Virus record (IMG/VR): IMGVR_UViG_3300044716_000631 | Reading direction: 5' to 3' (one strand) | From: a virus | Lineage: Duplodnaviria; Heunggongvirae; Uroviricota; Caudoviricetes | Length of the DNA stretch: 64,000 nucleotides | Shown: in pieces, positions 1 through 64,000 of the stretch | Position numbering within the stretch: position 1 is the stretch's first letter | Layout of the letters: every line of letters starts with the position of its first letter | Position numbers and translations under genes: made by a program | The notes under the pieces: model-generated | The model's input: only the letters and a program-made list of their open reading frames with translations | Database searches by the model: none | What the model was told of the DNA's origin: nothing

Positions 1-332
1 GCGTGCTTCCCGTACAACAAATCCCAGATCCTGGGTTGGATCGGCGTAACGCTGACTGTACTCTTGGAATCTGAAAGAACTATGCCGCAAAATCTGGCGG
101 GCAATATCTCTTGTTGTTCTGATTTCCATTGATACATGGACCATCTCCAAAGGTGACCAATGCTTGTTCTTAATCAGATACTGAACAAGCTTCGGTGCTG
201 TTGCTGTGTTATTCTGATTAGAGGGATTTGATACTCGTGCTGCCCATGCAACCAGTTCATTGGCAGTTGTACACCCGGTGTATGCACTCGGCTTAGTAAG
301 GCCGACCAAATTTACTTCACTCATTTTTTACC
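1..332 (-). CDS. thyX: flavin-dependent thymidylate synthase ThyX, N-terminal part (gene runs off window start)
   Basis: Reverse-strand translation from ATG at ~332: MSEVNLVGLTKPSAYTGCTTANELVAWAARVSNPSNQ...RHSSFRFQEYSQRY, close to the ThyX signature RHRxxxxxSxRY; no stop before window edge. Confidence 0.55.
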
Positions 333-450
333 CTTTATATGTGCTTCACAATATCTTTGACCATTCGTAGCTTTATCTCCAAGGAGAGTAACCTTCCACA
401 CTTCGCCACTTGCTGTCTTTATTTCATATTCATCTATCTTTGTAATCGGT

Positions 451-717
451 TCACTCAATTACAAATTCCTTCACCTTTTGGAAACGTGCAATGTTTACGT
501 ATCCATTGTCTTTTAGTTCTTTTACTCGTGCAAGAGCATCGTAGTACTCAACATACTGTCCATCATTGTACCACCAGAAGTAATCCCACGGTGCCCATAG
601 ACGAGGAGTACGCTGATACTCTACAAGCCATTGCTTGCCTACTCGGAAGATTCGAAGTTTCTTGATTACAATCTTTTCGTACTCGATTCCGAATTCATTG
701 ATTACTAAATCATCCAT
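451..717 (-). CDS. hypothetical protein (88 aa)
   Basis: ORF in minus-strand gene train, start overlaps upstream stop. Confidence 0.4.
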   Translation of the reverse strand: MDDLVINEFGIEYEKIVIKKLRIFRVGKQWLVEYQRTPRLWAPWDYFWWYNDGQYVEYYDALARVKELKDNGYVNIARFQKVKEFVIE

Positions 718-1000
718 ATCCGTTTCCTATGTGATTAAACAAGTTAGGGTCGAAATAAACAATGCCTACACCACACGATTCAATATCTTCTATATCACGA
801 GATGATACTCTGACATACTTTGAAAAGAATTCAATACCACGTAGATCAATAATCAACTTAGTTGCAGTTGGTACCATGTTGGCGTTGTAAACAACCCAAG
901 TCAGGTCTTTCTCTGGCAACGTCAGAATTCTATTAATGGTCACGACGCCATAAAGCGAAATGTAGTTTCGCAGTCGGTCCGGAGTAAGTGCATTCATCAA
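710..1000 (-). CDS. hypothetical protein (96 aa)
   Basis: ORF in minus-strand gene train. Confidence 0.4.
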   Translation of the reverse strand: MMNALTPDRLRNYISLYGVVTINRILTLPEKDLTWVVYNANMVPTATKLIIDLRGIEFFSKYVRVSSRDIEDIESCGVGIVYFDPNLFNHIGNGYG

Positions 1001-1952
1001 TAATTTCCTTCACTTGTTCTGGTGTGTATCCAGCCAAGACCATGTCATTGATGTCTTTGTGCTCGATACTTCTGGGCCAGATACAAACTCGATATCCAGC
1101 CTCAATTGTTTTTTCTACCTTCTTAACAATTTCTTTGTTACGAGGTTCATTATCGTATATTACAACCATACTATCTTTTGGTAAATCTGTCAACAACAAT
1201 TGTGAAATTAAATCACTACCAGCAGATGCAATTGCATTTGGAATAAATAATGAGTCAATTGGACCCTCAACTAAATATATATCTTTAGTTCGATCAACAG
1301 TATCCATCCCGAAAATTTTTGGTTTACTTTCATCTAACATGATGGTAATATAGCGTAGGCCATTCTTCTTGAACGATCTACCCTGGAAACCAAAGAGCTT
1401 TTTATTTTCATCGAGGAATGGAATGACGAGTCGAGGTTCGTTCTCTACTTCAGCTTTGAACTTATCAGGAATCATGGAGTTCACCCATGAGGCAAACTTC
1501 TTAGAATAAAAGAGCTTGTAATGAGAACTCGTTGGAATTAGTCGACCATCAACCCATTGCTTCACAGGATGATCTGGCTTTAACTTACTCACTTTAATGA
1601 GCTCAGCGAGTTGAGTCTCTTTAACAAAGACCGGCGGCTTCATCTTCTGAGCAAACTCGTGCGTCTCGTTAGTTTGATTATTCTCTTTAATTTTTTCCTT
1701 GACATATTCCAGATATAGTGTAGGATCTATAGACTTGATCAGATACTGGAATCGCATGGAGGCGCCACAGTTGTGACAGAAATAACGAAGCTTACCACCT
1801 CGCTGAAAGACGTAACCACGAGTCTTTCTTTTATCCTTCTCGGAATCACCGCAGATAGGACAACGGAATCGATAGGTCTCAGATCCGACTCGAGCGAATC
1901 TTTCTAACCTACCGGATAACAGATTAATGTATTTGTGATCTAACCAAATCAA
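933..1952 (-). CDS. 61: DNA primase (T4 gp61-like; zinc ribbon + TOPRIM)
   Basis: N-terminal CxxC...CxxC zinc ribbon (RFRCPICGDS...FCHNCGAS), TOPRIM-like acidic motifs (YLVEGPIDSLF, VIYDNEPRN). Confidence 0.7.
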   Translation of the reverse strand: MIWLDHKYINLLSGRLERFARVGSETYRFRCPICGDSEKDKRKTRGYVFQRGGKLRYFCHNCGASMRFQYLIKSIDPTLYLEYVKEKIKENNQTNETHEFAQKMKPPVFVKETQLAELIKVSKLKPDHPVKQWVDGRLIPTSSHYKLFYSKKFASWVNSMIPDKFKAEVENEPRLVIPFLDENKKLFGFQGRSFKKNGLRYITIMLDESKPKIFGMDTVDRTKDIYLVEGPIDSLFIPNAIASAGSDLISQLLLTDLPKDSMVVIYDNEPRNKEIVKKVEKTIEAGYRVCIWPRSIEHKDINDMVLAGYTPEQVKEIIDECTYSGPTAKLHFALWRRDH

Positions 1953-2022
1953 GGTATTACTCCAAAGCTGATAGTATCATTATACTCAGTTTGGAAAATA
2001 AGTACACAAAAAAGTGCTGTGA

Positions 2023-2496
2023 TTAGAAAAATTTATCCCACGGGATAAGAGTAATAAGTCCACCTACAATAGCGGATCCACCAATCACAGTCCACATCCA
2101 CTTTTCCATGGTTGTGATGCGATTGCTGAGTGTGTTATGCTGTACTGTAGATTCAGCACGCATCTCTTTGATTTCTTTCATCAAGTCGTCGTACTGATTG
2201 TCGATGCTCTCTTTCAGCTCGCGTTCACCTGAAGAAATACGTTCGTGCAGGATTTGAATCTTGTCGTCTGTTTCCACTCTACGTGCTTCCACTAAATCTG
2301 CTAGTTGTTTACTTATTATCTCTTGAGAAGTCAGTTTAGTTTCATGCACAGCTAATAGACTTGATACGCTGTTTGAAATGTCTGTAAGTTTATCAATAGT
2401 AGTATCCAAACGATCAACAAGCGCGCCAACAACTGCCATATCTTTACGTAGATACGACATGTCCTCAGCTAGCTTGTTGACGTTTGGAGCAGCCAT
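2023..2496 (-). CDS. hypothetical coiled-coil protein with C-terminal TM anchor
   Basis: ORF; heptad-like charged repeats, hydrophobic C-terminus. Confidence 0.4.
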   Translation of the reverse strand: MAAPNVNKLAEDMSYLRKDMAVVGALVDRLDTTIDKLTDISNSVSSLLAVHETKLTSQEIISKQLADLVEARRVETDDKIQILHERISSGERELKESIDNQYDDLMKEIKEMRAESTVQHNTLSNRITTMEKWMWTVIGGSAIVGGLITLIPWDKFF

Positions 2497-2765
2497 TATT
2501 CAGTTGGTTCCGTTCCAGCTTTCATAGCAAGAGCAGCGCCACCGGCAGCAAGTACTGCACCTAGACCAATACCCCATGTTGATGCATCAAATGCAGCACC
2601 ACGATAGATATCATAGATCGAGAGGCCAAAGAAGATGATTACTCCTTTGGCCCACAAGATTCTACCTAGGTCAAGCGTCTTGTTATCTTTTCCAGTGAAT
2701 GTCTGGAAAATCAGATTCTTTAACTTAGCAAACATTTTTGAGACTCCGTTTGAAAACGAAATCAT
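2496..2765 (-). CDS. small membrane protein
   Basis: ORF, two hydrophobic segments, ATGA overlap with neighbour. Confidence 0.4.
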   Translation of the reverse strand: MISFSNGVSKMFAKLKNLIFQTFTGKDNKTLDLGRILWAKGVIIFFGLSIYDIYRGAAFDASTWGIGLGAVLAAGGAALAMKAGTEPTE

Positions 2766-2768
2766 AAT

Positions 2769-3218
2769 TTAGAAAGGACCGTGGTCCTCGTCAGAGTCAC
2801 GATATTTGTCGATTGCAGCCATCATCTTGATTTCATTGTCAGTTTCAATTGACTCGGCTTGAGCATTGATAACATGAGCTTCTGCAAGTGCTTTATGATC
2901 TGTCTTACCAAGCTCTTGTGTCTTGATATTTGGATCGAATTCAGTTACCTTCATACCCATCATCGTAGCAAAGGCACCAACAAAAGCACCAACGATGGTC
3001 GAGAATGCAGGACCAATAATCTTAAAGATCTCGTTATTGTCAATCAGTTCATTTGGCATAAACATACCAACAAGGAAGATTGCAACAACAGCAAGCATGA
3101 TTGCGCCAAGAATAGTAGCAGCCATCTTCATGATGGTTAGCTGAATCTTGCCTTTTTCAAGTTCTAGTTGTTCGAACGATGTAATTGGCGGTGTTGAGAA
3201 AAACGACATTAGGCTCAT
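2769..3218 (-). CDS. membrane protein
   Basis: ORF with multiple hydrophobic helices. Confidence 0.4.
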   Translation of the reverse strand: MSLMSFFSTPPITSFEQLELEKGKIQLTIMKMAATILGAIMLAVVAIFLVGMFMPNELIDNNEIFKIIGPAFSTIVGAFVGAFATMMGMKVTEFDPNIKTQELGKTDHKALAEAHVINAQAESIETDNEIKMMAAIDKYRDSDEDHGPF

Positions 3219-3418
3219 TTCTTTTTTACACCCTTTACTACTTTCTTCACGGCAGCTGCAGCTTCAGCAACTTCGTTGATTGCTTCATTTGCAGCTTTTG
3301 CATTCTTATCAGCAAGTGCTTTTGCAACTTCAAGATCTTCTGCTGTTACTTTACCGTCTTTGTTTAGGTCAAGTAGACCAAACCACTTTTTAATTTTTTC
3401 CCACATGGTTATCTCCAT
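3215..3418 (-). CDS. small EF-hand calcium-binding motif protein
   Basis: Canonical EF-hand loop DLNKDGKVTAEDL (DxNxDGxIxxxE pattern). Confidence 0.5.
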   Translation of the reverse strand: MEITMWEKIKKWFGLLDLNKDGKVTAEDLEVAKALADKNAKAANEAINEVAEAAAAVKKVVKGVKKK

Positions 3419-3639
3419 TACTTTTTTATTGTTGTAGCAAGTTTACGAGCAACACTGAGTGGAAGACCATCTTTAGAAGTATTTAATAGTCCGAGTGCTG
3501 CAATCAAAGCGAGCATAGTCTTAGAATCATCTTTACCGCCTACGCGGTTAAGAGAGTTAGCAATGACGTTGACAAGGTTATCCTTTGAAGGAGTATCTTC
3601 TGTGTCTTCTGGCTTGTCAAAATCTTTAAACTTCTTCAT
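3418..3639 (-). CDS. hypothetical protein (73 aa)
   Basis: ORF, overlapping stop/start with neighbours. Confidence 0.4.
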   Translation of the reverse strand: MKKFKDFDKPEDTEDTPSKDNLVNVIANSLNRVGGKDDSKTMLALIAALGLLNTSKDGLPLSVARKLATTIKK

Positions 3640-4148
3640 TTCTTTTTCTCTTTGGCCATGGCATCAACCGCGTCTTTATTCTGAATTATCCATTGCTGGA
3701 GTTGTCTGAGTTGCTCGGCGTTGGATTGGCAGGTGGCGTAGTTTGAGATGATGGTGAGGAGGGCTGAATTGTCTTTAATTCCTGAGGGGCTCGCATCAGA
3801 AGCTCTGGTGGCGTCGGCATTACCGGATGTGGCACTAAGGTCGTGCGTGTACACCCAGCCGTTAGACAAATCGTACTGAGCAGGAACAGAGTCTTTAACG
3901 ATGTCGCGGTATACATATTCTTTCTCTCTAATTGTGTTAACTCTATCGACATATTCAGTGACTACCTGAGTAGAAATAGCAGAATTTTGCTTCTCCAATT
4001 CCGCAACTTGCGCACTCTTTTCGGCAGAAAATCTAGCCAACTCAGCTTCTGCATAAGCAGATCCCTTCATATATCCAAATACAAATACCCCTACAAGAGC
4101 ACCACCAATAGCAAGTAGCTTATATGGTAGAGGAATCATACCCAACAT
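3636..4148 (-). CDS. membrane-anchored hypothetical protein
   Basis: N-terminal TM helix, coiled-coil region. Confidence 0.4.
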   Translation of the reverse strand: MLGMIPLPYKLLAIGGALVGVFVFGYMKGSAYAEAELARFSAEKSAQVAELEKQNSAISTQVVTEYVDRVNTIREKEYVYRDIVKDSVPAQYDLSNGWVYTHDLSATSGNADATRASDASPSGIKDNSALLTIISNYATCQSNAEQLRQLQQWIIQNKDAVDAMAKEKKK

Positions 4149-4151
4149 AAT

Positions 4152-4862
4152 TTATTTCCTTGCAAATCTTTTGAAACTCGCGAGTACTACTTTCTTCTTT
4201 TTCTTCATGTGCACGCCCGGTTCACCTTGTGGACCTACACCAAGACCAGCAACATTACCAGCACCAGCAGCATTCACTGCAACTTCTTCGTGCACATCAT
4301 GCTCAGAATCAAGTTCTTTAAACTTTGATTGAACACCACGATGGAATGCTGCAGCGTGTGAGTGTGAAGCAAACTTGAATGCTGCGCCTTTATCAGATGC
4401 ATAATCCAATTTGCCACCGTGTGCTTCAATATGCTTTTTAAACTCCGGTGAGTTCATTTGCTTTTCACCCTGAGAGTCATATGTCTTAACATGTACAGAG
4501 TGAGCAACTTCTTCTTTAATACGACCTACTTTTTTATTCACAGCGGCCATAAGTTTCTTGCCATCCATACCAGCAATACGAGCCGCATTGACAACATGGC
4601 CTTTATTAAGATTTTGTTTGTTACGTCTTATTAATGCATCAGCGTAAGAGTCGACATCTTCATTCATCTCACCTTGCAGGTAATTTGATGCAGTGGTGAT
4701 GTAGTCTTCAGCAAGTGTAATCTTTGATTGAACCCATTCAGGAAGATTCGTATCGGCCTTTAGCATATCATGCATACGCTGAGCGTTGGCAATGATAGAC
4801 TTGAGTTGCGACATAGCCATATCGCCTTCATAGTCGTACTCTTGTTTTTCTTTATTAGCCAC
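4152..4862 (-). CDS. hypothetical protein (236 aa)
   Basis: Long ORF, His-rich C-terminal half. Confidence 0.45.
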   Translation of the reverse strand: MANKEKQEYDYEGDMAMSQLKSIIANAQRMHDMLKADTNLPEWVQSKITLAEDYITTASNYLQGEMNEDVDSYADALIRRNKQNLNKGHVVNAARIAGMDGKKLMAAVNKKVGRIKEEVAHSVHVKTYDSQGEKQMNSPEFKKHIEAHGGKLDYASDKGAAFKFASHSHAAAFHRGVQSKFKELDSEHDVHEEVAVNAAGAGNVAGLGVGPQGEPGVHMKKKKKVVLASFKRFARK

Positions 4863-5251
4863 TAGATCTTCCTTAGAATCTTGATTATATTCTCGTCCAT
4901 TGCAATGTCTGAACTAAATATGGTTTTGTTCTGGAACCCGATACCTTTGACTGTATCAGGCATATGTCCTAATAATACAATGAATGGTTTCAACATATGA
5001 TGATAACCATCTAACTTAAAGAAAAGCATTCGTGTAGCAGGTGGACCAAATACATTATAAAGAATAATCAAATGATTGATTACCAGTCTTTCTTTGAGTT
5101 CACCAGTTTCTTCATAACGATTAAACAATCTTTTGATATACTTGAATCGAGCTAGATCCTCATAAAATTCAAGTGTATCAAAACATTGTGGGTTATCATA
5201 ATGTTTAGCGGCGTATAACAAAAAGTTTGTTTCATCAAGTTTATCAATCAT
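4862..5251 (-). CDS. hypothetical protein (129 aa)
   Basis: ORF. Confidence 0.4.
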   Translation of the reverse strand: MIDKLDETNFLLYAAKHYDNPQCFDTLEFYEDLARFKYIKRLFNRYEETGELKERLVINHLIILYNVFGPPATRMLFFKLDGYHHMLKPFIVLLGHMPDTVKGIGFQNKTIFSSDIAMDENIIKILRKI

Positions 5252-5502
5252 TATGCAATTCTTACTTTGACAACCCCTGCAGCAGTATAGTATAGTTGTC
5301 CAAGTGCAACACCCGCGGTGTTGGCAGCTGTATCATCTGCATAAGGACCTTGTACGATAGCTTTACGTAGTGTGGATAATGTAGCAGACTTGGTCGTGTT
5401 AGCGGAGACATCCTCAACAATGAAGAGGTCCCCGCTAGCAATCGACGTGTTGGCCGTGCCAATCGAAGTGAATTCAGTTATTTTTTTGGCACGATCAGTC
5501 AT
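5251..5502 (-). CDS. hypothetical protein (83 aa)
   Basis: ORF. Confidence 0.35.
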   Translation of the reverse strand: MTDRAKKITEFTSIGTANTSIASGDLFIVEDVSANTTKSATLSTLRKAIVQGPYADDTAANTAGVALGQLYYTAAGVVKVRIA

Positions 5503-5511
5503 GAGTTATCC

Positions 5512-6357
5512 TTATGCGTCTGGTAGGATTGCGTCGTCAGATGCGTCATCCGAGAAGTTACCACCAAATGCAACTAGTGTTTCGTACTGTACACGACCTG
5601 CACGACCACCAGTACCAACTGTGCGCATTACCCAACCAGTGTGAGCTGCACCCTTGGTGTAACCGGTTTCAGTCAGTTCAGCAACTGCAGTAGCAGTTTC
5701 ACCTGTCAGAGAGTGACCGGTTTCTGTTACACCCTTTGTAAGGTCGATAGTGTCACCATTAGGAACAGTTGTGAGTGTAACAGCTGTTGAGTTCGATGTC
5801 TTGATGTAATATGCAGTGCCTGATGTCAGGTTTGTCAGAGCAGTATTACCAGCAGCAACTGTATAAGTTACCTTATCACCAGCAAGGAAGATGCTGTTTG
5901 CAGATGAGATTGTAATAGCGTCTGTTGCGTTTGTCACAGCCGAGTTAGCATTAAAGCTTTGTGCACCTGGTGCAGCAATTGTTACTGAAGGAGCAGATGT
6001 ATATCCACCAACAGTTACGTTAGCTGTGACTGCAGTAATGCGGCCACCTGTTGCAGCAGAATTAGCAAGCTGTGTATTTGCACCGCCTGTTGTATTTGCA
6101 ACTGTAACAGCAGCATTTGCAGCGTATCCAGAACCAGCGAATGTAATTACATATTGTTGTACAGCCGCGTTGCCAGAAACACGAATTTCTGTAGCATCTA
6201 GACCAAATTGGCCTACTGCTTCATTAGCAATAAATGCACCAACAGTTGTGTTACCAAACAGAGCTGATTGGTTTGTTGTGTTAGGTGTTTTGTTAACTAA
6301 CGCTGTAGCCCATAGGACCGAGTTTGCAGCGTCATCTGTATTGCCCCATTGAGCCAT
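5512..6357 (-). CDS. Ala/Thr/Gly-rich hypothetical protein, possibly virion-associated
   Basis: Low-complexity A/T/G/N-rich composition typical of fibre/decoration proteins; begins MAQW like ORF 10959-12302. Confidence 0.45.
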   Translation of the reverse strand: MAQWGNTDDAANSVLWATALVNKTPNTTNQSALFGNTTVGAFIANEAVGQFGLDATEIRVSGNAAVQQYVITFAGSGYAANAAVTVANTTGGANTQLANSAATGGRITAVTANVTVGGYTSAPSVTIAAPGAQSFNANSAVTNATDAITISSANSIFLAGDKVTYTVAAGNTALTNLTSGTAYYIKTSNSTAVTLTTVPNGDTIDLTKGVTETGHSLTGETATAVAELTETGYTKGAAHTGWVMRTVGTGGRAGRVQYETLVAFGGNFSDDASDDAILPDA

Positions 6358-6390
6358 TGTAGTTTCCTCCTAAGAACTTTCTTTTATTTA

Positions 6391-6585
6391 TTATTCTTCT
6401 GTAGTGAGCATGTCGATCATGTACTGAGACATTTTCTTATGAAATCTTTTTGGTCGACCATTGACCATCACGGTGTGTTCAGGCATAGGCTTCTCAGAAA
6501 GAATAATCTCCTTTGTAGCAGATTCTTCCTGTGCCTTTACGACATCTACACCATTAACTACTAAACCGCCTACGTTGATAGCCAT
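6391..6585 (-). CDS. hypothetical protein (64 aa)
   Basis: Short ORF. Confidence 0.3.
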   Translation of the reverse strand: MAINVGGLVVNGVDVVKAQEESATKEIILSEKPMPEHTVMVNGRPKRFHKKMSQYMIDMLTTEE

Positions 6586-6586
6586 A

Positions 6587-8035
6587 TTAGTGCCTATATC
6601 TTACGATCTCACCAGTGTCCTTCGAAGCCTTAGGAACTGGAGCAGATACAGCCTTGACAAATTCTGCGTGTGACTTATGAGCTTGCTTTTGGAAAGCAGC
6701 TTTTTCTTGAGTAGTTCTGCGAGCAGCCATGTGATCTTCAAAGCGATCTGCATGGTTAGCAGAAATTTCATGTTCCTTATTGTCCATGAAACGAACTTTT
6801 TTGTTCATTGACTTGGCTTTACGAAGTTGCATACCAAGAGCTACCATATCGTCGCTGGCTTGATTTTGCTTTGCATGCCAAGCAGCCGAACCTTCCTTTG
6901 GTGGACGGCCACGACCTTCTTCAAGTTCTACTTCTTCTTTAGCAAGATTTTGACGTAAGCTCTTATAATGGCGAACCGCAGCTTTACGCTCAGGCGATCC
7001 ACCTGGTGTCTTTAAAAGATCGGCATAAGCTTTTTTGATTTCTGGGCTGGTATTACCTTCATCAATTTCTACTTCTTCTGCCATGCTCTTATGAACTGAC
7101 CATTTGCCTTTTCGAGTATCGCTACCGTATTCAGCAAACTTCTTTGCACGATCTTCAGAATCAAAATGCTTTGATACACGCTTGCCATTTAGTTGAACAT
7201 GCCACATGTTTGCTTCTTCAAGTGTATCAACATTCAGCGAATCAATAAAGTCTTGCTCTTCCTTGGTCAGCTTGCTCACAGCAAGTTTAATACCCTTTTC
7301 GCGCTTGCCCATATCCTTGAAGTTCTTGCTTGACTTTTCGTCTGCAGCAATCTTCAGGCCAGCTGTAACACCTTGACTGCCCATTTTTGTGGCAGCCTTA
7401 TTGATGTAACGACCCATTGTTCCCTTTGATAGTTCGTCGATCTGCTCTGCATCTTCTTTTGTCAGTTTGCTTACAGCAGTCGAAATACCTTTATGACGCT
7501 TTGTCAGTTTCTTTTCAAGTGGTTTCGAAGAACTGCCGTGAGCTTCTTTGTGCCCTTGTCTATACGAAGCCATATCAATAGAATCTTTAGCTTTATTGAT
7601 ATAGCGGCCAAGTGTAGCTTTCGAAACTTCGTCAACCTGCTCAGCTTCTTCCTTGACTGGCTTCTTTTCTTTTGCCATCATATCACGAACCTTTTGAGCA
7701 GTCTTTTTATTTGCTTCAGTTGGTTCGTCAGCGGTTGGCATTACACCTTCACTTGCGGCTTTAAAGTCAGCATTTGTAGGAGCACCTTCAGATCCGGGCT
7801 TACGCATACGCTCACCAGATCCTGCTTTGATTCTCTTACGCTTGGCATGGATGTTATCCCATAGGCCACGCTTGCCTTCCTTCATTTCTTCCTTGTCATC
7901 TTCTTCTTCATCATCTTCTTTTTCACACTTTTCGCATTCACAATCTTTTGGGCATTTCTTGGCCTCGCCTAGAATACCTTTTACGGTATTTAGAAGGTCG
8001 GCAGAAAATTGATCTTCGAGTTTCTTTGTAAACAT
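6587..8035 (-). CDS. highly charged K/E-rich protein with internal repeats
   Basis: Repeated ~35-aa units (AVSKLTKE..IDxLxxGTxGRYINKA), Cys cluster at N-terminus (CPKDCECEKCEKEDDEEEDD). Confidence 0.5.
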   Translation of the reverse strand: MFTKKLEDQFSADLLNTVKGILGEAKKCPKDCECEKCEKEDDEEEDDKEEMKEGKRGLWDNIHAKRKRIKAGSGERMRKPGSEGAPTNADFKAASEGVMPTADEPTEANKKTAQKVRDMMAKEKKPVKEEAEQVDEVSKATLGRYINKAKDSIDMASYRQGHKEAHGSSSKPLEKKLTKRHKGISTAVSKLTKEDAEQIDELSKGTMGRYINKAATKMGSQGVTAGLKIAADEKSSKNFKDMGKREKGIKLAVSKLTKEEQDFIDSLNVDTLEEANMWHVQLNGKRVSKHFDSEDRAKKFAEYGSDTRKGKWSVHKSMAEEVEIDEGNTSPEIKKAYADLLKTPGGSPERKAAVRHYKSLRQNLAKEEVELEEGRGRPPKEGSAAWHAKQNQASDDMVALGMQLRKAKSMNKKVRFMDNKEHEISANHADRFEDHMAARRTTQEKAAFQKQAHKSHAEFVKAVSAPVPKASKDTGEIVRYRH

Positions 8036-8047
8036 TTAATTAGTCCT

Positions 8048-8662
8048 TTAGTCTGCATCTATAATTTTAATTTTGCGTTCTGCCGCACGAGACCTTTTAA
8101 TAAGGTATCTTTTTAGGTTATCTATATCTTTATCACCTTGAGGTCCTGCAATCGGATCAGGAGCATTTCCCTTTGGTGGGTTATAAAATCTTTTATCATC
8201 AGCCGGATGGTAATCAGCGTTTGGATCAATTTCATTATCATGTTCACCGGATTGAGTATGAAGTGAATCCATTGCAGCTTTTACAATAGCTTCATGTTCT
8301 TTTTCAAGCTTCATTCCAACGGCATGTCTCATTACAATATCACCATGCATCGTAGCACGAGCAATATGAGCTAAAGTAGCTTTACCAGTATGATGAACAT
8401 CCTTGACAATATCAAATAATTTATCTAAATTCTCAGCCGCTGTCTGAGCATCAGAAGCATTCGTATCTTTTGGAAGATCCGCATAAAGCTTCTGTGCTTC
8501 AGGTGAAACCTCAAACGCCTTGGTGGTATATGAACCAACTGAAATCTGATCGTTCTGATCAGACTCAACAGCTCCCAAAGCAATATGATTACCTTCGTAT
8601 ATATCTCGAATTTTAGATTCTAAAGATCTATAACTCATTTCGTTGAAGCCCTTAGCATCCAA
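8048..8662 (-). CDS. hypothetical protein (204 aa)
   Basis: ORF. Confidence 0.45.
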   Translation of the reverse strand: MDAKGFNEMSYRSLESKIRDIYEGNHIALGAVESDQNDQISVGSYTTKAFEVSPEAQKLYADLPKDTNASDAQTAAENLDKLFDIVKDVHHTGKATLAHIARATMHGDIVMRHAVGMKLEKEHEAIVKAAMDSLHTQSGEHDNEIDPNADYHPADDKRFYNPPKGNAPDPIAGPQGDKDIDNLKRYLIKRSRAAERKIKIIDAD

Positions 8663-9069
8663 GCATGTTTATTGTGTTGGTCAAGTCTTTCTTCAATGAA
8701 ATTTACCAAACCGTTCTGACCATACTTATCAGCTTCGTCTCTAGCACGTTGAAGAGAAGCAAGAACAATAGCATTATCTGCAAACAATGTTGCAACCATC
8801 ATCTCTGGCTTGATAATCAAAACTTCATCTCTGATGTTTGTCAGTTCACTGAATCTGCTAAATGCGCCTGGAGCATAAGCGTTCTGAGCACGAATTTCTT
8901 CGGCGAACTGATCAATAGCTCCACCTACCTCTTCGTAGATCTTACCAAAGAAGTCATGATACATTGCAAACATAGGACCTTCTACATTCCAGTGATAGTT
9001 TTGTGCCTTCACATAGAATGCGTAAGTATCTGCAAATGCGATCTTAAGAGGGTTAATCACTTCTTCCAT
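8635..9069 (-). CDS. Dps-like ferritin-superfamily protein
   Basis: Strong resemblance to Dps family core: AFADTYAFYVKAQNYHWNVEGPMFAMYHDFFGKIYEEVGGAIDQFAEEIRA. Confidence 0.6.
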   Translation of the reverse strand: MEEVINPLKIAFADTYAFYVKAQNYHWNVEGPMFAMYHDFFGKIYEEVGGAIDQFAEEIRAQNAYAPGAFSRFSELTNIRDEVLIIKPEMMVATLFADNAIVLASLQRARDEADKYGQNGLVNFIEERLDQHNKHAWMLRASTK

Positions 9070-9380
9070 TATGTTCTACATCTCCATCTACGAAGTGACA
9101 TCGCCTTACGTGTAGGACGCCCCTTCTCATCTTTCATTGGTCCTGGCATGCCACCCATACGAGCGCAGAAAGACTTACGTCTCTTAGCATCCTTCGATCC
9201 AGGCTTGACTTTACCAGTTACAGCTGTTTGAATCTTCGATCCAGGATTATCTCTGCGAACAGCTTCAATCCCTTTTTGAGTCATACCTGCGCCAGACTCT
9301 GTGGATCTATAGTGACCCTTAGAATCTTCGCCACGAGCTTCTGAAATGAAATTCTTAAACCGTATCATCTGGCTTCCCAT
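9069..9380 (-). CDS. small basic protein
   Basis: ORF, Arg/Lys rich. Confidence 0.35.
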   Translation of the reverse strand: MGSQMIRFKNFISEARGEDSKGHYRSTESGAGMTQKGIEAVRRDNPGSKIQTAVTGKVKPGSKDAKRRKSFCARMGGMPGPMKDEKGRPTRKAMSLRRWRCRT

Positions 9381-10878
9381 CTGTTAAGTTACCGGTTCCA
9401 ATAATCTTTCTATTTCTCTTTTGTTTACGTACAATTGTTTTACCATCGCTTGTTCTAACAACTACACCTTCAACATCAGCAGAACGAACTTCTTCCATTG
9501 CATCAACTACATCTGGATGAAGTTCAAATGCTGGCTTCATTTTAATGCCGCATTCTTCTGCAGAAAGAGTTACACCAATACCTGCAGTCCAAGCCATATT
9601 GAATGTTTCATTGAGGCTAGAATTATCTTGGCCTGGAGTATCTTTCTTGTACTTCTTTGTTAGAGAGTCTGTACCAATTTCTCTCTTGTCAGCTGTATCT
9701 TCTGAGATGCCAGCATGCTTATGTGCTGAAGCCTTAAAGTCCATGCCAAAGTACTTGACCTTGCCATGCTTGTTCGAAGCTTTCCAGCCACGCTGTGTTG
9801 TGCTTCCTTTTTCAACAAATGGCTTTACATAAGGTGTATTATTTGATTCGTCGATGATCTTCTTTTGAATCTCTTGCTGGCGTCTCTTTACCTTTTGACT
9901 TGGTGGTGGACGATCAACAACTTCTTGACCGCACATGCCATTCTTTTCTAGAAGTGATTTGAAAGCATTGTCAAGTTCTTCATTAACATTCTTTTCTTCA
10001 CGAAGGTCTGCATCAAGAGTCCAAGCTCTGCCTTTGGCAATATAGCTATTGACTCGATTGAATGCAACCTGATCTCTTGACTGGCGATCGTCTTCTTCAT
10101 ATAGCGAAGCACCGCGCTCGAATACTTCTTTCAAAGTCGAGAACGGGATGCCAGTCTTTTCAGCTTTTTTGATAAGTGTTTCTGTAATAGAATCTGTGCC
10201 GACTGTAGAGTTTAGCATTCTACGAAGAGTAATGCTAATTGGATTGCTTTCTCTTTCAAACTTAGCAATCGCATTCTCAATGATGTCAACCAGTTCAAGT
10301 GTTGACTTATCGTTCAGATCATTAAACAGACCAGAAAATTCTTCTGCTGCTACTACAGTATGGAGACTCTTCATTTGAGCTCCACTATGGAAAGACTTAA
10401 GTCTTTCAAATTCTGCTTTTCTTAGCTTCGGTAGAAGTCTAGATGCAAGTCTCTTAATGAGATTTGTTTTCTTAGCAACTGCAGTATCTACCTGAATCTT
10501 CTCAGCGGTTGTCAGCTCTGCGTAAGGAATATCCTTGCGAGCCGAGAATCTTTTCTTGAGTAGTGAACGTGCTTTGGCTTCTGCTCTTGCTTGCAGTTTC
10601 TTTGGACCGGCAAGTTTTGCTTGAGAGACTTCTTTTGCTCTCTTCAGCTTTGGTTCTATACGCTTGAGTTGGCGAGCTCTTTGTTGGCGTTGAACAATTG
10701 TAAGAGCTTTACGTTCCTGAAGGGACGCGGTTAGGACGGCAAAGTCCTCGTTTGTACGGCGCTTGTCATCTAGCTGAGGATTGATTTCAATGCCGTCTAG
10801 TGGTTTACCAGTTGCAGACTTGCCTGTAGGCTTCTTGATATTCTTTTCTGGTACCGGTTTATTCTTCTTATCTTCCAT
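9355..10878 (-). CDS. hypothetical protein (507 aa), basic N-terminus
   Basis: Long ORF preceded at ~10939-10946 by a T4 late-promoter-like TATAAATA on minus strand. Confidence 0.5.
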   Translation of the reverse strand: MEDKKNKPVPEKNIKKPTGKSATGKPLDGIEINPQLDDKRRTNEDFAVLTASLQERKALTIVQRQQRARQLKRIEPKLKRAKEVSQAKLAGPKKLQARAEAKARSLLKKRFSARKDIPYAELTTAEKIQVDTAVAKKTNLIKRLASRLLPKLRKAEFERLKSFHSGAQMKSLHTVVAAEEFSGLFNDLNDKSTLELVDIIENAIAKFERESNPISITLRRMLNSTVGTDSITETLIKKAEKTGIPFSTLKEVFERGASLYEEDDRQSRDQVAFNRVNSYIAKGRAWTLDADLREEKNVNEELDNAFKSLLEKNGMCGQEVVDRPPPSQKVKRRQQEIQKKIIDESNNTPYVKPFVEKGSTTQRGWKASNKHGKVKYFGMDFKASAHKHAGISEDTADKREIGTDSLTKKYKKDTPGQDNSSLNETFNMAWTAGIGVTLSAEECGIKMKPAFELHPDVVDAMEEVRSADVEGVVVRTSDGKTIVRKQKRNRKIIGTGNLTDGKPDDTV

Positions 10879-10938
10879 CAGAGTTTCCCTTGGGCTTATC
10901 TGTAAACAAACGGGATTGCCGTAGCCTAACCGCCATGT

Positions 10939-10946
10939 TATTTATA
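10939..10946 (-). promoter_or_regulatory. candidate T4-type late promoter (TATAAATA)
   Basis: Exact TATAAATA on minus strand ~60 nt upstream of ATG of ORF 9355-10878; gp55 late sigma factor encoded in window. Confidence 0.4.
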
Positions 10947-10958
10947 AGAAAGAAACTC

Positions 10959-12302
10959 TTATCGTGAAATTTCTTCCCAGTCTACTGATGCATATATGTC
11001 TGCACCACCGGAGTTTGATGCAGCCACTAGCGATAGTTCAAAAGGCGCTCCGGTTAAACCATTTCTTTCTAATTGAAACTTGAAGAGAGCTTCTTTTAGA
11101 ATATCAACAGATGTTGATCCCTGGTTAGAGCCCGATGTATATCCAGATGCTAAAATTCTACCGCCATCATAAGTGCCACCATCAATCTTGTATTCAACCG
11201 CACTGTTTGTGCCAGCATCAACCCATGTTCCACCATTTGATGTGCCACTTGCTCTTACTTGCCAGTTATAATGAGCATTGTTTGTAATACCAAGAACTGA
11301 AAGAGCCGTGAGAATTACAATAGCATCTAATCGATTCGGAGATGCTTTTAACCGAATCGAAAGAACAGTGTAATAGGTACCAGCTACTGGTAGATCTACA
11401 GGTGCAGTAATAGGAACAGACGCGGCCTGTTGTAATCCACGTAGTTCATATCCACCTTCTGAAACAACAGATGAACACACCTGGCCCATCGTTGATGAAC
11501 TAGCAGTAGTTCCTGTATTCTTCATTTCATAGCGAAGTGGCAATGATGCAGTTGTAATATATGTTGATGCAATTTTATTAGCATGGTGGAACGAATGGCA
11601 ATGAACTAACTTACCATCAATAACAAACCCGCAACGAACTGTACCAAGACCAAGCCATTCAATATCCATCCAGAAGATTTGTGCTTTCGTCAGATCAAGT
11701 TCGATATTTGATGGGCATGGACCAAGACCCTGTCCCGGTACGTTAACAGACGAACCTTGAAGTGTATCGTTATTCCAATTGGCCTGTTCGACACGAGTTT
11801 CTACTAATTCACCAGTAACATACGAACGCTCTACAAGATATGCTGTAGTACCGTCAATCTCGAAATATATTCCGTTCTCTGCACCGAAGTAACCTACACG
11901 TTGACGTAGATTTGCTTTTGGTGTAGCAGGAACAAATGTATTGAGAACAAACAGCGATTTACCGGGTTGATAAGAACATGTTTTAGTAGTTTCTCGAATA
12001 ATCTCTGCATTTGCAGTAGTAGGCAATGTAAGATTTATGAGACCTTGATTAGTACTATGAGCAACTGTCGTGCCCGCGGTGTTTGATGTAGACCAAAGTC
12101 CGTTATCTCGGTAACGATGAGAAGAATCAAAAAGAGTCAATGGTGTTGATGTACGCATACGACCAAACGCGTCAACTGCTACACCCGAAGGATTTGCTGG
12201 ACCTACCAGATTGCCATAAGGATCCGCTAACATAACAGCTTCAAAGAGAGTTACGTTATGTGGTTGTTTCCATTCGTGTGAGTCGATACGCCATTGAGCC
12301 AT
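10959..12302 (-). CDS. hypothetical protein (447 aa), possibly structural
   Basis: Long ORF, Gly/Thr/Ser-rich; no recognisable T4 capsid motif. Confidence 0.45.
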   Translation of the reverse strand: MAQWRIDSHEWKQPHNVTLFEAVMLADPYGNLVGPANPSGVAVDAFGRMRTSTPLTLFDSSHRYRDNGLWSTSNTAGTTVAHSTNQGLINLTLPTTANAEIIRETTKTCSYQPGKSLFVLNTFVPATPKANLRQRVGYFGAENGIYFEIDGTTAYLVERSYVTGELVETRVEQANWNNDTLQGSSVNVPGQGLGPCPSNIELDLTKAQIFWMDIEWLGLGTVRCGFVIDGKLVHCHSFHHANKIASTYITTASLPLRYEMKNTGTTASSSTMGQVCSSVVSEGGYELRGLQQAASVPITAPVDLPVAGTYYTVLSIRLKASPNRLDAIVILTALSVLGITNNAHYNWQVRASGTSNGGTWVDAGTNSAVEYKIDGGTYDGGRILASGYTSGSNQGSTSVDILKEALFKFQLERNGLTGAPFELSLVAASNSGGADIYASVDWEEISR

Positions 12303-12913
12303 TAATTAATCCAGTTCTTAAATCTTGCAATGAATGACTCGTGGATACCCATACCCTTACGAACATCATGATACAATTCATCTTTATGCGCTTTGCTCAT
12401 GCCAGATGGAGCCATCTTGTGGAATGATTCTTTATCACCAGCAGTGGCATGTTTACGCATTGCAGTACCAGAAGCAGATTCGATTCCACCGCCACCTTCT
12501 TTGCGTTCACCGCCTACAGACTTGACTTTAATGCTCTTGAAATTGTAGTGTCCATGTCTCCCTTCAGTTCCATTGTACTTGTGTAACAAGTTATGAAACT
12601 CGTGGACACGATCTGAGCCAACATGCATAGTTACGTGTGAGTAACCAGCTTTGTGTAGCTTAGACATCTGATGAAGAAGTGTAGGATGGTCCTTTGTCAT
12701 AGCCTCGACATGAGAACCTTTGACAGCACGAGAAAGATGCTTTACCTTTTGCTCAGGAGTCAGCGGATTCTTCTTGGCATCATGAGATCCCGTAGTTAGA
12801 ATCTTATGATCCGCACCTTCCTTTTGAGCAGCACCCATTACATGTCTAACGACCATCTCGTGGCCAGCATGCACTGGATTGAATCTTCCTTGAGTGATAT
12901 GAATCGACTTCAT
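12302..12913 (-). CDS. class I nucleotidyltransferase (HxGH; NMN adenylyltransferase-like)
   Basis: GRFNPVHAGH HIGH-type motif near N-terminus and SASGTAMRKH (ISSTxxR-like) motif. Confidence 0.5.
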   Translation of the reverse strand: MKSIHITQGRFNPVHAGHEMVVRHVMGAAQKEGADHKILTTGSHDAKKNPLTPEQKVKHLSRAVKGSHVEAMTKDHPTLLHQMSKLHKAGYSHVTMHVGSDRVHEFHNLLHKYNGTEGRHGHYNFKSIKVKSVGGERKEGGGGIESASGTAMRKHATAGDKESFHKMAPSGMSKAHKDELYHDVRKGMGIHESFIARFKNWIN

Positions 12914-14079
12914 AGTGCTTTGTCCCTATTAAAGTTAGCAGCCGAGAACTCAGCACGATCTACGATCTTAGTAGGACGATTATGTCTTACTACAACAAAT
13001 CCTTCAGGCTTAGATTTCTTACCATTAATACTATGGTCGAACTCAGCGTGGCTCGAGAGTGTGTTAGCCAATACATCCTTGGCTTTTTGCAAATGGCTAT
13101 GCATCTGAAGAACACGCTCAAAATGACCACGATTACGTTGAATGTGAGCTACATCACTTTCCATAGCAGCCGTTTTCATAGCTTTAGCTTTATCTGTCTT
13201 AACAGAATCAACTTTTTTCTGATGAGACTTAGCAAGGTGAGCCATAAACTCGTTTACGTTTGGCTTGGTACCAGTACGAACTGTATGGTTGATATACGTC
13301 TTCAAAGGAATACGGTGGCTCTCAATAGCAGCATGAGTTTCTGGACCAGTCTTAGCATGAAGCTTAGCAGCGGCTGCCATATGCTTTACAAACCTAGTTT
13401 GATGCTGAGGCTTGTAATCAATACCAGACATGTCATGCTCAGTTGAAATCAGGTGAACGTCTTTATGAAGACCAAACTCATCAAGATTCGGAGCATACTC
13501 AGCTTTCATATCCTCGAGGTTCTTACCATTGTACTTGGTATGAACAGCCACGCCAATTTTAGATCTCGAAGCAGCTTTGCCATGAGGTGAATTCTTGTCA
13601 GCAGAATATGTAATGGTATTCGGAGTAAAGTGAATCTTGTTGCCAGACTCGTGCACATCATTTGGTGTATGCATGATATCACCTTGGAACACACCCTTCT
13701 TTGGAGTTACCTTTGGCAGGTGATCGAGAGCTGCTTTGAGCTTTTCAACAAGACCAGGCGCGTGACCATGATTACGCTGAATATCTTCATGCGTATAGTT
13801 GATCTTTGGATTCTTATTGAATGCAGACTTGGAAGCCACAAAGAACTTACCAGTTTCTGGATGGCGACCAAACACAACAGAAGGTGAACCATCATACTTC
13901 ATGGTTACCTTAGTGGCATTATCTTTACCAGTTAGTCTGTCATGCACATCTTTGAGATTGTGATAGGCATGCGAGAAACCCTCGCCACCAGCATTAATCA
14001 CATGATCTTCTGCGTGTTCGAGGTGCTTCAGCTTTTCTTCGCTGGCTTCTTCTGTAAGGAAATTTTTAAATGCTGTCAT
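12910..14079 (-). CDS. putative ATP-dependent polynucleotide (RNA) ligase-like protein
   Basis: KYDGS matches covalent nucleotidyltransferase motif I (KxDG), resembling T4 Rnl1 KEDGS; rest not recognisable. Confidence 0.35.
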   Translation of the reverse strand: MTAFKNFLTEEASEEKLKHLEHAEDHVINAGGEGFSHAYHNLKDVHDRLTGKDNATKVTMKYDGSPSVVFGRHPETGKFFVASKSAFNKNPKINYTHEDIQRNHGHAPGLVEKLKAALDHLPKVTPKKGVFQGDIMHTPNDVHESGNKIHFTPNTITYSADKNSPHGKAASRSKIGVAVHTKYNGKNLEDMKAEYAPNLDEFGLHKDVHLISTEHDMSGIDYKPQHQTRFVKHMAAAAKLHAKTGPETHAAIESHRIPLKTYINHTVRTGTKPNVNEFMAHLAKSHQKKVDSVKTDKAKAMKTAAMESDVAHIQRNRGHFERVLQMHSHLQKAKDVLANTLSSHAEFDHSINGKKSKPEGFVVVRHNRPTKIVDRAEFSAANFNRDKAL

Positions 14080-14681
14080 TTGATTGTCTTTATCGATCCA
14101 TCTGGTTTCACGAAATAAGCTTCGAATTTAACATTAGGGTATTCCTTTTGGAGTTCCAGGAATGCCTTCAGGTTACTCATCGCATCGTCGTATAAACGAG
14201 TTTTAGTGTAGTTTTGAGTATTTAGGTATTTGCGAAACACAACTTTCTTTGCTTCAGCAGGTGAATCCATTCCTAGATTACCTGAACGCTCAACGTGCAT
14301 TGAGTCGATTGGAAGACCATGATCGCGGAAAGTCTGAAGGAACATTTCCTTATCGTCAAAGTCAGCTCGAGCCGTTACAATAATTGCTCGGCTATGAACG
14401 TTCTTTTTGGCTTTGACAATGGCCTTGGCCTTGTTAATCATCCGAACGATCGGTGTAGAGGTCTTACGAAACACCTCAGCAGATGCAAACTCTCTGAAGT
14501 CGTATTCTTCACCGGCCTTACGTTTGTAGGTATTGAATTCCTGGTTGTCCAACATCCGAACAACTTTGCCATCCTTTACTACAGCAACTTTGGCTTTGGT
14601 ATGAAAGAGCGTCTCATCGATATCAAAGATCGTGAGAGTTCCGGAACCAATGAAGTTTTTAAATCTGTTTATCTTTTTCAT
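14076..14681 (-). CDS. HAD-family phosphatase (polynucleotide 3'-phosphatase-like)
   Basis: DIDETLF matches HAD motif I (DxDxT) as in T4 Pnk phosphatase domain. Confidence 0.5.
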   Translation of the reverse strand: MKKINRFKNFIGSGTLTIFDIDETLFHTKAKVAVVKDGKVVRMLDNQEFNTYKRKAGEEYDFREFASAEVFRKTSTPIVRMINKAKAIVKAKKNVHSRAIIVTARADFDDKEMFLQTFRDHGLPIDSMHVERSGNLGMDSPAEAKKVVFRKYLNTQNYTKTRLYDDAMSNLKAFLELQKEYPNVKFEAYFVKPDGSIKTIK

Positions 14682-14691
14682 ATTATCTTTA

Positions 14692-14716
14692 TATCTTGTT
14701 TTGAAAAAAATGTCAA
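14692..14716 (-). promoter_or_regulatory. sigma70-type early promoter (TTGACA-N17-TATAAA)
   Basis: Minus strand TTGACA at 14711-14716, 17-nt spacer, TATAAA; upstream of ORF 14076-14681. Confidence 0.45.
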
Positions 14717-14722
14717 CTTATT

Positions 14723-15457
14723 TTAGCGTAAAAATGGATTTTTTTTCGCAGTTCCTGGCTTGACCGAATATTTGCTATCAGGCATTTTGGTGATCTTAAT
14801 CTCAGCCTGAACTTCATAAAATTGCGAGCGAGTCGATACACGAACTTTAAAGTCACCTTCTCCAGATAAAACTGGAATGGCGGTGTTAAGCCCAAGCGGA
14901 TTACCTTTACCAATCATGTAAAAGTCGTCTCCAGCTTGCATGTAGTATGCTGGTTCTCTTTTGCCTTCTAAATAGTGGCGAGTTACAAGTGCACCTAGAT
15001 TCATACCAGGTTCATTAGCAATATAACGATTAATGTTTGACTGAGAGAAATAAGATTTCATAACGTGTAATGGAACGGCACCAGGTTCATTTAACCCACC
15101 TTTGCTGGTAGGAATCTTAATCACTTTCTCAGGAATACCAGAGTATTTAGAAATGTCTTTAATGAACTGCTTTGCTTTAGCTGATGAGTTCAAAATCTTA
15201 ACTGCTTCGGCAGCAGCTGGAGTTTTATATGTTGTTTGCCACTTACCATCACTATAAAATACACGAGGATTAGATAGATTGTCGGTGTGCGACATCTTGA
15301 CTTCTACCCAAACTTTATCAATACGTCTATTATTATAGGAAGTGATTTTAACATCAGATAAGTCAGTAGCACCAGGAGGACGCGTAGCTGTAACACCAGG
15401 AATACTATTGATATTGTCGGCTACGTCTTTTTCGTACTTGTCAGATGCTGCACTCAT
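14723..15457 (-). CDS. hypothetical protein (244 aa)
   Basis: ORF. Confidence 0.45.
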   Translation of the reverse strand: MSAASDKYEKDVADNINSIPGVTATRPPGATDLSDVKITSYNNRRIDKVWVEVKMSHTDNLSNPRVFYSDGKWQTTYKTPAAAEAVKILNSSAKAKQFIKDISKYSGIPEKVIKIPTSKGGLNEPGAVPLHVMKSYFSQSNINRYIANEPGMNLGALVTRHYLEGKREPAYYMQAGDDFYMIGKGNPLGLNTAIPVLSGEGDFKVRVSTRSQFYEVQAEIKITKMPDSKYSVKPGTAKKNPFLR

Positions 15458-15482
15458 AAAAACTCCTCAGTCTATTTATCAT

Positions 15483-15527
15483 ATAAAAAAAGGCCAGCCC
15501 TTGTGCAACGCAACAGAGGGGCTGGCC
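15483..15527 (-). terminator. rho-independent terminator
   Basis: GGCCAGCCC...GGGCTGGCC hairpin followed by T-run on minus strand, downstream of ORF 15549-16103. Confidence 0.55.
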
Positions 15528-15548
15528 ATATTAATCTTATTTATACTA

Positions 15549-16103
15549 TTAAGCGGCAATAAACCATTCTGGAGTTGGCCGCTTGGTCCATGCCATCTTG
15601 AATCGATCCTGTTTGGTCTGATAGAACTTACGATAAGATCCTACGATGTCATTGTAGTTAATACACTCAGGATTAGCCTTCATGGCTAGTGGTTGAGGAG
15701 TCTTGTAACCAACAGGAATGTTACGAGGCAATTGCTTGAGTACCTCACGTAGCAACGTATCAGTGGCATGAACCTTACCATAACGATACGTGTACTCATC
15801 ACAGAGAGCTACAAAATGGACATAATGCCAGTTGTAGTTGTTATTGCTCTCGGCCGTCCAGATGGTACAAGGGTGATGCATATGAACTGCACGATAGAGA
15901 ACATCCTCACGACTGTCAGGAAGAGTCCATGCCTTTGACATAGTCTTGCCAGACTTTGATGGCACACGAGTCTGTACGCCGTCAAGCATACGATGAACTG
16001 TCGAAAGCATTTGAGCTGACTCGACAATCATCTTGACAACGTGCTTATCGCACTGCAATTGAGCGGCTACAACTGGATCACTATCAAGAACAAATAAATT
16101 CAT
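15549..16103 (-). CDS. hypothetical protein (184 aa)
   Basis: ORF. Confidence 0.45.
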   Translation of the reverse strand: MNLFVLDSDPVVAAQLQCDKHVVKMIVESAQMLSTVHRMLDGVQTRVPSKSGKTMSKAWTLPDSREDVLYRAVHMHHPCTIWTAESNNNYNWHYVHFVALCDEYTYRYGKVHATDTLLREVLKQLPRNIPVGYKTPQPLAMKANPECINYNDIVGSYRKFYQTKQDRFKMAWTKRPTPEWFIAA

Positions 16104-16146
16104 AATAATACCTTAATACATCAAACACGAAATATTGTACACCGTT

Positions 16147-16413
16147 TTATATCTGAATTCCTGTGGTCTGCTTAATATACTGATTTGCTACCATCTGGCC
16201 AGTTTTCACGGCACCAACAATAGTCGTATCAGAGATCAATACGTTACTATCAGGTGCAGACACCAACCATGGCATCATACCGAATCCACCATTACCAGTC
16301 ATGGCAATTGACCGTGGCTTAATAAGCTCAGTCACTCCACCTTCTTGCTTCACTCGTGCAATGATTTCCTCACCCGAGATAAGCTTAATCGTATAAACTT
16401 CATTCTGTTCCAT
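16147..16413 (-). CDS. hypothetical protein (88 aa)
   Basis: ORF. Confidence 0.4.
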   Translation of the reverse strand: MEQNEVYTIKLISGEEIIARVKQEGGVTELIKPRSIAMTGNGGFGMMPWLVSAPDSNVLISDTTIVGAVKTGQMVANQYIKQTTGIQI

Positions 16414-16672
16414 TATCTTCTACCTTATGCACGTATTTAAATTTCTGTTCTTCTGGCCAAGCTTTAAGATAGTCATTGTCCTCGTCAAACAAGCGAAGAT
16501 ACTCTGCATCATCGATAACACGAGTAGAAGTGATTGTCTCGTCAAGATGTAACTGACTAAACTCTTCAGCCTCTTTGAAAATCACAGTATCTTTGGCATC
16601 ATCTGCGCTTTCACATTCAATGACATATCGCATGCGAAACATGTCGATTGTCTCTACAAGATACTTAGGCAC
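16400..16672 (-). CDS. hypothetical acidic protein (90 aa)
   Basis: ORF. Confidence 0.4.
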   Translation of the reverse strand: MPKYLVETIDMFRMRYVIECESADDAKDTVIFKEAEEFSQLHLDETITSTRVIDDAEYLRLFDEDNDYLKAWPEEQKFKYVHKVEDNGTE

Positions 16673-16886
16673 CTTTTACCTCGCGAAAAGTTGTTTTACC
16701 ATATTGAGTTGCATAATACCATTGGCCACCACAGACAGTGCACCAAATATCACCAGTAGTAGTATTACCATCTGGGTTGGTATTATTGCCGTGCTTGTCA
16801 TAGACTGGCGGATAGTATGCACATGTAGTCATACCAGCGCCGACACGAAACCTGCATTCATCTGCACAATTAGGATTCGGATTCAA
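16665..16886 (-). CDS. small Cys-rich protein
   Basis: CADEC...CAYYP...CTVCGG cysteine pattern. Confidence 0.35.
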   Translation of the reverse strand: MNPNPNCADECRFRVGAGMTTCAYYPPVYDKHGNNTNPDGNTTTGDIWCTVCGGQWYYATQYGKTTFREVKGA

Positions 16887-16898
16887 GGTCTATTCCTT

Positions 16899-17138
16899 TT
16901 ACTTGTCTAACTCATCAAACTCAACGCTGCCAGGAACAGTGTACCAGCTGATAACACGCTCAAACGATTTAATCATCTTGCGAATCTGCTTGCGATCCTC
17001 TTTAGGATCTAGTGAAAACACCTTTGCATTACCGCGCTCATAGTCTTTCAACAAAGCTGAACGCGACTCAAAGAGTTGCTCAACAATAATGTTATCAATA
17101 GTTTCCCAATCAAGTTCTACAGTAATCTTACTCATCAA
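16899..17138 (-). CDS. hypothetical protein (79 aa)
   Basis: ORF. Confidence 0.35.
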   Translation of the reverse strand: MMSKITVELDWETIDNIIVEQLFESRSALLKDYERGNAKVFSLDPKEDRKQIRKMIKSFERVISWYTVPGSVEFDELDK

Positions 17139-17535
17139 TATTCACCTTTCTATAACGATTAACAGTTCCATCAGCTTCTTCAACCATGATCTCATCAAGG
17201 TTCTTGTTCTCAGCAAAGATACGTGGTTCGTGATCAGCAACAACACGGTGTGCTTCACGTAGTTTACGCATTACAGCGTTAGCAATACCAAACTTATTAC
17301 GATTGGTATTCATTGCTTCCTCAACTGCTTCGGCACAAGCTCTATACAGTTCGTCAGGAAGTTCCCATGAGTGATCTACATACGAACCTGGAGTCAAGCC
17401 ACCAACACGGCGAAGATACTCTTGCCCACCATCAACAGAGATGGCACCACATGTACAAGTCACAAAATCATGACGATGTTTAGAGACAATGAAGTCTCCG
17501 CATCCATTACAACTTGCTGCGTTTTGAATAATCAT
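17128..17535 (-). CDS. zinc-finger-like Cys-rich protein
   Basis: CNGCGDF...HRHDFVTCTCG. Confidence 0.4.
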   Translation of the reverse strand: MIIQNAASCNGCGDFIVSKHRHDFVTCTCGAISVDGGQEYLRRVGGLTPGSYVDHSWELPDELYRACAEAVEEAMNTNRNKFGIANAVMRKLREAHRVVADHEPRIFAENKNLDEIMVEEADGTVNRYRKVNIDE

Positions 17536-17768
17536 GCTACTAACCTTTCGTGCACCTGGCGAATGTGCTTACACTTGCCATGGAAATTAAAACCCGTGCA
17601 ATTGCAAACCCAGCCACGCTCTGTCATTGTAGTATGGTAGGTCTTACCTTGCGAATTAGTGTATGGCCAAGAGAACCCAACAAGATGATGGTCATCAAAA
17701 TTGATGCCGGTCATTTTCAATGGTACCTTGAACGGGCTTACGCCATAAAGATTTAATGTTTCAATCAT
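17532..17768 (-). CDS. SWIM zinc-finger protein
   Basis: CNCTGFNFHGKCKH matches CxCxnCxH SWIM signature. Confidence 0.45.
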   Translation of the reverse strand: MIETLNLYGVSPFKVPLKMTGINFDDHHLVGFSWPYTNSQGKTYHTTMTERGWVCNCTGFNFHGKCKHIRQVHERLVA

Positions 17769-17769
17769 A

Positions 17770-17802
17770 ATTTAGTCTACCACCATTTGATAAAAATGTC
17801 AA
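17770..17802 (-). promoter_or_regulatory. sigma70-type early promoter (TTGACA-N17-TAGACT)
   Basis: aaaaatgtcaac motif; reverse complement gives TTGACA, 17 nt, TAGACT. Confidence 0.45.
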
Positions 17803-17944
17803 CTGAAAAATAGAGAAATTAAACAAAAAAATATGAATCCATATAAAACAAAGCTAAAAGCAACCTTGGCGACCTTGAGCCCTACCCAAAAGAAGAGACC
17901 CAAGATCGCCAAGAACGGCAACAGCAAGAACAGGAGTATGAAAC

Positions 17945-18397
17945 TCAACTGCGCCTCTTACCTGTTGCCGGGTCGGCCGCGTCAGACTTGGAAAGGACAA
18001 CAAGTCCGCCTTTGTTATAGGCTTGGCCGACGATAAACTTACTACTTACCTCGAGCTTTTCACGCTCGAAAGCTGAGTTCTTTCCGTAGTGTACACCAAT
18101 CTCGTTTTGAGAAGGATACTTTTTGCGGTGATCTGATACGTTGTAATCAGGCATCGGAGTACCGCGAAGTTTAGGCTTGTAGTTGCCTGCACGGTACTGT
18201 TTGTATTCTTCGAACGTTTTTGGCTTGACGCCGATACGCTTACAAAACTTACAGTCTTCGAGCCAAGCCAAACCAATCTTGGTATGCTTGGACGCAGACA
18301 TTTTAGACTTACGCTTACCAGTATGAGTGGTAGTGTAAGCAGGACCTAGAAGATGCATTGTCATAAGTAACCTCCAGATTTTGTTATACACTACCAC
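17945..18397 (-). CDS. hypothetical basic protein (150 aa)
   Basis: ORF with GGAGG RBS and upstream early promoter. Confidence 0.45.
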   Translation of the reverse strand: MVVYNKIWRLLMTMHLLGPAYTTTHTGKRKSKMSASKHTKIGLAWLEDCKFCKRIGVKPKTFEEYKQYRAGNYKPKLRGTPMPDYNVSDHRKKYPSQNEIGVHYGKNSAFEREKLEVSSKFIVGQAYNKGGLVVLSKSDAADPATGKRRS

Positions 18398-18411
18398 TCA
18401 ATTAATGTCAA
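18383..18411 (-). promoter_or_regulatory. sigma70-type early promoter (TTGACA-N17-TATAAC)
   Basis: TTGTTGACAT extended -35, 17-nt spacer, TATAAC, then GGAGG and ATG of ORF 17945-18397. Confidence 0.5.
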
Positions 18412-18414
18412 CAA

Positions 18415-19221
18415 TTATCTTACGTTGACAATACCCTTGAAGTCATAAGGTACCACAACCGTATTCACCTTGCCGTTTTTCACGCCTTCAGCGATGTCTT
18501 GTAGAGCCATAGCAGCCATGTACTCGGTAGCACCCTTGTTGGCGTTCAGAGCGGCAATACGCTCAGCTTCCAACTTAGCAGTACGAACCTCTACCAGCTT
18601 TTGCTTCTCAGCGTTCTGTGCCTGAACCAGTTGGTTAGCCGATGCTACGATGTTGGCAGCAGGCTTGATCTGACGTACAAGAACCTGCGAGACTACAATC
18701 GAACCGTCGAGCTTCTCTGAAGCAAGTTGCGCAACGATCTCTTGACGAACAAGCTGCTCGATCTCTGCACGGTTATCAGCCATCTTCAAGGACTCATACT
18801 TACGAGCAACCTTGTAGGCAGCATTACGACCGAGCTGACGAATGTAATTGTACATCAGCAGCGTGTCACCTTCTTCGGTCTCAGCATGGAAGCCACGGTT
18901 CTTCTCAATGTAAAGTTCTGCAACAGAACCAGGATTAATCGAGTAGATCACAGCCATATCAAAGTCTGCGACTGTTGAGTTATCCGAAGCCAACGGAGTC
19001 AGATCAACGACATCAACAGAGACGTCCTTGGTAGGAAACGTCATAACATCGCCAAACAGTGTCTGATTTACAGAACCGGGCATTAGCTCAGTGGTTTCAA
19101 TAGTCTTGTCGATTGCACGACGAACACCAACTTCACCAGTTTCGATTCGAGTACATGCAGCAGTCGTAGCCATCAGACCAGCGAGCACAGCAACCTTAGC
19201 ATAACGATTCATAATATTCAT
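18415..19221 (-). CDS. SPFH/band-7 (stomatin/HflK-like) lipoprotein
   Basis: Lipoprotein signal (LAGLMATTAAC), SPFH-like core, long Ala/Glu-rich coiled coil. Confidence 0.45.
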   Translation of the reverse strand: MNIMNRYAKVAVLAGLMATTAACTRIETGEVGVRRAIDKTIETTELMPGSVNQTLFGDVMTFPTKDVSVDVVDLTPLASDNSTVADFDMAVIYSINPGSVAELYIEKNRGFHAETEEGDTLLMYNYIRQLGRNAAYKVARKYESLKMADNRAEIEQLVRQEIVAQLASEKLDGSIVVSQVLVRQIKPAANIVASANQLVQAQNAEKQKLVEVRTAKLEAERIAALNANKGATEYMAAMALQDIAEGVKNGKVNTVVVPYDFKGIVNVR

Positions 19222-19230
19222 TCCTTTTAA

Positions 19231-19407
19231 TTAAAACAAAAATACGATAGACATAGCAACAGCAGTAGTGGCTGTTGCAATTGCCAACGAGTAACCAGCT
19301 AACGCAACAAATTGCATTCGTTCTTTTCCGGTTAGCCGGCGGAAAATATCGATGCCTGTATATAAAATTACAAACAACGCAATAAAAGCAACAATCATTT
19401 TACTCAT
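19231..19407 (-). CDS. small membrane protein (58 aa; not in ORF track)
   Basis: ATG at 19407 behind AAGGAG RBS; MSKMIVAFIALFVILYTG... two TM helices; adjacent to SPFH protein. Confidence 0.35.
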   Translation of the reverse strand: MSKMIVAFIALFVILYTGIDIFRRLTGKERMQFVALAGYSLAIATATTAVAMSIVFLF

Positions 19408-19416
19408 AACAACTCC

Positions 19417-20052
19417 TTAACCTGGACCACTTCCATTACCCCATGCTTTTGCGGGACCTTCATATTCCGCATCCTTCCAACGCTGTTGGATTCTTTGTTC
19501 AACCTCGTCAAAGTGAAGAGGAGTGAAATCGGTCTGTTCAACACAGACACAAAGATAGCGAGGATCTGGCTTATAGACAATATCCTCATCAATGACTTGC
19601 CAACTCATAACCTGATTTGCATGAAGGTGTCCGTGTACGTTGACACGGAACCGTTCTGTCACGCAATCAGGATGCAAAGGGATATGGCTCAGGATGAACT
19701 TATCCACGAACACACGAACACCATGAATCTGCTGGAAACCAACCTCACGATACTCATCGTCCTTGAAGATATCATGGTTGCCACGAATAAGGATCTTACG
19801 ACCGTTCATCCGCTTTACCAGCTCGAGATACTTCTTGTTGATGACAACATCGCCGAGGAAGTAGACAGTGTCCTGCTCCTTGACCTTCGCGTTGTGGCGC
19901 TCGATCATAGTCTCGTTCATTTCCTCGTTAGAGGAGAACGGACGGAGAGGACTGCCATCCTCTAACTTGAACTTTTCCCACGAGTTCGTATGACCAAGGT
20001 GATGGTCAGAGATCACGAACCTGTTTACAAACCTAGTCATTACTTTTAACAA
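19417..20052 (-). CDS. calcineurin-like metallophosphoesterase
   Basis: DHHLGH, GDVV, GNHD, GHLH metal-binding motifs. Confidence 0.65.
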   Translation of the reverse strand: MLKVMTRFVNRFVISDHHLGHTNSWEKFKLEDGSPLRPFSSNEEMNETMIERHNAKVKEQDTVYFLGDVVINKKYLELVKRMNGRKILIRGNHDIFKDDEYREVGFQQIHGVRVFVDKFILSHIPLHPDCVTERFRVNVHGHLHANQVMSWQVIDEDIVYKPDPRYLCVCVEQTDFTPLHFDEVEQRIQQRWKDAEYEGPAKAWGNGSGPG

Positions 20053-20227
20053 CCTTTACTTTATTCCTAAGGACAATAATACTGCGCGCATTACAACCAT
20101 TGTTACGGATAATTGCTTCAGCCTCTTCACGAGTTGGTGCATCTACAAGGACGGTGTCCCTATCCGTTTGACTGTACTCAATATGAACAATCCAATATGT
20201 CTTTGCGTCAGTCATAACAATCTCCAT
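20033..20227 (-). CDS. hypothetical protein (64 aa)
   Basis: Short ORF between phosphoesterase and kinase. Confidence 0.3.
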   Translation of the reverse strand: MEIVMTDAKTYWIVHIEYSQTDRDTVLVDAPTREEAEAIIRNNGCNARSIIVLRNKVKVVKSND

Positions 20228-20278
20228 TCGGTATATTTTTAGTATATACCAAATATCATATTATGTACACAGTTATTT

Positions 20279-20761
20279 TCACACAAATGTGATTTTATCG
20301 AAACCTTCTGACATGAGAGGAATCTCATAACTATCGATCATCCTATCAAGAGCTTCCTGAGGAATAGTCTTACCTCGACGCGAGTTCAGGCGGCGCTTCC
20401 ACTCTTCCTTAGAAAGAGCTTCCGACCCAACCTCAGGAAACACTACGCACTCAATCTCATACTTGTGCAGTTTCAGTTTCTGAATGAACTTAGCACGAGA
20501 CTTTGCAGTCAGGTTAGTGCGGTCGATAATAAAATCGGCCCCACGCATCAGACATGTAGTAATTTGCCTCCACATTATCTGTTCGGCAAACTGAATCAGT
20601 CCCTTGAATCCTTCATCATATGTCATACCGTAACTGCTAGCTATTTCTTGGATTATGTTATCGGTTGACGCCACAGCCGGCGGGTATTCTCCGTACTTTT
20701 TGTACTGCCAAGTAGACTTACCAGATGCAGGAACACCAACTAACATTATACACTTAGGCAT
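20279..20761 (-). CDS. P-loop kinase (polynucleotide 5'-kinase-like)
   Basis: Walker A GVPASGKST at N-terminus as in T4 Pnk kinase domain; ~160 aa. Confidence 0.5.
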   Translation of the reverse strand: MPKCIMLVGVPASGKSTWQYKKYGEYPPAVASTDNIIQEIASSYGMTYDEGFKGLIQFAEQIMWRQITTCLMRGADFIIDRTNLTAKSRAKFIQKLKLHKYEIECVVFPEVGSEALSKEEWKRRLNSRRGKTIPQEALDRMIDSYEIPLMSEGFDKITFV

Positions 20762-21965
20762 TGTAAGTCACTCCTTTAAACCAAGCATCACGAATTGCTT
20801 CGTACTTCACCGTCTTGGTCAGGTTTTTACGAATCGTATCACGAACATCAGTCCAATACTTTTCGACGCTACGTTCTTCAAAGTTCTTGAAGATCAATGT
20901 AGGTATATACGGGTCACGATATGTTTTAGCGTGTTCAAGAGCAAATGTCTTACGATCAATGTTTTCTTCACGTATCCAATCAAGATCATTAGCCAGCATA
21001 TAGACTACATCAGTAACCGCAAGATTGAAGTAAGCTTCAAACCGAGTTAGACGATCACGATCTTCCTGAGGCAAGTGAGCCTTCACGTCATCGAGGTTAT
21101 TGTCAAGAATCAACTCAACAATGTTACGATCTTGAAGGATCTTTTCCTTTGCCTTGTGGATCTGAACATACCAATCGCACTTCAGCTTCAGCATATGCCC
21201 ATCATCGAAACAAACAACAAAGCCTTCGAGATCTTCTAGAAGACGAACGTATTCAATGAAAGACTTCATATCGGACTGAGGTTCAAATGCACGAACCGTT
21301 GGAATGAAATACAGATCGGCTGTGTTGGTTACAAGGTCCAAAGACATATAACGACCGGTAGTCAGATCACGTATAGCAGTCAGGATTAACTGATCTTCCT
21401 TGTAGTCAAGGACTATACGCTGCTTACGCGAGCACCACTCGAAGATAGGAGTATACCCACGTCTGATTATGAAACGTGCAAACTGACTATAATTTTCGTT
21501 AAGCAGGACGAAGTCCTCGACAGGCTCTGCCACCTCAGTAGCACCCATCTTCGTACCCCAGATTAGTTGATCGTCCACAACAAATGGAGCGATCATTGAA
21601 CCATCAAGTTTCTCAAGGATAGCATGAGACTGCGACAGATCGACTACATGGTCCTGAGTCTCTTCACGCTCGTTGACGTTGAAGAACTTGTGGAACGGAC
21701 GACGAATGATCTCGCCAGTCGCAGTATCAAAGATGATACCACGGCACTCACGGCGAAGTCGAGCGTGAAGGTTTTCGATCTCATAATGATCGTGGTTTGC
21801 ACGAAGATCAGAAGAATCTAGAACATCAGGAAACGTATCAGCCATCATCACATTGTAGTTGATGACAGTGTAACCTTCCTTGACAGCCACAACGAATTCG
21901 TCGCGACCTTCGATTGCAGGCAGCACATCAGAGATGTTTCGGATAGTAGGAAATTCGTAGTTCAT
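20754..21965 (-). CDS. rnlA: RNA ligase 1 (T4 RnlA-like)
   Basis: Motif I LEKLDGS (T4 KEDGS); ECRGIIFD...RRPFHKFFNVNE matches T4 ECRGIMFE...SRPMEKFFNLNE; KLKCDWYVQIH matches T4 KIKSDWYVSLH. Confidence 0.8.
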   Translation of the reverse strand: MNYEFPTIRNISDVLPAIEGRDEFVVAVKEGYTVINYNVMMADTFPDVLDSSDLRANHDHYEIENLHARLRRECRGIIFDTATGEIIRRPFHKFFNVNEREETQDHVVDLSQSHAILEKLDGSMIAPFVVDDQLIWGTKMGATEVAEPVEDFVLLNENYSQFARFIIRRGYTPIFEWCSRKQRIVLDYKEDQLILTAIRDLTTGRYMSLDLVTNTADLYFIPTVRAFEPQSDMKSFIEYVRLLEDLEGFVVCFDDGHMLKLKCDWYVQIHKAKEKILQDRNIVELILDNNLDDVKAHLPQEDRDRLTRFEAYFNLAVTDVVYMLANDLDWIREENIDRKTFALEHAKTYRDPYIPTLIFKNFEERSVEKYWTDVRDTIRKNLTKTVKYEAIRDAWFKGVTYNA

Positions 21966-22068
21966 GATAACCTCAAAAAGATCAGACGGCGACGGACCAG
22001 GACACCTAGCAATTCAGCAATATACGAAATCCCACTCGGGATCCATCGCCATCTGATAGTTTAGTCTA

Positions 22069-22097
22069 TACTATATTTGGAAAAATGTCAACAATTA
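22069..22097 (-). promoter_or_regulatory. sigma70-type early promoter (TTGACA-N17-TAGACT) upstream of rnlA
   Basis: Minus strand TTGTTGACAT, 17-nt spacer, TAGACT. Confidence 0.45.
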
Positions 22098-22394
22098 AAT
22101 TTGTTTTCCATCAAGGATGAAGTAACCACGACCAAGTTCATCACGATCGAAAACCAGGATCTCATCGTTCATGAGAATCTGCAGAGGAGCTTCACCCTGA
22201 GCGTTGTAAGCACCACCGAGGCGAGCGAAATATTCTTCGACGGTGTAGTGCTTGATCAGAGTCTTGATGAACTTAGCTTTGGTAACTGGACCACGATGCT
22301 TGAACCGAGCAACGAACTTACGTTCCGTACCAGTGTTATAGTGGATATATCCACCGTTGCCAGATTCGAAGTTGGTTTTAGCAAATGCAGTCAT
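22095..22394 (-). CDS. hypothetical protein (99 aa)
   Basis: ORF downstream of conserved promoter cassette. Confidence 0.4.
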   Translation of the reverse strand: MTAFAKTNFESGNGGYIHYNTGTERKFVARFKHRGPVTKAKFIKTLIKHYTVEEYFARLGGAYNAQGEAPLQILMNDEILVFDRDELGRGYFILDGKQI

Positions 22395-22426
22395 AATCAG
22401 TTCCTTTGTTCATTCCTTATATTATT

Positions 22427-22455
22427 AGTATAGTATATTTTCAAAATAATGTCAA
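22427..22455 (-). promoter_or_regulatory. sigma70-type early promoter within repeated promoter cassette (TTGACA-N17-TATACT)
   Basis: Cassette gttcattccttatattattagtata...aataatgtcaac repeated nearly identically at ~39.5 kb and ~47.9 kb. Confidence 0.5.
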
Positions 22456-22464
22456 CAAAAAAAA

Positions 22465-22731
22465 TCACATTTGATAAATTTCTTTTCGCCACATGTCGGC
22501 TTCGGCTTGATTGAAGCGAGATTGACGTTCCCAGAATTTCATCTTACGTTCAGCAATTTCCAGTTCCTTACCGGCCTGAATCTTTTCGCGAGTATCCGGC
22601 GAATTTCGGTAAATGTGCATCAGGACGAAGTGATTGTAGGAATGATTAGCCCATTGAGAATTAGGATTGAGTCGACTAATGTTGATGGCGAATCCGCCAC
22701 GAGCGTTACCATCATCGTAAAAAATAGCCAT
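22465..22731 (-). CDS. hypothetical protein (88 aa)
   Basis: ORF. Confidence 0.4.
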   Translation of the reverse strand: MAIFYDDGNARGGFAINISRLNPNSQWANHSYNHFVLMHIYRNSPDTREKIQAGKELEIAERKMKFWERQSRFNQAEADMWRKEIYQM

Positions 22732-22784
22732 GATATTTCTCCTTGTTAGAGAACCCTTATATCATGTTTTGAATATATTGTAAA

Positions 22785-22816
22785 CAAAAAAAGAGGGGAG
22801 CCTCTCGACTCCCCTC
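22785..22816 (-). terminator. rho-independent terminator
   Basis: GAGGGGAG...CTCCCCTC hairpin followed by T7 run on minus strand. Confidence 0.55.
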
Positions 22817-22910
22817 CAAATGCGTGTAGCAGGAGGAACCCCACCTGTAATCCTGCCTATTCCAGTCGTCAATTAAGACACTTGCCTCTTTTACGGATGA
22901 AACCGCAAAT
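22817..22910 (-). ncRNA. candidate small RNA between late-promoter motif and terminator
   Basis: TATAAATA on minus strand at 22914-22921, no ORF over 13 codons before terminator at 22785-22816. Confidence 0.25.
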
Positions 22911-22936
22911 CCACGCACCACATAGTGTACATATAT

Positions 22937-23178
22937 TTATACGAGAAAAGTTGATTCGTTAAAAGAAAATTTAGTTTTAGCTAAAAAAAATGATGGTGTG
23001 AATCCATCAAATCCACCACCAAAATTGAGGTGACGAACCATCTCCTTAGCCTTACGCATTCCTAGTCCCGAGAGTACAATCTGATCGGTTTTGGTTTCAA
23101 GGATATCACCACCTTGTTCAACATAGCCACCACCAATATCAATCAGCTGCTTGTCATTTACAATCTTATAGTTAACCA
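22937..23178 (-). CDS. hypothetical protein (~80 aa, start at internal Met of listed ORF)
   Basis: ATG at 23176-23178 overlaps stop of upstream ORF (AATGGTTAA). Confidence 0.35.
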
Positions 23179-23399
23179 TTAGTCTTCCTCCATTGAAATC
23201 CAAAACAAAGTTCTTGCATTTTACGATGAAACCAGTTAGGCACCTGTCCTTTGTTGGGGTTATAAACGATAGCACCAGGCTGGCCACTGCCATAATCCCC
23301 CATCAACCATACTGCCCATTCAGACTTTTCTGGCAGTTTGATAACCAGGTTGTCGGGCATTTCCATTGCATACCAGCTGCCATCATCTTCGGCCACCAT
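23172..23399 (-). CDS. hypothetical protein (75 aa)
   Basis: ORF directly after helicase gene. Confidence 0.35.
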   Translation of the reverse strand: MVAEDDGSWYAMEMPDNLVIKLPEKSEWAVWLMGDYGSGQPGAIVYNPNKGQVPNWFHRKMQELCFGFQWRKTNG

Positions 23400-24814
23400 T
23401 ACTTAAATCCTTGAAATTTGTTTTTGTTGAACTTATTAACTGGCTTTGATTCTTCATTGAGTCTACTACCAGAACTCGACTTATCAAATACAGGAACATC
23501 GTCGTCCTGCATGAGATCTTCTTGAGCAGAGGCTTCTACATTATAGAGTCTCATCTTTGAATAGTCAACACCAATCACGAATCGTTTATGAACAGCAGGA
23601 TCGCCATAACGATTCTTGAGCTGCTTGACCATGATTTGATCGAGTTGACGAAGTTCTTCACTGGTCACAAGAGCAAACATAAAGTCAGCCGTTGCTGGTA
23701 GACCAAACGATTCAGAAGTATCTTCCAATCCAACATCAGAGTTACTATAGCCAGAACGAGTTGTCTGAGTAGCCGAGACAATTGGAACATTGAACTCAAC
23801 AGCCAGACCACGAAGCTCTTCAGCAATTGCTTTGATGTAGGTGTAGGAGTTTACATTCGATCCTGCCTTGATACGAGAAGAAGCACAGATGTTCAGATAA
23901 TCGATATAGATAATATCTGGAACAAAGTCTTTCTTCAAGTTCAGTTCATTCAATAGATGCCTGAAGTTAGCCGAACCAGCAGTTGCAGTTGGATACTCCT
24001 TCACAATCAACTTGCCCTTGGCACGATCACGAACACGACCAATCAACTTATAGTAGATTGCTTGTGGAAGCTCCTTCAATTCGTCGAGCGTTACACCGAG
24101 TAGATTTGCATCCACGCGTTCAGCAATTCTTTCTTCAGCCATTTCCATGGTGATATAAAGAACGTTCTGACCAGACAAAAGATTTTGAGCTGCGCCGTGA
24201 CACATGAATAGAGACTTACCAACGCCAGTACCAGCAAGAGCAATATTCAGAGTCTTACGCGGTAGGCCACCCTGAGTAATCTTGTTAAAGAAGTCAAGAT
24301 CAAAAGGAATACGAACTTCCTTGCGATGATAGAACTCATAACGAGCATCAGCATCATCAAGGAAGTCGTGGCCAATCGAGTTGTCGAATGAAACACCGAG
24401 AGCGTCCTGCAAGATCTTAGGGATAGCACCAACACTGATGCTATCCTTCTTATTATCATCTACAATCTGAATCGATTGCATCAGAGCATTATATAGAGCT
24501 TTGTCTTTACAGAACTTCTCGGTGGAGTCAACAAGCCAATTCATATCCTTCTCTTCAGACTTGTCAAGAGTTGACACGAGATCTTTGGCTCGCTTGAACT
24601 GTTCTTCAGTCAAGCCAGTTTTCTCGTTCAAATCAATGTCAAGCGCAGTCTTAGTCGGAAACGAGTTGTACTTGTTCACATAGTCAGTGATTAGGTCGAA
24701 CACTGTACGATCAACCTGGTCACTGAAATAGTCTGACTGTAAGAATGGAATTACCTTGCGTGCATACTCCTCATTGTTAATCAAATTGCCGAAGATAACA
24801 TTCTCAATTTTCAT
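23399..24814 (-). CDS. 41: replicative DNA helicase (T4 gp41, DnaB-like)
   Basis: Walker A LAGTGVGKSLF, DnaB-like C-terminal RecA fold, 471 aa, adjacent to uvsX. Confidence 0.85.
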   Translation of the reverse strand: MKIENVIFGNLINNEEYARKVIPFLQSDYFSDQVDRTVFDLITDYVNKYNSFPTKTALDIDLNEKTGLTEEQFKRAKDLVSTLDKSEEKDMNWLVDSTEKFCKDKALYNALMQSIQIVDDNKKDSISVGAIPKILQDALGVSFDNSIGHDFLDDADARYEFYHRKEVRIPFDLDFFNKITQGGLPRKTLNIALAGTGVGKSLFMCHGAAQNLLSGQNVLYITMEMAEERIAERVDANLLGVTLDELKELPQAIYYKLIGRVRDRAKGKLIVKEYPTATAGSANFRHLLNELNLKKDFVPDIIYIDYLNICASSRIKAGSNVNSYTYIKAIAEELRGLAVEFNVPIVSATQTTRSGYSNSDVGLEDTSESFGLPATADFMFALVTSEELRQLDQIMVKQLKNRYGDPAVHKRFVIGVDYSKMRLYNVEASAQEDLMQDDDVPVFDKSSSGSRLNEESKPVNKFNKNKFQGFK

Positions 24815-25881
24815 TCGCCTTCCAGCTCCTCATAAACGGATTCAACTTCATCTTCCTGCATGATACTACCGGAAGCTACACGATACCTATTCTCAATGAA
24901 TTCATTGAACTTCGGGCATTGTAGAATTGGATGCCAGAAGCTAAAGCTATAAGTATCATTCATACGATAAGACTTATCAAGGATCTCACCGGTTTCCATG
25001 TCAACACGCTGGAACCAACCAACCTTTGGCTTGATTACGTGGCCAGACTCGAGAGCCATGTCCATCAAACCAGACCACTTGGAAATACCTTCATCCCAAG
25101 AAACTTCGATTGGAATCTTGCTCTTTTCTTTGACAAAGCGAGACTTCTCGACGTTGATGATGAAGTTATAACCTACAACATCCTTGCCTTCCTTCTCTTG
25201 CTGACGACCAAGAATGAAGATGTTATCGGCCGAGTAATAGATACCAGTACCACCAGATACAACTGGCTTCGAGAACATTTCCTGAGTCATGTAAGTATGG
25301 TTTACCACAACCATCGGAATATCCTTGATGGTCAAGTGAGGAGTTACCATACGGAACAGAGACTTGAGCTGCTTTGCACGAGTCATGTCAGCTGCTGAGT
25401 TTTGCTTCAGAGCATCATCAACTTCTTTCTTTGAAGCCAAGTTACCAACCGAGTCGATGATAATCATAACATGTTCACCACGGCCAATCTGTTCAAGTTG
25501 GCTCATGATGTCGAACTTCAATTGCTCGATATCAGTGATGGGAGTATGAAGCACTCGGCTTGTGTCAATCTTGAACGAATCAAAGTAGGACTGAGGAGTA
25601 CCAAACTCGGAGTCATAAAACATTAGCACGGCGTCAGAATACTTATCCATGTAAGCCTTGGCCATCAACAGACTGAAAGAAGTCTTAAAGTGCTTTGATG
25701 GGCCAGCCCAAATGGTAAGACCTGGAGCAAATCCACCATTGATCTTGCCGGACAACGCGATGTTGATTGCAGGAACCGTGGTGGAGATTGTGTCCTTCTC
25801 ATTGAAGAACTTTGAGTCTGCAAGAATATCAGTATCTTTGATTGTAGAATTCTTACGCAGTTTATTAAGTAAATCAGACAT
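24811..25881 (-). CDS. uvsX: recombinase UvsX (RecA-like)
   Basis: RecA-fold Walker A GPSKHFKTSFSLLM, 356 aa, T4 UvsX-like. Confidence 0.85.
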   Translation of the reverse strand: MSDLLNKLRKNSTIKDTDILADSKFFNEKDTISTTVPAINIALSGKINGGFAPGLTIWAGPSKHFKTSFSLLMAKAYMDKYSDAVLMFYDSEFGTPQSYFDSFKIDTSRVLHTPITDIEQLKFDIMSQLEQIGRGEHVMIIIDSVGNLASKKEVDDALKQNSAADMTRAKQLKSLFRMVTPHLTIKDIPMVVVNHTYMTQEMFSKPVVSGGTGIYYSADNIFILGRQQEKEGKDVVGYNFIINVEKSRFVKEKSKIPIEVSWDEGISKWSGLMDMALESGHVIKPKVGWFQRVDMETGEILDKSYRMNDTYSFSFWHPILQCPKFNEFIENRYRVASGSIMQEDEVESVYEELEGE

Positions 25882-25906
25882 ATTATCTCCTTGTTCGTAG
25901 TATTAC

Positions 25907-25935
25907 AGTATATTCGGTATATGAAATAATGTCAA
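25907..25935 (-). promoter_or_regulatory. sigma70-type early promoter upstream of uvsX (TTGACA-N17-TATACT)
   Basis: Minus strand TTGACA, 17-nt spacer, TATACT, then AAGGAG RBS. Confidence 0.5.
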
Positions 25936-26177
25936 CCAATAAGAGACTGAAGTTTCTTTTTAAATGCTTCAATCTTTTCTTTACGGTTGGGCCAATGGAT
26001 ATAAGCATTCTTTTCTGCATCCTTGGCAAGGTTGTTTAATAGAGGAAGAACAAGTTTGTACATGGCTTCTGCCTTGGCTTGACTTTCTTCTACGGTGAGT
26101 TGAGCTTGTGTGAAGATATCCTCGCTTACGGATGTGAACCCGAAATCGAAATCTTCGTCTAAATCTATATTAGCCAT
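25932..26177 (-). CDS. hypothetical acidic protein (81 aa)
   Basis: ORF. Confidence 0.35.
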   Translation of the reverse strand: MANIDLDEDFDFGFTSVSEDIFTQAQLTVEESQAKAEAMYKLVLPLLNNLAKDAEKNAYIHWPNRKEKIEAFKKKLQSLIG

Positions 26178-26379
26178 TGATAACTCCTATTGTCCAGTTT
26201 TCAGCGCAATCTTCAGCGTATCGTAATGTTTTGTCTTTCAAAACTCTTGTCTCAGTGTGCTGATCATTTTCAAAAAACTTGACATAAAAATAATCATCAT
26301 AGATTTGCTTATGCACCTCGGCTCTGCGATTTGCATATTGTCCATTACCATTGTATTCTGTTACCATCATGAGAACCAA
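26170..26379 (-). CDS. hypothetical protein (69 aa)
   Basis: ORF. Confidence 0.35.
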   Translation of the reverse strand: MVLMMVTEYNGNGQYANRRAEVHKQIYDDYFYVKFFENDQHTETRVLKDKTLRYAEDCAENWTIGVING

Positions 26380-28865
26380 TCCTCTAGAGTTGCGCGTTTT
26401 TCCGTTTGCCAGCCAATTGTCTTGATGATTGATTCGATTGGACTGAGATAGCCTTTCTCGAACTGGACATCGTAGTCAACATACTGATGCATATTAAATT
26501 CTTGTGGAAGACCATTCGAGCAAGAGATCACGTGTTCTCTTGTCGGATTCGGATTTTTGAGATACACGAACTTGATCTTCTCGCCGCTGGCAATCGTTTG
26601 ATATTTATTTTGAAGCTTTAGCTTCTCGATCATCTGATTGAAAACAACAGAGCCACGAACGTGAATAGGAGTACCAGACTCGAAGCGACCAAAGCGATAC
26701 CACTTTTCAATGTCCTTCACTCCACGAGTGAATGCCACATCCTCAAAGCTTAGCGTACGGAACTTTGTACGGAAGTCTGAGATATACTTTTGAAGATCTT
26801 CTTCAGATCCGTTCATGATAATCTCGAGCGACTTCTTAATGCTATCACGACAAGCAGTTGGAGTGGAAGAACGAACTGCTTCAATGCCCATCATCTTGAG
26901 CTTTGGCTTATCGTACTGAACACCTTCGGAGTTCCAGACATTGAGGATGTACATCTTCTTGGCTTTCCAGATGCCTTTGTTTGCGATGTTTTCTCGCTTC
27001 ATCTGCATCTTTTGAGCATAAGCATTCATACTGTCAGCCAGTTCCTGATACGACTTATCAATGAAAGGCTCAATGCGCTTCTTGCAAGCCGTGTCAAGGA
27101 ATTCCACAATCTTCATATCATCAGCACCATCTGGGAAGACGTGCTTTACAAGACCATCAAGTGTAATGTAGATTGAGTCAGTGTCAGATGCAATCACGTA
27201 GTCTTTGTTCTTGGTATCAAGCAGATCATTCAGATAGAGATTGATCTTCTTCTCAATCCAGCGAATGCTGAGCTGACCAGACATGGTAATGGCTTCGGCG
27301 TTATTCACATCAAACCAACGGAACCACTTGTTACCAAGAGCACCATAAGCTGAGTTCAACTGAATCTTCTTAGCCATCTGCATATTATCAAGTCGAGCAA
27401 TCTCTTTGATAAGTTTTGCGTCTTTGGTCTTTTCGTATTCCTTCTTGACCTCGATCATTTCCTTCTTGTACTTGGTACGATCGTTATACATACGATCCAT
27501 AAGGCTTGGAAGGAAGCCACGCTTTTCTTTGGTATAGACACAAAGGTTGGCGGCAATAGTGCAGTTCGAGTTTTTCATATCATTTTCGTACTTACTAATG
27601 CCGCCAACAAGTAGGTCGTCGATTGTCATCTTATCGCCCAGACGAGTTACAAGCGTCTCCGGAGAGATGTTGTATTGCATAATAAGATGAGGGTAAAGGG
27701 AGTTCAAATCGAACGACACAACCCATTTACTCATACCAAGCTTTGGATCTTTGACATAGCCACCAACGAATGGTCTATCATTCTTGTTCTTATTGTTTTG
27801 ATAAACAACAGTCTTACGATCCAAGAGATAGTTGTGAGTAATAATATCCCACTGCTTCACCGAAGCCAAGCAGTCTTCATAGTTTACCTTGGCATCATAA
27901 GCCATGGCATAGACAAGCTCGATAAGTTTCAGTTTGTCTTCGAGCTTTTCGACGAGTTCAACGTCGTGGATGTTGTACTCAATATACTTTTGAAAATTCT
28001 TGAAACGAAGATCATCAAGATTATCGTATTCAGAATAGTCGAGCTTCTGTTCGCCAAGTTCTACCTGAGCAATATAGTCGAGTCGATAAGACTCTTGCTC
28101 AGTGTAGGTGAACTTCTTGTACAGATGTATGTAGTCCAGTACGGCAATGCCTACTGGTGTATAGGCCACATTGGTTCGGCCTCTAATTTCGACTTTGTAT
28201 TCACGTAGGATTTCCCAAGGGGAAAGACGACGAGCCTGATCTTCTCCGAGAAGCTTTCGAATCCGGTTGACAAGGTACGGGATGTCGAAGAACTCGATGT
28301 TCCAGCCCGTGACAACGTCAGGCGAGTAGAGAGATCCGTTCCAGACTTCAAGGAAGGCGAGAAGGAGAGCAGATTCGTCTGCGCATTTGTAGTATTGAAC
28401 ATTAGGTAGGTGCTCCTTATAATCACCGCAGCCAAACACTGTCTTTTTACCATTGCGGCCTATGGTAATAGCTGTAATTTCATTTTCTGCAAGTTCAATA
28501 TCAGGGAAACCGTTTTCAATGCTGGTCTCGATATCGATCGAACACACGGAAACGAGACTCGGATCGTACCGAATCTCGCCAGGATAGTTATCATAAATAT
28601 ACATGTAAGGCCAGTCGGTGAGACCAAAGATCTCCATTCCACTGACATCTTCATACGTTTGTAGGAATTCACGCGCATCTCGCATGGAATCGAAGTCCAT
28701 ACGACCGACGTACTCATCACGCAGATTACGATATTCGGTCTGAGTTTGAGATGGGATAAATAGGTACGGCTTATACTTTGTGGCGAACTTTACGGGTTTA
28801 CCGTTGTTAAGTCCACGAACAAGGATCTGATTACCGTGTCTGGTGATGTTTGTATAAAATTTCAT
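26367..28865 (-). CDS. 43: DNA polymerase, family B (T4 gp43-like)
   Basis: Exo I motif SIDIETS, polymerase motif C IASDTDSIYI; 832 aa. Confidence 0.9.
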   Translation of the reverse strand: MKFYTNITRHGNQILVRGLNNGKPVKFATKYKPYLFIPSQTQTEYRNLRDEYVGRMDFDSMRDAREFLQTYEDVSGMEIFGLTDWPYMYIYDNYPGEIRYDPSLVSVCSIDIETSIENGFPDIELAENEITAITIGRNGKKTVFGCGDYKEHLPNVQYYKCADESALLLAFLEVWNGSLYSPDVVTGWNIEFFDIPYLVNRIRKLLGEDQARRLSPWEILREYKVEIRGRTNVAYTPVGIAVLDYIHLYKKFTYTEQESYRLDYIAQVELGEQKLDYSEYDNLDDLRFKNFQKYIEYNIHDVELVEKLEDKLKLIELVYAMAYDAKVNYEDCLASVKQWDIITHNYLLDRKTVVYQNNKNKNDRPFVGGYVKDPKLGMSKWVVSFDLNSLYPHLIMQYNISPETLVTRLGDKMTIDDLLVGGISKYENDMKNSNCTIAANLCVYTKEKRGFLPSLMDRMYNDRTKYKKEMIEVKKEYEKTKDAKLIKEIARLDNMQMAKKIQLNSAYGALGNKWFRWFDVNNAEAITMSGQLSIRWIEKKINLYLNDLLDTKNKDYVIASDTDSIYITLDGLVKHVFPDGADDMKIVEFLDTACKKRIEPFIDKSYQELADSMNAYAQKMQMKRENIANKGIWKAKKMYILNVWNSEGVQYDKPKLKMMGIEAVRSSTPTACRDSIKKSLEIIMNGSEEDLQKYISDFRTKFRTLSFEDVAFTRGVKDIEKWYRFGRFESGTPIHVRGSVVFNQMIEKLKLQNKYQTIASGEKIKFVYLKNPNPTREHVISCSNGLPQEFNMHQYVDYDVQFEKGYLSPIESIIKTIGWQTEKRATLEDWFS

Positions 28866-28938
28866 GTTACCTCGCCACTACACATATTTTAGTTATATCA
28901 CCATTTGCAAATAATGTACACACGTAAAAGGAAAAAAA

Positions 28939-30132
28939 ATGAAGTTAACTGAACATTTTTCTTTGGCAGAAATGATTGTTTCTCCTACAGCTAAAAGACT
29001 TGGCCTAAGCAACACACCAACACCTGAACACATTGAGAACATGCGTTACTGCTGCGAGAAGATTCTCGAACCAGTGCGTGCTCACTTTGGTAAACCAGTT
29101 CAGATCAACTCGTCATACCGCGCACCATTGGTGAACAAAGCGGTTGGCGGATCTAAAACATCTCAGCACGTTAACGGACAAGCGATTGACTTCGAAGTTC
29201 CTGGTGTTGATAATAAGAAGGTTGCTGACTGGGTTGCTGATAACCTTGAGTTCGACCAAGTCATTCTAGAATTCTATACTGCCGGTGACAAGAACTCTGG
29301 TTGGGTTCACGCTTCTATTAAGAAGGAAGGCGGCAACCGCAAACTACGTATGATCGCTTCAAAGTCAAAAGCCGGTGGTACAGTATATACTACTGTGAAG
29401 GATTTTGATCCTTCAACTCTTCCTGGTCAATATCGCGCAGCAGCTCAACAAGTGTCGAGTCAAGCAGCTGCTCCAGCTCAAGCTGCTCCGAAGGCGACAG
29501 CGGGTGCAGTTGCGGGTCTAGGTGCATTAGCGGCTCTCCAATCTAAGTGCGGCATTACTGCCGATGGTAAGTGGGGTCCTGGTACTTATAAGGCTGCAAG
29601 AGACTTCTTCAAGCTATCGAACAACCAAGCTGCTCACTTCTTCGGTCAGTGCGCTCACGAGTCGGGTGGCTTCAAGGTATTCCAAGAGAACCTGAACTAT
29701 TCGGACAAGGGTCTAAACGGAATCTTCAAGAAGTACTTCCCAACAATCGCATCAACTGCTGGTTACGCTCGTAAGCCAGAAAAGATTGCCAATAAGGTCT
29801 ATTCAAACCGTATGGGCAATGGACCAGAATCGTCAGGTGATGGTTGGAAGTTCCGTGGTCGTGGTCCTATCCAGTTAACTGGTAAGAGCAACTACACACA
29901 GTTCTCACAAGACATTGGTCGTCCAGATGTTCTAACTAACCCAGACATCGTTGCTACTGAACTTGCATTTGAATCAGCACTTTGGTTCTTCCGCAAGAAC
30001 AACCTGTTTGCAATCGCAGACAAGGGTGTAAGCGACGCTGTGATTACACAAATCACAAAGCGAGTGAATGGTGGAACACACGGTCTTGATGATCGTCTAA
30101 AGAAAACCAAGCAATACGCTGGTTGGGCATAA
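28939..30132 (+). CDS. multi-domain endolysin: M15-family peptidase + peptidoglycan-binding + GH19 chitinase-like glycosidase
   Basis: N-terminus SSYRAP...SQHxxGxAIDF (peptidase M15/VanY-like zinc site); middle CGITADGKWGPGTYKA (PG_binding_1-like); C-terminus AHESGGF...FRGRGPIQLTGKSNY (GH19 catalytic signature). Only clear plus-strand gene. Confidence 0.7.
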   Translation: MKLTEHFSLAEMIVSPTAKRLGLSNTPTPEHIENMRYCCEKILEPVRAHFGKPVQINSSYRAPLVNKAVGGSKTSQHVNGQAIDFEVPGVDNKKVADWVADNLEFDQVILEFYTAGDKNSGWVHASIKKEGGNRKLRMIASKSKAGGTVYTTVKDFDPSTLPGQYRAAAQQVSSQAAAPAQAAPKATAGAVAGLGALAALQSKCGITADGKWGPGTYKAARDFFKLSNNQAAHFFGQCAHESGGFKVFQENLNYSDKGLNGIFKKYFPTIASTAGYARKPEKIANKVYSNRMGNGPESSGDGWKFRGRGPIQLTGKSNYTQFSQDIGRPDVLTNPDIVATELAFESALWFFRKNNLFAIADKGVSDAVITQITKRVNGGTHGLDDRLKKTKQYAGWA

Positions 30133-30138
30133 GATAAA

Positions 30139-30170
30139 AAAGGGGAGGCCAAAAACCTCCCCTTTCTTTT
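30139..30170. terminator. bidirectional rho-independent terminator
   Basis: GGGGAGG-ccaaaaa-CCTCCCC hairpin flanked by A-run upstream and T-run downstream, between convergent genes. Confidence 0.65.
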
Positions 30171-30734
30171 TTACTTAGTTTTACCTTCTGCCAAGAATTC
30201 GGCAGCTTGCGACGGATATTCTTCGTCGTTATTAATCTCTACCTTCTTCGGCTTCTTGTGCTCTGGAATAATAGCTTCCAAAGCAATCTTCAAAATACCA
30301 TTCAGAAGAGATGCACCACGAATCTCTACGTTATCCGAAAGAGTGAAGGTGCGTGTAAATGGGCGCATTGCAAGCCCGTTATGAAGCATCTGAGGCCATC
30401 CCCACACTTCGTTAGAACCTTGTTCTGCAGGGTCTTGAGATGTGGTATTGCCCTTAATGATTAACTTGTCTTCCACGATCTCGATCTCAAGATCTTGCTT
30501 GGCAAAGCCAGCAACAGCGAGTTCGATCGTGTATTTGTTTTCGTCAATCTTCTTCAGATTGTATGGGGGATATTTTGTAGTAAAAGCAGCAGCCTGCTCT
30601 TGGGCAGCGGTTAGCTTTTTAGCAATGTCGTCAAAGCCGACAAACCAGCTGTCGAAATCTTTGAAGGCACGTGTATCGTAAAAGTTCTTCATAATTTTGC
30701 TCCTATATAAGCGAGTTTGAGTTGTGTCACCCAT
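30171..30734 (-). CDS. small heat-shock protein Hsp20/alpha-crystallin family
   Basis: Alpha-crystallin domain pattern YNLKKIDENKYTIELAVAGFAKQDLEIEIVEDKLIIKG...LLNGILKIAL. Confidence 0.7.
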   Translation of the reverse strand: MGDTTQTRLYRSKIMKNFYDTRAFKDFDSWFVGFDDIAKKLTAAQEQAAAFTTKYPPYNLKKIDENKYTIELAVAGFAKQDLEIEIVEDKLIIKGNTTSQDPAEQGSNEVWGWPQMLHNGLAMRPFTRTFTLSDNVEIRGASLLNGILKIALEAIIPEHKKPKKVEINNDEEYPSQAAEFLAEGKTK

Positions 30735-31170
30735 TAGGCGTGACAGGTTTATTTATCAGATATAACTGAACTTCAGCTTCAAGAAACATCTGTTTTGTAA
30801 TTTCCCAATTTAGATTCGGACGATCTTCAATTGGGTAATAAGAAATTACTTTCTTAATTCCTTTTTGAATAATGGACTTTGCACATTCATTGCAAGGAAG
30901 CAAAGGACTATAGAGCGTGCAGCCTTCTACAGAGAGTGGCGCATTATCAAGAGCATTGCGCTCAGCATGAGCCACAAAAAGATACTTGGTTTCTTTGTCC
31001 ATGTATCTCAAAGTGCTGTCTTTGATTCCACGAGGAAATCCATTAAAGCCAAGAGATACTACACGATTTTGCTTATCAACAATTACACAACCGACTTTTG
31101 TTGATGGATCTTTTGACCATTGAGCTACATGCTCAGCCAGTTCCATGAATCGGTCAGACCATTTACTCAT
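30727..31170 (-). CDS. cd: dCMP deaminase
   Basis: Zinc-binding HAERNAL and PCNECA motifs. Confidence 0.75.
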   Translation of the reverse strand: MSKWSDRFMELAEHVAQWSKDPSTKVGCVIVDKQNRVVSLGFNGFPRGIKDSTLRYMDKETKYLFVAHAERNALDNAPLSVEGCTLYSPLLPCNECAKSIIQKGIKKVISYYPIEDRPNLNWEITKQMFLEAEVQLYLINKPVTPNG

Positions 31171-31586
31171 TTGCTTTTTCCTGCTTTTACAATACGCTCA
31201 CGCAAACCTGATGAGCTGTAGTTGTGCTTACGACTGCAGTAGTGGATGGGAATGTCGAGATCCGATCCAGTGAAGTCTGTTCGATTAATGTAATCCATAC
31301 CAAGGAACCGAACGTCCCAATCGAAGCCGGCAAGTAAGTTGTAAAGATCTGCCTCAGTGTCGTATGGAACGATCTGGTCAACAAACTTACATGCCTCCAA
31401 CTGAATATAACGCTCGGATAGAGCTTGAACAGGCTTGTTCTTCTCAGGACGATCAATCGTAGGATCTGACTGGAGAGCCACAACCAAACGATCGCATTCA
31501 TCCTTTGCTTCCATCAGCATAAGGACATGACCTGCATGAAACAGATCAAAACAACTGGCTACAATGCCTACACGTTCCTCTCTCAT
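31167..31586 (-). CDS. nucleotidyltransferase (cytidylyltransferase / RfaE domain II-like)
   Basis: ASCFDLFHAGHVLML...LVVALQSD closely resembles GCFDILHAGH...LIVAVNSD. Confidence 0.55.
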   Translation of the reverse strand: MREERVGIVASCFDLFHAGHVLMLMEAKDECDRLVVALQSDPTIDRPEKNKPVQALSERYIQLEACKFVDQIVPYDTEADLYNLLAGFDWDVRFLGMDYINRTDFTGSDLDIPIHYCSRKHNYSSSGLRERIVKAGKSK

Positions 31587-31897
31587 TTAATCACCGCCAG
31601 GTTTTCAGGAGCAACACAGTGACGACCAGCATCGCTAGTAACCAGAACCTGTCCAAGGCTATAGCAATAAGCAGTCTGCTTAGTACGAAGTTCCTTCTCT
31701 GCATTTTCTGATTTTGCAACGGCCATAATTAATAACCCGAATCCGACAATCAATCCAATAAGGAATGTCGGCAAACTAAACACTACGTCAAAAACACCTT
31801 CAAGAAAACTTTTCATGATACAAAGACTCCAATTAAAGTTACAATTATAATTAAAAGAATAAAGCCCAAACAACCTCTGCCATCCAGACCATCCCAC
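31583..31897 (-). CDS. small membrane protein
   Basis: ORF with two TM helices. Confidence 0.35.
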   Translation of the reverse strand: MGWSGWQRLFGLYSFNYNCNFNWSLCIMKSFLEGVFDVVFSLPTFLIGLIVGFGLLIMAVAKSENAEKELRTKQTAYCYSLGQVLVTSDAGRHCVAPENLAVIK

Positions 31898-31918
31898 ATA
31901 GCCCGCTGACGAGGATGA

Positions 31919-32131
31919 TTAGTCATACTCGATACCTTCGTCTTGCTTGCGACCCATGTAGTGATCATCACTTACGCAATGAAACTGTGCCTGCAGACTG
32001 GTGTTGACGATAGTCTTTGTCACTTGTCCAGCAAACTCTACACATTGCTCCGCACTGCCAGTCTCATAGACATCTTTTGCAAAGTATTCACCATCAGCGG
32101 TGAACAGATATACGATTAACCAAAAACTCAT
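31919..32131 (-). CDS. hypothetical protein (70 aa)
   Basis: ORF. Confidence 0.3.
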   Translation of the reverse strand: MSFWLIVYLFTADGEYFAKDVYETGSAEQCVEFAGQVTKTIVNTSLQAQFHCVSDDHYMGRKQDEGIEYD

Positions 32132-32334
32132 GTTACTTCACCTTTACTCACTTTACGCTGATTGATAATTGATAAAAGCATTGCGTAACTGGCAATCATA
32201 GTAGCCAACGCTGTCTTATCACCATCGTATGCAAGATTACTAATGATGCTAAACATCGCGATGTAGAACAACCACTCAAGTAAACTCTTGAAATGTCGAT
32301 TAATCTCATTCACCAAACTATCCCAAAACCTCAT
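32128..32334 (-). CDS. small membrane protein (C-terminal non-overlapping part of listed ORF 32128-32559)
   Basis: Internal Met MRFWDSL...; 5' part of listed ORF overlaps HExxH gene in another frame. Confidence 0.3.
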   Translation of the reverse strand: MRFWDSLVNEINRHFKSLLEWLFYIAMFSIISNLAYDGDKTALATMIASYAMLLSIINQRKVSKGEVT

Positions 32335-32335
32335 A

Positions 32336-32827
32336 TTAGTTTCCTTTATATTGAACCCACTTTGCAAACAGACCGACTTCGCGGCCGTATGCTTCGATCT
32401 CCCATGGAGCATCGAAGTAGTGATCTTCTTTGCCCTTTGGCTTCCAGATTTCGCCCATCCACTTGCTGTAGATTTTAAGGCCGCCACGAGCAGCAACCAC
32501 ATGGCCAGTACGAAGTTCGTTTTTGGCATGTTGCTTGACATGCACCATTTCATGGCCAAGAGTCTTAATCATGTCTTTGATGTTTTGGCTCTTAAGGCCA
32601 ATGGTGAACCACCGAGGATTACGAAAACCGTCTTCGTCAACGCATTCACCTTCAACCTCGAGGTTATTGTAAACTTCGATATCGAGAGTAAGGTTGCGGA
32701 TCATGCGAGGATCCATTAACTGAATGGCAAAAAACTCTGCAGCTTCCTTGAGAAGCGCCTTCTCTTTGCGCTTACCAATCATACCTGTGATCGTGATGTT
32801 CATAACGTTCCTTTCCATTATGTACAC
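32336..32827 (-). CDS. putative zinc metallopeptidase (HExxH)
   Basis: LGHEMVHVKQH HExxH motif; upstream TGTACA-N17-TAGAGT promoter. Confidence 0.45.
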   Translation of the reverse strand: MYIMERNVMNITITGMIGKRKEKALLKEAAEFFAIQLMDPRMIRNLTLDIEVYNNLEVEGECVDEDGFRNPRWFTIGLKSQNIKDMIKTLGHEMVHVKQHAKNELRTGHVVAARGGLKIYSKWMGEIWKPKGKEDHYFDAPWEIEAYGREVGLFAKWVQYKGN

Positions 32828-32868
32828 TCTATCATATAATCGATATAATGTACATAGGAAAGTGCAAA

Positions 32869-34929
32869 TTATTTTGTCGTTGCGCGATAAATTCCATCAA
32901 AGTTTTGAACATTCGCTTCAAGCATGTCGGTGCAGCGCTCAATCATCATATCATAGTAGGCAACCAATTCACCATTCCATGCTTCTGTCTTACGTTGTTG
33001 AGCCTGATTCATGGCTTTAATCCAGTCACCTTTGCGATATAGCTCAAGGAACGTATCATGCATGATTTGAGAATACGTATCAAAGTGTTCTACGATCGTA
33101 TAGATTTTAACTGGCTCGGTCTTGCCCTTTACCGCAAGCAGATCAAGTTCTACTACTTGGTATACATCCCGAACCATGTCCGCGGTTTGAGGCCCGATGA
33201 CGAGTTTAACTGCATAAGGCTTGGACTGACCTTCGAGACGAGCAGCCAGATTAACCCCATCACCCAAGCAAGTATAATCAAAACGCTGGTCAGAGCCCAT
33301 ATTGCCAACAACCACAGTGGCAGTGTTAATACCAAGACCCATACCGAAAGCTGGGATTCCTTCTTTTTCAACTTCTGCATTAAACGTCTCCAGATCTTTT
33401 AACATGTCGAGTGCTGTACGCACAGCATTCTTGGCGTGGTCTGCATCGTCAAGAGGTGCGTTCCAGAATGCCATCTGAGCATCGCCAATATACTTATCAA
33501 GTGTACCATTATTATCAATGATACGCTTTGTCATAGCCGTCATGTAGCGGTTCATAATCTTTGTCAGACCCTGAACGTCTTCACCATAGTGCTCAGAGAT
33601 CGTAGTGAAGCCACGTACATCAGTGAACATGATTGACAACTCTCTTGACTCGCCACCGAGTGCCAGAAGCTCAGGATTCTTTTGTAGCTTCTCAACCATA
33701 GCAGGTGATAGGTAAGTACCAAACTGCTTCTTAATTTGTTGCTTCTGTAGGAACTCTGAGATGAACTTGACTGTATAGACATGCATATAGATAATGGCAA
33801 TGGCTAAGATGTTAAACGTAACATCAAGAAGAATGCCTTTACTTGCAAACAAGTACACAGGAAGATATGCATAGGCACCAAGTAGAACTGCGATATATAT
33901 TAATGAGAAACGCAGACGTGATACTACAATGAGTGCAATTGCTAGGAATATGAATGATGCAAGATCAACAAGCCCGGTCCAGTTCGGAATCGAAACTGAA
34001 TCTCCATTTAGAAGAGTTTCAAGAACACTTGCTTGCATCTCATGAGGAAACACTCCACCAGCCGGAGTGGCTACAGGATTACTTAATCCAGCTGCAGACG
34101 CTCCAACAATCACGATTTTACCTGTTAGATCAGGAACGTTCTTGTCACCAATTTCGAATGACTGAAATTTGTAGTTCGGATTTACAAAAACACGACCATA
34201 CTCGTCGGTCTTAATAGTATCAAACTGAGGAACACGTAATGCTTCAACACCCGTCTGATTTATCTTCGCTTGATACGAAGGATCTCCTGCGGCAACACGC
34301 AGCATCTCTAGAGCAAATGCGGGGTAGTATTCGCCAGATGATTGAGCTAGAAGAGGAACTCTACGTACGACCCCATCATTCTCAGGAAGCGTTGACGATA
34401 CGCCAACACCAGCGGCGGCTTCTTGCAGAGCTGGAATATTACTTAGAACGCATGGGTATTGAGGAAGAAATTCGGTTGGTTGTCCATCACCAACGACGGC
34501 AACACCTGTCCGACGAACATCGCGATTGGATGGTCGACCGCAATCCGCCGATACAGTCTGACTAAGAACAACTGGATATTGCTTTAACGCATCGACAAGA
34601 GCTCTATCAGTACCCAACCGATCAGGCTCAGGCATAAGTATAGTGCTGCCAACAATGCCAGCCCCTCCGCCGTAAATGTCACTAATGATTTTAGCATGGA
34701 CTTCCCTCGGGAAAGGCCACTGTCCGTATTTTTCAATTGCTTTCTCCCCAATATTGGCCACCACAATCTGTTCTGACTGAACAGTTTTATCCATCATTAG
34801 ATAATCGTAAAACTTTAGACGTGTTGATTCAATCAAGAATGGATCAGCAAACTTAACCGATAATAGAACAGCAAATGTCAGCAAAGCTAACCACGGTGAA
34901 ATAAGAAATTTAATCGCCTTGTTTGACAT
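32869..34929 (-). CDS. CHASE2-sensor class III adenylate/guanylate cyclase (membrane)
   Basis: N-terminal TM, ~300-aa periplasmic region, 3 TM helices, C-terminal cyclase domain (FTDVRGFTTISE...KYIGDAQMAFWNAP...GLGINTATVVVGNMGS). Confidence 0.7.
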   Translation of the reverse strand: MSNKAIKFLISPWLALLTFAVLLSVKFADPFLIESTRLKFYDYLMMDKTVQSEQIVVANIGEKAIEKYGQWPFPREVHAKIISDIYGGGAGIVGSTILMPEPDRLGTDRALVDALKQYPVVLSQTVSADCGRPSNRDVRRTGVAVVGDGQPTEFLPQYPCVLSNIPALQEAAAGVGVSSTLPENDGVVRRVPLLAQSSGEYYPAFALEMLRVAAGDPSYQAKINQTGVEALRVPQFDTIKTDEYGRVFVNPNYKFQSFEIGDKNVPDLTGKIVIVGASAAGLSNPVATPAGGVFPHEMQASVLETLLNGDSVSIPNWTGLVDLASFIFLAIALIVVSRLRFSLIYIAVLLGAYAYLPVYLFASKGILLDVTFNILAIAIIYMHVYTVKFISEFLQKQQIKKQFGTYLSPAMVEKLQKNPELLALGGESRELSIMFTDVRGFTTISEHYGEDVQGLTKIMNRYMTAMTKRIIDNNGTLDKYIGDAQMAFWNAPLDDADHAKNAVRTALDMLKDLETFNAEVEKEGIPAFGMGLGINTATVVVGNMGSDQRFDYTCLGDGVNLAARLEGQSKPYAVKLVIGPQTADMVRDVYQVVELDLLAVKGKTEPVKIYTIVEHFDTYSQIMHDTFLELYRKGDWIKAMNQAQQRKTEAWNGELVAYYDMMIERCTDMLEANVQNFDGIYRATTK

Positions 34930-36001
34930 TGATTATAGTTCCTCCGGCAGGGTCGTTGATTTCCACTAGGAATGATTTTCCATTACTATCTATATATAGA
35001 GTTTTGTTCTCATCCTTTTTAAAACGAACATCAACTGTTGTGCTAAGTGTTCGAACAAGGCGAATGCTATCACCTGAAAGAATGGTTGTAATTTGAGTTG
35101 TATTATCAAGACCAAATATGGTACCGCATAACTTCGTACCTTCTCTGGTTACACAATCACCTCCTGCAAGACTATCATCAAGAAAGTCTTCTCCAAGGAA
35201 GTTAGCATCAATTGCATTAATGTCTAGATCTGAACTGGCAAGCTGGTCTTCTTTAAGATCGTCTTTTGCTAAGAAATCTATATCTAGTTCAGATAGATCG
35301 AGAATGTTTGATCTGGTTTCTCCGGTTTCCTCACCTGTATCAACCGCTTCTGCTGGTGATACAATTAGCATATTGTCAATCTGATCAAGAGATAGATTCA
35401 GAATTACAGGTCGAGTTGGTCTACTATCAGCAGTGGATACAACTGTTGCTTGAAAAGCTTTTGTAAGAATTACAAACCCTGCACCATTTGATACTGTAAT
35501 CTCTCCGACGGATCCATCTGGTTCTGGAAGTAAGATAACAAGGCTCTTGCCAAAATCATCTACAGTTGCAGCAAAATCTGTACCGCGAACAGCGATTGTA
35601 GCAGTTGGTGTACGAAGGTTGATATTACCTTTATTCATTTTGCCAGATTGTCCTGTAGCAAAACGAGCAGTTCCTGAAGCGAACTTGAGAGCCATTCTTG
35701 AAGTGGATGGCTTACCACTATAGACAAAGTCGTCAATCACCAGTTTCGAGTGTTCAGTAACCTTCACGGTAGAGTCGTCCACAAAAGTGATTTCGACTCT
35801 ACCGTTTCCAGTCTGTACTCTATCTAATTTGGCAATAGGTAACTGAGGTTTTGTAGGAAGACGTTGAGCCTTTTTTACAACCTCACTCGTTCCACGAGCT
35901 TGAGTTACTTTACCAATATTAGCAAGGGCCGCCGGCGTTGCACTGATTGATAACAAGAGTGCTGCCAGTGCTTGTGCTATTAACCTTGACCGTGTCAACA
36001 T
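34910..36001 (-). CDS. secreted FecR-domain protein
   Basis: Signal peptide; FecR-like core (VEITFVDDSTVKV...ALKFASGTARF...TPTATIAVRGTDF); 83-nt overlap with upstream ORF. Confidence 0.55.
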   Translation of the reverse strand: MLTRSRLIAQALAALLLSISATPAALANIGKVTQARGTSEVVKKAQRLPTKPQLPIAKLDRVQTGNGRVEITFVDDSTVKVTEHSKLVIDDFVYSGKPSTSRMALKFASGTARFATGQSGKMNKGNINLRTPTATIAVRGTDFAATVDDFGKSLVILLPEPDGSVGEITVSNGAGFVILTKAFQATVVSTADSRPTRPVILNLSLDQIDNMLIVSPAEAVDTGEETGETRSNILDLSELDIDFLAKDDLKEDQLASSDLDINAIDANFLGEDFLDDSLAGGDCVTREGTKLCGTIFGLDNTTQITTILSGDSIRLVRTLSTTVDVRFKKDENKTLYIDSNGKSFLVEINDPAGGTIINVKQGD

Positions 36002-36614
36002 TTGTTGTGCTCTTTTGGTTTACAGTCACGTTGTTTGTGCTACCAGTGAGAACCATTTCAACATTCTTACCGGCTGTTCCATTTTGTGTCATTGTAATGG
36101 TATTACCATCACCTGCAACAGTCATATCATTTACAACGTCATCAGCATTAATAGTTGATGTGTATGTATTGGTATCACCTGTGAATGTGATGTTCTGTGT
36201 TGCACCTGTAGCTGAAGCCGCTGTGCCTTGGTTGAACGTCAGGTTGTTTGAATCACCTGTGACTGCTAGAGTCTTAGTTGAACCAGAAACGCTTGCTCCA
36301 TCGCCCATATCGTATGTTACAGTGTTATTGTCACCAGTCACAGTTGAATCTATATCGATGTTATCGGCTTGTGTAATAGAACCTTGGATAAGGTTACCAT
36401 TACCTTCTTGTGTTGATGTGATTGTCTGGTTGTTACCTTCAATCACAACACGGTTTTGCTCAGAACCGATACGGTTATTTTGACCTTTTTGAGTAATCGT
36501 AATTGTGCTACCATTACCAACTTGGTCGATAAAAATCGAGTTAGTCGTCGACTGAGCATAAGCTAACGAACTCGTCATCAGAGACATAATGAAAAGTGCT
36601 AGTGCCTTTTTCAT
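35919..36614 (-). CDS. secreted curlin-repeat-like beta-solenoid protein (candidate CsgA/B-like substrate)
   Basis: Signal peptide MKKALALFIMSLMTSSLAYA; ~8 imperfect ~22-aa repeats with Q/N/G/T spacing (ITQKGQNNRIGSEQN, TSTQEGNGNLIQGS, LTFNQGTAASATGATQN, ITMTQNGTAGKN, VTVNQKSTTN); immediately downstream of csgG. Confidence 0.4.
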   Translation of the reverse strand: MKKALALFIMSLMTSSLAYAQSTTNSIFIDQVGNGSTITITQKGQNNRIGSEQNRVVIEGNNQTITSTQEGNGNLIQGSITQADNIDIDSTVTGDNNTVTYDMGDGASVSGSTKTLAVTGDSNNLTFNQGTAASATGATQNITFTGDTNTYTSTINADDVVNDMTVAGDGNTITMTQNGTAGKNVEMVLTGSTNNVTVNQKSTTNVDTVKVNSTSTGSTLVINQCNAGGPC

Positions 36615-37402
36615 TGTCCTTCTTCCTTGTAGTGAAAGTATCCTTTCGAAATACCTTGTTTAATTAGTTGTAATACCGCTTCTTCGATGGCCATTTTGAC
36701 CGCCATTGTGTTAGCTTCATTCTCTGTCATTCCGGCTTCGGCTTCAACAAGCTTAGTGCCGACATCTACAAACTTAAAAACTGAAAGATCTCTGCCAACT
36801 GAGAGAACTGTTTTTGAAACCTGTACGTTGAGAATTACTTCTCCAGTATTTGTATTCACACCACGCAACGAAACAACCACCTGATCTTTACGGTACATAG
36901 TAGTACCGCCAATGCCAAGATATCTTGCTCCTGCACCACCAGATTCCAAATTCGAATCGTAACCAATAATACCACCTTGAATAATTAAACCAGCAAAGAG
37001 CATTGGCTCGAGTTTGTTGGCACCTTCTCCAAGATATTCTTCTCGTGTTTGTCGAACAATCTGACGTTCCTTTGCAAGATCGTCAACACGATTACGTTCA
37101 ACAACTCTAAACCATGCTCCACCACCAGCTTCTGTCAGTGCAGAGATCAGAAGCGCTGTACCACCTTGAGTCACCGCAGTCGAGATACTGGCAATGCCAT
37201 CCTTATCTCTTCTTTGACCAGTCAGATCTGGAAAGTCATAGACAGCCACAACTGCTTGTCTTTCTGGTGGTGAAAGGCTCTGCAGTTCTTTTACTTGTAG
37301 TTGTACAAGCTTTGGTTTATCCTGAAGCTGAAGAGCTCCGGAACCCATAGACATACACCCACTCAGAAAAAATGGTAATAAAAAGACTTTCCACTTTACC
37401 AT
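36611..37402 (-). CDS. csgG: curli production assembly/transport lipoprotein CsgG
   Basis: Lipobox LSGC; IIGYDSNLESGGAGARYLGIGGTTMYRKDQVVVSLRGVNTNTGEVILNVQVSKTVLS aligns with E. coli CsgG IIGYESNVKSGGVGARYFGIGADTQYQLDQIAVNLRVVNVSTGEILSSVNTSKTILS. Confidence 0.8.
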   Translation of the reverse strand: MVKWKVFLLPFFLSGCMSMGSGALQLQDKPKLVQLQVKELQSLSPPERQAVVAVYDFPDLTGQRRDKDGIASISTAVTQGGTALLISALTEAGGGAWFRVVERNRVDDLAKERQIVRQTREEYLGEGANKLEPMLFAGLIIQGGIIGYDSNLESGGAGARYLGIGGTTMYRKDQVVVSLRGVNTNTGEVILNVQVSKTVLSVGRDLSVFKFVDVGTKLVEAEAGMTENEANTMAVKMAIEEAVLQLIKQGISKGYFHYKEEGQ

Positions 37403-37836
37403 TTGAATCCACTCGTTGGAATGATAATTTCAGTGGTGTTACCAGCATCGTCAGTGATAACTAGCTTAATCTCAGTGTCAGTCTTCTCATACTTAATGGT
37501 ATTACCTTCAAGGCTAAACTCACCAGACTGGCCACCCATTTCACCGAATAGGTTATTAGTCAGCTGTTGAGCAAGCTGAGAATAGATACGTGACTGCAGG
37601 TTATTCATGAATCGATTCAGAATCGAATTCTTTTCCTCGAGTGCAGCAGCTTTTAGATCAGCTTCAATTTTATCTTGAATCGCTTTCTTACGGCTGAACT
37701 CTTGGTTTTCAATTGTTAACCATTGTGCTCCAGCGTTCTGTCCGCTGAATGAAGGATTCTTAAATTGGAATACTAACTCACTTGCTAGGGCTGGCTGGCT
37801 TACCAGAAGCAGGCTGAGTATCAACAGCTTTTTCAT
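37396..37836 (-). CDS. csgF: curli assembly protein CsgF
   Basis: Signal peptide then ELVFQFKNPSFSGQNAG matching E. coli CsgF TMTFQFRNPNFGGNPNNG; similar length; directly upstream of csgG as in csgEFG. Confidence 0.65.
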   Translation of the reverse strand: MKKLLILSLLLVSQPALASELVFQFKNPSFSGQNAGAQWLTIENQEFSRKKAIQDKIEADLKAAALEEKNSILNRFMNNLQSRIYSQLAQQLTNNLFGEMGGQSGEFSLEGNTIKYEKTDTEIKLVITDDAGNTTEIIIPTSGFKW

Positions 37837-37910
37837 CGAGCTTATCCTTCTTCAATTTTAGTTCCTTATCAGAAGAAAGATTAAACTCAAGTGAGAAGAT
37901 CTTAATGATT

Positions 37911-38174
37911 TCAATTTTCAGGTTTATGGTCACTATGATCTTCCTTTATCTGCAATACAACACTCACCTTCTGTTGAAGTCTAATTAAATCGTTATCCAG
38001 CATACGAATACGATCAATTAGAGCAATCAAAATTACATTAGTTTCTGAAATTAATGGCATTAATCTATCAGTAACAAACTTATAGATGAAGAATACAAAG
38101 TACCCCATCCCTACAGACGCTACAATAGGAAAGCCATATTGTTTTATAAGTTCAGCAATCGTGTTGAGATCCAT
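37911..38174 (-). CDS. small TM protein, paralog B
   Basis: N-terminus MDLNTIAELIKQYGFPIVAS parallels MNYDAIFKLIADVGFPIAAA of ORF 38329-38616. Confidence 0.4.
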   Translation of the reverse strand: MDLNTIAELIKQYGFPIVASVGMGYFVFFIYKFVTDRLMPLISETNVILIALIDRIRMLDNDLIRLQQKVSVVLQIKEDHSDHKPEN

Positions 38175-38329
38175 TACTTACCTTTCTTAACGAAGGTAAT
38201 TCTCTCATTCACAATTGCAATTACAAATTCATCGCCGTCTTTTACGCCAATTAATTCAGGTTTTAGATCAGGTTCAAAACGAATTGAACCGTCTGATGTT
38301 AAATCGAACACATAGTCCACAAATAGCAT
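38174..38329 (-). CDS. small ORF (51 aa; not in ORF track)
   Basis: MLFVDYVFDLTSDGSIRFEPDLKPELIGVKDGDEFVIAIVNERITFVKKGK; TAATG overlaps with both neighbours. Confidence 0.3.
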   Translation of the reverse strand: MLFVDYVFDLTSDGSIRFEPDLKPELIGVKDGDEFVIAIVNERITFVKKGK

Positions 38330-38616
38330 TAGTCTCTCCGAGCATCATTCTTTCCATCAGCTCGAGCGATACGATCGAGATCCGGTTTTAGTCCAAGTGC
38401 CGAACTTACAACCGCATCCACGCGAATGATATCATGGTTCATAGTCTTGACGCGATTGTCAAGTCCCATGATGATACCTTGCATTCCTTTAATAGCCTTC
38501 ACAACACTTTCTAAAATATAATTAATGACGAAATACACGAAAACCCCACCGAGCAATGCAGCCGCGATGGGGAACCCGACATCAGCAATTAGTTTAAAAA
38601 TAGCGTCGTAGTTCAT
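38329..38616 (-). CDS. small TM protein, paralog A
   Basis: Paralog of 37911-38174; TATAAATA (minus) at 38624-38631 just upstream of ATG. Confidence 0.4.
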   Translation of the reverse strand: MNYDAIFKLIADVGFPIAAALLGGVFVYFVINYILESVVKAIKGMQGIIMGLDNRVKTMNHDIIRVDAVVSSALGLKPDLDRIARADGKNDARRD

Positions 38617-38638
38617 ACGATTCTATTTATAAGTTAGG

Positions 38639-38800
38639 TTACATCCATTCTAACTCATCAACGGTTCTGGCGTGACCTTTTTCAACTTCTCTGCGACGAG
38701 AAGATTGTTCTTTGACAACCGTTTTGTCGTTTTTACCAAGGCCACGAGCCCACTCGTACTTATTGAGCAGAAGGCCTTTATAACTCCAATACTCTTGCAT
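38639..38800 (-). CDS. small ORF (53 aa; not in ORF track)
   Basis: MQEYWSYKGLLLNKYEWARGLGKNDKTVVKEQSSRRREVEKGHARTVDELEWM. Confidence 0.25.
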   Translation of the reverse strand: MQEYWSYKGLLLNKYEWARGLGKNDKTVVKEQSSRRREVEKGHARTVDELEWM

Positions 38801-38933
38801 AAGATCTCCTAGATTGCTTTCATAAGTAGCTGATCAAACACTCGGTTCCAATAAGCCTTAAAGGCTGGATTTTGAGCTCGATCACGAGCTTCAAGAACAC
38901 TTTTCATACGACGATAAGCAACGGGATCAAATA

Positions 38934-39224
38934 TCATATAATAACTCCTACAATCAAAATACTAACAACAAACAAGTTAACGACAAACAATGGTTTGTCC
39001 TTCATGGCGATGGCAGCCCATCCCCAAAGACCAGCACCTGCAATAGAGATCAAAAGATCTGCAGTATGGAATTCGAAGGCTCTGCATGATGCGGCAATGA
39101 TAACACATGCCGTACCGAGCCATTTAATAGTTTCAAGGAAATTAGTCACGTTGATAATTCTCCAACAGAGTGAAGCCACATGAAGCGCAGCGATAAAGTT
39201 GACCGTTATATTCAAGAATGTCAC
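38934..39224 (-). CDS. hydrophobic membrane protein (96 aa)
   Basis: ORF with 3 TM segments; 5' end overlaps ORF 39142-39495, start uncertain. Confidence 0.3.
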   Translation of the reverse strand: MTFLNITVNFIAALHVASLCWRIINVTNFLETIKWLGTACVIIAASCRAFEFHTADLLISIAGAGLWGWAAIAMKDKPLFVVNLFVVSILIVGVII

Positions 39225-39495
39225 CGACTGACATTGAAGAAACGAGGCGAGTAACTTTTTGAACCTTATCGCTATTCCAAAGATTCATGTACTCAAAAGC
39301 TTTTTCCATATCATTGGTATCAACAGTAGCAACGTGAGTGTAGTGCTGGAAAAACTCGGCTTTAAAGCGCGAATCGAGCGAACGATCAAAGTATGCCTTA
39401 ATGCGAGGAGTGTAATAACCACCAGCATTGATGGTATCAATTTCTGCATCGGTAAGTGAGATTTGATAAACTTTAATCATAATTTTTTCCTTCAT
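39142..39495 (-). CDS. hypothetical protein (117 aa)
   Basis: ORF starting at ATG inside conserved promoter/RBS cassette (AAGGAATGAAGG). Confidence 0.45.
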   Translation of the reverse strand: MKEKIMIKVYQISLTDAEIDTINAGGYYTPRIKAYFDRSLDSRFKAEFFQHYTHVATVDTNDMEKAFEYMNLWNSDKVQKVTRLVSSMSVGDILEYNGQLYRCASCGFTLLENYQRD

Positions 39496-39508
39496 TCCTT
39501 ATATTATT

Positions 39509-39537
39509 AGTATAGTATATTTTCATAATAATGTACA
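39509..39537 (-). promoter_or_regulatory. early promoter in repeated cassette (TGTACA-N17-TATACT), PeSL-like
   Basis: Near-identical to cassettes at 22427-22455 and 47902-47930; adjacent stem-loop at 39545-39580. Confidence 0.45.
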
Positions 39538-39544
39538 TAAAAAA

Positions 39545-39580
39545 ATGCACCCAGAACGTGTCCGAGTGCATTTTTATTTT
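39545..39580. terminator. stem-loop with flanking A/T runs (weak bidirectional terminator / PeSL stem-loop)
   Basis: ATGCAC-15nt-GTGCAT followed by TTTTTATTTT; same stem at 47951-47976. Confidence 0.4.
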
Positions 39581-39596
39581 CAATAAAATGAAGGGC

Positions 39597-39767
39597 TTAG
39601 TCTTTTAGATTCTTTGCAGGCCGATAATGATAGTCATCGTGGATGTTTTCTCCCATGAAATTGACATCCATTTCGTTAATTTCCTTGAGAACGCGGTATC
39701 CAAGGTAGGAAAGGATTCCTACAACAGCTACGCTAGCAACTCCTGCAACTACAGTTTTCTTATCCAT
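39597..39767 (-). CDS. small TM protein (56 aa; not in ORF track)
   Basis: MDKKTVVAGVASVAVVGILSYLGYRVLKEINE...; ATG overlaps peroxiredoxin stop (AATGGATAA). Confidence 0.3.
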   Translation of the reverse strand: MDKKTVVAGVASVAVVGILSYLGYRVLKEINEMDVNFMGENIHDDYHYRPAKNLKD

Positions 39768-40365
39768 TTTCTTTTAGCCAGTTCAGAATGTTTTCTGGAG
39801 ATGTTTCACCATAAGGATCTGACTCACAGTTATCTTCGATGCCAGGTTCGATGAACCACTTTTCAATCTTACCATTGTTGACAACACACGCATAACGCCA
39901 AGAACGCTCGCCGAATCCAAGATTGTCCTTGTCGACACTCATTTTCATCTTGTGAGTAAACTTGGCAGATCCATCAGGAATCATTTTCACCTTCTTGATC
40001 TTTTGCTGCTTGGCCCAGCAGTTCATTACGAATGCATCGTTAACCGATACACAAAGGATGTCATCAATACCCAGTTCCTTGAAAGCCTTGAAGTTTTCTT
40101 CAAAGCCAGGAAGCTGATATGTCGAGCATGTAGGAGTGAATGCACCAGGAAGTGAGAAGAGAACTACACGCTTCTTAGCAAAGTAGTCAAACGTGGTCTT
40201 GTCTTCCCAGCGATACGGATTGTCTCCGCCAATTGACTCATCACGAACACGAGTCTTAAAAACTACGCTAGGAACAACAACAGGGAGTTCCTGTGTATTG
40301 TCATCATACTTGTTCCATGAGCGCTTAACAGCAATTGTTTCTACCATACTATATTTCCTTACCAA
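39760..40365 (-). CDS. peroxiredoxin (Prx5-like thiol peroxidase)
   Basis: Peroxidatic Cys motif FSLPGAFTPTCS. Confidence 0.7.
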   Translation of the reverse strand: MVRKYSMVETIAVKRSWNKYDDNTQELPVVVPSVVFKTRVRDESIGGDNPYRWEDKTTFDYFAKKRVVLFSLPGAFTPTCSTYQLPGFEENFKAFKELGIDDILCVSVNDAFVMNCWAKQQKIKKVKMIPDGSAKFTHKMKMSVDKDNLGFGERSWRYACVVNNGKIEKWFIEPGIEDNCESDPYGETSPENILNWLKENG

Positions 40366-40520
40366 TGATGGATTGCGTTTGCAATCAAAAAAATGTTTGC
40401 TATAACAGATTGAACAATAAGCAACGTCCGGATCAAAGCGACTCTATCAGACTCTCGATCACAAGGACTTGCTTTCTCACCTAAGGCTTTTGCCCAAATA
40501 CGCCACATAACTAACTCCAT
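40359..40520 (-). CDS. small hydrophobic protein (~53 aa)
   Basis: MELVMWRIWAKALG... internal start of listed ORF 40359-40556. Confidence 0.25.
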   Translation of the reverse strand: MELVMWRIWAKALGEKASPCDRESDRVALIRTLLIVQSVIANIFLIANAIHHW

Positions 40521-40804
40521 GAATAAAGGCGAAGTGGGTGGATTCGGATATACCACCAGTGCCCAGTCAATTTCCTATGAAATCTCAGCACACGACCCGT
40601 TTGCCGGTTGAGCGGGAGACCAATCCCCGAGTCTACTTTATCTCCACTGACAAGGAGATTATTCAGTCACACTTCTTACAGAGTCCGTCGACCCTGATAT
40701 CTATTTGCTCTGTGGGATCCACCCCCACGTACCAGCCCTCAATGGCCGGATCTTAGTTTAATTGCACGGACTACCGTGTCCCAGATCAAGAGCAAAACTT
40801 AAAT

Positions 40805-40911
40805 GAATGTAATGGCTACTGAGGTGTCGACTCGCTAGGTCGGTAATTTCGCTCTTTACGTTCCTATCTTCCCCCAAAAGCTTGGTCGCCACAGGAACTT
40901 CCATCACATTC
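40805..40911 (-). ncRNA. structured RNA element, copy 1 (unknown family), immediately 3' of tRNA-Asn
   Basis: ~105-nt element duplicated at 44490-44594; conserved core flanked by closing helix and internal hairpin that differ in sequence but keep pairing (GAATGTGATGG/CCATTACATTC vs ACACACTGG/CCAGTGTGT; CGAC/GTCG vs TGCC/GGCA); G-U pairs valid only on minus strand. Confidence 0.5.
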
Positions 40912-40915
40912 AAAC

Positions 40916-40990
40916 TGGCTCCTCAAGATGGATTCGAACCACCGACCAGGCGATTAACAGTCGCCGGCTCTACCGCTGAGCTATTGAGGA
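40916..40990 (-). tRNA. tRNA-Asn (GUU)
   Basis: Cloverleaf by eye; anticodon loop CUGUUAA; GGTTCGAATCC T-loop; encoded CCA. Confidence 0.8.
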
Positions 40991-41033
40991 ATAAACTCTT
41001 ATTTTCTTAGTCTACACTATATATTAATTAATG

Positions 41034-41228
41034 TCAACCAATATTTTTTAGTTCACTAAGAATTTCTTTATAATGACGAGCAAGAATTTCGCGAATATCT
41101 TGCTTCTGCTTTGGTGTTACGAATTGAAAATCAAAATATAGATTGCCATTCATCGAAGATTCGCCAGCTGCATTGCTAGCATCTTCTAGAAAATCGCTCG
41201 TGTGCATTTGTGATTTAGTAGTAATCAT
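41034..41228 (-). CDS. hypothetical protein (64 aa)
   Basis: ORF between tRNA genes. Confidence 0.3.
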   Translation of the reverse strand: MITTKSQMHTSDFLEDASNAAGESSMNGNLYFDFQFVTPKQKQDIREILARHYKEILSELKNIG

Positions 41229-41247
41229 AACAAACTCCTAAGAAAAA

Positions 41248-41324
41248 TGGAGCCCCCGACAGGATTCGAGCCTGTAACCTTTCGCTTCGTAGGCGAGTGC
41301 TCTATCCAGTTGAGCTACGGAGGC
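41248..41324 (-). tRNA. tRNA-Arg (ACG)
   Basis: Anticodon loop CUACGAA; good acceptor/T-arm; CCA encoded. Confidence 0.75.
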
Positions 41325-41329
41325 ATAAA

Positions 41330-41404
41330 TGGTACCGGATGACGGGATTGAACCGCCGACCCTCTCGGTGTAAACGAGACGCTCTACCGCTGAGCTAATC
41401 CGGC
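41330..41404 (-). tRNA. tRNA-Val (UAC)
   Basis: Anticodon loop UUUACAC; canonical arms. Confidence 0.75.
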
Positions 41405-41412
41405 ATTAAACT

Positions 41413-41495
41413 TGGTACGCCTAGAGGGACTCGAACCCCCACGCTTTCGCACTGGTACCTAAAACCAGCGTGTCTACCAATTCCACCATAGGCGC
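41413..41495 (-). tRNA. tRNA-Leu (UAG), type II
   Basis: 83 nt, long variable arm; anticodon loop UUUAGGU. Confidence 0.65.
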
Positions 41496-41496
41496 A

Positions 41497-41572
41497 TGGT
41501 GCCTTCGGACGGATTCGAACCGCCGACACCTGGTACTTCAGACCAGTGCTCTACCAACTGAGCTACAAAGGC
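41497..41572 (-). tRNA. tRNA-Phe (GAA)
   Basis: Anticodon loop CUGAAGU. Confidence 0.8.
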
Positions 41573-41795
41573 AAATAAAAACTCCTCAACAAATGCGTTT
41601 CCTAGGACACATAAGTTGCCGCCTGTCGTTTCAGGTCAGGACTTAAACCAGAGGTCGGAGTCAATGTAAGTGACCACCTGCAGTGTGCCTTGATTGCTTA
41701 CTTCCGGACGTTGCAATCTTCCCAGATAAAAACAATGTTGCAACAATGTTTTTATCACTTCACGGGTTCAGCCGAGGTGGTCTAGTGGCCTATAT

Positions 41796-41870
41796 TGGTG
41801 GAGGATAACGGGATCGAACCGTTGACCTTCTGCGTGCAAGGCAGACGCTCTCCCAGCTGAGCTAATCCCC
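41796..41870 (-). tRNA. tRNA-Ala (UGC)
   Basis: Anticodon loop CUUGCAC; acceptor GGGGATT. Confidence 0.8.
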
Positions 41871-42021
41871 CCAATATCTTTAAACACAATTTTAATATTC
41901 GAAACTTTATATATCTCTGCTAAAACGGTTTCATCTGTAAACGCCGCACGATTCAAAAGTGTATCGGACATAAACATTACACATTCTGCAGATTCGCTTC
42001 TCATATTCACATTTCTATCTT

Positions 42022-42096
42022 GGTGACACAGGATGGATTCGAACCATCGACTGATGGCGTATGAGACCATTGCTCTACCACTGAGCTACTGTGCCG
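42022..42096 (-). tRNA. tRNA-Met (CAU), elongator-type
   Basis: Anticodon loop CUCAUAC; G1-C72. Confidence 0.7.
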
Positions 42097-42103
42097 TTAT
42101 TCT

Positions 42104-42179
<76 letters not shown>

Positions 42180-42184
42180 TTAAA

Positions 42185-42262
42185 TGGTCGGGAATGTAGG
42201 ATTCGAACCTACGACCTCCTGCTCCCAAAGCAGGCGCGCTGACCAGACTGTGCTAATCCCCG
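42185..42262 (-). tRNA. tRNA-Pro (UGG)
   Basis: Anticodon loop UUUGGGA. Confidence 0.7.
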
Positions 42263-42311
42263 TTATATGCTATCTATATATACATTCTAAATTAAAGTAC
42301 ACAAAAAAATT

Positions 42312-42387
42312 TGGATGCCCCTCCAGGGCTCGAACCTGGACTTTTCGGAATCAAAATCCGACGTGTTGCCTATTACACCAAGGGGCA
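42312..42387 (-). tRNA. tRNA-Gln (UUG)
   Basis: Anticodon loop UUUUGAU; U1-A72 as in bacterial tRNA-Gln. Confidence 0.7.
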
Positions 42388-42394
42388 ATAAAAA

Positions 42395-42479
42395 TGGTGG
42401 GCCGGTGAGGTATCGATCCTCCCCCGCGAACGGATCAGATTTACAGTCTGACTGCCAGAGCCACTGGCTTTACCGACCC
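42395..42479 (-). tRNA. tRNA-Tyr (GUA), type II
   Basis: 85 nt with long variable arm; anticodon loop CUGUAAA. Confidence 0.65.
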
Positions 42480-42484
42480 AAAAA

Positions 42485-42560
<76 letters not shown>

Positions 42561-42570
42561 ATAAAATTAG

Positions 42571-42686
42571 ATTCTAGGCGATTGATAAGTGCACCTCTGG
42601 CTCGCCGAGGATCGAACTCGGTTATCAACTCTTAGCCTGTCGTGTACTTTGACAGGACTTCTTATCCACCGGTTCAGACCTAGAAT
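42571..42686 (-). ncRNA. unclassified structured element / degenerate tRNA-like sequence
   Basis: 8-bp closing helix ATTCTAGG/CCTAGAAT, perfect T-arm-like hairpin CCGAGTTCGATCCTCGG, 6-bp hairpin CCTGTC-9nt-GACAGG; no canonical cloverleaf found. Confidence 0.3.
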
Positions 42687-42839
42687 ATTCAAAACTGATA
42701 AACTACTGAAAAGTAGGCCTTTACACCATTAGACCAAGTCACTTTACTGCCTCTGTACTTTTTGTTCGGTACGAGAGGGGACTTTGGTAATGGAAGTAAA
42801 ATCCAATCTTCGTATTTCATAATATACTCTTTCAAAAAC

Positions 42840-42915
42840 TGGTGAACGATCTGGGGCTCGAACCCAGGACACACAGGTTAAAAGCCCGTTGCTCTACCTA
42901 CTGAGCTAATCGTCC
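42840..42915 (-). tRNA. tRNA-Lys (UUU)
   Basis: Anticodon loop CUUUUAA; acceptor GGACGAT identical to tRNA-Lys(CUU). Confidence 0.75.
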
Positions 42916-42923
42916 ATTAAACT

Positions 42924-43124
42924 TTAACCGATGTAGATCCGATACTCATCGGAATCTACTGGCGCACCTATAGTACGACGTTCGACATAGTAGCGCTGGA
43001 TGAACCGATCGCCATCACGAGTATACACACCGTGAGCAGTCCGTGCTTCATCTTCCGACGCATACACGCCAAGGAGCACCGAACCTTCGTAATCCCATTC
43101 ACCTAATAATGCAAAAACTTCCAT
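42924..43124 (-). CDS. small hypothetical protein (66 aa; internal start of listed ORF)
   Basis: MEVFALLGEWDYEG...; ATG overlaps upstream stop (TGATATGG). Confidence 0.35.
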   Translation of the reverse strand: MEVFALLGEWDYEGSVLLGVYASEDEARTAHGVYTRDGDRFIQRYYVERRTIGAPVDSDEYRIYIG

Positions 43125-43125
43125 A

Positions 43126-43269
43126 TCACATCTCCATAATTTCAAATCGAGCATCAAATGCATTATCCAATACTGCCACAAATTCATCATAATCAGCACC
43201 TGCTTCTTCGCAGGCTTTACGCATCAACCGAACCATGTCGGCAATCATTTCTTCGCGGCTGAGAATCAT
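43126..43269 (-). CDS. small hypothetical protein (47 aa; not in ORF track)
   Basis: MILSREEMIADMVRLMRKACEEAGADYDEFVAVLDNAFDARFEIMEM; upstream TGTACA-N17-TAGTAT promoter. Confidence 0.35.
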   Translation of the reverse strand: MILSREEMIADMVRLMRKACEEAGADYDEFVAVLDNAFDARFEIMEM

Positions 43270-43352
43270 AACCATTTCCTTTAGCTTATTATTCATACTA
43301 CCAAAGATTTGATAAAATGTACACTAAAAAATGCACGGTATGAAAAATAATT

Positions 43353-43430
43353 TGGTAGGGGTAGTGGGACTCGAACCCACACTGTGCGAATTTTAAGTCC
43401 GCTGACTCTAACCAATTGGCCTATACCCCC
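43353..43430 (-). tRNA. tRNA with anticodon UAA (Leu-decoding) but type I (short variable arm)
   Basis: Anticodon loop CUUAAAA; good acceptor and T-arm; only 5-nt variable region and 3-bp D-stem. Confidence 0.5.
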
Positions 43431-43431
43431 A

Positions 43432-43506
43432 TGGGGTGATCGACGGGTATCGAGCCCGCAACTCCGGATTCACAATCCAGCATGTATCCATTAACACCTC
43501 GACCAC
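43432..43506 (-). tRNA. tRNA-His (GUG) with encoded G-1
   Basis: Anticodon loop UUGUGAA; extra 5' G pairing with discriminator C. Confidence 0.7.
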
Positions 43507-43510
43507 CATA

Positions 43511-43596
43511 TGGCGGAACGTCAGGGAGTCGAACCCTGTCTACCCTAAGGTAGTACACCTTAGCAGGGTGCTGCATTACCGTCCTGCCCACGTTCC
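43511..43596 (-). tRNA. tRNA-Ser (GCU), type II
   Basis: 86 nt; anticodon loop CUGCUAA; long variable arm. Confidence 0.7.
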
Positions 43597-43602
43597 TAAA
43601 CT

Positions 43603-43677
43603 TGGTAGCCCGAAAGGGTTTCGATCCCTCTTCTCCGCTGTGAAAGAGCGGTGTCCTAGCCATTAGACGACCGGGCC
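43603..43677 (-). tRNA. tRNA-Glu (UUC)
   Basis: Anticodon loop CUUUCAC. Confidence 0.7.
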
Positions 43678-43678
43678 A

Positions 43679-43753
43679 TGGAGCGGGTGAGCGGATTCGA
43701 ACCGCCGACCACTTCGTTGGCAACGAAGAGCTCTACCACTGAGCTACACCCGC
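43679..43753 (-). tRNA. tRNA-Gly (GCC)
   Basis: Anticodon loop UUGCCAA. Confidence 0.8.
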
Positions 43754-43762
43754 ATTAAAATT

Positions 43763-43834
43763 TGGTTGCGGGAGGGCGAATCGAACGCCACCGAAAGGTT
43801 ATGAGCCTAACATGCTACCGTTACAATATCCCGC
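43763..43834 (-). tRNA. divergent tRNA-like gene with CAU anticodon (Met/Ile2/initiator candidate)
   Basis: Anticodon loop CUCAUAA; weak anticodon stem; possible C1-A72 mismatch; 72 nt. Confidence 0.35.
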
Positions 43835-43841
43835 GTTAAAC

Positions 43842-43915
43842 TGGTGCGGACATCGAGAATCGAACTCGAGACCTCTGGGTGGAAGCCAGATACGTTACCT
43901 CTACGCCATGCCCGC
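43842..43915 (-). tRNA. tRNA-Gly (UCC)
   Basis: Anticodon loop CUUCCAC. Confidence 0.75.
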
Positions 43916-43917
43916 AA

Positions 43918-44009
43918 TGGAGGAAGCGGTGGGATTCGAACCCACGGTACCCGCAAAGGTACGTCTGATTTCAAGTCAGGTGCTTTAAACCGCGCTCAGC
44001 CACGCTTCC
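43918..44009 (-). tRNA. tRNA-Ser (UGA), type II
   Basis: 92 nt; anticodon loop CUUGAAA; long variable arm. Confidence 0.7.
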
Positions 44010-44340
44010 CTATATTTCTAGATTTGTAGGTATCTAATTGAGAATCGCAGTTACTACAAACAAATCTAAGATTTTCTAATCGATTGTCATTATTGATTCC
44101 ATTTATATGATCAAGAATTAATGGCATTGGTTTACCATTCCATTCTGGACCTATACCACAACACCCGCAGTTATATTCAATTTTTTGATCTTGAATAATG
44201 CGTTTTTTGATATGGTGTCTGGCATATGTAGAATTTTCTACAAATACTTCATCATCAGGACGTCTAATAGAAGCATGATATTCTGTAAGAATACCTTTTT
44301 TACCTCTATTCCAGGGTGTAGAACCTTTTAATGCTGGCAT
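43996..44340 (-). mobile_element. HNH homing endonuclease gene inserted in tRNA array (~114 aa)
   Basis: Start at internal Met MPALKG of listed ORF; HNH core EWNGKPMPLILDHINGINNDNRLENLRFVCSNCDSQL; stop lies 14 nt inside 5' end of tRNA-Ser(UGA). Confidence 0.6.
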
Positions 44341-44405
44341 ATATTTTCTCCTCTGCTTATTTATAAGCATTGGTATTTCTAACATATGCAATCGATAAAA
44401 AAAAA

Positions 44406-44481
44406 TGGTGCGTCTAGTAGGCTCCGACCCTACGACCTCACCCTTATCAGGGGTGTGCTCTACCAACTGAGCTATAGACGC
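44406..44481 (-). tRNA. tRNA-Ile (GAU)
   Basis: Anticodon loop CUGAUAA; perfect 7-bp acceptor; unusual T-loop GUCGGAG. Confidence 0.65.
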
Positions 44482-44489
44482 AATATTAA

Positions 44490-44594
44490 ACACACTGGCT
44501 ACTGAGGTGTTGCCACGCTACCGGCAGTAATTTCGCTCTTTACGTTCCCATCTTCCCCCAAAACGCTTGGTCGCCACGGGAACTTCCAGTGTGT
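44490..44594 (-). ncRNA. structured RNA element, copy 2, between tRNA-Trp and tRNA-Ile
   Basis: See copy 1 (40805-40911); flanked on both sides by tRNA genes, so RNase P/Z processing would release it. Confidence 0.5.
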
Positions 44595-44627
44595 ATCTTA
44601 AAACTCTAACAATTTCAAAGAGCATTC

Positions 44628-44702
44628 TGGCGAGGGTGCCAGGATTCGAACCCGGATCGCAAGGTTTTGGAGACCTGCATGTTACCGTTACAACACACCG
44701 AC
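44628..44702 (-). tRNA. tRNA-Trp (CCA) candidate with acceptor-stem mismatches
   Basis: Anticodon arm CAGGU-CUCCAAA-ACCUU resembles E. coli tRNA-Trp; 5 of 7 acceptor pairs. Confidence 0.5.
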
Positions 44703-44708
44703 ATAACT

Positions 44709-44785
44709 TGGCGATCTAGAAGGGACTTGAACCCTCGACCTCTCGCGTGACAGGCGAGTGCTCTAACCAACTGAGCTACTAGACC
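44709..44785 (-). tRNA. tRNA-Asp (GUC)
   Basis: Anticodon loop CUGUCAC; preceded by TTGACA and TATAAATA motifs. Confidence 0.75.
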
Positions 44786-44795
44786 AATGAACTTG

Positions 44796-44836
44796 TATTT
44801 ATACCGTTCTACTACATTTTCGCAAATATGTCAACA
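44796..44836 (-). promoter_or_regulatory. overlapping early (TTGACA-N17-TAGAAC) and late (TATAAATA) promoter motifs upstream of tRNA-Asp
   Basis: Minus TATAAATA at 44796-44803, 12 nt before tRNA 5' end; TTGACA at ~44831-44836. Confidence 0.4.
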
Positions 44837-44843
44837 ATTATTT

Positions 44844-45296
44844 TTAGTTTAAATGTCGAACTGCGTGATCTGCGGCATGAGTAGCGGCGAATGCAGAAGG
44901 CTTAATCTTTGCATCCATACCAAGTGAACCTCTTACCCAACCAAGCGCTTCCTTTACAGCAACGTTTGACTTATGATTTGGATTTGGATTGATGTCCAAA
45001 TGGATTTCGAAGTGACGATCGCCGATTACATCAATAATCTCTGTAGCGGTTGATACGGCAAGCTGCACTTCCATTAGTAGACGCTGCTTCAAGTTACCAT
45101 AGTCAGGCATGTCGACAGAGGTGTGAAACAGTTGTCCACCCTTCTTCGAATCCATGTGGATAATTACCACAGTAGAATACTTAGCATACCACATCTTGTT
45201 CTTTCTGAAACGAATCGAGTCACAGCCAATGTAGACTGATGAATTTGGACTTGAATCTAGAATCGCCTGCTTTGCTTTTTCAATCATTGTACTCAC
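44844..45296 (-). CDS. hypothetical protein (150 aa)
   Basis: ORF between tRNA sub-clusters. Confidence 0.45.
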   Translation of the reverse strand: MSTMIEKAKQAILDSSPNSSVYIGCDSIRFRKNKMWYAKYSTVVIIHMDSKKGGQLFHTSVDMPDYGNLKQRLLMEVQLAVSTATEIIDVIGDRHFEIHLDINPNPNHKSNVAVKEALGWVRGSLGMDAKIKPSAFAATHAADHAVRHLN

Positions 45297-45302
45297 TCAT
45301 TA

Positions 45303-45380
45303 TGGAGTCACGAGCGGGATTCGAACCCGCGGCTTTCAGGTTTTGCAGACCTGTGCATTGGACCACTCTGCCACCGTGAC
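45303..45380 (-). tRNA. tRNA-Cys (GCA)
   Basis: Anticodon loop CUGCAAA. Confidence 0.7.
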
Positions 45381-45385
45381 ATTAA

Positions 45386-45685
45386 TTATGGATGCTTCCA
45401 AACAACTTTGCGTTGTGATTTGGCAATCCGTTTTGTTTCTTTCGCGCGATCATAGAAGTCAATCCAGCTATCATACTGTTTCATCGCAGCTTCTTTAGCA
45501 AATTCCAAAGTTGGAAACGTATTTGAAGGATACGCACGATTTGCAGATGGATAGTTCTTTATAAGCGACCAATTATCCAGGAACGGTAAGAAACGATAGG
45601 TGCAGATCGCATACTCTGCAATAAACCCATCCTTCTCATTACCACGAACACGTACTTTTACACCGTAAGGAACTTTCTCAAACAT
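45386..45685 (-). CDS. hypothetical protein (99 aa; internal start MFEKVPYG of listed ORF)
   Basis: GGAG RBS 8 nt upstream of ATG at 45685; N-terminal extension of listed ORF not preceded by RBS. Confidence 0.4.
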   Translation of the reverse strand: MFEKVPYGVKVRVRGNEKDGFIAEYAICTYRFLPFLDNWSLIKNYPSANRAYPSNTFPTLEFAKEAAMKQYDSWIDFYDRAKETKRIAKSQRKVVWKHP

Positions 45686-45799
45686 AATATATTCTCCAAA
45701 ACAAAAATAATACCATTTTTTGAGCTCACTACCGTCTACCATCATGGTCGGGGTGGTTACCTGACACCGTCGTGGTGCTGGCGTAGTGAACTCAAAAAA

Positions 45800-45875
45800 T
45801 GGTACTCCCGGAGGGACTCGAACCCCCAACCTAGCCCTTATGAGGGGCCAGCTCTAACCATTGAGCTACAGGAGT
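45800..45875 (-). tRNA. tRNA with CAU anticodon (Ile2/initiator/Met candidate), A1-U72
   Basis: Anticodon loop CUCAUAA with three C-G pairs in stem; T-loop UUCGAGU. Confidence 0.6.
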
Positions 45876-45877
45876 AA

Positions 45878-45954
45878 TGGTGATCCCGGTAGGACTTGAA
45901 CCTACGACCCCAAGCTTAGAAGGCTCGTGCTCTATCCAGCTGAGCTACGGGACC
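45878..45954 (-). tRNA. tRNA-Arg (UCU)
   Basis: Anticodon loop CUUCUAA. Confidence 0.75.
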
Positions 45955-45961
45955 ATAACTA

Positions 45962-46135
45962 CTAGGCAATCCGGCCTATTCGATGAAGGAGACTGGCAAC
46001 CTTGGTTAACTCATCAGACGTATTACGTTCAGACTCTTCGGACTTGACAAGCATGTCCTTGTAGTAGAACAAAGCGTTCTTGATAAGTGGCATATCTGCA
46101 GGTGCAAATGTACCGCCTTTTGCTTCCTTAATCAT
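45962..46135 (-). CDS. small hypothetical protein (57 aa; internal start MIKEAKGG)
   Basis: TAATG overlap with upstream small ORF. Confidence 0.3.
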   Translation of the reverse strand: MIKEAKGGTFAPADMPLIKNALFYYKDMLVKSEESERNTSDELTKVASLLHRIGRIA

Positions 46136-46295
46136 TACTTCGACTCCAATAACCAAGTGTTAGCTGTGTCCATCCAGTCAAGAGCTTCAACTGGCAAAGA
46201 TTCACCACGACGCTTAGCGTTCAACAATTCGCAGAAAGTAACTTCTACTGCTTTCGGATTTTCCATAGTTGGAAATGCAAACAATTCGACTTCCA
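46135..46295 (-). CDS. small hypothetical protein (53 aa; not in ORF track)
   Basis: MEVELFAFPTMENPKAVEVTFCELLNAKRRGESLPVEALDWMDTANTWLLESK; GGAGG RBS. Confidence 0.3.
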
Positions 46296-46321
46296 TATTC
46301 ACCTCCGTGGTATACTATATA

Positions 46322-46522
46322 TCACTTCTTTGCAAAAATTGCAAAAAGAAATATGAATAAAATTGCAATCACAGCAATGGCAAATGAAATCCAGAAAGGA
46401 GCCAGTACCCATAGCCATGACCATGTAATATGTCCAGTAAGCTTAAGCGTGATGAAGATCAAACCAAGAATACCGAAAAATGGAAAATTAACAGAAACAT
46501 TAGAAACGTTTTTATTCGACAT
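46322..46522 (-). CDS. small membrane protein (66 aa)
   Basis: Two long hydrophobic helices. Confidence 0.4.
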   Translation of the reverse strand: MSNKNVSNVSVNFPFFGILGLIFITLKLTGHITWSWLWVLAPFWISFAIAVIAILFIFLFAIFAKK

Positions 46523-46524
46523 GA

Positions 46525-46827
46525 TTAAACTCCGTAATTATAGACGGTGAAGTGAGTGGCGTCAGACTTAAGACAATCTTGCATCGCACGATGATACGAG
46601 CGAGTATAAGTAGTCTTATCTGGGCGAGACATTTCGCGACCGACCGAAACGGCGCGAGGCCCACGATAGCGAACACGAATAGTAGTGCCGGCGGCACGAT
46701 AGGCGTTGCGAACTTCTTCCAGTTTTTCGATAGGAATCCAATAAGCCAAAACGGGATAATAGCTGTCGGCAAGGCCTTCGGCCGGAACAGTGTATGTGTT
46801 TTGAATTTGTTCAACGGTAAGAGACAT
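46525..46827 (-). CDS. hypothetical protein (100 aa)
   Basis: ORF preferred over overlapping frame 46512-46856; TTGACA-N16-TATAAT promoter at 46855-46882. Confidence 0.4.
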   Translation of the reverse strand: MSLTVEQIQNTYTVPAEGLADSYYPVLAYWIPIEKLEEVRNAYRAAGTTIRVRYRGPRAVSVGREMSRPDKTTYTRSYHRAMQDCLKSDATHFTVYNYGV

Positions 46828-46854
46828 AATATATTCCTTTCAACTGATATTATC

Positions 46855-46882
46855 ATTATATACTAAATCAAAATAATGTCAA
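46855..46882 (-). promoter_or_regulatory. sigma70-type early promoter (TTGACA-N16-TATAAT)
   Basis: Perfect -35 and -10 hexamers on minus strand. Confidence 0.5.
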
Positions 46883-46899
46883 CAATTATTTTGCACCTA

Positions 46900-47160
46900 T
46901 TAAATAAAAATATTTTCATAAACATGCCAAACAAAATCGCCTACCAACACCGTTGCGAGGTGATGCTCATTGTTGTTATAGATCGTGTAACCAGTGCCGT
47001 AGACGTTAAACTGACGTTGAGTCATTGGTCGAGTAGGATCTTGTTCGACCCACATTTGAAGCTGACCATACTGCATGCCGATGTGAAGAATTTCTGCTTC
47101 CAAAGGAAGAGAGATGCCGTTAAAACCAATAATTAGCGGATACTTATAGATAGTTCTCAT
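46900..47160 (-). CDS. hypothetical protein (86 aa)
   Basis: ORF. Confidence 0.4.
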   Translation of the reverse strand: MRTIYKYPLIIGFNGISLPLEAEILHIGMQYGQLQMWVEQDPTRPMTQRQFNVYGTGYTIYNNNEHHLATVLVGDFVWHVYENIFI

Positions 47161-47492
47161 TTTATTTCCTTATAATGTAAGAGCCATTTGGCCCGATCAA
47201 CAACCCACTTATCAAACGGTAAATGTGTACCGGTTGCACCAGACCAGTCAGCAAAGGCTTCGTCGTAGAAGCCGATATCTTTCCTCTGCTTCTGCAGCTC
47301 GACTAACTCGTCAGCCCATTGTTGCCACTTTCCATCGTCAACTACATTCTCGTCAAGAACATAGTAAAGATAAGAGTGAACCAACATCTGTGTCCTACGT
47401 TGGCGAATCTTTTCAGACAAAGTCTGGATTTCATTCACCATAGGATCGTCATTGAGCCACGCAGAAAGATCGGTCATTATTCCGACAACCAC
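47157..47492 (-). CDS. hypothetical protein (111 aa)
   Basis: ORF. Confidence 0.4.
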   Translation of the reverse strand: MVVGIMTDLSAWLNDDPMVNEIQTLSEKIRQRRTQMLVHSYLYYVLDENVVDDGKWQQWADELVELQKQRKDIGFYDEAFADWSGATGTHLPFDKWVVDRAKWLLHYKEIK

Positions 47493-47869
47493 TTGGCAAT
47501 TGAACCGAACTTAAGACCAAACTTGTACTCGAGAATCTCGAGACCGTAGAATTCAAACTCACCATCGGAAACACCTTCGGCTTCTGCGATGATCTCGATT
47601 GCACGTTCACGAGTGGAGCTTTGAACGAGGCGCATCGTTTCTTCAACGCGAGCAACAAACTCGACAAAGTTGCGTTCGTTCCAAGCTTGCTCAAGCTCGT
47701 TCTGCTCGTTGAGCATCTCAACAAGACGCTCAAAGTCAGCATCAAAAGCTTCGGTAGAAGCGAACGTTACACCACGAGGACGAAAGCCATACACATCCTT
47801 GTGCAGGTCCGAATAGATGTCACCATCACGGCTATTGGTTGCAGCATTGATATCAGAAAGCGTAAGCAT
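47477..47869 (-). CDS. hypothetical acidic protein (130 aa)
   Basis: ORF downstream of conserved promoter cassette. Confidence 0.4.
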   Translation of the reverse strand: MLTLSDINAATNSRDGDIYSDLHKDVYGFRPRGVTFASTEAFDADFERLVEMLNEQNELEQAWNERNFVEFVARVEETMRLVQSSTRERAIEIIAEAEGVSDGEFEFYGLEILEYKFGLKFGSIAKWLSE

Positions 47870-47901
47870 TTTGAATTCCTTCGTTCATTCCTTATATTAT
47901 T

Positions 47902-47930
47902 AGTATATCAAAACTTTCAAATAATGTACA
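47902..47930 (-). promoter_or_regulatory. early promoter in repeated cassette (PeSL-like, copy 3)
   Basis: Near-identical to 22.4 kb and 39.5 kb cassettes; stem-loop ATGCAC...GTGCAT at 47951-47976 then T-run. Confidence 0.45.
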
Positions 47931-47988
47931 TAAAAAAATGCACTCGGAATCAACCAAGTGCATTTTTATTTTTCATGCAATGAATGAC

Positions 47989-48384
47989 TTATTTTTTTCG
48001 ACCAATATTGTATTTGGTAACCAGAGTCCATTGATCTTTTTCCTTGAACGGAAGAATCTTAATCTGACTCAGCGGAGTCACAGGAGCTTTGATATTTTCT
48101 GGCTCTACAACCGCAATCAATCCCCAGTCTGAAAGCAACTGGACAATTGTATTTCTGCGACCCTTGTCTTCATCTGAAAAGTTTGAAGGTTTGCCATCTA
48201 AAGCAAACAATTCCTTGAAGTGTACAATGTAGTACTTGCCCTGCTTATGCAGAATGTGGCATGACTGATAGAGTGTGCTATCTTTGCGCGATGCAACTCC
48301 AATGCGAGTCAGTGTCTCACGTACTTTTAGGAAATCGTCTTCTTCTCCAAGTCTCACCTCAATTAAACTATCGATTAAACTCAT
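47989..48384 (-). CDS. regA: translational repressor RegA
   Basis: FLKVRETLTRIGVASRKDSTLYQSCHILHKQGKYYIVHFKE matches T4 RegA FLKVKETLTRMGIANNKDKVLYQSCHILQKKGLYYIVHFKE. Confidence 0.85.
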   Translation of the reverse strand: MSLIDSLIEVRLGEEDDFLKVRETLTRIGVASRKDSTLYQSCHILHKQGKYYIVHFKELFALDGKPSNFSDEDKGRRNTIVQLLSDWGLIAVVEPENIKAPVTPLSQIKILPFKEKDQWTLVTKYNIGRKK

Positions 48385-48785
48385 CTTTTTATCCCACCCT
48401 TATCAAGCTTTTTCTTTATTGTTTTTATCTGATCAGGTGTGAGGAGCTCGAGAGCGGTCTTGGCTTTTTGACGGTTGTATCCGAAATGTTCCATGATAGC
48501 TTCAAGATCTTCATCCTTTTCTTTTTTCACCCACTTGGAAAACCGTTTACTGGGTCGTATAATATTTATCAAGAAAGAATATTGAAGCTTATGGTCGGCG
48601 TGGTGGTTACAATTCATCATGTTTGCAGCATGAATAGTATCTGCAAAGTATGAAAGAGCTTTATTAGTAAGCCATGGGCTATAAGTCTTTTCGGCTAATT
48701 CGTCGTTTTCAGTTCCCTTCATCAGGTTTTTTTTCGACGTATTAATCGATGTTACAAAATCAAATGGGTTCATCCTGTTGTCCAC
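48381..48785 (-). CDS. 62: clamp-loader small subunit gp62
   Basis: Position between regA and gp44 as in T4; weak motif similarity (RPSKRFSKWVKKE vs T4 PRGKRYGKWAKLVE). Confidence 0.55.
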   Translation of the reverse strand: MDNRMNPFDFVTSINTSKKNLMKGTENDELAEKTYSPWLTNKALSYFADTIHAANMMNCNHHADHKLQYSFLINIIRPSKRFSKWVKKEKDEDLEAIMEHFGYNRQKAKTALELLTPDQIKTIKKKLDKGGIKR

Positions 48786-48954
48786 CCTTCATAATCACAT
48801 CAGCAGACTTATCAAAGAAGTCTGCACATTTCTCACAAATCTCAAGAGAAACCACGCCATCATCGGTATTCAATCGCATTTCATGGAACGGTACACTCTT
48901 GAGATACTTCTCTTCACACACGGCACATGTTTTGTTCCGAGCAAACCAGGTCAT
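48760..48954 (-). CDS. small zinc-ribbon protein (64 aa)
   Basis: CAVCEEK...CEKC four-Cys pattern; fills gp44-gp62 gap, overlapping both ends. Confidence 0.3.
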   Translation of the reverse strand: MTWFARNKTCAVCEEKYLKSVPFHEMRLNTDDGVVSLEICEKCADFFDKSADVIMKGGQQDEPI

Positions 48955-49886
48955 GCAAACGTACAGTCAGCCATGATCTCGGTTAGACAAGCAACGAGAT
49001 TGATTTCAGGATCAGCAGCGAATGAATTCTGATACTGGTACTTAGAGAGATGAAGTACCATCATTGGAATGCTACCAGCAACTAGATAAGTTTCAGCCTT
49101 ATCATAGAAGGCACGGAAGAATTCATTGGTATCCATGTCAGACTCAGCAACCCACTTACGAACAGCAGTGAAGTTCTTGTCCTTCATGTAACCAATCAGT
49201 TTGCCGAGAGAATCATCGCTAAAGTTACGAAGGATACCGGTATCAATACTTCCAGTAGCGCTGTAACGTTGGAGTTCGTTGATAACACGACGCCAATCTG
49301 GGAAATGCTTTTTGATAACTTCGACGACAGTTGATTTATCATAGGTTACACTTTCATTATCTAGAATACCACAAACACGACGAAGGAACTGCTTGGCTAG
49401 TTCCGGAAGTTCAGACTTGCGAATCTTAAACTTGACAACCGAACAACGAGAGTGGAGAGGCTCGATGATACGATCAACAAAGTTACAAGTTAGAATGAAA
49501 CCACAATTGGCACTGAACTCTTCCATAAAGTTACGAAGAGCTGGCTGAGTAGACTGAGCGTTCAAATAGTCAGCCTCATCAAGGATAACCATCTTACGGC
49601 CACCGGACAAAGAGACCGAGCTTGCAAAACGTGAGATGTCGTTACGCAGAGTATCGATGTTACCATTCATCGAGCCGTTGATTACGATATAGTCGCAACC
49701 AAGTTCTTCACACATGGCTTTGGCGACAGTTGTCTTACCAACACCTGCAGTACCAGAGAGAATGAGATTAGGAATGTTTTTCTGATCGACGAACTGTTGG
49801 AATACCTTCTTCAAATCTTCAGGAAGGATAGTGTCAGCAACAGTCTTGGGACGATACTTCTCGACCCAGAGGAATTCTTCAAGCAT
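48951..49886 (-). CDS. 44: clamp loader ATPase gp44 (RFC-like AAA+)
   Basis: EKYRPKTVADTILPED, Walker A GTAGVGKTT, DEAD-like ILDEAD, SRC motif LHSRCS. Confidence 0.85.
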   Translation of the reverse strand: MLEEFLWVEKYRPKTVADTILPEDLKKVFQQFVDQKNIPNLILSGTAGVGKTTVAKAMCEELGCDYIVINGSMNGNIDTLRNDISRFASSVSLSGGRKMVILDEADYLNAQSTQPALRNFMEEFSANCGFILTCNFVDRIIEPLHSRCSVVKFKIRKSELPELAKQFLRRVCGILDNESVTYDKSTVVEVIKKHFPDWRRVINELQRYSATGSIDTGILRNFSDDSLGKLIGYMKDKNFTAVRKWVAESDMDTNEFFRAFYDKAETYLVAGSIPMMVLHLSKYQYQNSFAADPEINLVACLTEIMADCTFA

Positions 49887-50007
49887 AATATCTCCATAAT
49901 AAAATAAGGTGCCGGTTACGAGTTCCGGCGTCGCCTTTTCGTATCGACCGCTTCACCCGAAGGTGCACTGTATACGCTGGCATCTTATGGTGGCCAGTCA
50001 CCAACTG

Positions 50008-50679
50008 TTAGCCCTGATAAGTAGAGCTAGACTCAACTGCAATCCAGTATTCAACATTCACGCCCTTGAAGTGGCTAAGTCCCTTTGCAGAGATCTGAAC
50101 GTTGTAGTTACCTGGAATTAGCTTGATATTGTCTGCACGGAAGACCATGCGGAAGTTGGCTGATGTAGTACCAACCTCAACACTATAAGCATCATGAGTC
50201 TTGCCTTCAGCATCAATTGCTTGAAGATGAATGGTATTACCATCACCAGTTACCGCGATATGAGGAAGCTGAGAAACGCTCAGTGCCTTCATCACCTGGT
50301 TCAGTGCTTCCTGAGTCAGAGTAAATTCAATCTCAGGATCTGGAAGAACGATATCTTTGTCAGGTGCAACCATAATCAAAGATGCATCAGACAGAGCGTA
50401 CTTGAACTTGTTCTTACCTTCACGCAGTTCTACCACCGAATCCTGAATATCCAGTTCTGCATCATTGAACAGAGACAGAGTACCAAGGAATCGTGACAGA
50501 TCATAGATGCCAAAGCCCTTAGGAATTTCTTGACCAATGGTGGACTTGGCCATTACCGACTTGGTATCCGAAATAGTGCGGATAACATTACCGGGCTTGA
50601 ACATAATGTTCTTGTTGATGGCCGAGAAATTCTTAAGTACTTGTAGTGTATTCGAATCAAACTTCATAATAATCTCCAT
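50008..50679 (-). CDS. 45: sliding clamp gp45
   Basis: LKNFSAINKNIMFKPG vs T4 LKNFATINSGIMLKSG; RFLGTLSLFND vs GFLGILSLVND; KLIPGNYNV vs KMQPGNYKL. Confidence 0.85.
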   Translation of the reverse strand: MEIIMKFDSNTLQVLKNFSAINKNIMFKPGNVIRTISDTKSVMAKSTIGQEIPKGFGIYDLSRFLGTLSLFNDAELDIQDSVVELREGKNKFKYALSDASLIMVAPDKDIVLPDPEIEFTLTQEALNQVMKALSVSQLPHIAVTGDGNTIHLQAIDAEGKTHDAYSVEVGTTSANFRMVFRADNIKLIPGNYNVQISAKGLSHFKGVNVEYWIAVESSSTYQG

Positions 50680-50697
50680 AATGTTTTACTATAAGCC

Positions 50698-50726
50698 AGT
50701 ATAAACTAGTTGCTTATAAATGTCAA
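50698..50726 (-). promoter_or_regulatory. sigma70-type early promoter upstream of gene 45 (TTGACA-N17-TATACT)
   Basis: Minus TTGACA 50721-50726, spacer 17, TATACT. Confidence 0.5.
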
Positions 50727-50730
50727 TCAC

Positions 50731-51588
50731 TTATTTTTTCTTAAGTTGGCCAACATCGGCCGTTGCTGCAGCTCCGATTTGAGCTAAGTCAACAAGACTA
50801 CCGCCGAATACATACATGCCGACGTGTTGTAGTTGCATCCATGGGCAGAACCATACCTTCATGCCAGCCTTACGTGTCCACTGGCAGAACATATAGTCTT
50901 CTGACAGATAGCGCTTTGAGTCTGGGCAGATAGGAGTATCGAAGAACGCCATGATCTCACGTGAACCATCGAAGTGTTCAGTGCGAACGTGGTCAGGCTT
51001 GTACATCTGCTGAGGATAAGCTTCCTGGAACTTGTCAAAGGTGTTACGGCGAATCATCATGAATCCGGTACCAGCTTCAAGAACTTCAACTGGTTCGCCA
51101 AGAGGAATTTCACCCTTGTCACCAGCAGGATTGAAGACGTAGTCACCTACATACTTTTCAAGCGTATTAGGATCTTCATCAGCAAAGCCCTTATCAACGG
51201 CAAGCTTAATCTTTTCCCAGCTGATGCACTTCTTCGGATAAGGACCTGCAATGATATCATAATCATCATCTTCTGGATTCTGCGACTGTAAAGCAAGCAG
51301 AGCAATCACGTCGTTGGCATTGAATCCGATGTCAGAGTCAATGAACATCAGGTGAGTATCACCCGAGCGCATGAATTCATCAGCACAGTAGTTACGTGCA
51401 CGAGTAATCAGTGATTCGTTGAAGAGGAAGTAGAATCGAACCTGAATACCATAATGAGTACAAAGAGCCGAGAGGTCAGCAATCGACCGAGTGAACATGC
51501 CGGCACATTGACCGCCATACATCGGAGCTGCTACAAAGAGCTTGCGCTCGCGAAGTTTTTCAATTGGAACATTGATTTCAATACCCAT
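50731..51588 (-). CDS. putative glycosyltransferase (GT-A-like, DxD)
   Basis: HLMFIDSDIGF acidic motif; 285 aa; family assignment tentative. Confidence 0.35.
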   Translation of the reverse strand: MGIEINVPIEKLRERKLFVAAPMYGGQCAGMFTRSIADLSALCTHYGIQVRFYFLFNESLITRARNYCADEFMRSGDTHLMFIDSDIGFNANDVIALLALQSQNPEDDDYDIIAGPYPKKCISWEKIKLAVDKGFADEDPNTLEKYVGDYVFNPAGDKGEIPLGEPVEVLEAGTGFMMIRRNTFDKFQEAYPQQMYKPDHVRTEHFDGSREIMAFFDTPICPDSKRYLSEDYMFCQWTRKAGMKVWFCPWMQLQHVGMYVFGGSLVDLAQIGAAATADVGQLKKK

Positions 51589-51590
51589 AA

Positions 51591-52019
51591 TTAATCCTTA
51601 TTTTCAGTGTCGTGTACGTGGAGTTGCATAATTGCATAGTGGATAACCTTGAGAAGGTCTTTGCGCCATTCGGCTGGATCGCCCTTGCGACCGTAACGTT
51701 GCGTGTACTTCATCATATTCCCAATATTGAAACCAGTCCCATGACCAGCGTCAATAATGAATTCTGTTGCTTGGAATTTATTTCGGGAATAATGCTGATT
51801 GTAAGTAGCATCGATGTAAGACTGAATCTCTTTCACGAGATTGCCTTCGTTATATTTATAATCGATTAAATGCTTTGCTTGAATTCCTGGAATAAAAGTT
51901 GCAATAGTTCCTTGAACCCCTTCGACACCAGTTATGCCTGTTGCATTCAAAGTAGATCCGTGTCCTATTGTAAGTTTTCCTGCATCACTCATTTCTTCTT
52001 CAATCCTTCTTGCACTCAT
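51591..52019 (-). CDS. hypothetical protein, DUF3310-like
   Basis: C-terminal FNIGNMMKYTQRYGRKGD resembles phage DUF3310 GNAxKYxxRxxxKG. Confidence 0.35.
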   Translation of the reverse strand: MSARRIEEEMSDAGKLTIGHGSTLNATGITGVEGVQGTIATFIPGIQAKHLIDYKYNEGNLVKEIQSYIDATYNQHYSRNKFQATEFIIDAGHGTGFNIGNMMKYTQRYGRKGDPAEWRKDLLKVIHYAIMQLHVHDTENKD

Positions 52020-53230
52020 TATAAAAACGCCTCCAATGATGCTTTCTCTTCATATGTGCTGGTTTGTGAATGATTATATTGAACGATATAATCTGTGTTT
52101 AGCATCTTCCTTTCACCCTTCAGGTATGCTACAACTTCGGTTGCCATATCAGTTGCAGTCTGAACTGGAACATTCTGGCAAATCATATTGGCGTTGCGTG
52201 GGCTTGCGTCGACCAGTTCAAAGTCTTGTGGCAGACCCATGATTGTCATTGCTTCGCGATAATTGATATAGCGATCCTGTGTAGGGTGAGCAAGCATAAC
52301 GGGATAATGACCGACAAAGGCACCGATATAGTCACGTGGGACAATTGTGTTACGTCGCATAATAGAGCCACCAGCAGCAAGCTTATTGTGACGATACTTA
52401 CACTTTTCAACTTCTCTTTCGTAACCATTGGCTTCCATCCACTTTGCTACCTCGAGGTAGTTAGTCTTGGTTTCAATATAAGCTAGAACGTCAGCATTAC
52501 GAGCAGACTCGGCTGGAATTTGCTGAGCAAACTGAGCATGAGTGATTCCACCTTCCAACTCTTCTAGAATGTAGCGATAGTACGGATCATCAATTGACGG
52601 AGTCTTTTTGTTAATCGGATCAGTCTGGAAGTTCGAGTTGATGTTGGTCAGCAACTGCTCAATAGGAGTATACGGACGATTGTAGAAGTTCAACATTGGA
52701 ACCTTATCGTCTCTCCAGAAGAAATAGAACGAACGCTCACGAACCTGAGGAATGCCATGCAACAAAGAACGAGTACGATACACAGTCATGGTGTATCCAT
52801 TCTCTTGGCCAATACGTTTTAGATTATTGCGAACTGTATCACCAACTTTACCAGCAAACCCTGGAGCATTTTCACCCCAGAGTACTCGTGGCTTCATGTT
52901 TGTAAGAACATATTCAGTACTTTCAGCCATCCAACGATTATTGGGGTTGTGATCGCCGTAGCCATGACTAAGCATAGAGAGACCAGCACAAGGACACACA
53001 CTGTGTACAACATCGACAGGATGCGGGTGAACACCACCTTGGTCAAGGAGGATATATGGAATGTCTGATTCATATTTGTTCTTATAGTAGTTTAAGATGT
53101 GCTTGTCATTTGCTTCAAACGGAGAGTAAGACAGAAAATAATCTGGCGCTCTACCATGAGCAGCATGAGCACCCAGAGTCTCACCACCAATGAGTGGTAC
53201 GATACTCGCATGAGTAAATTCACTTTGCAT
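52019..53230 (-). CDS. DNA (cytosine-5)-methyltransferase-fold enzyme
   Basis: C5-MTase motifs: PC motif VCPCAGLS (IV), GENAPGF (VI ENV-like), QVRERSFYFF (VIII QxRxR); N-terminal AdoMet motif atypical (PLIGGETLG). Confidence 0.6.
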   Translation of the reverse strand: MQSEFTHASIVPLIGGETLGAHAAHGRAPDYFLSYSPFEANDKHILNYYKNKYESDIPYILLDQGGVHPHPVDVVHSVCPCAGLSMLSHGYGDHNPNNRWMAESTEYVLTNMKPRVLWGENAPGFAGKVGDTVRNNLKRIGQENGYTMTVYRTRSLLHGIPQVRERSFYFFWRDDKVPMLNFYNRPYTPIEQLLTNINSNFQTDPINKKTPSIDDPYYRYILEELEGGITHAQFAQQIPAESARNADVLAYIETKTNYLEVAKWMEANGYEREVEKCKYRHNKLAAGGSIMRRNTIVPRDYIGAFVGHYPVMLAHPTQDRYINYREAMTIMGLPQDFELVDASPRNANMICQNVPVQTATDMATEVVAYLKGERKMLNTDYIVQYNHSQTSTYEEKASLEAFL

Positions 53231-54317
53231 CTAGAATCCTTTGCAATTCATACTGTTGAGTATTTTTATTCAGCGGATGAGTATCATACAAACATTCGTA
53301 CATACGATTACCAAGCTGAGCAAGTTCTTCAACACTCATATTTTCAATCGATTGAATAGAATTTCCTACGAAGGCATCGCCGTAGATAGCTCCTTCTTTA
53401 TCGGAGCAGAGCAGGATGGATTTACAATCAACAACCTGTTGAACTCGAGATCTCCACCAGCCAGAACCGGCATGGTAGTATTCTGGCATTAAGCATCCCC
53501 AGTTCCTATTATATATACGACACATTTCTGGTTCGATTACTCGTTCGCCCTTGAACTCACCACGCTTAGCACCAAAGCTCAGGATTGGCCAGCTAGGAGC
53601 CTGAAGCTTCAACCACTTCTGAGTTTTAGTTTGAATGAGAGATGAGAACACCCACTGCTTTTGCTTATCGTTCGGATCTACGATATCATCATCAAGAAAC
53701 GCAGCAAGACCCGAAACCTCTTCACCATAGTTATTGAATGGCGAGCGATTCAGGTTGTAGGGATTCGGGTTGTAAGTAAAGACTGGACCCTGCCAGTTCA
53801 AACCAAAGAGTGTAGGATCACCACCAGCAAAAGAACAAATCAGAAGACGATTCTTTTTGGCGTTGATAATCTTACAGGATTCGATGTAGTGGTTACGATT
53901 ATTCTTCAGAACTTCTACTGGTTCGTTACCAGCATACAGATCAAGAAGGTACGGACGAAACGCAGCTTCACCTTCGCCTTCTTCAAGATTTTTTTGATAA
54001 CCAGTAAAGCTGGTAAAGACCTGATCTACCTGCCAATCATCAAAAGCCAGAATACAATCTGGTCGAGCTGCTACAGCCCAGAGACCAGAATAAAGACGCT
54101 GGCAAAAAGACTGAACCGAGTGAAGATAGACAATCACTTCATCGTAGCTCGAAAGATCTTCGCCCTGTTCTACAGGACGCTGCTCAACTTGCCAACCCAT
54201 ATCTTCGAGACAACGAATCAATGAGAAGTGAGAGTTTAGAATTTTCAGTTGCTTACGCTGAAAGTAGTCTCGTTCATTTTGTTCAGCGTTAAAGCCGGTA
54301 ATCAAAATCTTTTTCAT
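53220..54317 (-). CDS. putative DNA glycosyltransferase (hmC glucosyltransferase candidate)
   Basis: 365 aa, N-terminus MKKILITGFN reminiscent of T4 beta-GT MKIAIINMGN; adjacent to dCMP hydroxymethylase; assignment by context. Confidence 0.3.
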   Translation of the reverse strand: MKKILITGFNAEQNERDYFQRKQLKILNSHFSLIRCLEDMGWQVEQRPVEQGEDLSSYDEVIVYLHSVQSFCQRLYSGLWAVAARPDCILAFDDWQVDQVFTSFTGYQKNLEEGEGEAAFRPYLLDLYAGNEPVEVLKNNRNHYIESCKIINAKKNRLLICSFAGGDPTLFGLNWQGPVFTYNPNPYNLNRSPFNNYGEEVSGLAAFLDDDIVDPNDKQKQWVFSSLIQTKTQKWLKLQAPSWPILSFGAKRGEFKGERVIEPEMCRIYNRNWGCLMPEYYHAGSGWWRSRVQQVVDCKSILLCSDKEGAIYGDAFVGNSIQSIENMSVEELAQLGNRMYECLYDTHPLNKNTQQYELQRILDAK

Positions 54318-54982
54318 TATTTCACCAAGTTAAAATGACGTTCATAAACGTGGAGTGAACCAACATGCCAGACGATCTTTGGTTCTTTTGTCAGCCTCAA
54401 GTCTTCAGTCAGACAATCAGCAACATACTTCTGCCATGCATAGTCATTACGATAGCCAAAGACAACATCATTGGAACGCATCTGAACTACTGCTACCAAC
54501 TGATCGTCGCGAATCATGTACTGCACTGCGTTTGTGCACATGAAATCAGACATACCATCACGATTATAATCCTGCCACATGGTAGGACGAGTGTAGATCA
54601 TGACAGCACGACGACTGTTTGGAGATTCCAGTAACTCACCTAGAACATTAACATATTGTAGATAGTTATCTTTGTGCCAGATAGCCCAGCCATAGTTGGA
54701 ATTAATCTTGCCGGAACTATCAGCAACAGAAGTCCAGATCTCTGGCGGATTTGCTTCTTGCTTACCACCAGGAATATCTTTCACATAGAGAGACATTGAC
54801 TTGTACCAGTCAAGTTCACGTTGGATGTAGTCTTCATTCGGCTTACCGAAGATGGCTGGTTCGTTTGCTTCGAACGTAGCACCAATCATTTCGATAGTCT
54901 TGACACCAGTTTTGTCAGTGACAAACCGTTCAGACTTCAGTTCCTGGATGAAGTAATCTCGAATGTGTTCAACCTTCAGCAT
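54317..54982 (-). CDS. 42: dCMP hydroxymethylase (T4 gp42)
   Basis: FVTDKTGVKTIEMIGATFEANEPAIFG...RAVMIYTRPTMWQDYNRDGMSDFMCTNAVQYMIRDDQLVAVVQMRSNDVVFGYRNDYAWQKYV closely matches T4 gp42. Confidence 0.85.
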   Translation of the reverse strand: MLKVEHIRDYFIQELKSERFVTDKTGVKTIEMIGATFEANEPAIFGKPNEDYIQRELDWYKSMSLYVKDIPGGKQEANPPEIWTSVADSSGKINSNYGWAIWHKDNYLQYVNVLGELLESPNSRRAVMIYTRPTMWQDYNRDGMSDFMCTNAVQYMIRDDQLVAVVQMRSNDVVFGYRNDYAWQKYVADCLTEDLRLTKEPKIVWHVGSLHVYERHFNLVK

Positions 54983-55337
54983 TCAGTGTGCCTCCAATTT
55001 TGCTGCCATCGATCTTGATAGGACGATTTACAAGATCTCGTTTTGTATCTTGGCCTTCCATCTTTCCACGGCTGTAGGAGACAAAGAAGGATAGGTAGTT
55101 GATGGCATCTTTGGCCGAGTCTTCGAGCGATTCAAAGTTGGCTGTCTCGCCTTGTTCCATCGCTTCCATAACAGAATAAATTCGAGTAATTTTCTGATGG
55201 ACCATATCAAGAATCGTAGCACAACCACGCGGATAATGATCAGCCTGACGAATACGCGACTTTTCATTTTGATAATCTTTCGACTTTCGTTGTTGAAGTT
55301 CAGCACATTCTTGTAGGACTTTAAGAGATTCACGCAT
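54969..55337 (-). CDS. MazG/HisE-like NTP pyrophosphatase (candidate dCTPase, gp56 analogue)
   Basis: All-alpha NTP-PPase-like pattern; position next to gene 42. Confidence 0.35.
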   Translation of the reverse strand: MRESLKVLQECAELQQRKSKDYQNEKSRIRQADHYPRGCATILDMVHQKITRIYSVMEAMEQGETANFESLEDSAKDAINYLSFFVSYSRGKMEGQDTKRDLVNRPIKIDGSKIGGTLNAEG

Positions 55338-55797
55338 AAGCTTTTTCCTTTATACTTCGTCTAAATGGAGATAGTGAGTCGGACATTTCTACCAATTGAT
55401 CTACTCTATCATCGTTTTTAATTGTTGTCAACAGATAAAGCTTTTCTTCTGGAATAATAACCATTTTGCAAACGTTGCCATTCTTTACTCTGTTTTCAAT
55501 TTGCAAATTCTTGTTATTAGGACACAGATAAATCTTAGATCCTTCATTAGCGTAAATGGGAATATCAACAATGAAAAAAAGATCTACAGATGAAACTTTA
55601 TCGTACTGATTAAGTTCCAACCAGTATTCAGGCTTATTGCGCATTCTTGTCAGAGTCTTAATTTCAGCAGTCATAGAGCCAAGAACACCATCCTTGACTC
55701 TATCAAATTTATCTTCACTTAAAATAAAATTTGGACCGTGAAACTCTTGTACAAAACATTCACCAATATCACCTATTGCATTTTTAGTAGTTGTCAT
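55330..55797 (-). CDS. hypothetical protein, possible PD-(D/E)xK nuclease fold
   Basis: D...EIK arrangement (SEDKFDRVKDG...TAEIKT); weak. Confidence 0.3.
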   Translation of the reverse strand: MTTTKNAIGDIGECFVQEFHGPNFILSEDKFDRVKDGVLGSMTAEIKTLTRMRNKPEYWLELNQYDKVSSVDLFFIVDIPIYANEGSKIYLCPNNKNLQIENRVKNGNVCKMVIIPEEKLYLLTTIKNDDRVDQLVEMSDSLSPFRRSIKEKAYA

Positions 55798-56357
55798 TAT
55801 ATTACACTTTTCAATTTGTTTTGAAATTCAACCGCATTCTTGCTCACTGCTAATTCACGAGCAAATGAGATTATATCAAGTAATTCAATTGATGTCAACT
55901 CTTCAAGTGCGTCTTGGGCACGAGAATATTTGCCATCATTTCCTTCTGAAGCTTCTCTCCACTTGAAAGTGTAACCATATGCTTTGGTGGTGTTGTTATG
56001 AATCCAATCTTCAAGCTTTTTAATATCACTTACATCGCAAAAAATGTAGCGAACAAAGATTTCAGATTCTTTACATAGGTTGTTTTGTTTAATATAACGA
56101 TTTACACCGTGGCTACCTTTTGGCTGCCGCACAGTATAAGTTCTATCATAAACATTTTTTCCTTTGCCTGTGTAACCAATATTTTGGTGCACAAGGGTGT
56201 CACCAATTTCTTTGATATCAGATACATGAGCAATTTGATAGACACCAGAACTGTTATCGTTATCACGTTCTGTGCTACCGTTTGATGGGATTTGAGACAC
56301 AGGCCTCCAGTCGGAGATATCTGCGATTTTTACTGGACAATCTTCACTTGTAAACAT
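55797..56357 (-). CDS. hypothetical protein, possible GIY-YIG-like endonuclease
   Basis: SGVYQI ... NIGYTGKG resembles GIY...YIG with atypical spacing. Confidence 0.25.
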   Translation of the reverse strand: MFTSEDCPVKIADISDWRPVSQIPSNGSTERDNDNSSGVYQIAHVSDIKEIGDTLVHQNIGYTGKGKNVYDRTYTVRQPKGSHGVNRYIKQNNLCKESEIFVRYIFCDVSDIKKLEDWIHNNTTKAYGYTFKWREASEGNDGKYSRAQDALEELTSIELLDIISFARELAVSKNAVEFQNKLKSVI

Positions 56358-56971
56358 TATAAAATTTCCTTACGAATCCAACCTACATATTTTTTTGATT
56401 GGCTTTTGCAACGGTTATACACATCTTGTATTTTACAGGAATTTGCATCAGCAGCTTCCTTAGAACTCTTATACTCTATATCATTAATAATGTAAACATG
56501 TTTTTGTTTACGTATGGGTTTTTTTCTAACGTATGGAACTAACTTAATGCCTACTGCCTCATATTGTTTTTCCCATGTATCATAACCTGAACCAAGTTTT
56601 TGATAAGGCTTTAACGCAATGTTTTCCTCGTTAGTTACGTAGTTAACTTGGCATACCTTTTTAATAAAGGCAACCAAGTCATCAAAAGTAGCGCCGGCAT
56701 CTAGCATTTCAAACATTTTGAATGCACTTGCCTGCCGAGGATGAAAATGTTCTTTAGTCAACTCTGATTTTTTAAGATGTTGGCCTTTTTCTGAAACAAG
56801 TCCACTGTCTATAGCTGGACAATCAAAAATGCCATTGCGAATAAGCCCAATAGCCATATGCCGCTCATCCGGATCGTGTCCGTGAGCGGCATGGTTTGAA
56901 ATAACAATTCGTGCTAACGTTTCATATTTTTTAGACATAATAAGTTCCCTTGTTACTATTACAGTATACAA
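56357..56971 (-). CDS. hypothetical protein (204 aa), possible homing-endonuclease-like DNA-binding tail
   Basis: His-rich N-terminus, basic C-terminus; preceded by strong early promoter. Confidence 0.3.
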   Translation of the reverse strand: MYTVIVTRELIMSKKYETLARIVISNHAAHGHDPDERHMAIGLIRNGIFDCPAIDSGLVSEKGQHLKKSELTKEHFHPRQASAFKMFEMLDAGATFDDLVAFIKKVCQVNYVTNEENIALKPYQKLGSGYDTWEKQYEAVGIKLVPYVRKKPIRKQKHVYIINDIEYKSSKEAADANSCKIQDVYNRCKSQSKKYVGWIRKEIL

Positions 56972-56991
56972 AGTTTTTCAAAAAATGTCAA
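56963..56991 (-). promoter_or_regulatory. sigma70-type early promoter (TTGACA-N17-TATACT)
   Basis: Minus TTGACA 56986-56991, spacer 17, TATACT 56963-56968. Confidence 0.5.
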
Positions 56992-56998
56992 CAGTTTT

Positions 56999-57751
56999 TT
57001 ATCGCCACTCATTTCCGTAGCGTGAATCGTACTTTTTATCAGGGCTATACATGCTGAATTTTTCCCAGCCAGGATCGCCTACCTCTAAACGTTTACCTAT
57101 ACTGTATTGACCAATATGCGTAACAAGGTTTTGGCCTTCGCTATTTTTCAACTTGCAAGTTTTCAAGTCAAGATTCTTAAGGCATTCGGCAACTACAAAT
57201 TCACTGAGATTATGTTGTGTATAATCTGAGTATGGAACATTTGTAATCGACCTAGCGTAGAAACTAGCAAGACTCCAGAAGAATTCCTGATTTATTTCAC
57301 CGCGATATTGTTCACTCAGAATTTCATCTGTTTCTAAAGCCTGAGTTTCTGGTTCATGGTCATACCACTTTTGGCGTGATAAACAAATCTGCGAATAGTC
57401 ATCGTGGCTCTTCAGAATTTCAATCAAATCTGTAATCTTAATTGGCTGATTAATTAAGACATCATCTTCTGAATGATACACATAATCATAATCTCGTTCG
57501 GACAAAAGCTTAAATGTATCATTCCAGTTACGAGCAATTCCATGATTTTCCTGGTGTAGAATTACTTCATCATAGCCAAACATCTTGGCCAATTCATACA
57601 CCGTTCCGTCATGTCTTTTCTTTGGCATGTCGTCAATGAAAACACCATGCACTTCACAACCAGAAAAATCCAGCATGTCACGTTGAGATTTTAGAGTTGG
57701 AATTAGATATTCTAATCTATTCGTCGACCAAATAACTTTACAAATTTTCAT
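56999..57751 (-). CDS. putative glycosyltransferase (GT-A-like)
   Basis: HSEDDVLI acidic motif; tentative. Confidence 0.3.
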   Translation of the reverse strand: MKICKVIWSTNRLEYLIPTLKSQRDMLDFSGCEVHGVFIDDMPKKRHDGTVYELAKMFGYDEVILHQENHGIARNWNDTFKLLSERDYDYVYHSEDDVLINQPIKITDLIEILKSHDDYSQICLSRQKWYDHEPETQALETDEILSEQYRGEINQEFFWSLASFYARSITNVPYSDYTQHNLSEFVVAECLKNLDLKTCKLKNSEGQNLVTHIGQYSIGKRLEVGDPGWEKFSMYSPDKKYDSRYGNEWR

Positions 57752-58299
57752 GAATATTTCTCAGTATCAAAGAAAAATGTTTGAAACAAACGACCATCAT
57801 ATAGATCTTTACCAAAGTAGTCTAGGCTAGCATGAAACAAGTCGCCCTTGTAAATAACAAGTCTATTATACTTATTGCCTACGGTATCAATCTTATCCCA
57901 TTTGGTATAGTCATATGCTTCATGCAAATTTTCTTTTGCACGATATTCGCCAGTTTCTTTGTGTCTATAAATCGCAGTGCCACCAGAAACTGGTGCTTCA
58001 GGATTCAAATAACAAACGCCAGCCCACATGCTAGTATGATCGCAATGAATCCATGTTCTATCACGTGCAGTAGTATATTGGAAGCTTCCAGTGTAACCAT
58101 CTTCTTCAAACCAGTTGGTAATGTTACCAGCAAAATTCATGAAATGCTGAATGCATGCCTTTATTTCTGGTGTAAGAAAAGATCTGGTTCTAGCTCCAGG
58201 AAAGTTTCCAGTCACAGTATAGTCCTGTGCTAGAGCAAATGCCCGAGTGGCATCTGGATTTTGATAAAAATTATCAATGACCATTAAATCTAAATGCAT
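57748..58299 (-). CDS. putative 2OG-Fe(II) oxygenase superfamily protein
   Basis: HCD...H arrangement (IHCDHTS ... LFHAS) and C-terminal Arg; tentative. Confidence 0.35.
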   Translation of the reverse strand: MHLDLMVIDNFYQNPDATRAFALAQDYTVTGNFPGARTRSFLTPEIKACIQHFMNFAGNITNWFEEDGYTGSFQYTTARDRTWIHCDHTSMWAGVCYLNPEAPVSGGTAIYRHKETGEYRAKENLHEAYDYTKWDKIDTVGNKYNRLVIYKGDLFHASLDYFGKDLYDGRLFQTFFFDTEKYS

Positions 58300-58710
58300 T
58301 TACTTTTCCAGCTTTGTTAGTAGACCATGATTATTAGCATGACTTGGTGCTTTCCATCCAGCAGGTTTAATCAGATCTGGTAGACCAAGTGGATTCGGCC
58401 GTTCTGGTTTTACGCCAACTTCCTTAGCAAGGTTAGCACGTAAGACTTTATTCCATGCTTCATATGAGTCAATACCCATCGAATCCAGTGTACCAATGGC
58501 AACAACACAAAGATCGATTAAGCCATCTACAATCTCTTCGGCATTCTTTTCACGCACTGCCTTCTTAGTCTCATTGAGTTCCTCATCAAGGAACGCCATA
58601 CGAAAGTTCAGAAACTGCTTGAGTTTCTCGGCATCAAACTCTTGGACTTTCTCATTGACACCGTAATACCGATGCATGCCATTAATATCTCTTACCCAAT
58701 CTTCACTCAT
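58300..58710 (-). CDS. mazG: MazG-like nucleotide pyrophosphohydrolase
   Basis: EExxE-type acidic helices (FLDEELNETKKAVRE ... IVDGLIDLCVVAIG). Confidence 0.55.
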   Translation of the reverse strand: MSEDWVRDINGMHRYYGVNEKVQEFDAEKLKQFLNFRMAFLDEELNETKKAVREKNAEEIVDGLIDLCVVAIGTLDSMGIDSYEAWNKVLRANLAKEVGVKPERPNPLGLPDLIKPAGWKAPSHANNHGLLTKLEK

Positions 58711-59276
58711 GATTTTAGTGCCTCCAATACTTGTGTTGCTTCCGGTGTAAGACTCTTAATTCGTAGTCCTCCTGCGGTAACCGGTGTACCTTTATTTAGC
58801 TTTGCTTGAAGCTTCTTTGCTTGCTCAAGATGATAACGATTTGCTCGCTTGGTATGAACAATACCTTCAAGGTGATCGAATTCATGTTGAAAAACTCGAG
58901 CAGACATACCATCAAAGACTCGAGTTTCTGTCTGACCATCTGGATTCGTATAACGAACCTTGACCTTCTTTGGACGCTTGACCTTCACCCAGAGGTTAGG
59001 ATAACTTAAGCATCCTTCTTCAAGATACACCATTTCGCTAGAAATGTCAACAATTTTTGGATTGAATATCCCAATAATATTCTCAGCTCTCATCACGAAG
59101 ACACGATAGGGAAGACCTACCTGTGGAGCAGCTAGACCAAGACCATCATTCTCTCTCATGGTCTCGGCAAGATCGTTGTAGAGTTCTACTGGATTGATTG
59201 GTGGATTTGTAAAGTCAAAGTTCTCAGTCTTCTGCTTGAGAATCGGATCATTACAATCAACAAGTTCACGAATCAT
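58707..59276 (-). CDS. def: peptide deformylase
   Basis: All three PDF motifs: GLGLAAPQVG, EGCLSYP, QHEFDHLEG. Confidence 0.85.
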   Translation of the reverse strand: MIRELVDCNDPILKQKTENFDFTNPPINPVELYNDLAETMRENDGLGLAAPQVGLPYRVFVMRAENIIGIFNPKIVDISSEMVYLEEGCLSYPNLWVKVKRPKKVKVRYTNPDGQTETRVFDGMSARVFQHEFDHLEGIVHTKRANRYHLEQAKKLQAKLNKGTPVTAGGLRIKSLTPEATQVLEALKS

Positions 59277-59409
59277 TTTATAATCCTATCAAAGTTTAGT
59301 TTTGTCATTCTACTCATGGCTACATGATACTTTCGAAGGAGTGCCATTTCATCTTTCGAGTACTGCTGGAACCAGTACCACTTGTCATCTTTTTTCTGAA
59401 CCCATTGGT

Positions 59410-61125
59410 TCATGCTGCGATCCGACTAAAGTTCTTATGCTTCTCGAACTTAACTACAGAATGGAACTTATCATAGAGCTGATCACCCTTGTGGCTAATC
59501 ACAAAGGTGTTAGTATCCTGGGTCAGACCTTCGAGAATCTTCATGAATTCTTCCGTACCGCCGACGTCAAGCGACGAGTCGAAGACTTCATCCATGATGA
59601 GAAGGTTGGTCGAAGCAGAATTGCGGAGCTTAGCAATAGCCCTCCAGGTAAACATAAGGCTAAGATCAATGCGCATTTTTTCTCCCTCGGAGAAAGAGGC
59701 ATAGCTGAAATCGTCTCTGTAACGCGATTTAATAGTTTCATTAAAGTTTTCGTCCAATTCGAACTGGACAAAGAAGTCCATAGCGGCAAGGTATTTATTG
59801 ATTAGCTTATTCATCACAGGAACATACTGCTTGATGATCTTTGTCTTAATACCTGTGTCCTTCAATAGAACACCGGCTACTTCTAAAACTTGACGATGGT
59901 GAGTCAGTTCTTCTTTGCGAGTCTTTGTCTTATTCAGATCTTTCTTGAAAGTATCAATATCATCGTTGCCACTGTCAATGGCTCGTGTATTGTTACGAAT
60001 CGATTCAATCTCAGCAGTCAAAGTCTTAATCGAGTTTTGCCATGAACGAATGTCTGCATTGTGTCCAGTGATCTGGTTATTATGAGACGTGATTTGAGTA
60101 TTGATCTCAGCAATCTCTTGAATTCGAGCATCAAGACTTGCCAATTGATTTGCCAGTTGAACCATAGCATCTTCAACTTCAGAAGTCTTAGACGTACGAT
60201 TGTGAATCCATTCTTCCTTGAAGCCGTGGTCGATGCCTTGGCGACATGTCGGGCAGTTATCATGATCGTGGAAGAATGAAATTTCTTTCTTGAACTTCTT
60301 GATCTTGTTTTCAAACTCACTTTCCATATGAATGAGTTTTGACCGACGACGCATTACACTATCACTATCTTCAATGAGTGCGCTCAATGTAGTTATACTC
60401 AGGCTTACAGTCTCAATAGCTGCTTCTGTTTCAGCAATACGATCTTCAAGTTCACCTAGCATTTCTTGCTTGGCTTTAATCAGATCATCGTTGTTGGTAC
60501 GAAGAGAGACAATATGCTTCTCAGCCAGTTCAATCTTGTTCTCAATCAGAGTAATCTTATGATCTGCTTCATTGATATCATTACGATTCTCAATAATCTT
60601 TTCTTTGAGCAACGTGTTCATTGTGCTGAAGATTTGAATATCTAATAGGTCTTCAATCACTTCTCTACGTGCGTGTGCAGGAAGCTGCATAAAGGGCAGA
60701 TAGTTTGCAGAACCTAGGACTACAATCTGGCCGAAAGATTTGAAACTTAATTTCAAGATCTGCTTCTCAAATAGATCTTGATAATCTTTTACAGACGAGT
60801 TTTGGTTAATAAGTACATTATTTTGGTAAATCTCGAAGAGATGTGGTTTCATGCCTCTTTTTACAAGAAAATCATTTTTACCTACAGAGAACTCACATTC
60901 TACGAGAAGTCCCTTATTTGTAATAGAGTTCATCAACTGCGGTTTGTTGATGTTACGGAATGGCTTACCATACAAAGCAAATACCAGCGCATCCAGTATC
61001 GTGGACTTGCCGGCTCCATTCTCACCAACGATTAAAGTTGATTTACTACGATCCAACTGGATCTCAGTCATTTGATTCCCTGTTGACAGGAGGTTCTGCC
61101 AACGAAGCTTTTTAAAATAAATCAT
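59410..61125 (-). CDS. 46: recombination endonuclease subunit gp46 (SbcC/Rad50-like ATPase)
   Basis: Walker A GENGAGKSTILDAL, long coiled coil, C-terminal signature/Walker B LIMDEVFDSSLD; similar to T4 gp46. Confidence 0.85.
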   Translation of the reverse strand: MIYFKKLRWQNLLSTGNQMTEIQLDRSKSTLIVGENGAGKSTILDALVFALYGKPFRNINKPQLMNSITNKGLLVECEFSVGKNDFLVKRGMKPHLFEIYQNNVLINQNSSVKDYQDLFEKQILKLSFKSFGQIVVLGSANYLPFMQLPAHARREVIEDLLDIQIFSTMNTLLKEKIIENRNDINEADHKITLIENKIELAEKHIVSLRTNNDDLIKAKQEMLGELEDRIAETEAAIETVSLSITTLSALIEDSDSVMRRRSKLIHMESEFENKIKKFKKEISFFHDHDNCPTCRQGIDHGFKEEWIHNRTSKTSEVEDAMVQLANQLASLDARIQEIAEINTQITSHNNQITGHNADIRSWQNSIKTLTAEIESIRNNTRAIDSGNDDIDTFKKDLNKTKTRKEELTHHRQVLEVAGVLLKDTGIKTKIIKQYVPVMNKLINKYLAAMDFFVQFELDENFNETIKSRYRDDFSYASFSEGEKMRIDLSLMFTWRAIAKLRNSASTNLLIMDEVFDSSLDVGGTEEFMKILEGLTQDTNTFVISHKGDQLYDKFHSVVKFEKHKNFSRIAA

Positions 61126-61129
61126 GTAA

Positions 61130-62194
61130 TTACTCTACCTGTAAAGCTTCACTATACAACGTTCTGAGAAAATTGTCAAGGCGTTTTTTATCTACTGGAG
61201 TTTCCCACTGGTCGACTACCTTAGTCAAGATTGTGAGCGTGTCTTCCGCTTCATTAACAATGTCACTGTCATCTTCCAATTGAAGATTGAGATTGTCTTC
61301 GACCACTTGGATATCAAGAGCACCTGCCTTTTCAAGTCTATCAATATATGTATCAAACCAGAAAGGATTGTTCTTGTTCTTCACAATTACTTTTACGTAA
61401 GATCCTTGAGTCGCTTCAAAATCGAATCCATTGATGGTATCGAATCCATTCCACTTGGCATCGTCATAGAACCACTTTTGAAACATTGTGTAGGGATTTT
61501 GGATGAACTGCAATTCTCGAGTTTCTGTGTCGAATATATGAAAGCCCCGTGGATCATCAAAATCAGACCAAGACATTTCATACGGTGCGCCAAGATAATT
61601 GATATTGCCTCGTGTGGATTTATGATGGAAATGACCAGAACAAACGAGATCAAACTTATTAAAAACGCTAGTAGATAGACCATGATCGTTTACGGCTCCT
61701 CGATACATTTCGAACCCTGCAATTTCGAGATGCCCAAAAAGGATCTGCGCGTGAGTTTCTTCGACGAAGCGCATTGACTCGTCGTAGTTACCTGAGCAGA
61801 CCCACGGCAAGACAGCAATATCAGTGCCATCAACATTAACAACAGTAGGTTCGTCATAATAGTTTATCTCATACTTTGAGTGATCGTACAGTTCGCGCAT
61901 AGCATTAACTTCGTTTGTGTTCTTGAACGAAGTATCATGGTTACCAATAATCACATCTAGTTTAATGTTTGAGGTGTGGCATTTATCGATGAATGATCTA
62001 AGATGTCTTGCTGTGACAAAGTTGATATACTTACGTCGATCAACAATATCACCAAGATGGAAAATCCGAGTAATACCATTGTCAGCAAGAGTCGGAAAAA
62101 AGAATTCATAATAAAACCTGTTAAAGTACTCGGCAAACGCAACAGAATCTCCACGTGCGCCAAAGTGTGTATCAGTAATCAAAGCAATTTTCAT
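61130..62194 (-). CDS. 47: recombination endonuclease subunit gp47 (SbcD/Mre11-like)
   Basis: Metallophosphoesterase motifs MKIALITDTHFG, GDIVDR, GNHD, GHFH. Confidence 0.85.
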   Translation of the reverse strand: MKIALITDTHFGARGDSVAFAEYFNRFYYEFFFPTLADNGITRIFHLGDIVDRRKYINFVTARHLRSFIDKCHTSNIKLDVIIGNHDTSFKNTNEVNAMRELYDHSKYEINYYDEPTVVNVDGTDIAVLPWVCSGNYDESMRFVEETHAQILFGHLEIAGFEMYRGAVNDHGLSTSVFNKFDLVCSGHFHHKSTRGNINYLGAPYEMSWSDFDDPRGFHIFDTETRELQFIQNPYTMFQKWFYDDAKWNGFDTINGFDFEATQGSYVKVIVKNKNNPFWFDTYIDRLEKAGALDIQVVEDNLNLQLEDDSDIVNEAEDTLTILTKVVDQWETPVDKKRLDNFLRTLYSEALQVE

Positions 62195-62196
62195 TT

Positions 62197-62361
62197 AGAT
62201 TTTCCGAACTTTCTTATCATATTCACGAATGCACTTATCACAAAAGTCACGAATGTTTTGTAAATTCATCATATAGTTATGTCGAACTGTTATTGAATTG
62301 CTAGGATTTAGCATGTTCTCTCTGTACTGCTCAAGCAGTGGTGGAATATTTAGATTACTCA
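62197..62361 (-). CDS. small Cys-containing protein (55 aa; not in ORF track)
   Basis: MSNLNIPPLLEQYRENMLNP...CDKCIREYDKKVRKI; ATG embedded in last codons of gene 55 (ATGAGTAA). Confidence 0.3.
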
Positions 62362-62918
62362 TCTCCATCCTCTATAAATTTTTCTACGCCCTTCTTAGGC
62401 TTTGGTGCAACTGGGTTCTTTGCTTCAAACTTTTCAACAAGCTCACCCAGCTTTTCATTCACATTAATATATACGGCAGCAAACTGAGATCGATCTTCTG
62501 GCGCCATATCAACAAGAGTATTCATGACAATAGAGTTTTCGAAGCTCTTGTGCTTGATATAAAGTTGTTTCTTTTCTTTCTCGATTCTACGTAGGAATGC
62601 GTTGTATACGATTTGTGTAAAGTATGCAAATGGATTGTTTGTCTTTTCAGGATTAAAGTTGTGGAGATACCTTAGACAGTTTTCAATAGCATCGCCAATC
62701 ATCTCATCTTTATAAGAGTATCCAACAAAGTTTGGTCGAGTTGCCAGTCGTTGAGCGATCAGCATAATACACTTGCCAACATAGTTCGGAACTGGTGGAC
62801 GATCTTCACCTAGCCGTTTAGTCTCTTGGAATGCAGTATGATATTTCACCATCTCTGTATAGAAGAGCTTGTTGTCGATGTAGTGGTTCGACTTCTTTTT
62901 CTTTGGGATCTTTTCCAT
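62355..62918 (-). CDS. 55: late-transcription sigma factor gp55
   Basis: LHNFNPEKTNNPFAYFTQIVYNAFLRRIEKEKK matches T4 gp55 [33 protein letters not shown]. Confidence 0.85.
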   Translation of the reverse strand: MEKIPKKKKSNHYIDNKLFYTEMVKYHTAFQETKRLGEDRPPVPNYVGKCIMLIAQRLATRPNFVGYSYKDEMIGDAIENCLRYLHNFNPEKTNNPFAYFTQIVYNAFLRRIEKEKKQLYIKHKSFENSIVMNTLVDMAPEDRSQFAAVYINVNEKLGELVEKFEAKNPVAPKPKKGVEKFIEDGDE

Positions 62919-62925
62919 TATAACC

Positions 62926-63300
62926 TCAATTCAATTTTGATTTATCTGGCCGAATCATATTCATGAGCTTTTGATATCTTTCTTCAGCGTGATTCATTTC
63001 GTTTATAGCTTCATTTACAACTTCCTCTGCCATTTTCTTATCGTGCAGAGAAACCAGTCTTTCGTAGTACATACACATATGTTTTGAAACTGGAAAATCA
63101 AATACTATCTTATTCTTATTAATCACTATATACTCAGTTGAAGAAAATGTCAACACGTTTGTGAGCTTAGAGCCAATAGATCCTTCATTATTAATAGCAT
63201 CAACAATATAGAAAGGATCTACAATCTTATAAGAATCTGTAGACTCTTCGACATGTCCAATAATTTGTTCGCCGTTTATCAGATTTACTATTCGAATCAT
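62926..63300 (-). CDS. hypothetical protein (124 aa)
   Basis: ORF. Confidence 0.4.
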   Translation of the reverse strand: MIRIVNLINGEQIIGHVEESTDSYKIVDPFYIVDAINNEGSIGSKLTNVLTFSSTEYIVINKNKIVFDFPVSKHMCMYYERLVSLHDKKMAEEVVNEAINEMNHAEERYQKLMNMIRPDKSKLN

Positions 63301-64000
63301 TATAACCTCACGTTGTAAATTTCATAATCAAATTGTTCAGCGTCGTAAATTTTAGTTCGTTCTAAGAAGTGTTTCAGTGTAAAGTTTTGGTGTGCTTTAT
63401 AAGACAGATCATCTACAATATCATACAAGACAGCACCGTGTTCTTGTTTCTCTTCGTGTAATCGAAGCATACGACCAATGGATTGCAGCACTTTAATCTT
63501 AGACTTAGAAGGAGAAGCAGCAATCATATGGTGGAGTCTATTGATACTTACACCAGTGGATGTAGTACCTAATGATGCCAGTAGAATTGCGTTCTCTTCT
63601 TCCTCTATCGCTTTTCGTATCGATTCCCGATTATCACCGCTAACAGAGCCATCAATGTAAAACACATTATGATTTGTACTTCTTGTGATGAGATCATGGA
63701 GTGTTTTGCCATGATCCACAATTCGAAAGAAAACAAGTTTGTTACCTTTTAACGAGAGTCCGAGATTGCGGATGAACTTATTCCGTGCTTCGCAATTGAT
63801 GAGGAAATCGATTTCTTCTTGATATGTTTTTCCCTTGACATGTTTGCTTGTAGGTTCATCATACTTAAGGACGATGCACTTGATTTTGAGTTTGGCAACG
63901 TATCCTTGGTCCATAAGCTCTTTTGTGCTAACGGCTTTGTACTTTGGACCGAAGAGACCTTCGATTGTTGCTTCGTTAAGGGGTGAGCCGTCAAGCGTGC
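63300..64000 (-). CDS. SF2 helicase C-terminal region (UvsW-like candidate), 5' end beyond window
   Basis: Helicase motifs V/VI (LLASLGTTSTGVSINRL, QSIGRMLR); reading frame stays open upstream of listed Met to window end. Confidence 0.5.
   Translation of the reverse strand, partial: TLDGSPLNEATIEGLFGPKYKAVSTKELMDQGYVAKLKIKCIVLKYDEPTSKHVKGKTYQEEIDFLINCEARNKFIRNLGLSLKGNKLVFFRIVDHGKTLHDLITRSTNHNVFYIDGSVSGDNRESIRKAIEEEENAILLASLGTTSTGVSINRLHHMIAASPSKSKIKVLQSIGRMLRLHEEKQEHGAVLYDIVDDLSYKAHQNFTLKHFLERTKIYDAEQFDYEIYNVRL

Follow-up and report, generated by a model that had tools for sequence, protein, structure and literature searches.

Genes at the locus

The window, a 64,000-nt stretch of viral DNA, comes from an uncultured T4-like myovirus with 25 tRNA genes. 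(Cultured relatives include Pseudoalteromonas phage vB_Psh_XG4 and cyanophage S-TIM5.) A sequence-only reading had proposed a single 8-kb cluster for cytosine hypermodification there. Every open reading frame that it listed is present where it was placed, all on the minus strand, and the motifs are real. The module is flanked by gp45 (the clamp gene) and gp46 (the recombination nuclease gene), and the genes for the 155-aa, 122-aa, gp42, 365-aa, 403-aa, 142-aa, and 285-aa proteins are tightly packed, with overlapping start and stop codons. Just upstream of this block, also on the minus strand, is a match to a sigma-70-type promoter (55870..55898; TTGACA, 17 nt, TG, TATAAT). It is the sole 12/12 match in 9 kb, and by its consensus alone we consider it a candidate promoter.

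The gene set is seen again in dozens of independent metagenomic contigs, so the clustering is beyond chance. A single 8-kb cluster was not borne out: the true core is smaller and consists of the 122-aa protein, gp42, the glycosyltransferase, and a methyltransferase-like protein. Several other members are accessory or are older residents of the interval.

The accessory genes include a pair that had been read as an oxygenase and a glycosyltransferase. The 183-aa protein (57748..58299) belongs to DUF6445 (PF20043, E = 2.7e-15) and weakly resembles 2OG-Fe(II) oxygenases (2OG-FeII_Oxy_5, PF13759, E = 0.036). The protein is not TET/JBP-like (it has no match to Tet_JBP or in the PDB), and its gene is confined to two loci of the closest relatives (L015 and L016). 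It travels with the gene for a weakly GT2-like protein of 250 aa (56999..57751), which is present in L010, L015, and L016 only. The match of the 250-aa protein to GT2 (PF00535) is below threshold (20.7 bits against a cut-off of 23.3), its matches to PHROG glycosyltransferases are weak, and it has no match in the PDB. In L015, the pair separates gp42 from the 365-aa gene.

The suspected homing-endonuclease ORFs are accessory as well. The 204-aa ORF (56357..56971) weakly matches phrog_314, "homing endonuclease" (E = 1.7e-4), is 30 to 100% identical even among near-identical relatives, and lies outside the modification pathway. The 186-aa ORF (55797..56357) looks GIY-YIG-like by eye (GVYQI...IGYTG); it has no match in Pfam or NCBIfam and is found in the closest relatives only.

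The 285-aa protein (50731..51588) is a GT-A-fold glycosyltransferase (motifs R..DSD..EDY) whose gene is a conserved neighbor of gp45. It also occurs in Stenotrophomonas phage DLP6 and in the Sinorhizobium phiM12 group, where we found no gp42 or methyltransferase-like gene. We conclude that it has been in the gp45-gp46 interval for longer and is not specific to hmC phages. Two GT-A-like glycosyltransferases had been suggested for this cluster; the 285-aa protein does have the fold, but it is not tied to hmC, and the other candidate is the 250-aa protein with its sub-threshold match.

Two small proteins complete the block. The 142-aa protein (51591..52019) contains DUF3310 (PF11753, E = 1.1e-7), which is common to PHROG families annotated as nucleotide kinase, so a nucleotide kinase is a possible function, as a lead only. 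In relatives, its position alternates with PF16473 (Rv2179c-like exonuclease). The 155-aa protein (55330..55797) had no match in family searches, and its gene often precedes the 122-aa gene: homologues lie upstream of it in the L036-L043 group, L055, L105-L107, and L113.

A dCMP hydroxymethylase and its partners

The 221-aa protein (54317..54982) had been called a definite gp42 dCMP hydroxymethylase, and we agree. It belongs to PF00303, is 64% identical to T4-group gp42 across 99% of its length, and matches the solved T4 dCMP hydroxymethylase (PDB 1b49/1b5e) with E = 8e-89. Its active-site string (MSDFMCTN...MRSNDVVFGYRNDYAW) keeps the catalytic Cys, Asp169, and the Asp residues at ThyA-143 and ThyA-177. 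This is the hydroxymethylase signature D143/C146/D169/D177 (in the E. coli ThyA numbering). Asn at position 169 is the mark of 5-hydroxy-dCMP synthases (PMC13326640). All TS homologues for which we inspected this string, the window's gp42 included, have Asp there. As the residues that separate the two kinds of synthase are kept, we predict that the product is 5-hydroxymethyl-dCMP. Because D169N is absent from the window's gp42 and from every relative checked, we also predict that the base is 5hmC, not 5hoC.

A pyrophosphatase of the MazG/HisE type had been proposed as an analogue of the T4 dCTPase. The 136-aa protein (58300..58710) is indeed a MazG/PRA-PH-type all-alpha NTP pyrophosphohydrolase (PF01503, E = 3.4e-10), with matches to the MazG-like dUTPase DR2231 in the PDB (E = 6.5e-5) and to phrog_671 and phrog_18404, and in most relatives its gene precedes the module. 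Similarity to the T4 dCTPase gp56 was found for neither this protein nor the 122-aa protein. We infer that the 136-aa protein is a candidate depleter of dCTP or dUTP.

The 122-aa protein (54969..55337) is a conserved partner of gp42. Its gene overlaps the start of gp42 by 14 nt and, in most relatives with enough flank, lies upstream of the TS gene, usually directly. It has no match to the PDB, gp56, or MazG. On the phrog_18404 profile, it matches positions 168-252 and the 136-aa protein matches positions 48-140, which suggests that it is the counterpart of the C-terminal portion in MazG-type proteins that have two parts.

A candidate DNA glycosyltransferase in an exchangeable slot

The sequence-only reading had suspected a DNA glucosyltransferase near gp42. 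The 365-aa protein (53220..54317) has a confident GT-B fold model whose top structural match is T4 beta-glucosyltransferase, and it is a credible candidate for an hmC-DNA glycosyltransferase. What occupies its position in related phages strengthens the case: a homologue of T4 alpha-glucosyltransferase (37-41% identical to the T4 enzyme), a TET-associated glycosyltransferase (TAGT), or a weakly GT4-like protein. (Matches in this slot include PF11440, E = 3.6e-73, and PF20691, E = 2e-14.) In some relatives, an enzyme of the 365-aa type is paired with a UDP-galactopyranose mutase, which points to galactofuranose as the sugar in those phages.

A divergent, phage-restricted C5-methyltransferase-family protein

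The 403-aa protein (52019..53230) matches the C5-cytosine methyltransferase family (PF00145, E = 4.9e-19, above the gathering score). As had been read from the sequence, motifs IV (CPCAGLS), VI (GENAPG), and VIII (PQVRER) are present, and so is motif X (CQNVP). All four are nearly invariant among 128 representatives of 50%-identity clusters. The catalytic Cys (the PC motif), whose absence was to count against the assignment, is intact: C81, E120, R164, and R166 are kept in 128-129 of 129 sequences of the family. N41-[D/E]42 matches the "N-E" pair of motif II, and D63 (the Asp of motif III) and Q352-N353-V-P are largely conserved. Judging from these residues, the protein keeps everything needed for covalent catalysis on cytosine, and it probably keeps the AdoMet-binding residues. 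One family member is fused to a CXXC zinc finger, which is a reader of unmethylated CpG DNA.

The family is essentially limited to phages. It has only four matches in 185,579 species genomes; three of these carry the phage module, and the fourth is a 1.2-kb MAG fragment. Its degree of conservation is similar to that of core replication proteins. Of the 33 loci with a copy of 40% or higher identity and 5 kb or more of upstream flank, 32 have a hydroxymethylase-type TS homologue, at a median distance of 1-2 kb. The gene directly upstream is usually a glycosyltransferase (the 365-aa GT-B protein, AGT, TAGT, or the weakly GT4-like protein). Linkage to hydroxymethylase and glycosyltransferase genes is seen in at least five different gene layouts. 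In L047, the TS/GT/MTase-like set is together at another genome position, between gp43 and uvsX. It is likewise together in the cultured and non-syntenic phage XG4 (there the MTase-like gene follows TS, a sugar kinase/nucleotidyltransferase gene, and two GT-like genes). In a remote subfamily, TS is missing within 10 kb in 23 of 32 loci; genes for FkbM, an NTP-transferase, a GT-like protein, and an epimerase flank it there, and neither TS nor TET is found within that distance. A methyltransferase in an hmC phage had been flagged as unexpected, and its recurrence in these layouts bears that out.

Comparison with known systems

The T4 hmC pathway consists of the gp56 dCTPase, gp42, the gp1 kinase, and the alpha- and beta-glucosyltransferases. 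The window resembles T4 in its gp42, with the same active-site signature, and in the glycosyltransferase gene directly downstream of gene 42 (beta-gt in T4). The window's GT-B fold is closest to T4 beta-GT, and relatives carry true alpha-GT homologues. Unlike T4, the window has MazG-type proteins in place of a detectable gp56 homologue, its 365-aa enzyme lacks sequence similarity to either T4 glucosyltransferase, and a C5-MTase-family gene, of which T4 has none, is integral to the block.

In phage systems that combine a C5-methyltransferase, a TET-like 5mYOX, and a glycosyltransferase (Burke et al. 2021, PMC8256090; bioRxiv 10.1101/2023.12.21.572611), a phage-specific C5-MTase also adjoins DNA glycosyltransferases, and the window's relatives include a TAGT-family member. 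The same survey found methyltransferases, dCMP deaminase, and the gp45 clamp near ThyS-associated glycosyltransferases. In contrast to those systems, the cluster lacks a TET/JBP dioxygenase. Here a TS homologue would provide the hydroxymethyl group before replication, so there is no need for the MTase as a source of 5mC, and still the gene persists.

The top PDB profile match of the 403-aa family is CmoX (8yf3, E = 1.1e-6), from the CmoA/CmoX/CmoY 5-carboxymethylcytosine system of Synechococcus phage S-B43 (PMC12783734). The alignment covers 249 columns, from motif IV to motif X, and includes part of the variable region. Both lie in a phage hypermodification context with a MazG-type gene nearby. 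A CmoX-type identity was rejected: at the motif X position, the window protein has Asn where CmoX has its carboxymethyl-binding Arg. It also has CPCA instead of SPPC, and we found no CmoA or amide ligase in the cluster or in the window ORFs scanned.

The glycosylated 5-hydroxycytosine pathways of RB69, DLP3, and RL38J1 (PMC13326640) share a TS homologue and GT-B glycosyltransferases with the window, and sugar-nucleotide genes with its relatives (the UDP-galactopyranose mutase; the XG4 sugar kinase/nucleotidyltransferase). They differ from the window in having the diagnostic D169N and in lacking a C5-MTase-like gene.

Proposed pathway and the role of the methyltransferase-like protein

We propose that the module is expressed early and replaces cytosine with glycosylated 5-hydroxymethylcytosine, as T4 does. 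MazG, perhaps together with the 122-aa protein, would lower dCTP; gp42 would make hm-dCMP; a kinase (the DUF3310 protein or the product of a gene outside the window) would lead to the triphosphate; the polymerase would incorporate hmC; and the 365-aa enzyme would attach a sugar after replication. From the gene content, hydroxymethylation and glycosylation are highly likely. Against the proposal, the parts of the window that were examined yielded neither a gp56 homologue nor a recognizable dNMP kinase.

The least certain step is that of the 403-aa enzyme. It may carry out ordinary C5 methylation of cytosines in phage DNA that escaped replacement, so that every cytosine would have a C5 substituent. 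We give this step slightly less than an even chance, and the explanation as a whole, with this step included, a probability of roughly 0.55. The conserved catalytic residues, the conservation of motifs II, III, and X, and the CXXC fusion in one member fit residual-C methylation. Several observations do not. Complete replacement by hmC, as in T4, would leave a C5 methyltransferase nothing to act on in phage DNA. Glycosyltransferase and sugar-nucleotide genes are tightly linked to the MTase-like gene in five architectures, even where TS is absent within 10 kb, and such linkage exceeds what a simple "mop-up" enzyme would require. Finally, motif I is atypical (the canonical F-x-G is absent), the N-terminal 65 residues have no profile-level alignment to HhaI or CmoX, and the NCBIfam dcm score (34 bits) is far under the cut-off of 100.65.

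One alternative is a repurposed C5-MTase fold that acts in the hypermodification itself together with the adjacent glycosyltransferase. It might place a hydroxymethyl (or other) acceptor on DNA cytosine after replication, using one-carbon units that do not come from the methyl group of AdoMet, or it might attack C6 of 5hmC so that the 5-substituent is exchanged or remodelled. The presence of a glycosyltransferase or sugar-nucleotide enzyme directly upstream in unrelated layouts, the restriction to phages, the strong conservation, and the atypical motif I all favor such a role, and CmoX, the nearest relative with a solved structure, itself uses a non-methyl donor in hypermodification. Bacterial C5-MTases reportedly add aldehydes to C and derivatize 5hmC in vitro (work of Liutkeviciute et al., 2009 and 2011), which also favors it. 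Nevertheless, motif II N-[D/E], the motif III Asp, and the motif X Asn are conserved as expected for AdoMet binding, and in the cluster and those larger window ORFs that we scanned, we found no gene (CmoA, for example) for making a different cofactor. Also, synteny among T4-like genomes is in part a matter of descent and is no proof that genes work together; T4 dam adjoins gene 56 without sharing a pathway. We consider repurposing somewhat unlikely.

It is less probable still that the genes have no functional link, unrelated early genes having gathered in a hyperplastic gp45-gp46 interval and the MTase being an orphan whose substrate is host DNA or else RNA (the phage's own tRNAs, for example). 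Suspected mobile endonuclease ORFs and variable cassettes are scattered in the interval, the 285-aa GT-A proves that some neighbors are unrelated to hmC, TS is absent near most remote-subfamily copies, and the phage has many tRNA genes. But the TS/GT/MTase-like set is intact when relocated and in XG4, the close-subfamily loci retain the linkage (32 of 33) while the surrounding genes change, and the CXXC fusion points to a DNA substrate.

Lastly, a second, post-replicative route beside gp42 (5mC from the MTase, 5hmC from the 183-aa oxygenase, and glycosylation by the 250-aa protein, as in phage MT-TET-GT) is very improbable: all three gene types are in the window, L015 has the oxygenase and GT2 genes inside the core, phages are known to have MT-5mYOX-GT systems, and ThyS and 5mYOX occur together on rare contigs, but the oxygenase is a DUF6445 protein without a Tet_JBP match or PDB relative, the GT2 match is below threshold, and almost every relative with the MTase-like gene lacks the pair.

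We return to residual-C methylation as our preferred, if tentative, role for the 403-aa protein. Whatever its reaction, this methyltransferase-like family recurs beside genes for DNA sugar transfer in many distant phages.

A predicted cytosine-modification cluster within a T4-like replication module

Judging by comparison with T4, the cluster is surrounded by a T4-like replication module, and all of the region's genes are on the minus strand. The primase gp61 is at 933-1952, the helicase gp41 at 23399-24814, UvsX at 24811-25881, and the DNA polymerase gp43 at 26367-28865. RegA, gp62, gp44, and gp45 are spread over 47989-50679, and gp46, gp47, and gp55 are spread over 59410-62918. In T4, the interval between gp46 and gp45 contains only rpbA and 45.2, while in the window it holds the modification cluster. 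Every ORF that was listed in the sequence-only reading is present.

We did not find a near-identical phage: with megablast, none of 50,697 phage records had a DNA-level match to the region. By gp46, the closest cultured relative is Stenotrophomonas phage DLP6 (55% identity), followed by T4-like phages of Methylophilales, Sinorhizobium, and Synechococcus. A perfect match to a sigma-70-type promoter lies directly 5' of the packed block bounded by the 155-aa and 285-aa genes, which is consistent with early expression of the block.

The rest of the window has several features of its own. 25 tRNA genes, which serve nearly all amino acids, are packed into 40916-45954 (minus strand), in a stretch with only short ORFs and higher GC content. 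At 32869-37402 (minus strand) is a set of bacterial-type signaling and secretion genes, which is odd cargo for a T4-like phage: a 686-aa protein with CHASE2 and adenylate/guanylate cyclase, a FecR-domain protein, a weak curlin-repeat protein, and a homolog of the curli channel CsgG (E = 4.5e-48). Short or nested ORFs aside, only one ORF of 90 aa or more is on the plus strand, at 28939-30132; its product is lysin-like and has two domains, one of peptidase M15 and one that is GH19 chitinase-like. There are also a T4 Rnl1-type RNA ligase (20754-21965), a DenV-like pyrimidine-dimer glycosylase (15549-16103), and a DUF6267 protein (12910-14079). (A DUF6267 protein also adjoins the cluster in Pseudoalteromonas phage XG4.)

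The thymidylate synthase homolog is predicted to be a dCMP hydroxymethylase

The 221-aa protein (54317-54982) is a thymidylate synthase (TS) homolog (PF00303, E = 4.8e-13). It had been called a definite gp42 (dCMP hydroxymethylase) from the sequence alone, and the comparisons bear this out. It aligns to the solved T4 dCMP hydroxymethylase (PDB:1b49/1b5e) across residues 3-220 (E = 8e-89), and it is 64% identical to the gp42 of the T4 group over its whole length. The core replication proteins are less similar to those of T4 (about 40-58% identity in tblastx segments), which suggests that the gp42 gene was exchanged horizontally or is under unusually strong constraint.

We then compared the active-site residues, which lie in MSDFMCTN...MRSNDVVFGYRNDYAW. 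FMCTN and GYRNDYAW align residue by residue with T4, and the catalytic cysteine (Cys148 in T4) is present. At the position that governs specificity for cytosine, Asn177 of ThyA is replaced by aspartate. (The significance of the cysteine and of this aspartate is described in PMC13326640.) In SDFMC, another aspartate lies three residues ahead of the cysteine, which places an acidic residue at the position of Leu143 in ThyA. Some homologs of gp42 (RB69 gp48, DLP3 gp80, and RL38J1) make 5-hydroxy-dCMP, not 5-hydroxymethyl-dCMP, and asparagine at the position of Asp169 in E. coli ThyA is the mark of these synthases (PMC13326640, 2026). The 221-aa protein retains Asp169 (in RSND), and on this residue we reject a 5-hydroxy-dCMP synthase. 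Because all of its signature sites are the same as in T4, we predict that it is a hydroxymethylase-type enzyme. The hydroxymethylase signature is the same in every TS homolog that we inspected beside a related MTase-like gene.

An exchangeable slot for DNA glycosyltransferases

The start codon of the 365-aa gene (53220-54317) overlaps the stop codon of gp42, which resembles the adjacency of 42 and beta-gt in T4. We found no Pfam, NCBIfam, or PDB sequence match that would place the 365-aa protein with the alpha- or beta-glucosyltransferases of T4 (AGT or BGT), and no tblastn match to T4. Its predicted structure has a GT-B fold with two Rossmann domains and is closest to phage DNA glucosyltransferases.

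Between the TS (or a dCMP deaminase) and the MTase-like gene, related contigs differ in the gene that they carry. The occupant of this slot may be a member of the 365-aa family; a full-length homolog of AGT (37-41% identity, tblastn ~1e-89; PF11440, E = 3.6e-73); a TET-associated glycosyltransferase (TAGT; PF20691, E = 2e-14); or a 406-aa protein whose only matches are weak ones of the GT4 type. We regard the exchange of known DNA glycosyltransferases into this slot as strong evidence for glycosylation of hmC in DNA by the 365-aa protein. The GT-B fold and the genomic equivalence with AGT and TAGT make the earlier suggestion of a possible DNA glucosyltransferase credible, in the broader sense of a DNA glycosyltransferase.

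In some relatives, a UDP-galactopyranose mutase is paired with the 365-family gene. These pairs are found in cultured T4-like phages of Aeromonas and in a Kyanoviridae phage. (The adjoining genes are at 4893-7074 of locus L004, from Aeromonas phage 25; at 8995-11027 of L003, from phage C48C1; and at 5909-8004 of L006.) The pairing suggests that in those phages the sugar is galactofuranose, that is, that their DNA bases are galactofuranosylated. There is no UDP-galactopyranose mutase in the window's cluster. Separately, in some marine relatives a gene of about 250-280 codons separates the dCMP deaminase gene from that of the glycosyltransferase (L034 6309-7157 and L033 8010-8750). Its product begins with ...NWRTGSTYF..., which by eye recalls the PAPS-binding loop of sulfotransferases, and has no match in Pfam.

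Core and accessory genes

The core of the cluster is the 122-aa gene, gp42, the glycosyltransferase, and the MTase-like gene. The 122-aa gene (54969-55337) overlaps the start of gp42. Among the relatives whose flanking sequence is long enough, most have it upstream of gp42, usually directly. The 136-aa gene (58300-58710) is usually a few kb upstream of the core. As proposed from the sequence alone, it encodes a MazG-like protein: it has a PRA-PH/MazG domain (PF01503, E = 3.4e-10) and matches DR2231 in the PDB. The 136-aa protein matches the N-terminal half of phrog_18404 (a profile of 264 positions), and the 122-aa protein matches the C-terminal half. This suggests that the two proteins act together, and their counterparts are probably fused in other phages. 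By profile and pairwise comparisons, neither the 122-aa family nor the 136-aa protein is similar to T4 gp56, nor are they similar to each other, so the label "dCTPase-like" holds as an analogy only.

In relatives, the place of the 142-aa DUF3310 protein is sometimes taken by an Rv2179c-like exonuclease. Because the DUF3310 domain is common to PHROG families that are annotated as nucleotide kinases, this protein is a tentative lead for the hm-dCMP kinase.

The 285-aa protein (50731-51588) is one of two GT-A-like glycosyltransferases that had been proposed for the cluster. Its predicted structure does have the GT-A fold, and it has a DxD motif within R..DSD..EDY; similar motifs have been reported in GT-A enzymes that act on phage DNA. 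(It has no match to PF20691.) But a role in the hmC pathway did not stand. This family, with at least 8000 homologs, greatly exceeds the MTase family in size, and it includes proteins from DLP6 (68% identical) and the phiM12 group. The corresponding interval in DLP6 contains neither gp42 nor an MTase-like gene. Because the 285-aa family occurs in phages where no gp42 was found, we leave it out of the hmC pathway.

The DUF6445 oxygenase-like gene (183 aa) and the GT2-like gene (250 aa) are present only in the closest relatives, and the 204-aa ORF has only a weak match to homing endonucleases. Sequence or profile searches of the PDB with the 365-, 122-, 155-, 183-, and 250-aa proteins found nothing significant.

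A divergent relative of cytosine C5-methyltransferases

The 403-aa MTase-like protein (52019-53230) scores 69.4 against Pfam's family of C5-cytosine methyltransferases (PF00145, E = 4.9e-19), for which the gathering score is 22, and 34.3 bits against NCBIfam's dcm, for which the cut-off is 100.65. As a single sequence, its matches in the PDB reach E = 3e-4 at best. With a profile of its family, the best solved relative is CmoX, the cytosine C5-carboxymethyltransferase of cyanophage S-B43 (PDB:8yf3; E = 1.1e-6), with 249 columns aligned from motif IV to motif X. By these matches, we classify it as a very divergent member of the C5-cytosine methyltransferase family.

We then examined the conservation of its functional residues, using 128 full-length cluster representatives and the window's protein (n = 129). 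In motif IV (CPCAGLS), Cys81 is present in 128 of 129 sequences and Pro80 in 112. In motif VI, Glu120 is invariant and Asn121 is present in 127/129; in motif VIII (QxRxR), Gln162 is present in 127/129 and both Arg164 and Arg166 are invariant. Motifs VI and VIII can be aligned to HhaI and CmoX. The three motifs claimed in the sequence-only reading are thus near-invariant across the family, and the catalytic cysteine on which that reading had staked its assignment is there upon alignment.

The N-terminal part is more divergent. The first 65 residues have no profile-level alignment with HhaI or CmoX, and the F-x-G-x-G-G of motif I (the AdoMet loop) is absent from the family. Instead, we find [IV]-P-L-I-G-G, with just the final Gly-Gly kept. 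Asn41 (121/129) and the acidic residue at position 42 (Asp or Glu; 125/129) fit the "N-E" of canonical motif II, in our reading without structural superposition. Asp63 (89/129) fits motif III, and Asn353, in motif X, is present in 122/129. Overall, the conserved residues indicate that the protein retains what covalent catalysis on cytosine requires, and AdoMet binding is likely.

Is the 403-aa protein another carboxymethyltransferase? The hallmarks of CmoX are an SPPC motif and Arg350 in place of Asn304 of HhaI (PMC12783734). The 403-aa protein has CPCA and Asn353 at these positions, and we found no CmoA-like gene (Cx-SAM synthase) in the cluster or among 20 other large ORFs in the window. The two diagnostic residues and the lack of a CmoA rule out a CmoX-type enzyme.

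Base composition was uninformative about the target of the MTase-like protein. In the window, dinucleotide and palindrome statistics (CpG 0.90, GpC 1.07) gave no strong depletion of CpG or GpC and no avoidance of sites. One metagenomic member of the family (P0471, 598 aa) has a C-terminal zf-CXXC domain (PF02008, E = 6.6e-7). In eukaryotes, zf-CXXC is a reader of unmethylated CpG, and the fusion hints at reading of unmodified C.

The MTase-like family is essentially restricted to phages and, in its closer members, linked to hydroxymethylase-type TS genes

Among 1.84 billion representative proteins, 348 clusters (at 50% identity) matched with E ≤ 1e-30, and the 403-aa protein has more than 2000 metagenomic homologs. 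Across 185,579 species of bacteria and archaea (one genome each), we found only 4 loci. Three of these are MAG contigs with the phage module, and the fourth is a 1.2-kb MAG fragment with a TAGT-like gene and part of an MTase-like gene. The family is phage-restricted, with essentially no cellular members detected.

For gene context, we used 43 IMG/VR loci found with the window's protein as the query, 57 found with three remote members, and contigs from two look-ups. If the MTase-like protein is at least 40% identical to the window's, then a TS homolog is present in 32 of the 33 loci with at least 5 kb of upstream sequence, at a median distance of 1-2 kb. Below 40% identity, the corresponding count is 9 of 32. 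In the closer group, the MTase-like gene is usually preceded immediately by one of the glycosyltransferases, or by the mutase that follows one. The module is not bound to one position in the genome: in two relatives (L047 and L050), MazG, the 122-aa gene, gp42, a deaminase, a TAGT, and the MTase-like gene are located between gp43 and uvsX.

In most loci of the remote subfamily (under 40% identity), there is no TS within 10 kb; where a TS is found, it is again of the hydroxymethylase type. These MTase-like genes are flanked by an FkbM methyltransferase, an NTP-transferase, a GT-like gene, and an NAD-dependent epimerase/dehydratase, and a DDD-motif gene and a GT1 gene lie downstream. One remote locus (L064) has, amid the sugar genes, a 372-aa ORF (13581-14696) that covers just the C-terminal portion of a family-B DNA polymerase, which suggests that the polymerase gene is split.

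Two cultured phages have more distant members of the family. Pseudoalteromonas phage vB_Psh_XG4, whose record is unannotated, encodes an MTase-like protein that is 33% identical to the window's. Its cluster (L002 100-6580) comprises, in this order, a hydroxymethylase-type TS, a small gene whose phosphatase-like matches are all weak, a sugar kinase/nucleotidyltransferase fusion (NTP-transferase and APH kinase), two GT-like genes, and the MTase-like gene. The cluster looks complete, and XG4 is a ready experimental model. Cyanophage S-TIM5 encodes an MTase-like protein that is 32% identical to the window's, with a TS 3 kb away. This TS is annotated as "ThyA" (L001 4784-5620), but it has aspartate at the position of Asn177 (GVPLD) and cysteine at position 143, so it may act on dCMP rather than dUMP.

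The proposed pathway and the role of the MTase-like enzyme

The hydroxymethylase and the fold of the glycosyltransferase are evident from comparison, and we infer the other steps of the pathway. The MazG-type proteins would deplete dCTP. gp42 would make hm-dCMP (its predicted activity), which a kinase, together with host enzymes, would raise to the triphosphate. The polymerase would then incorporate hmC, and the 365-aa enzyme would add a sugar after replication. A pathway of hmC and its glycosylation is of an already known type.

For the MTase-like protein, we favor ordinary AdoMet-dependent methylation of the cytosines that escaped replacement, because the catalytic and probable cofactor residues are kept, because motif X has asparagine and not arginine, and because of the CXXC fusion. 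This proposal has two weaknesses. First, if replacement by hmC is complete, then there would be no substrate. Second, the gene stays paired with sugar-transfer genes across several independent layouts, which calls for a closer functional tie.

The same repeated pairing argues for the main rival, as does the nearest solved relative, CmoX, which proved to be a hypermodification enzyme. The rival is that the 403-aa protein represents a large, phage-only branch of the C5-MTase fold that is itself a DNA-hypermodification enzyme and works with DNA glycosyltransferases. It might make an acceptor group on cytosines after replication with a non-methyl donor, or it might covalently activate 5hmC or its glycoside for further substitution. 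We consider this rather unlikely, though it is the likeliest of the rivals.

A TET-like route via the DUF6445 protein is less likely: this is the only oxygenase-like gene in the cluster, it does not match Tet_JBP, and it is missing from most relatives. With no TET/JBP dioxygenase beside the MTase, the cluster does not belong with the MT/5mYOX (TET)/GT systems. It is also less likely that these neighbors are together by pure coincidence.

Significance

That methyltransferases, dCMP deaminase, and the gp45 clamp occur near ThyS-associated glycosyltransferases had already been remarked on, but not analyzed, in a published survey of glycosyltransferases from phages. In the literature that we searched, we found no description of the association of MTase, TS, and glycosyltransferase. 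So far as that literature shows, a conserved phage-restricted MTase-like family that is tied to hmC-sugar modules is undescribed, and there is a substantial chance that the MTase-like enzyme hides new chemistry.

Abundant uncultured phages of metagenomes carry a predicted T4-type hmC-sugar pathway with an extra cytosine-C5 enzyme. If this enzyme methylates leftover cytosines, then these phages would have two different cytosine marks, which bears on how complete base replacement is beyond the T-even phages. If its reaction is instead a step of the hypermodification, then it would be a new DNA-modifying activity. Both questions are directly testable in cultured phages, namely XG4 and the S-TIM5 group, and Aeromonas phage 25, which lacks an MTase-like gene, could be used for the glycosyltransferase alone.

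The modifications of phage DNA determine which bacterial defenses work, and phage modification has provided tools for epigenetic sequencing (T4 beta-glucosyltransferase, TET-like enzymes, and CmoX). If the MTase-like enzyme makes an acceptor group with a non-methyl donor or covalently activates 5hmC or its glycoside, then cytosines would be modified by a new enzymatic route, one that parallels that of the recently discovered CmoX.
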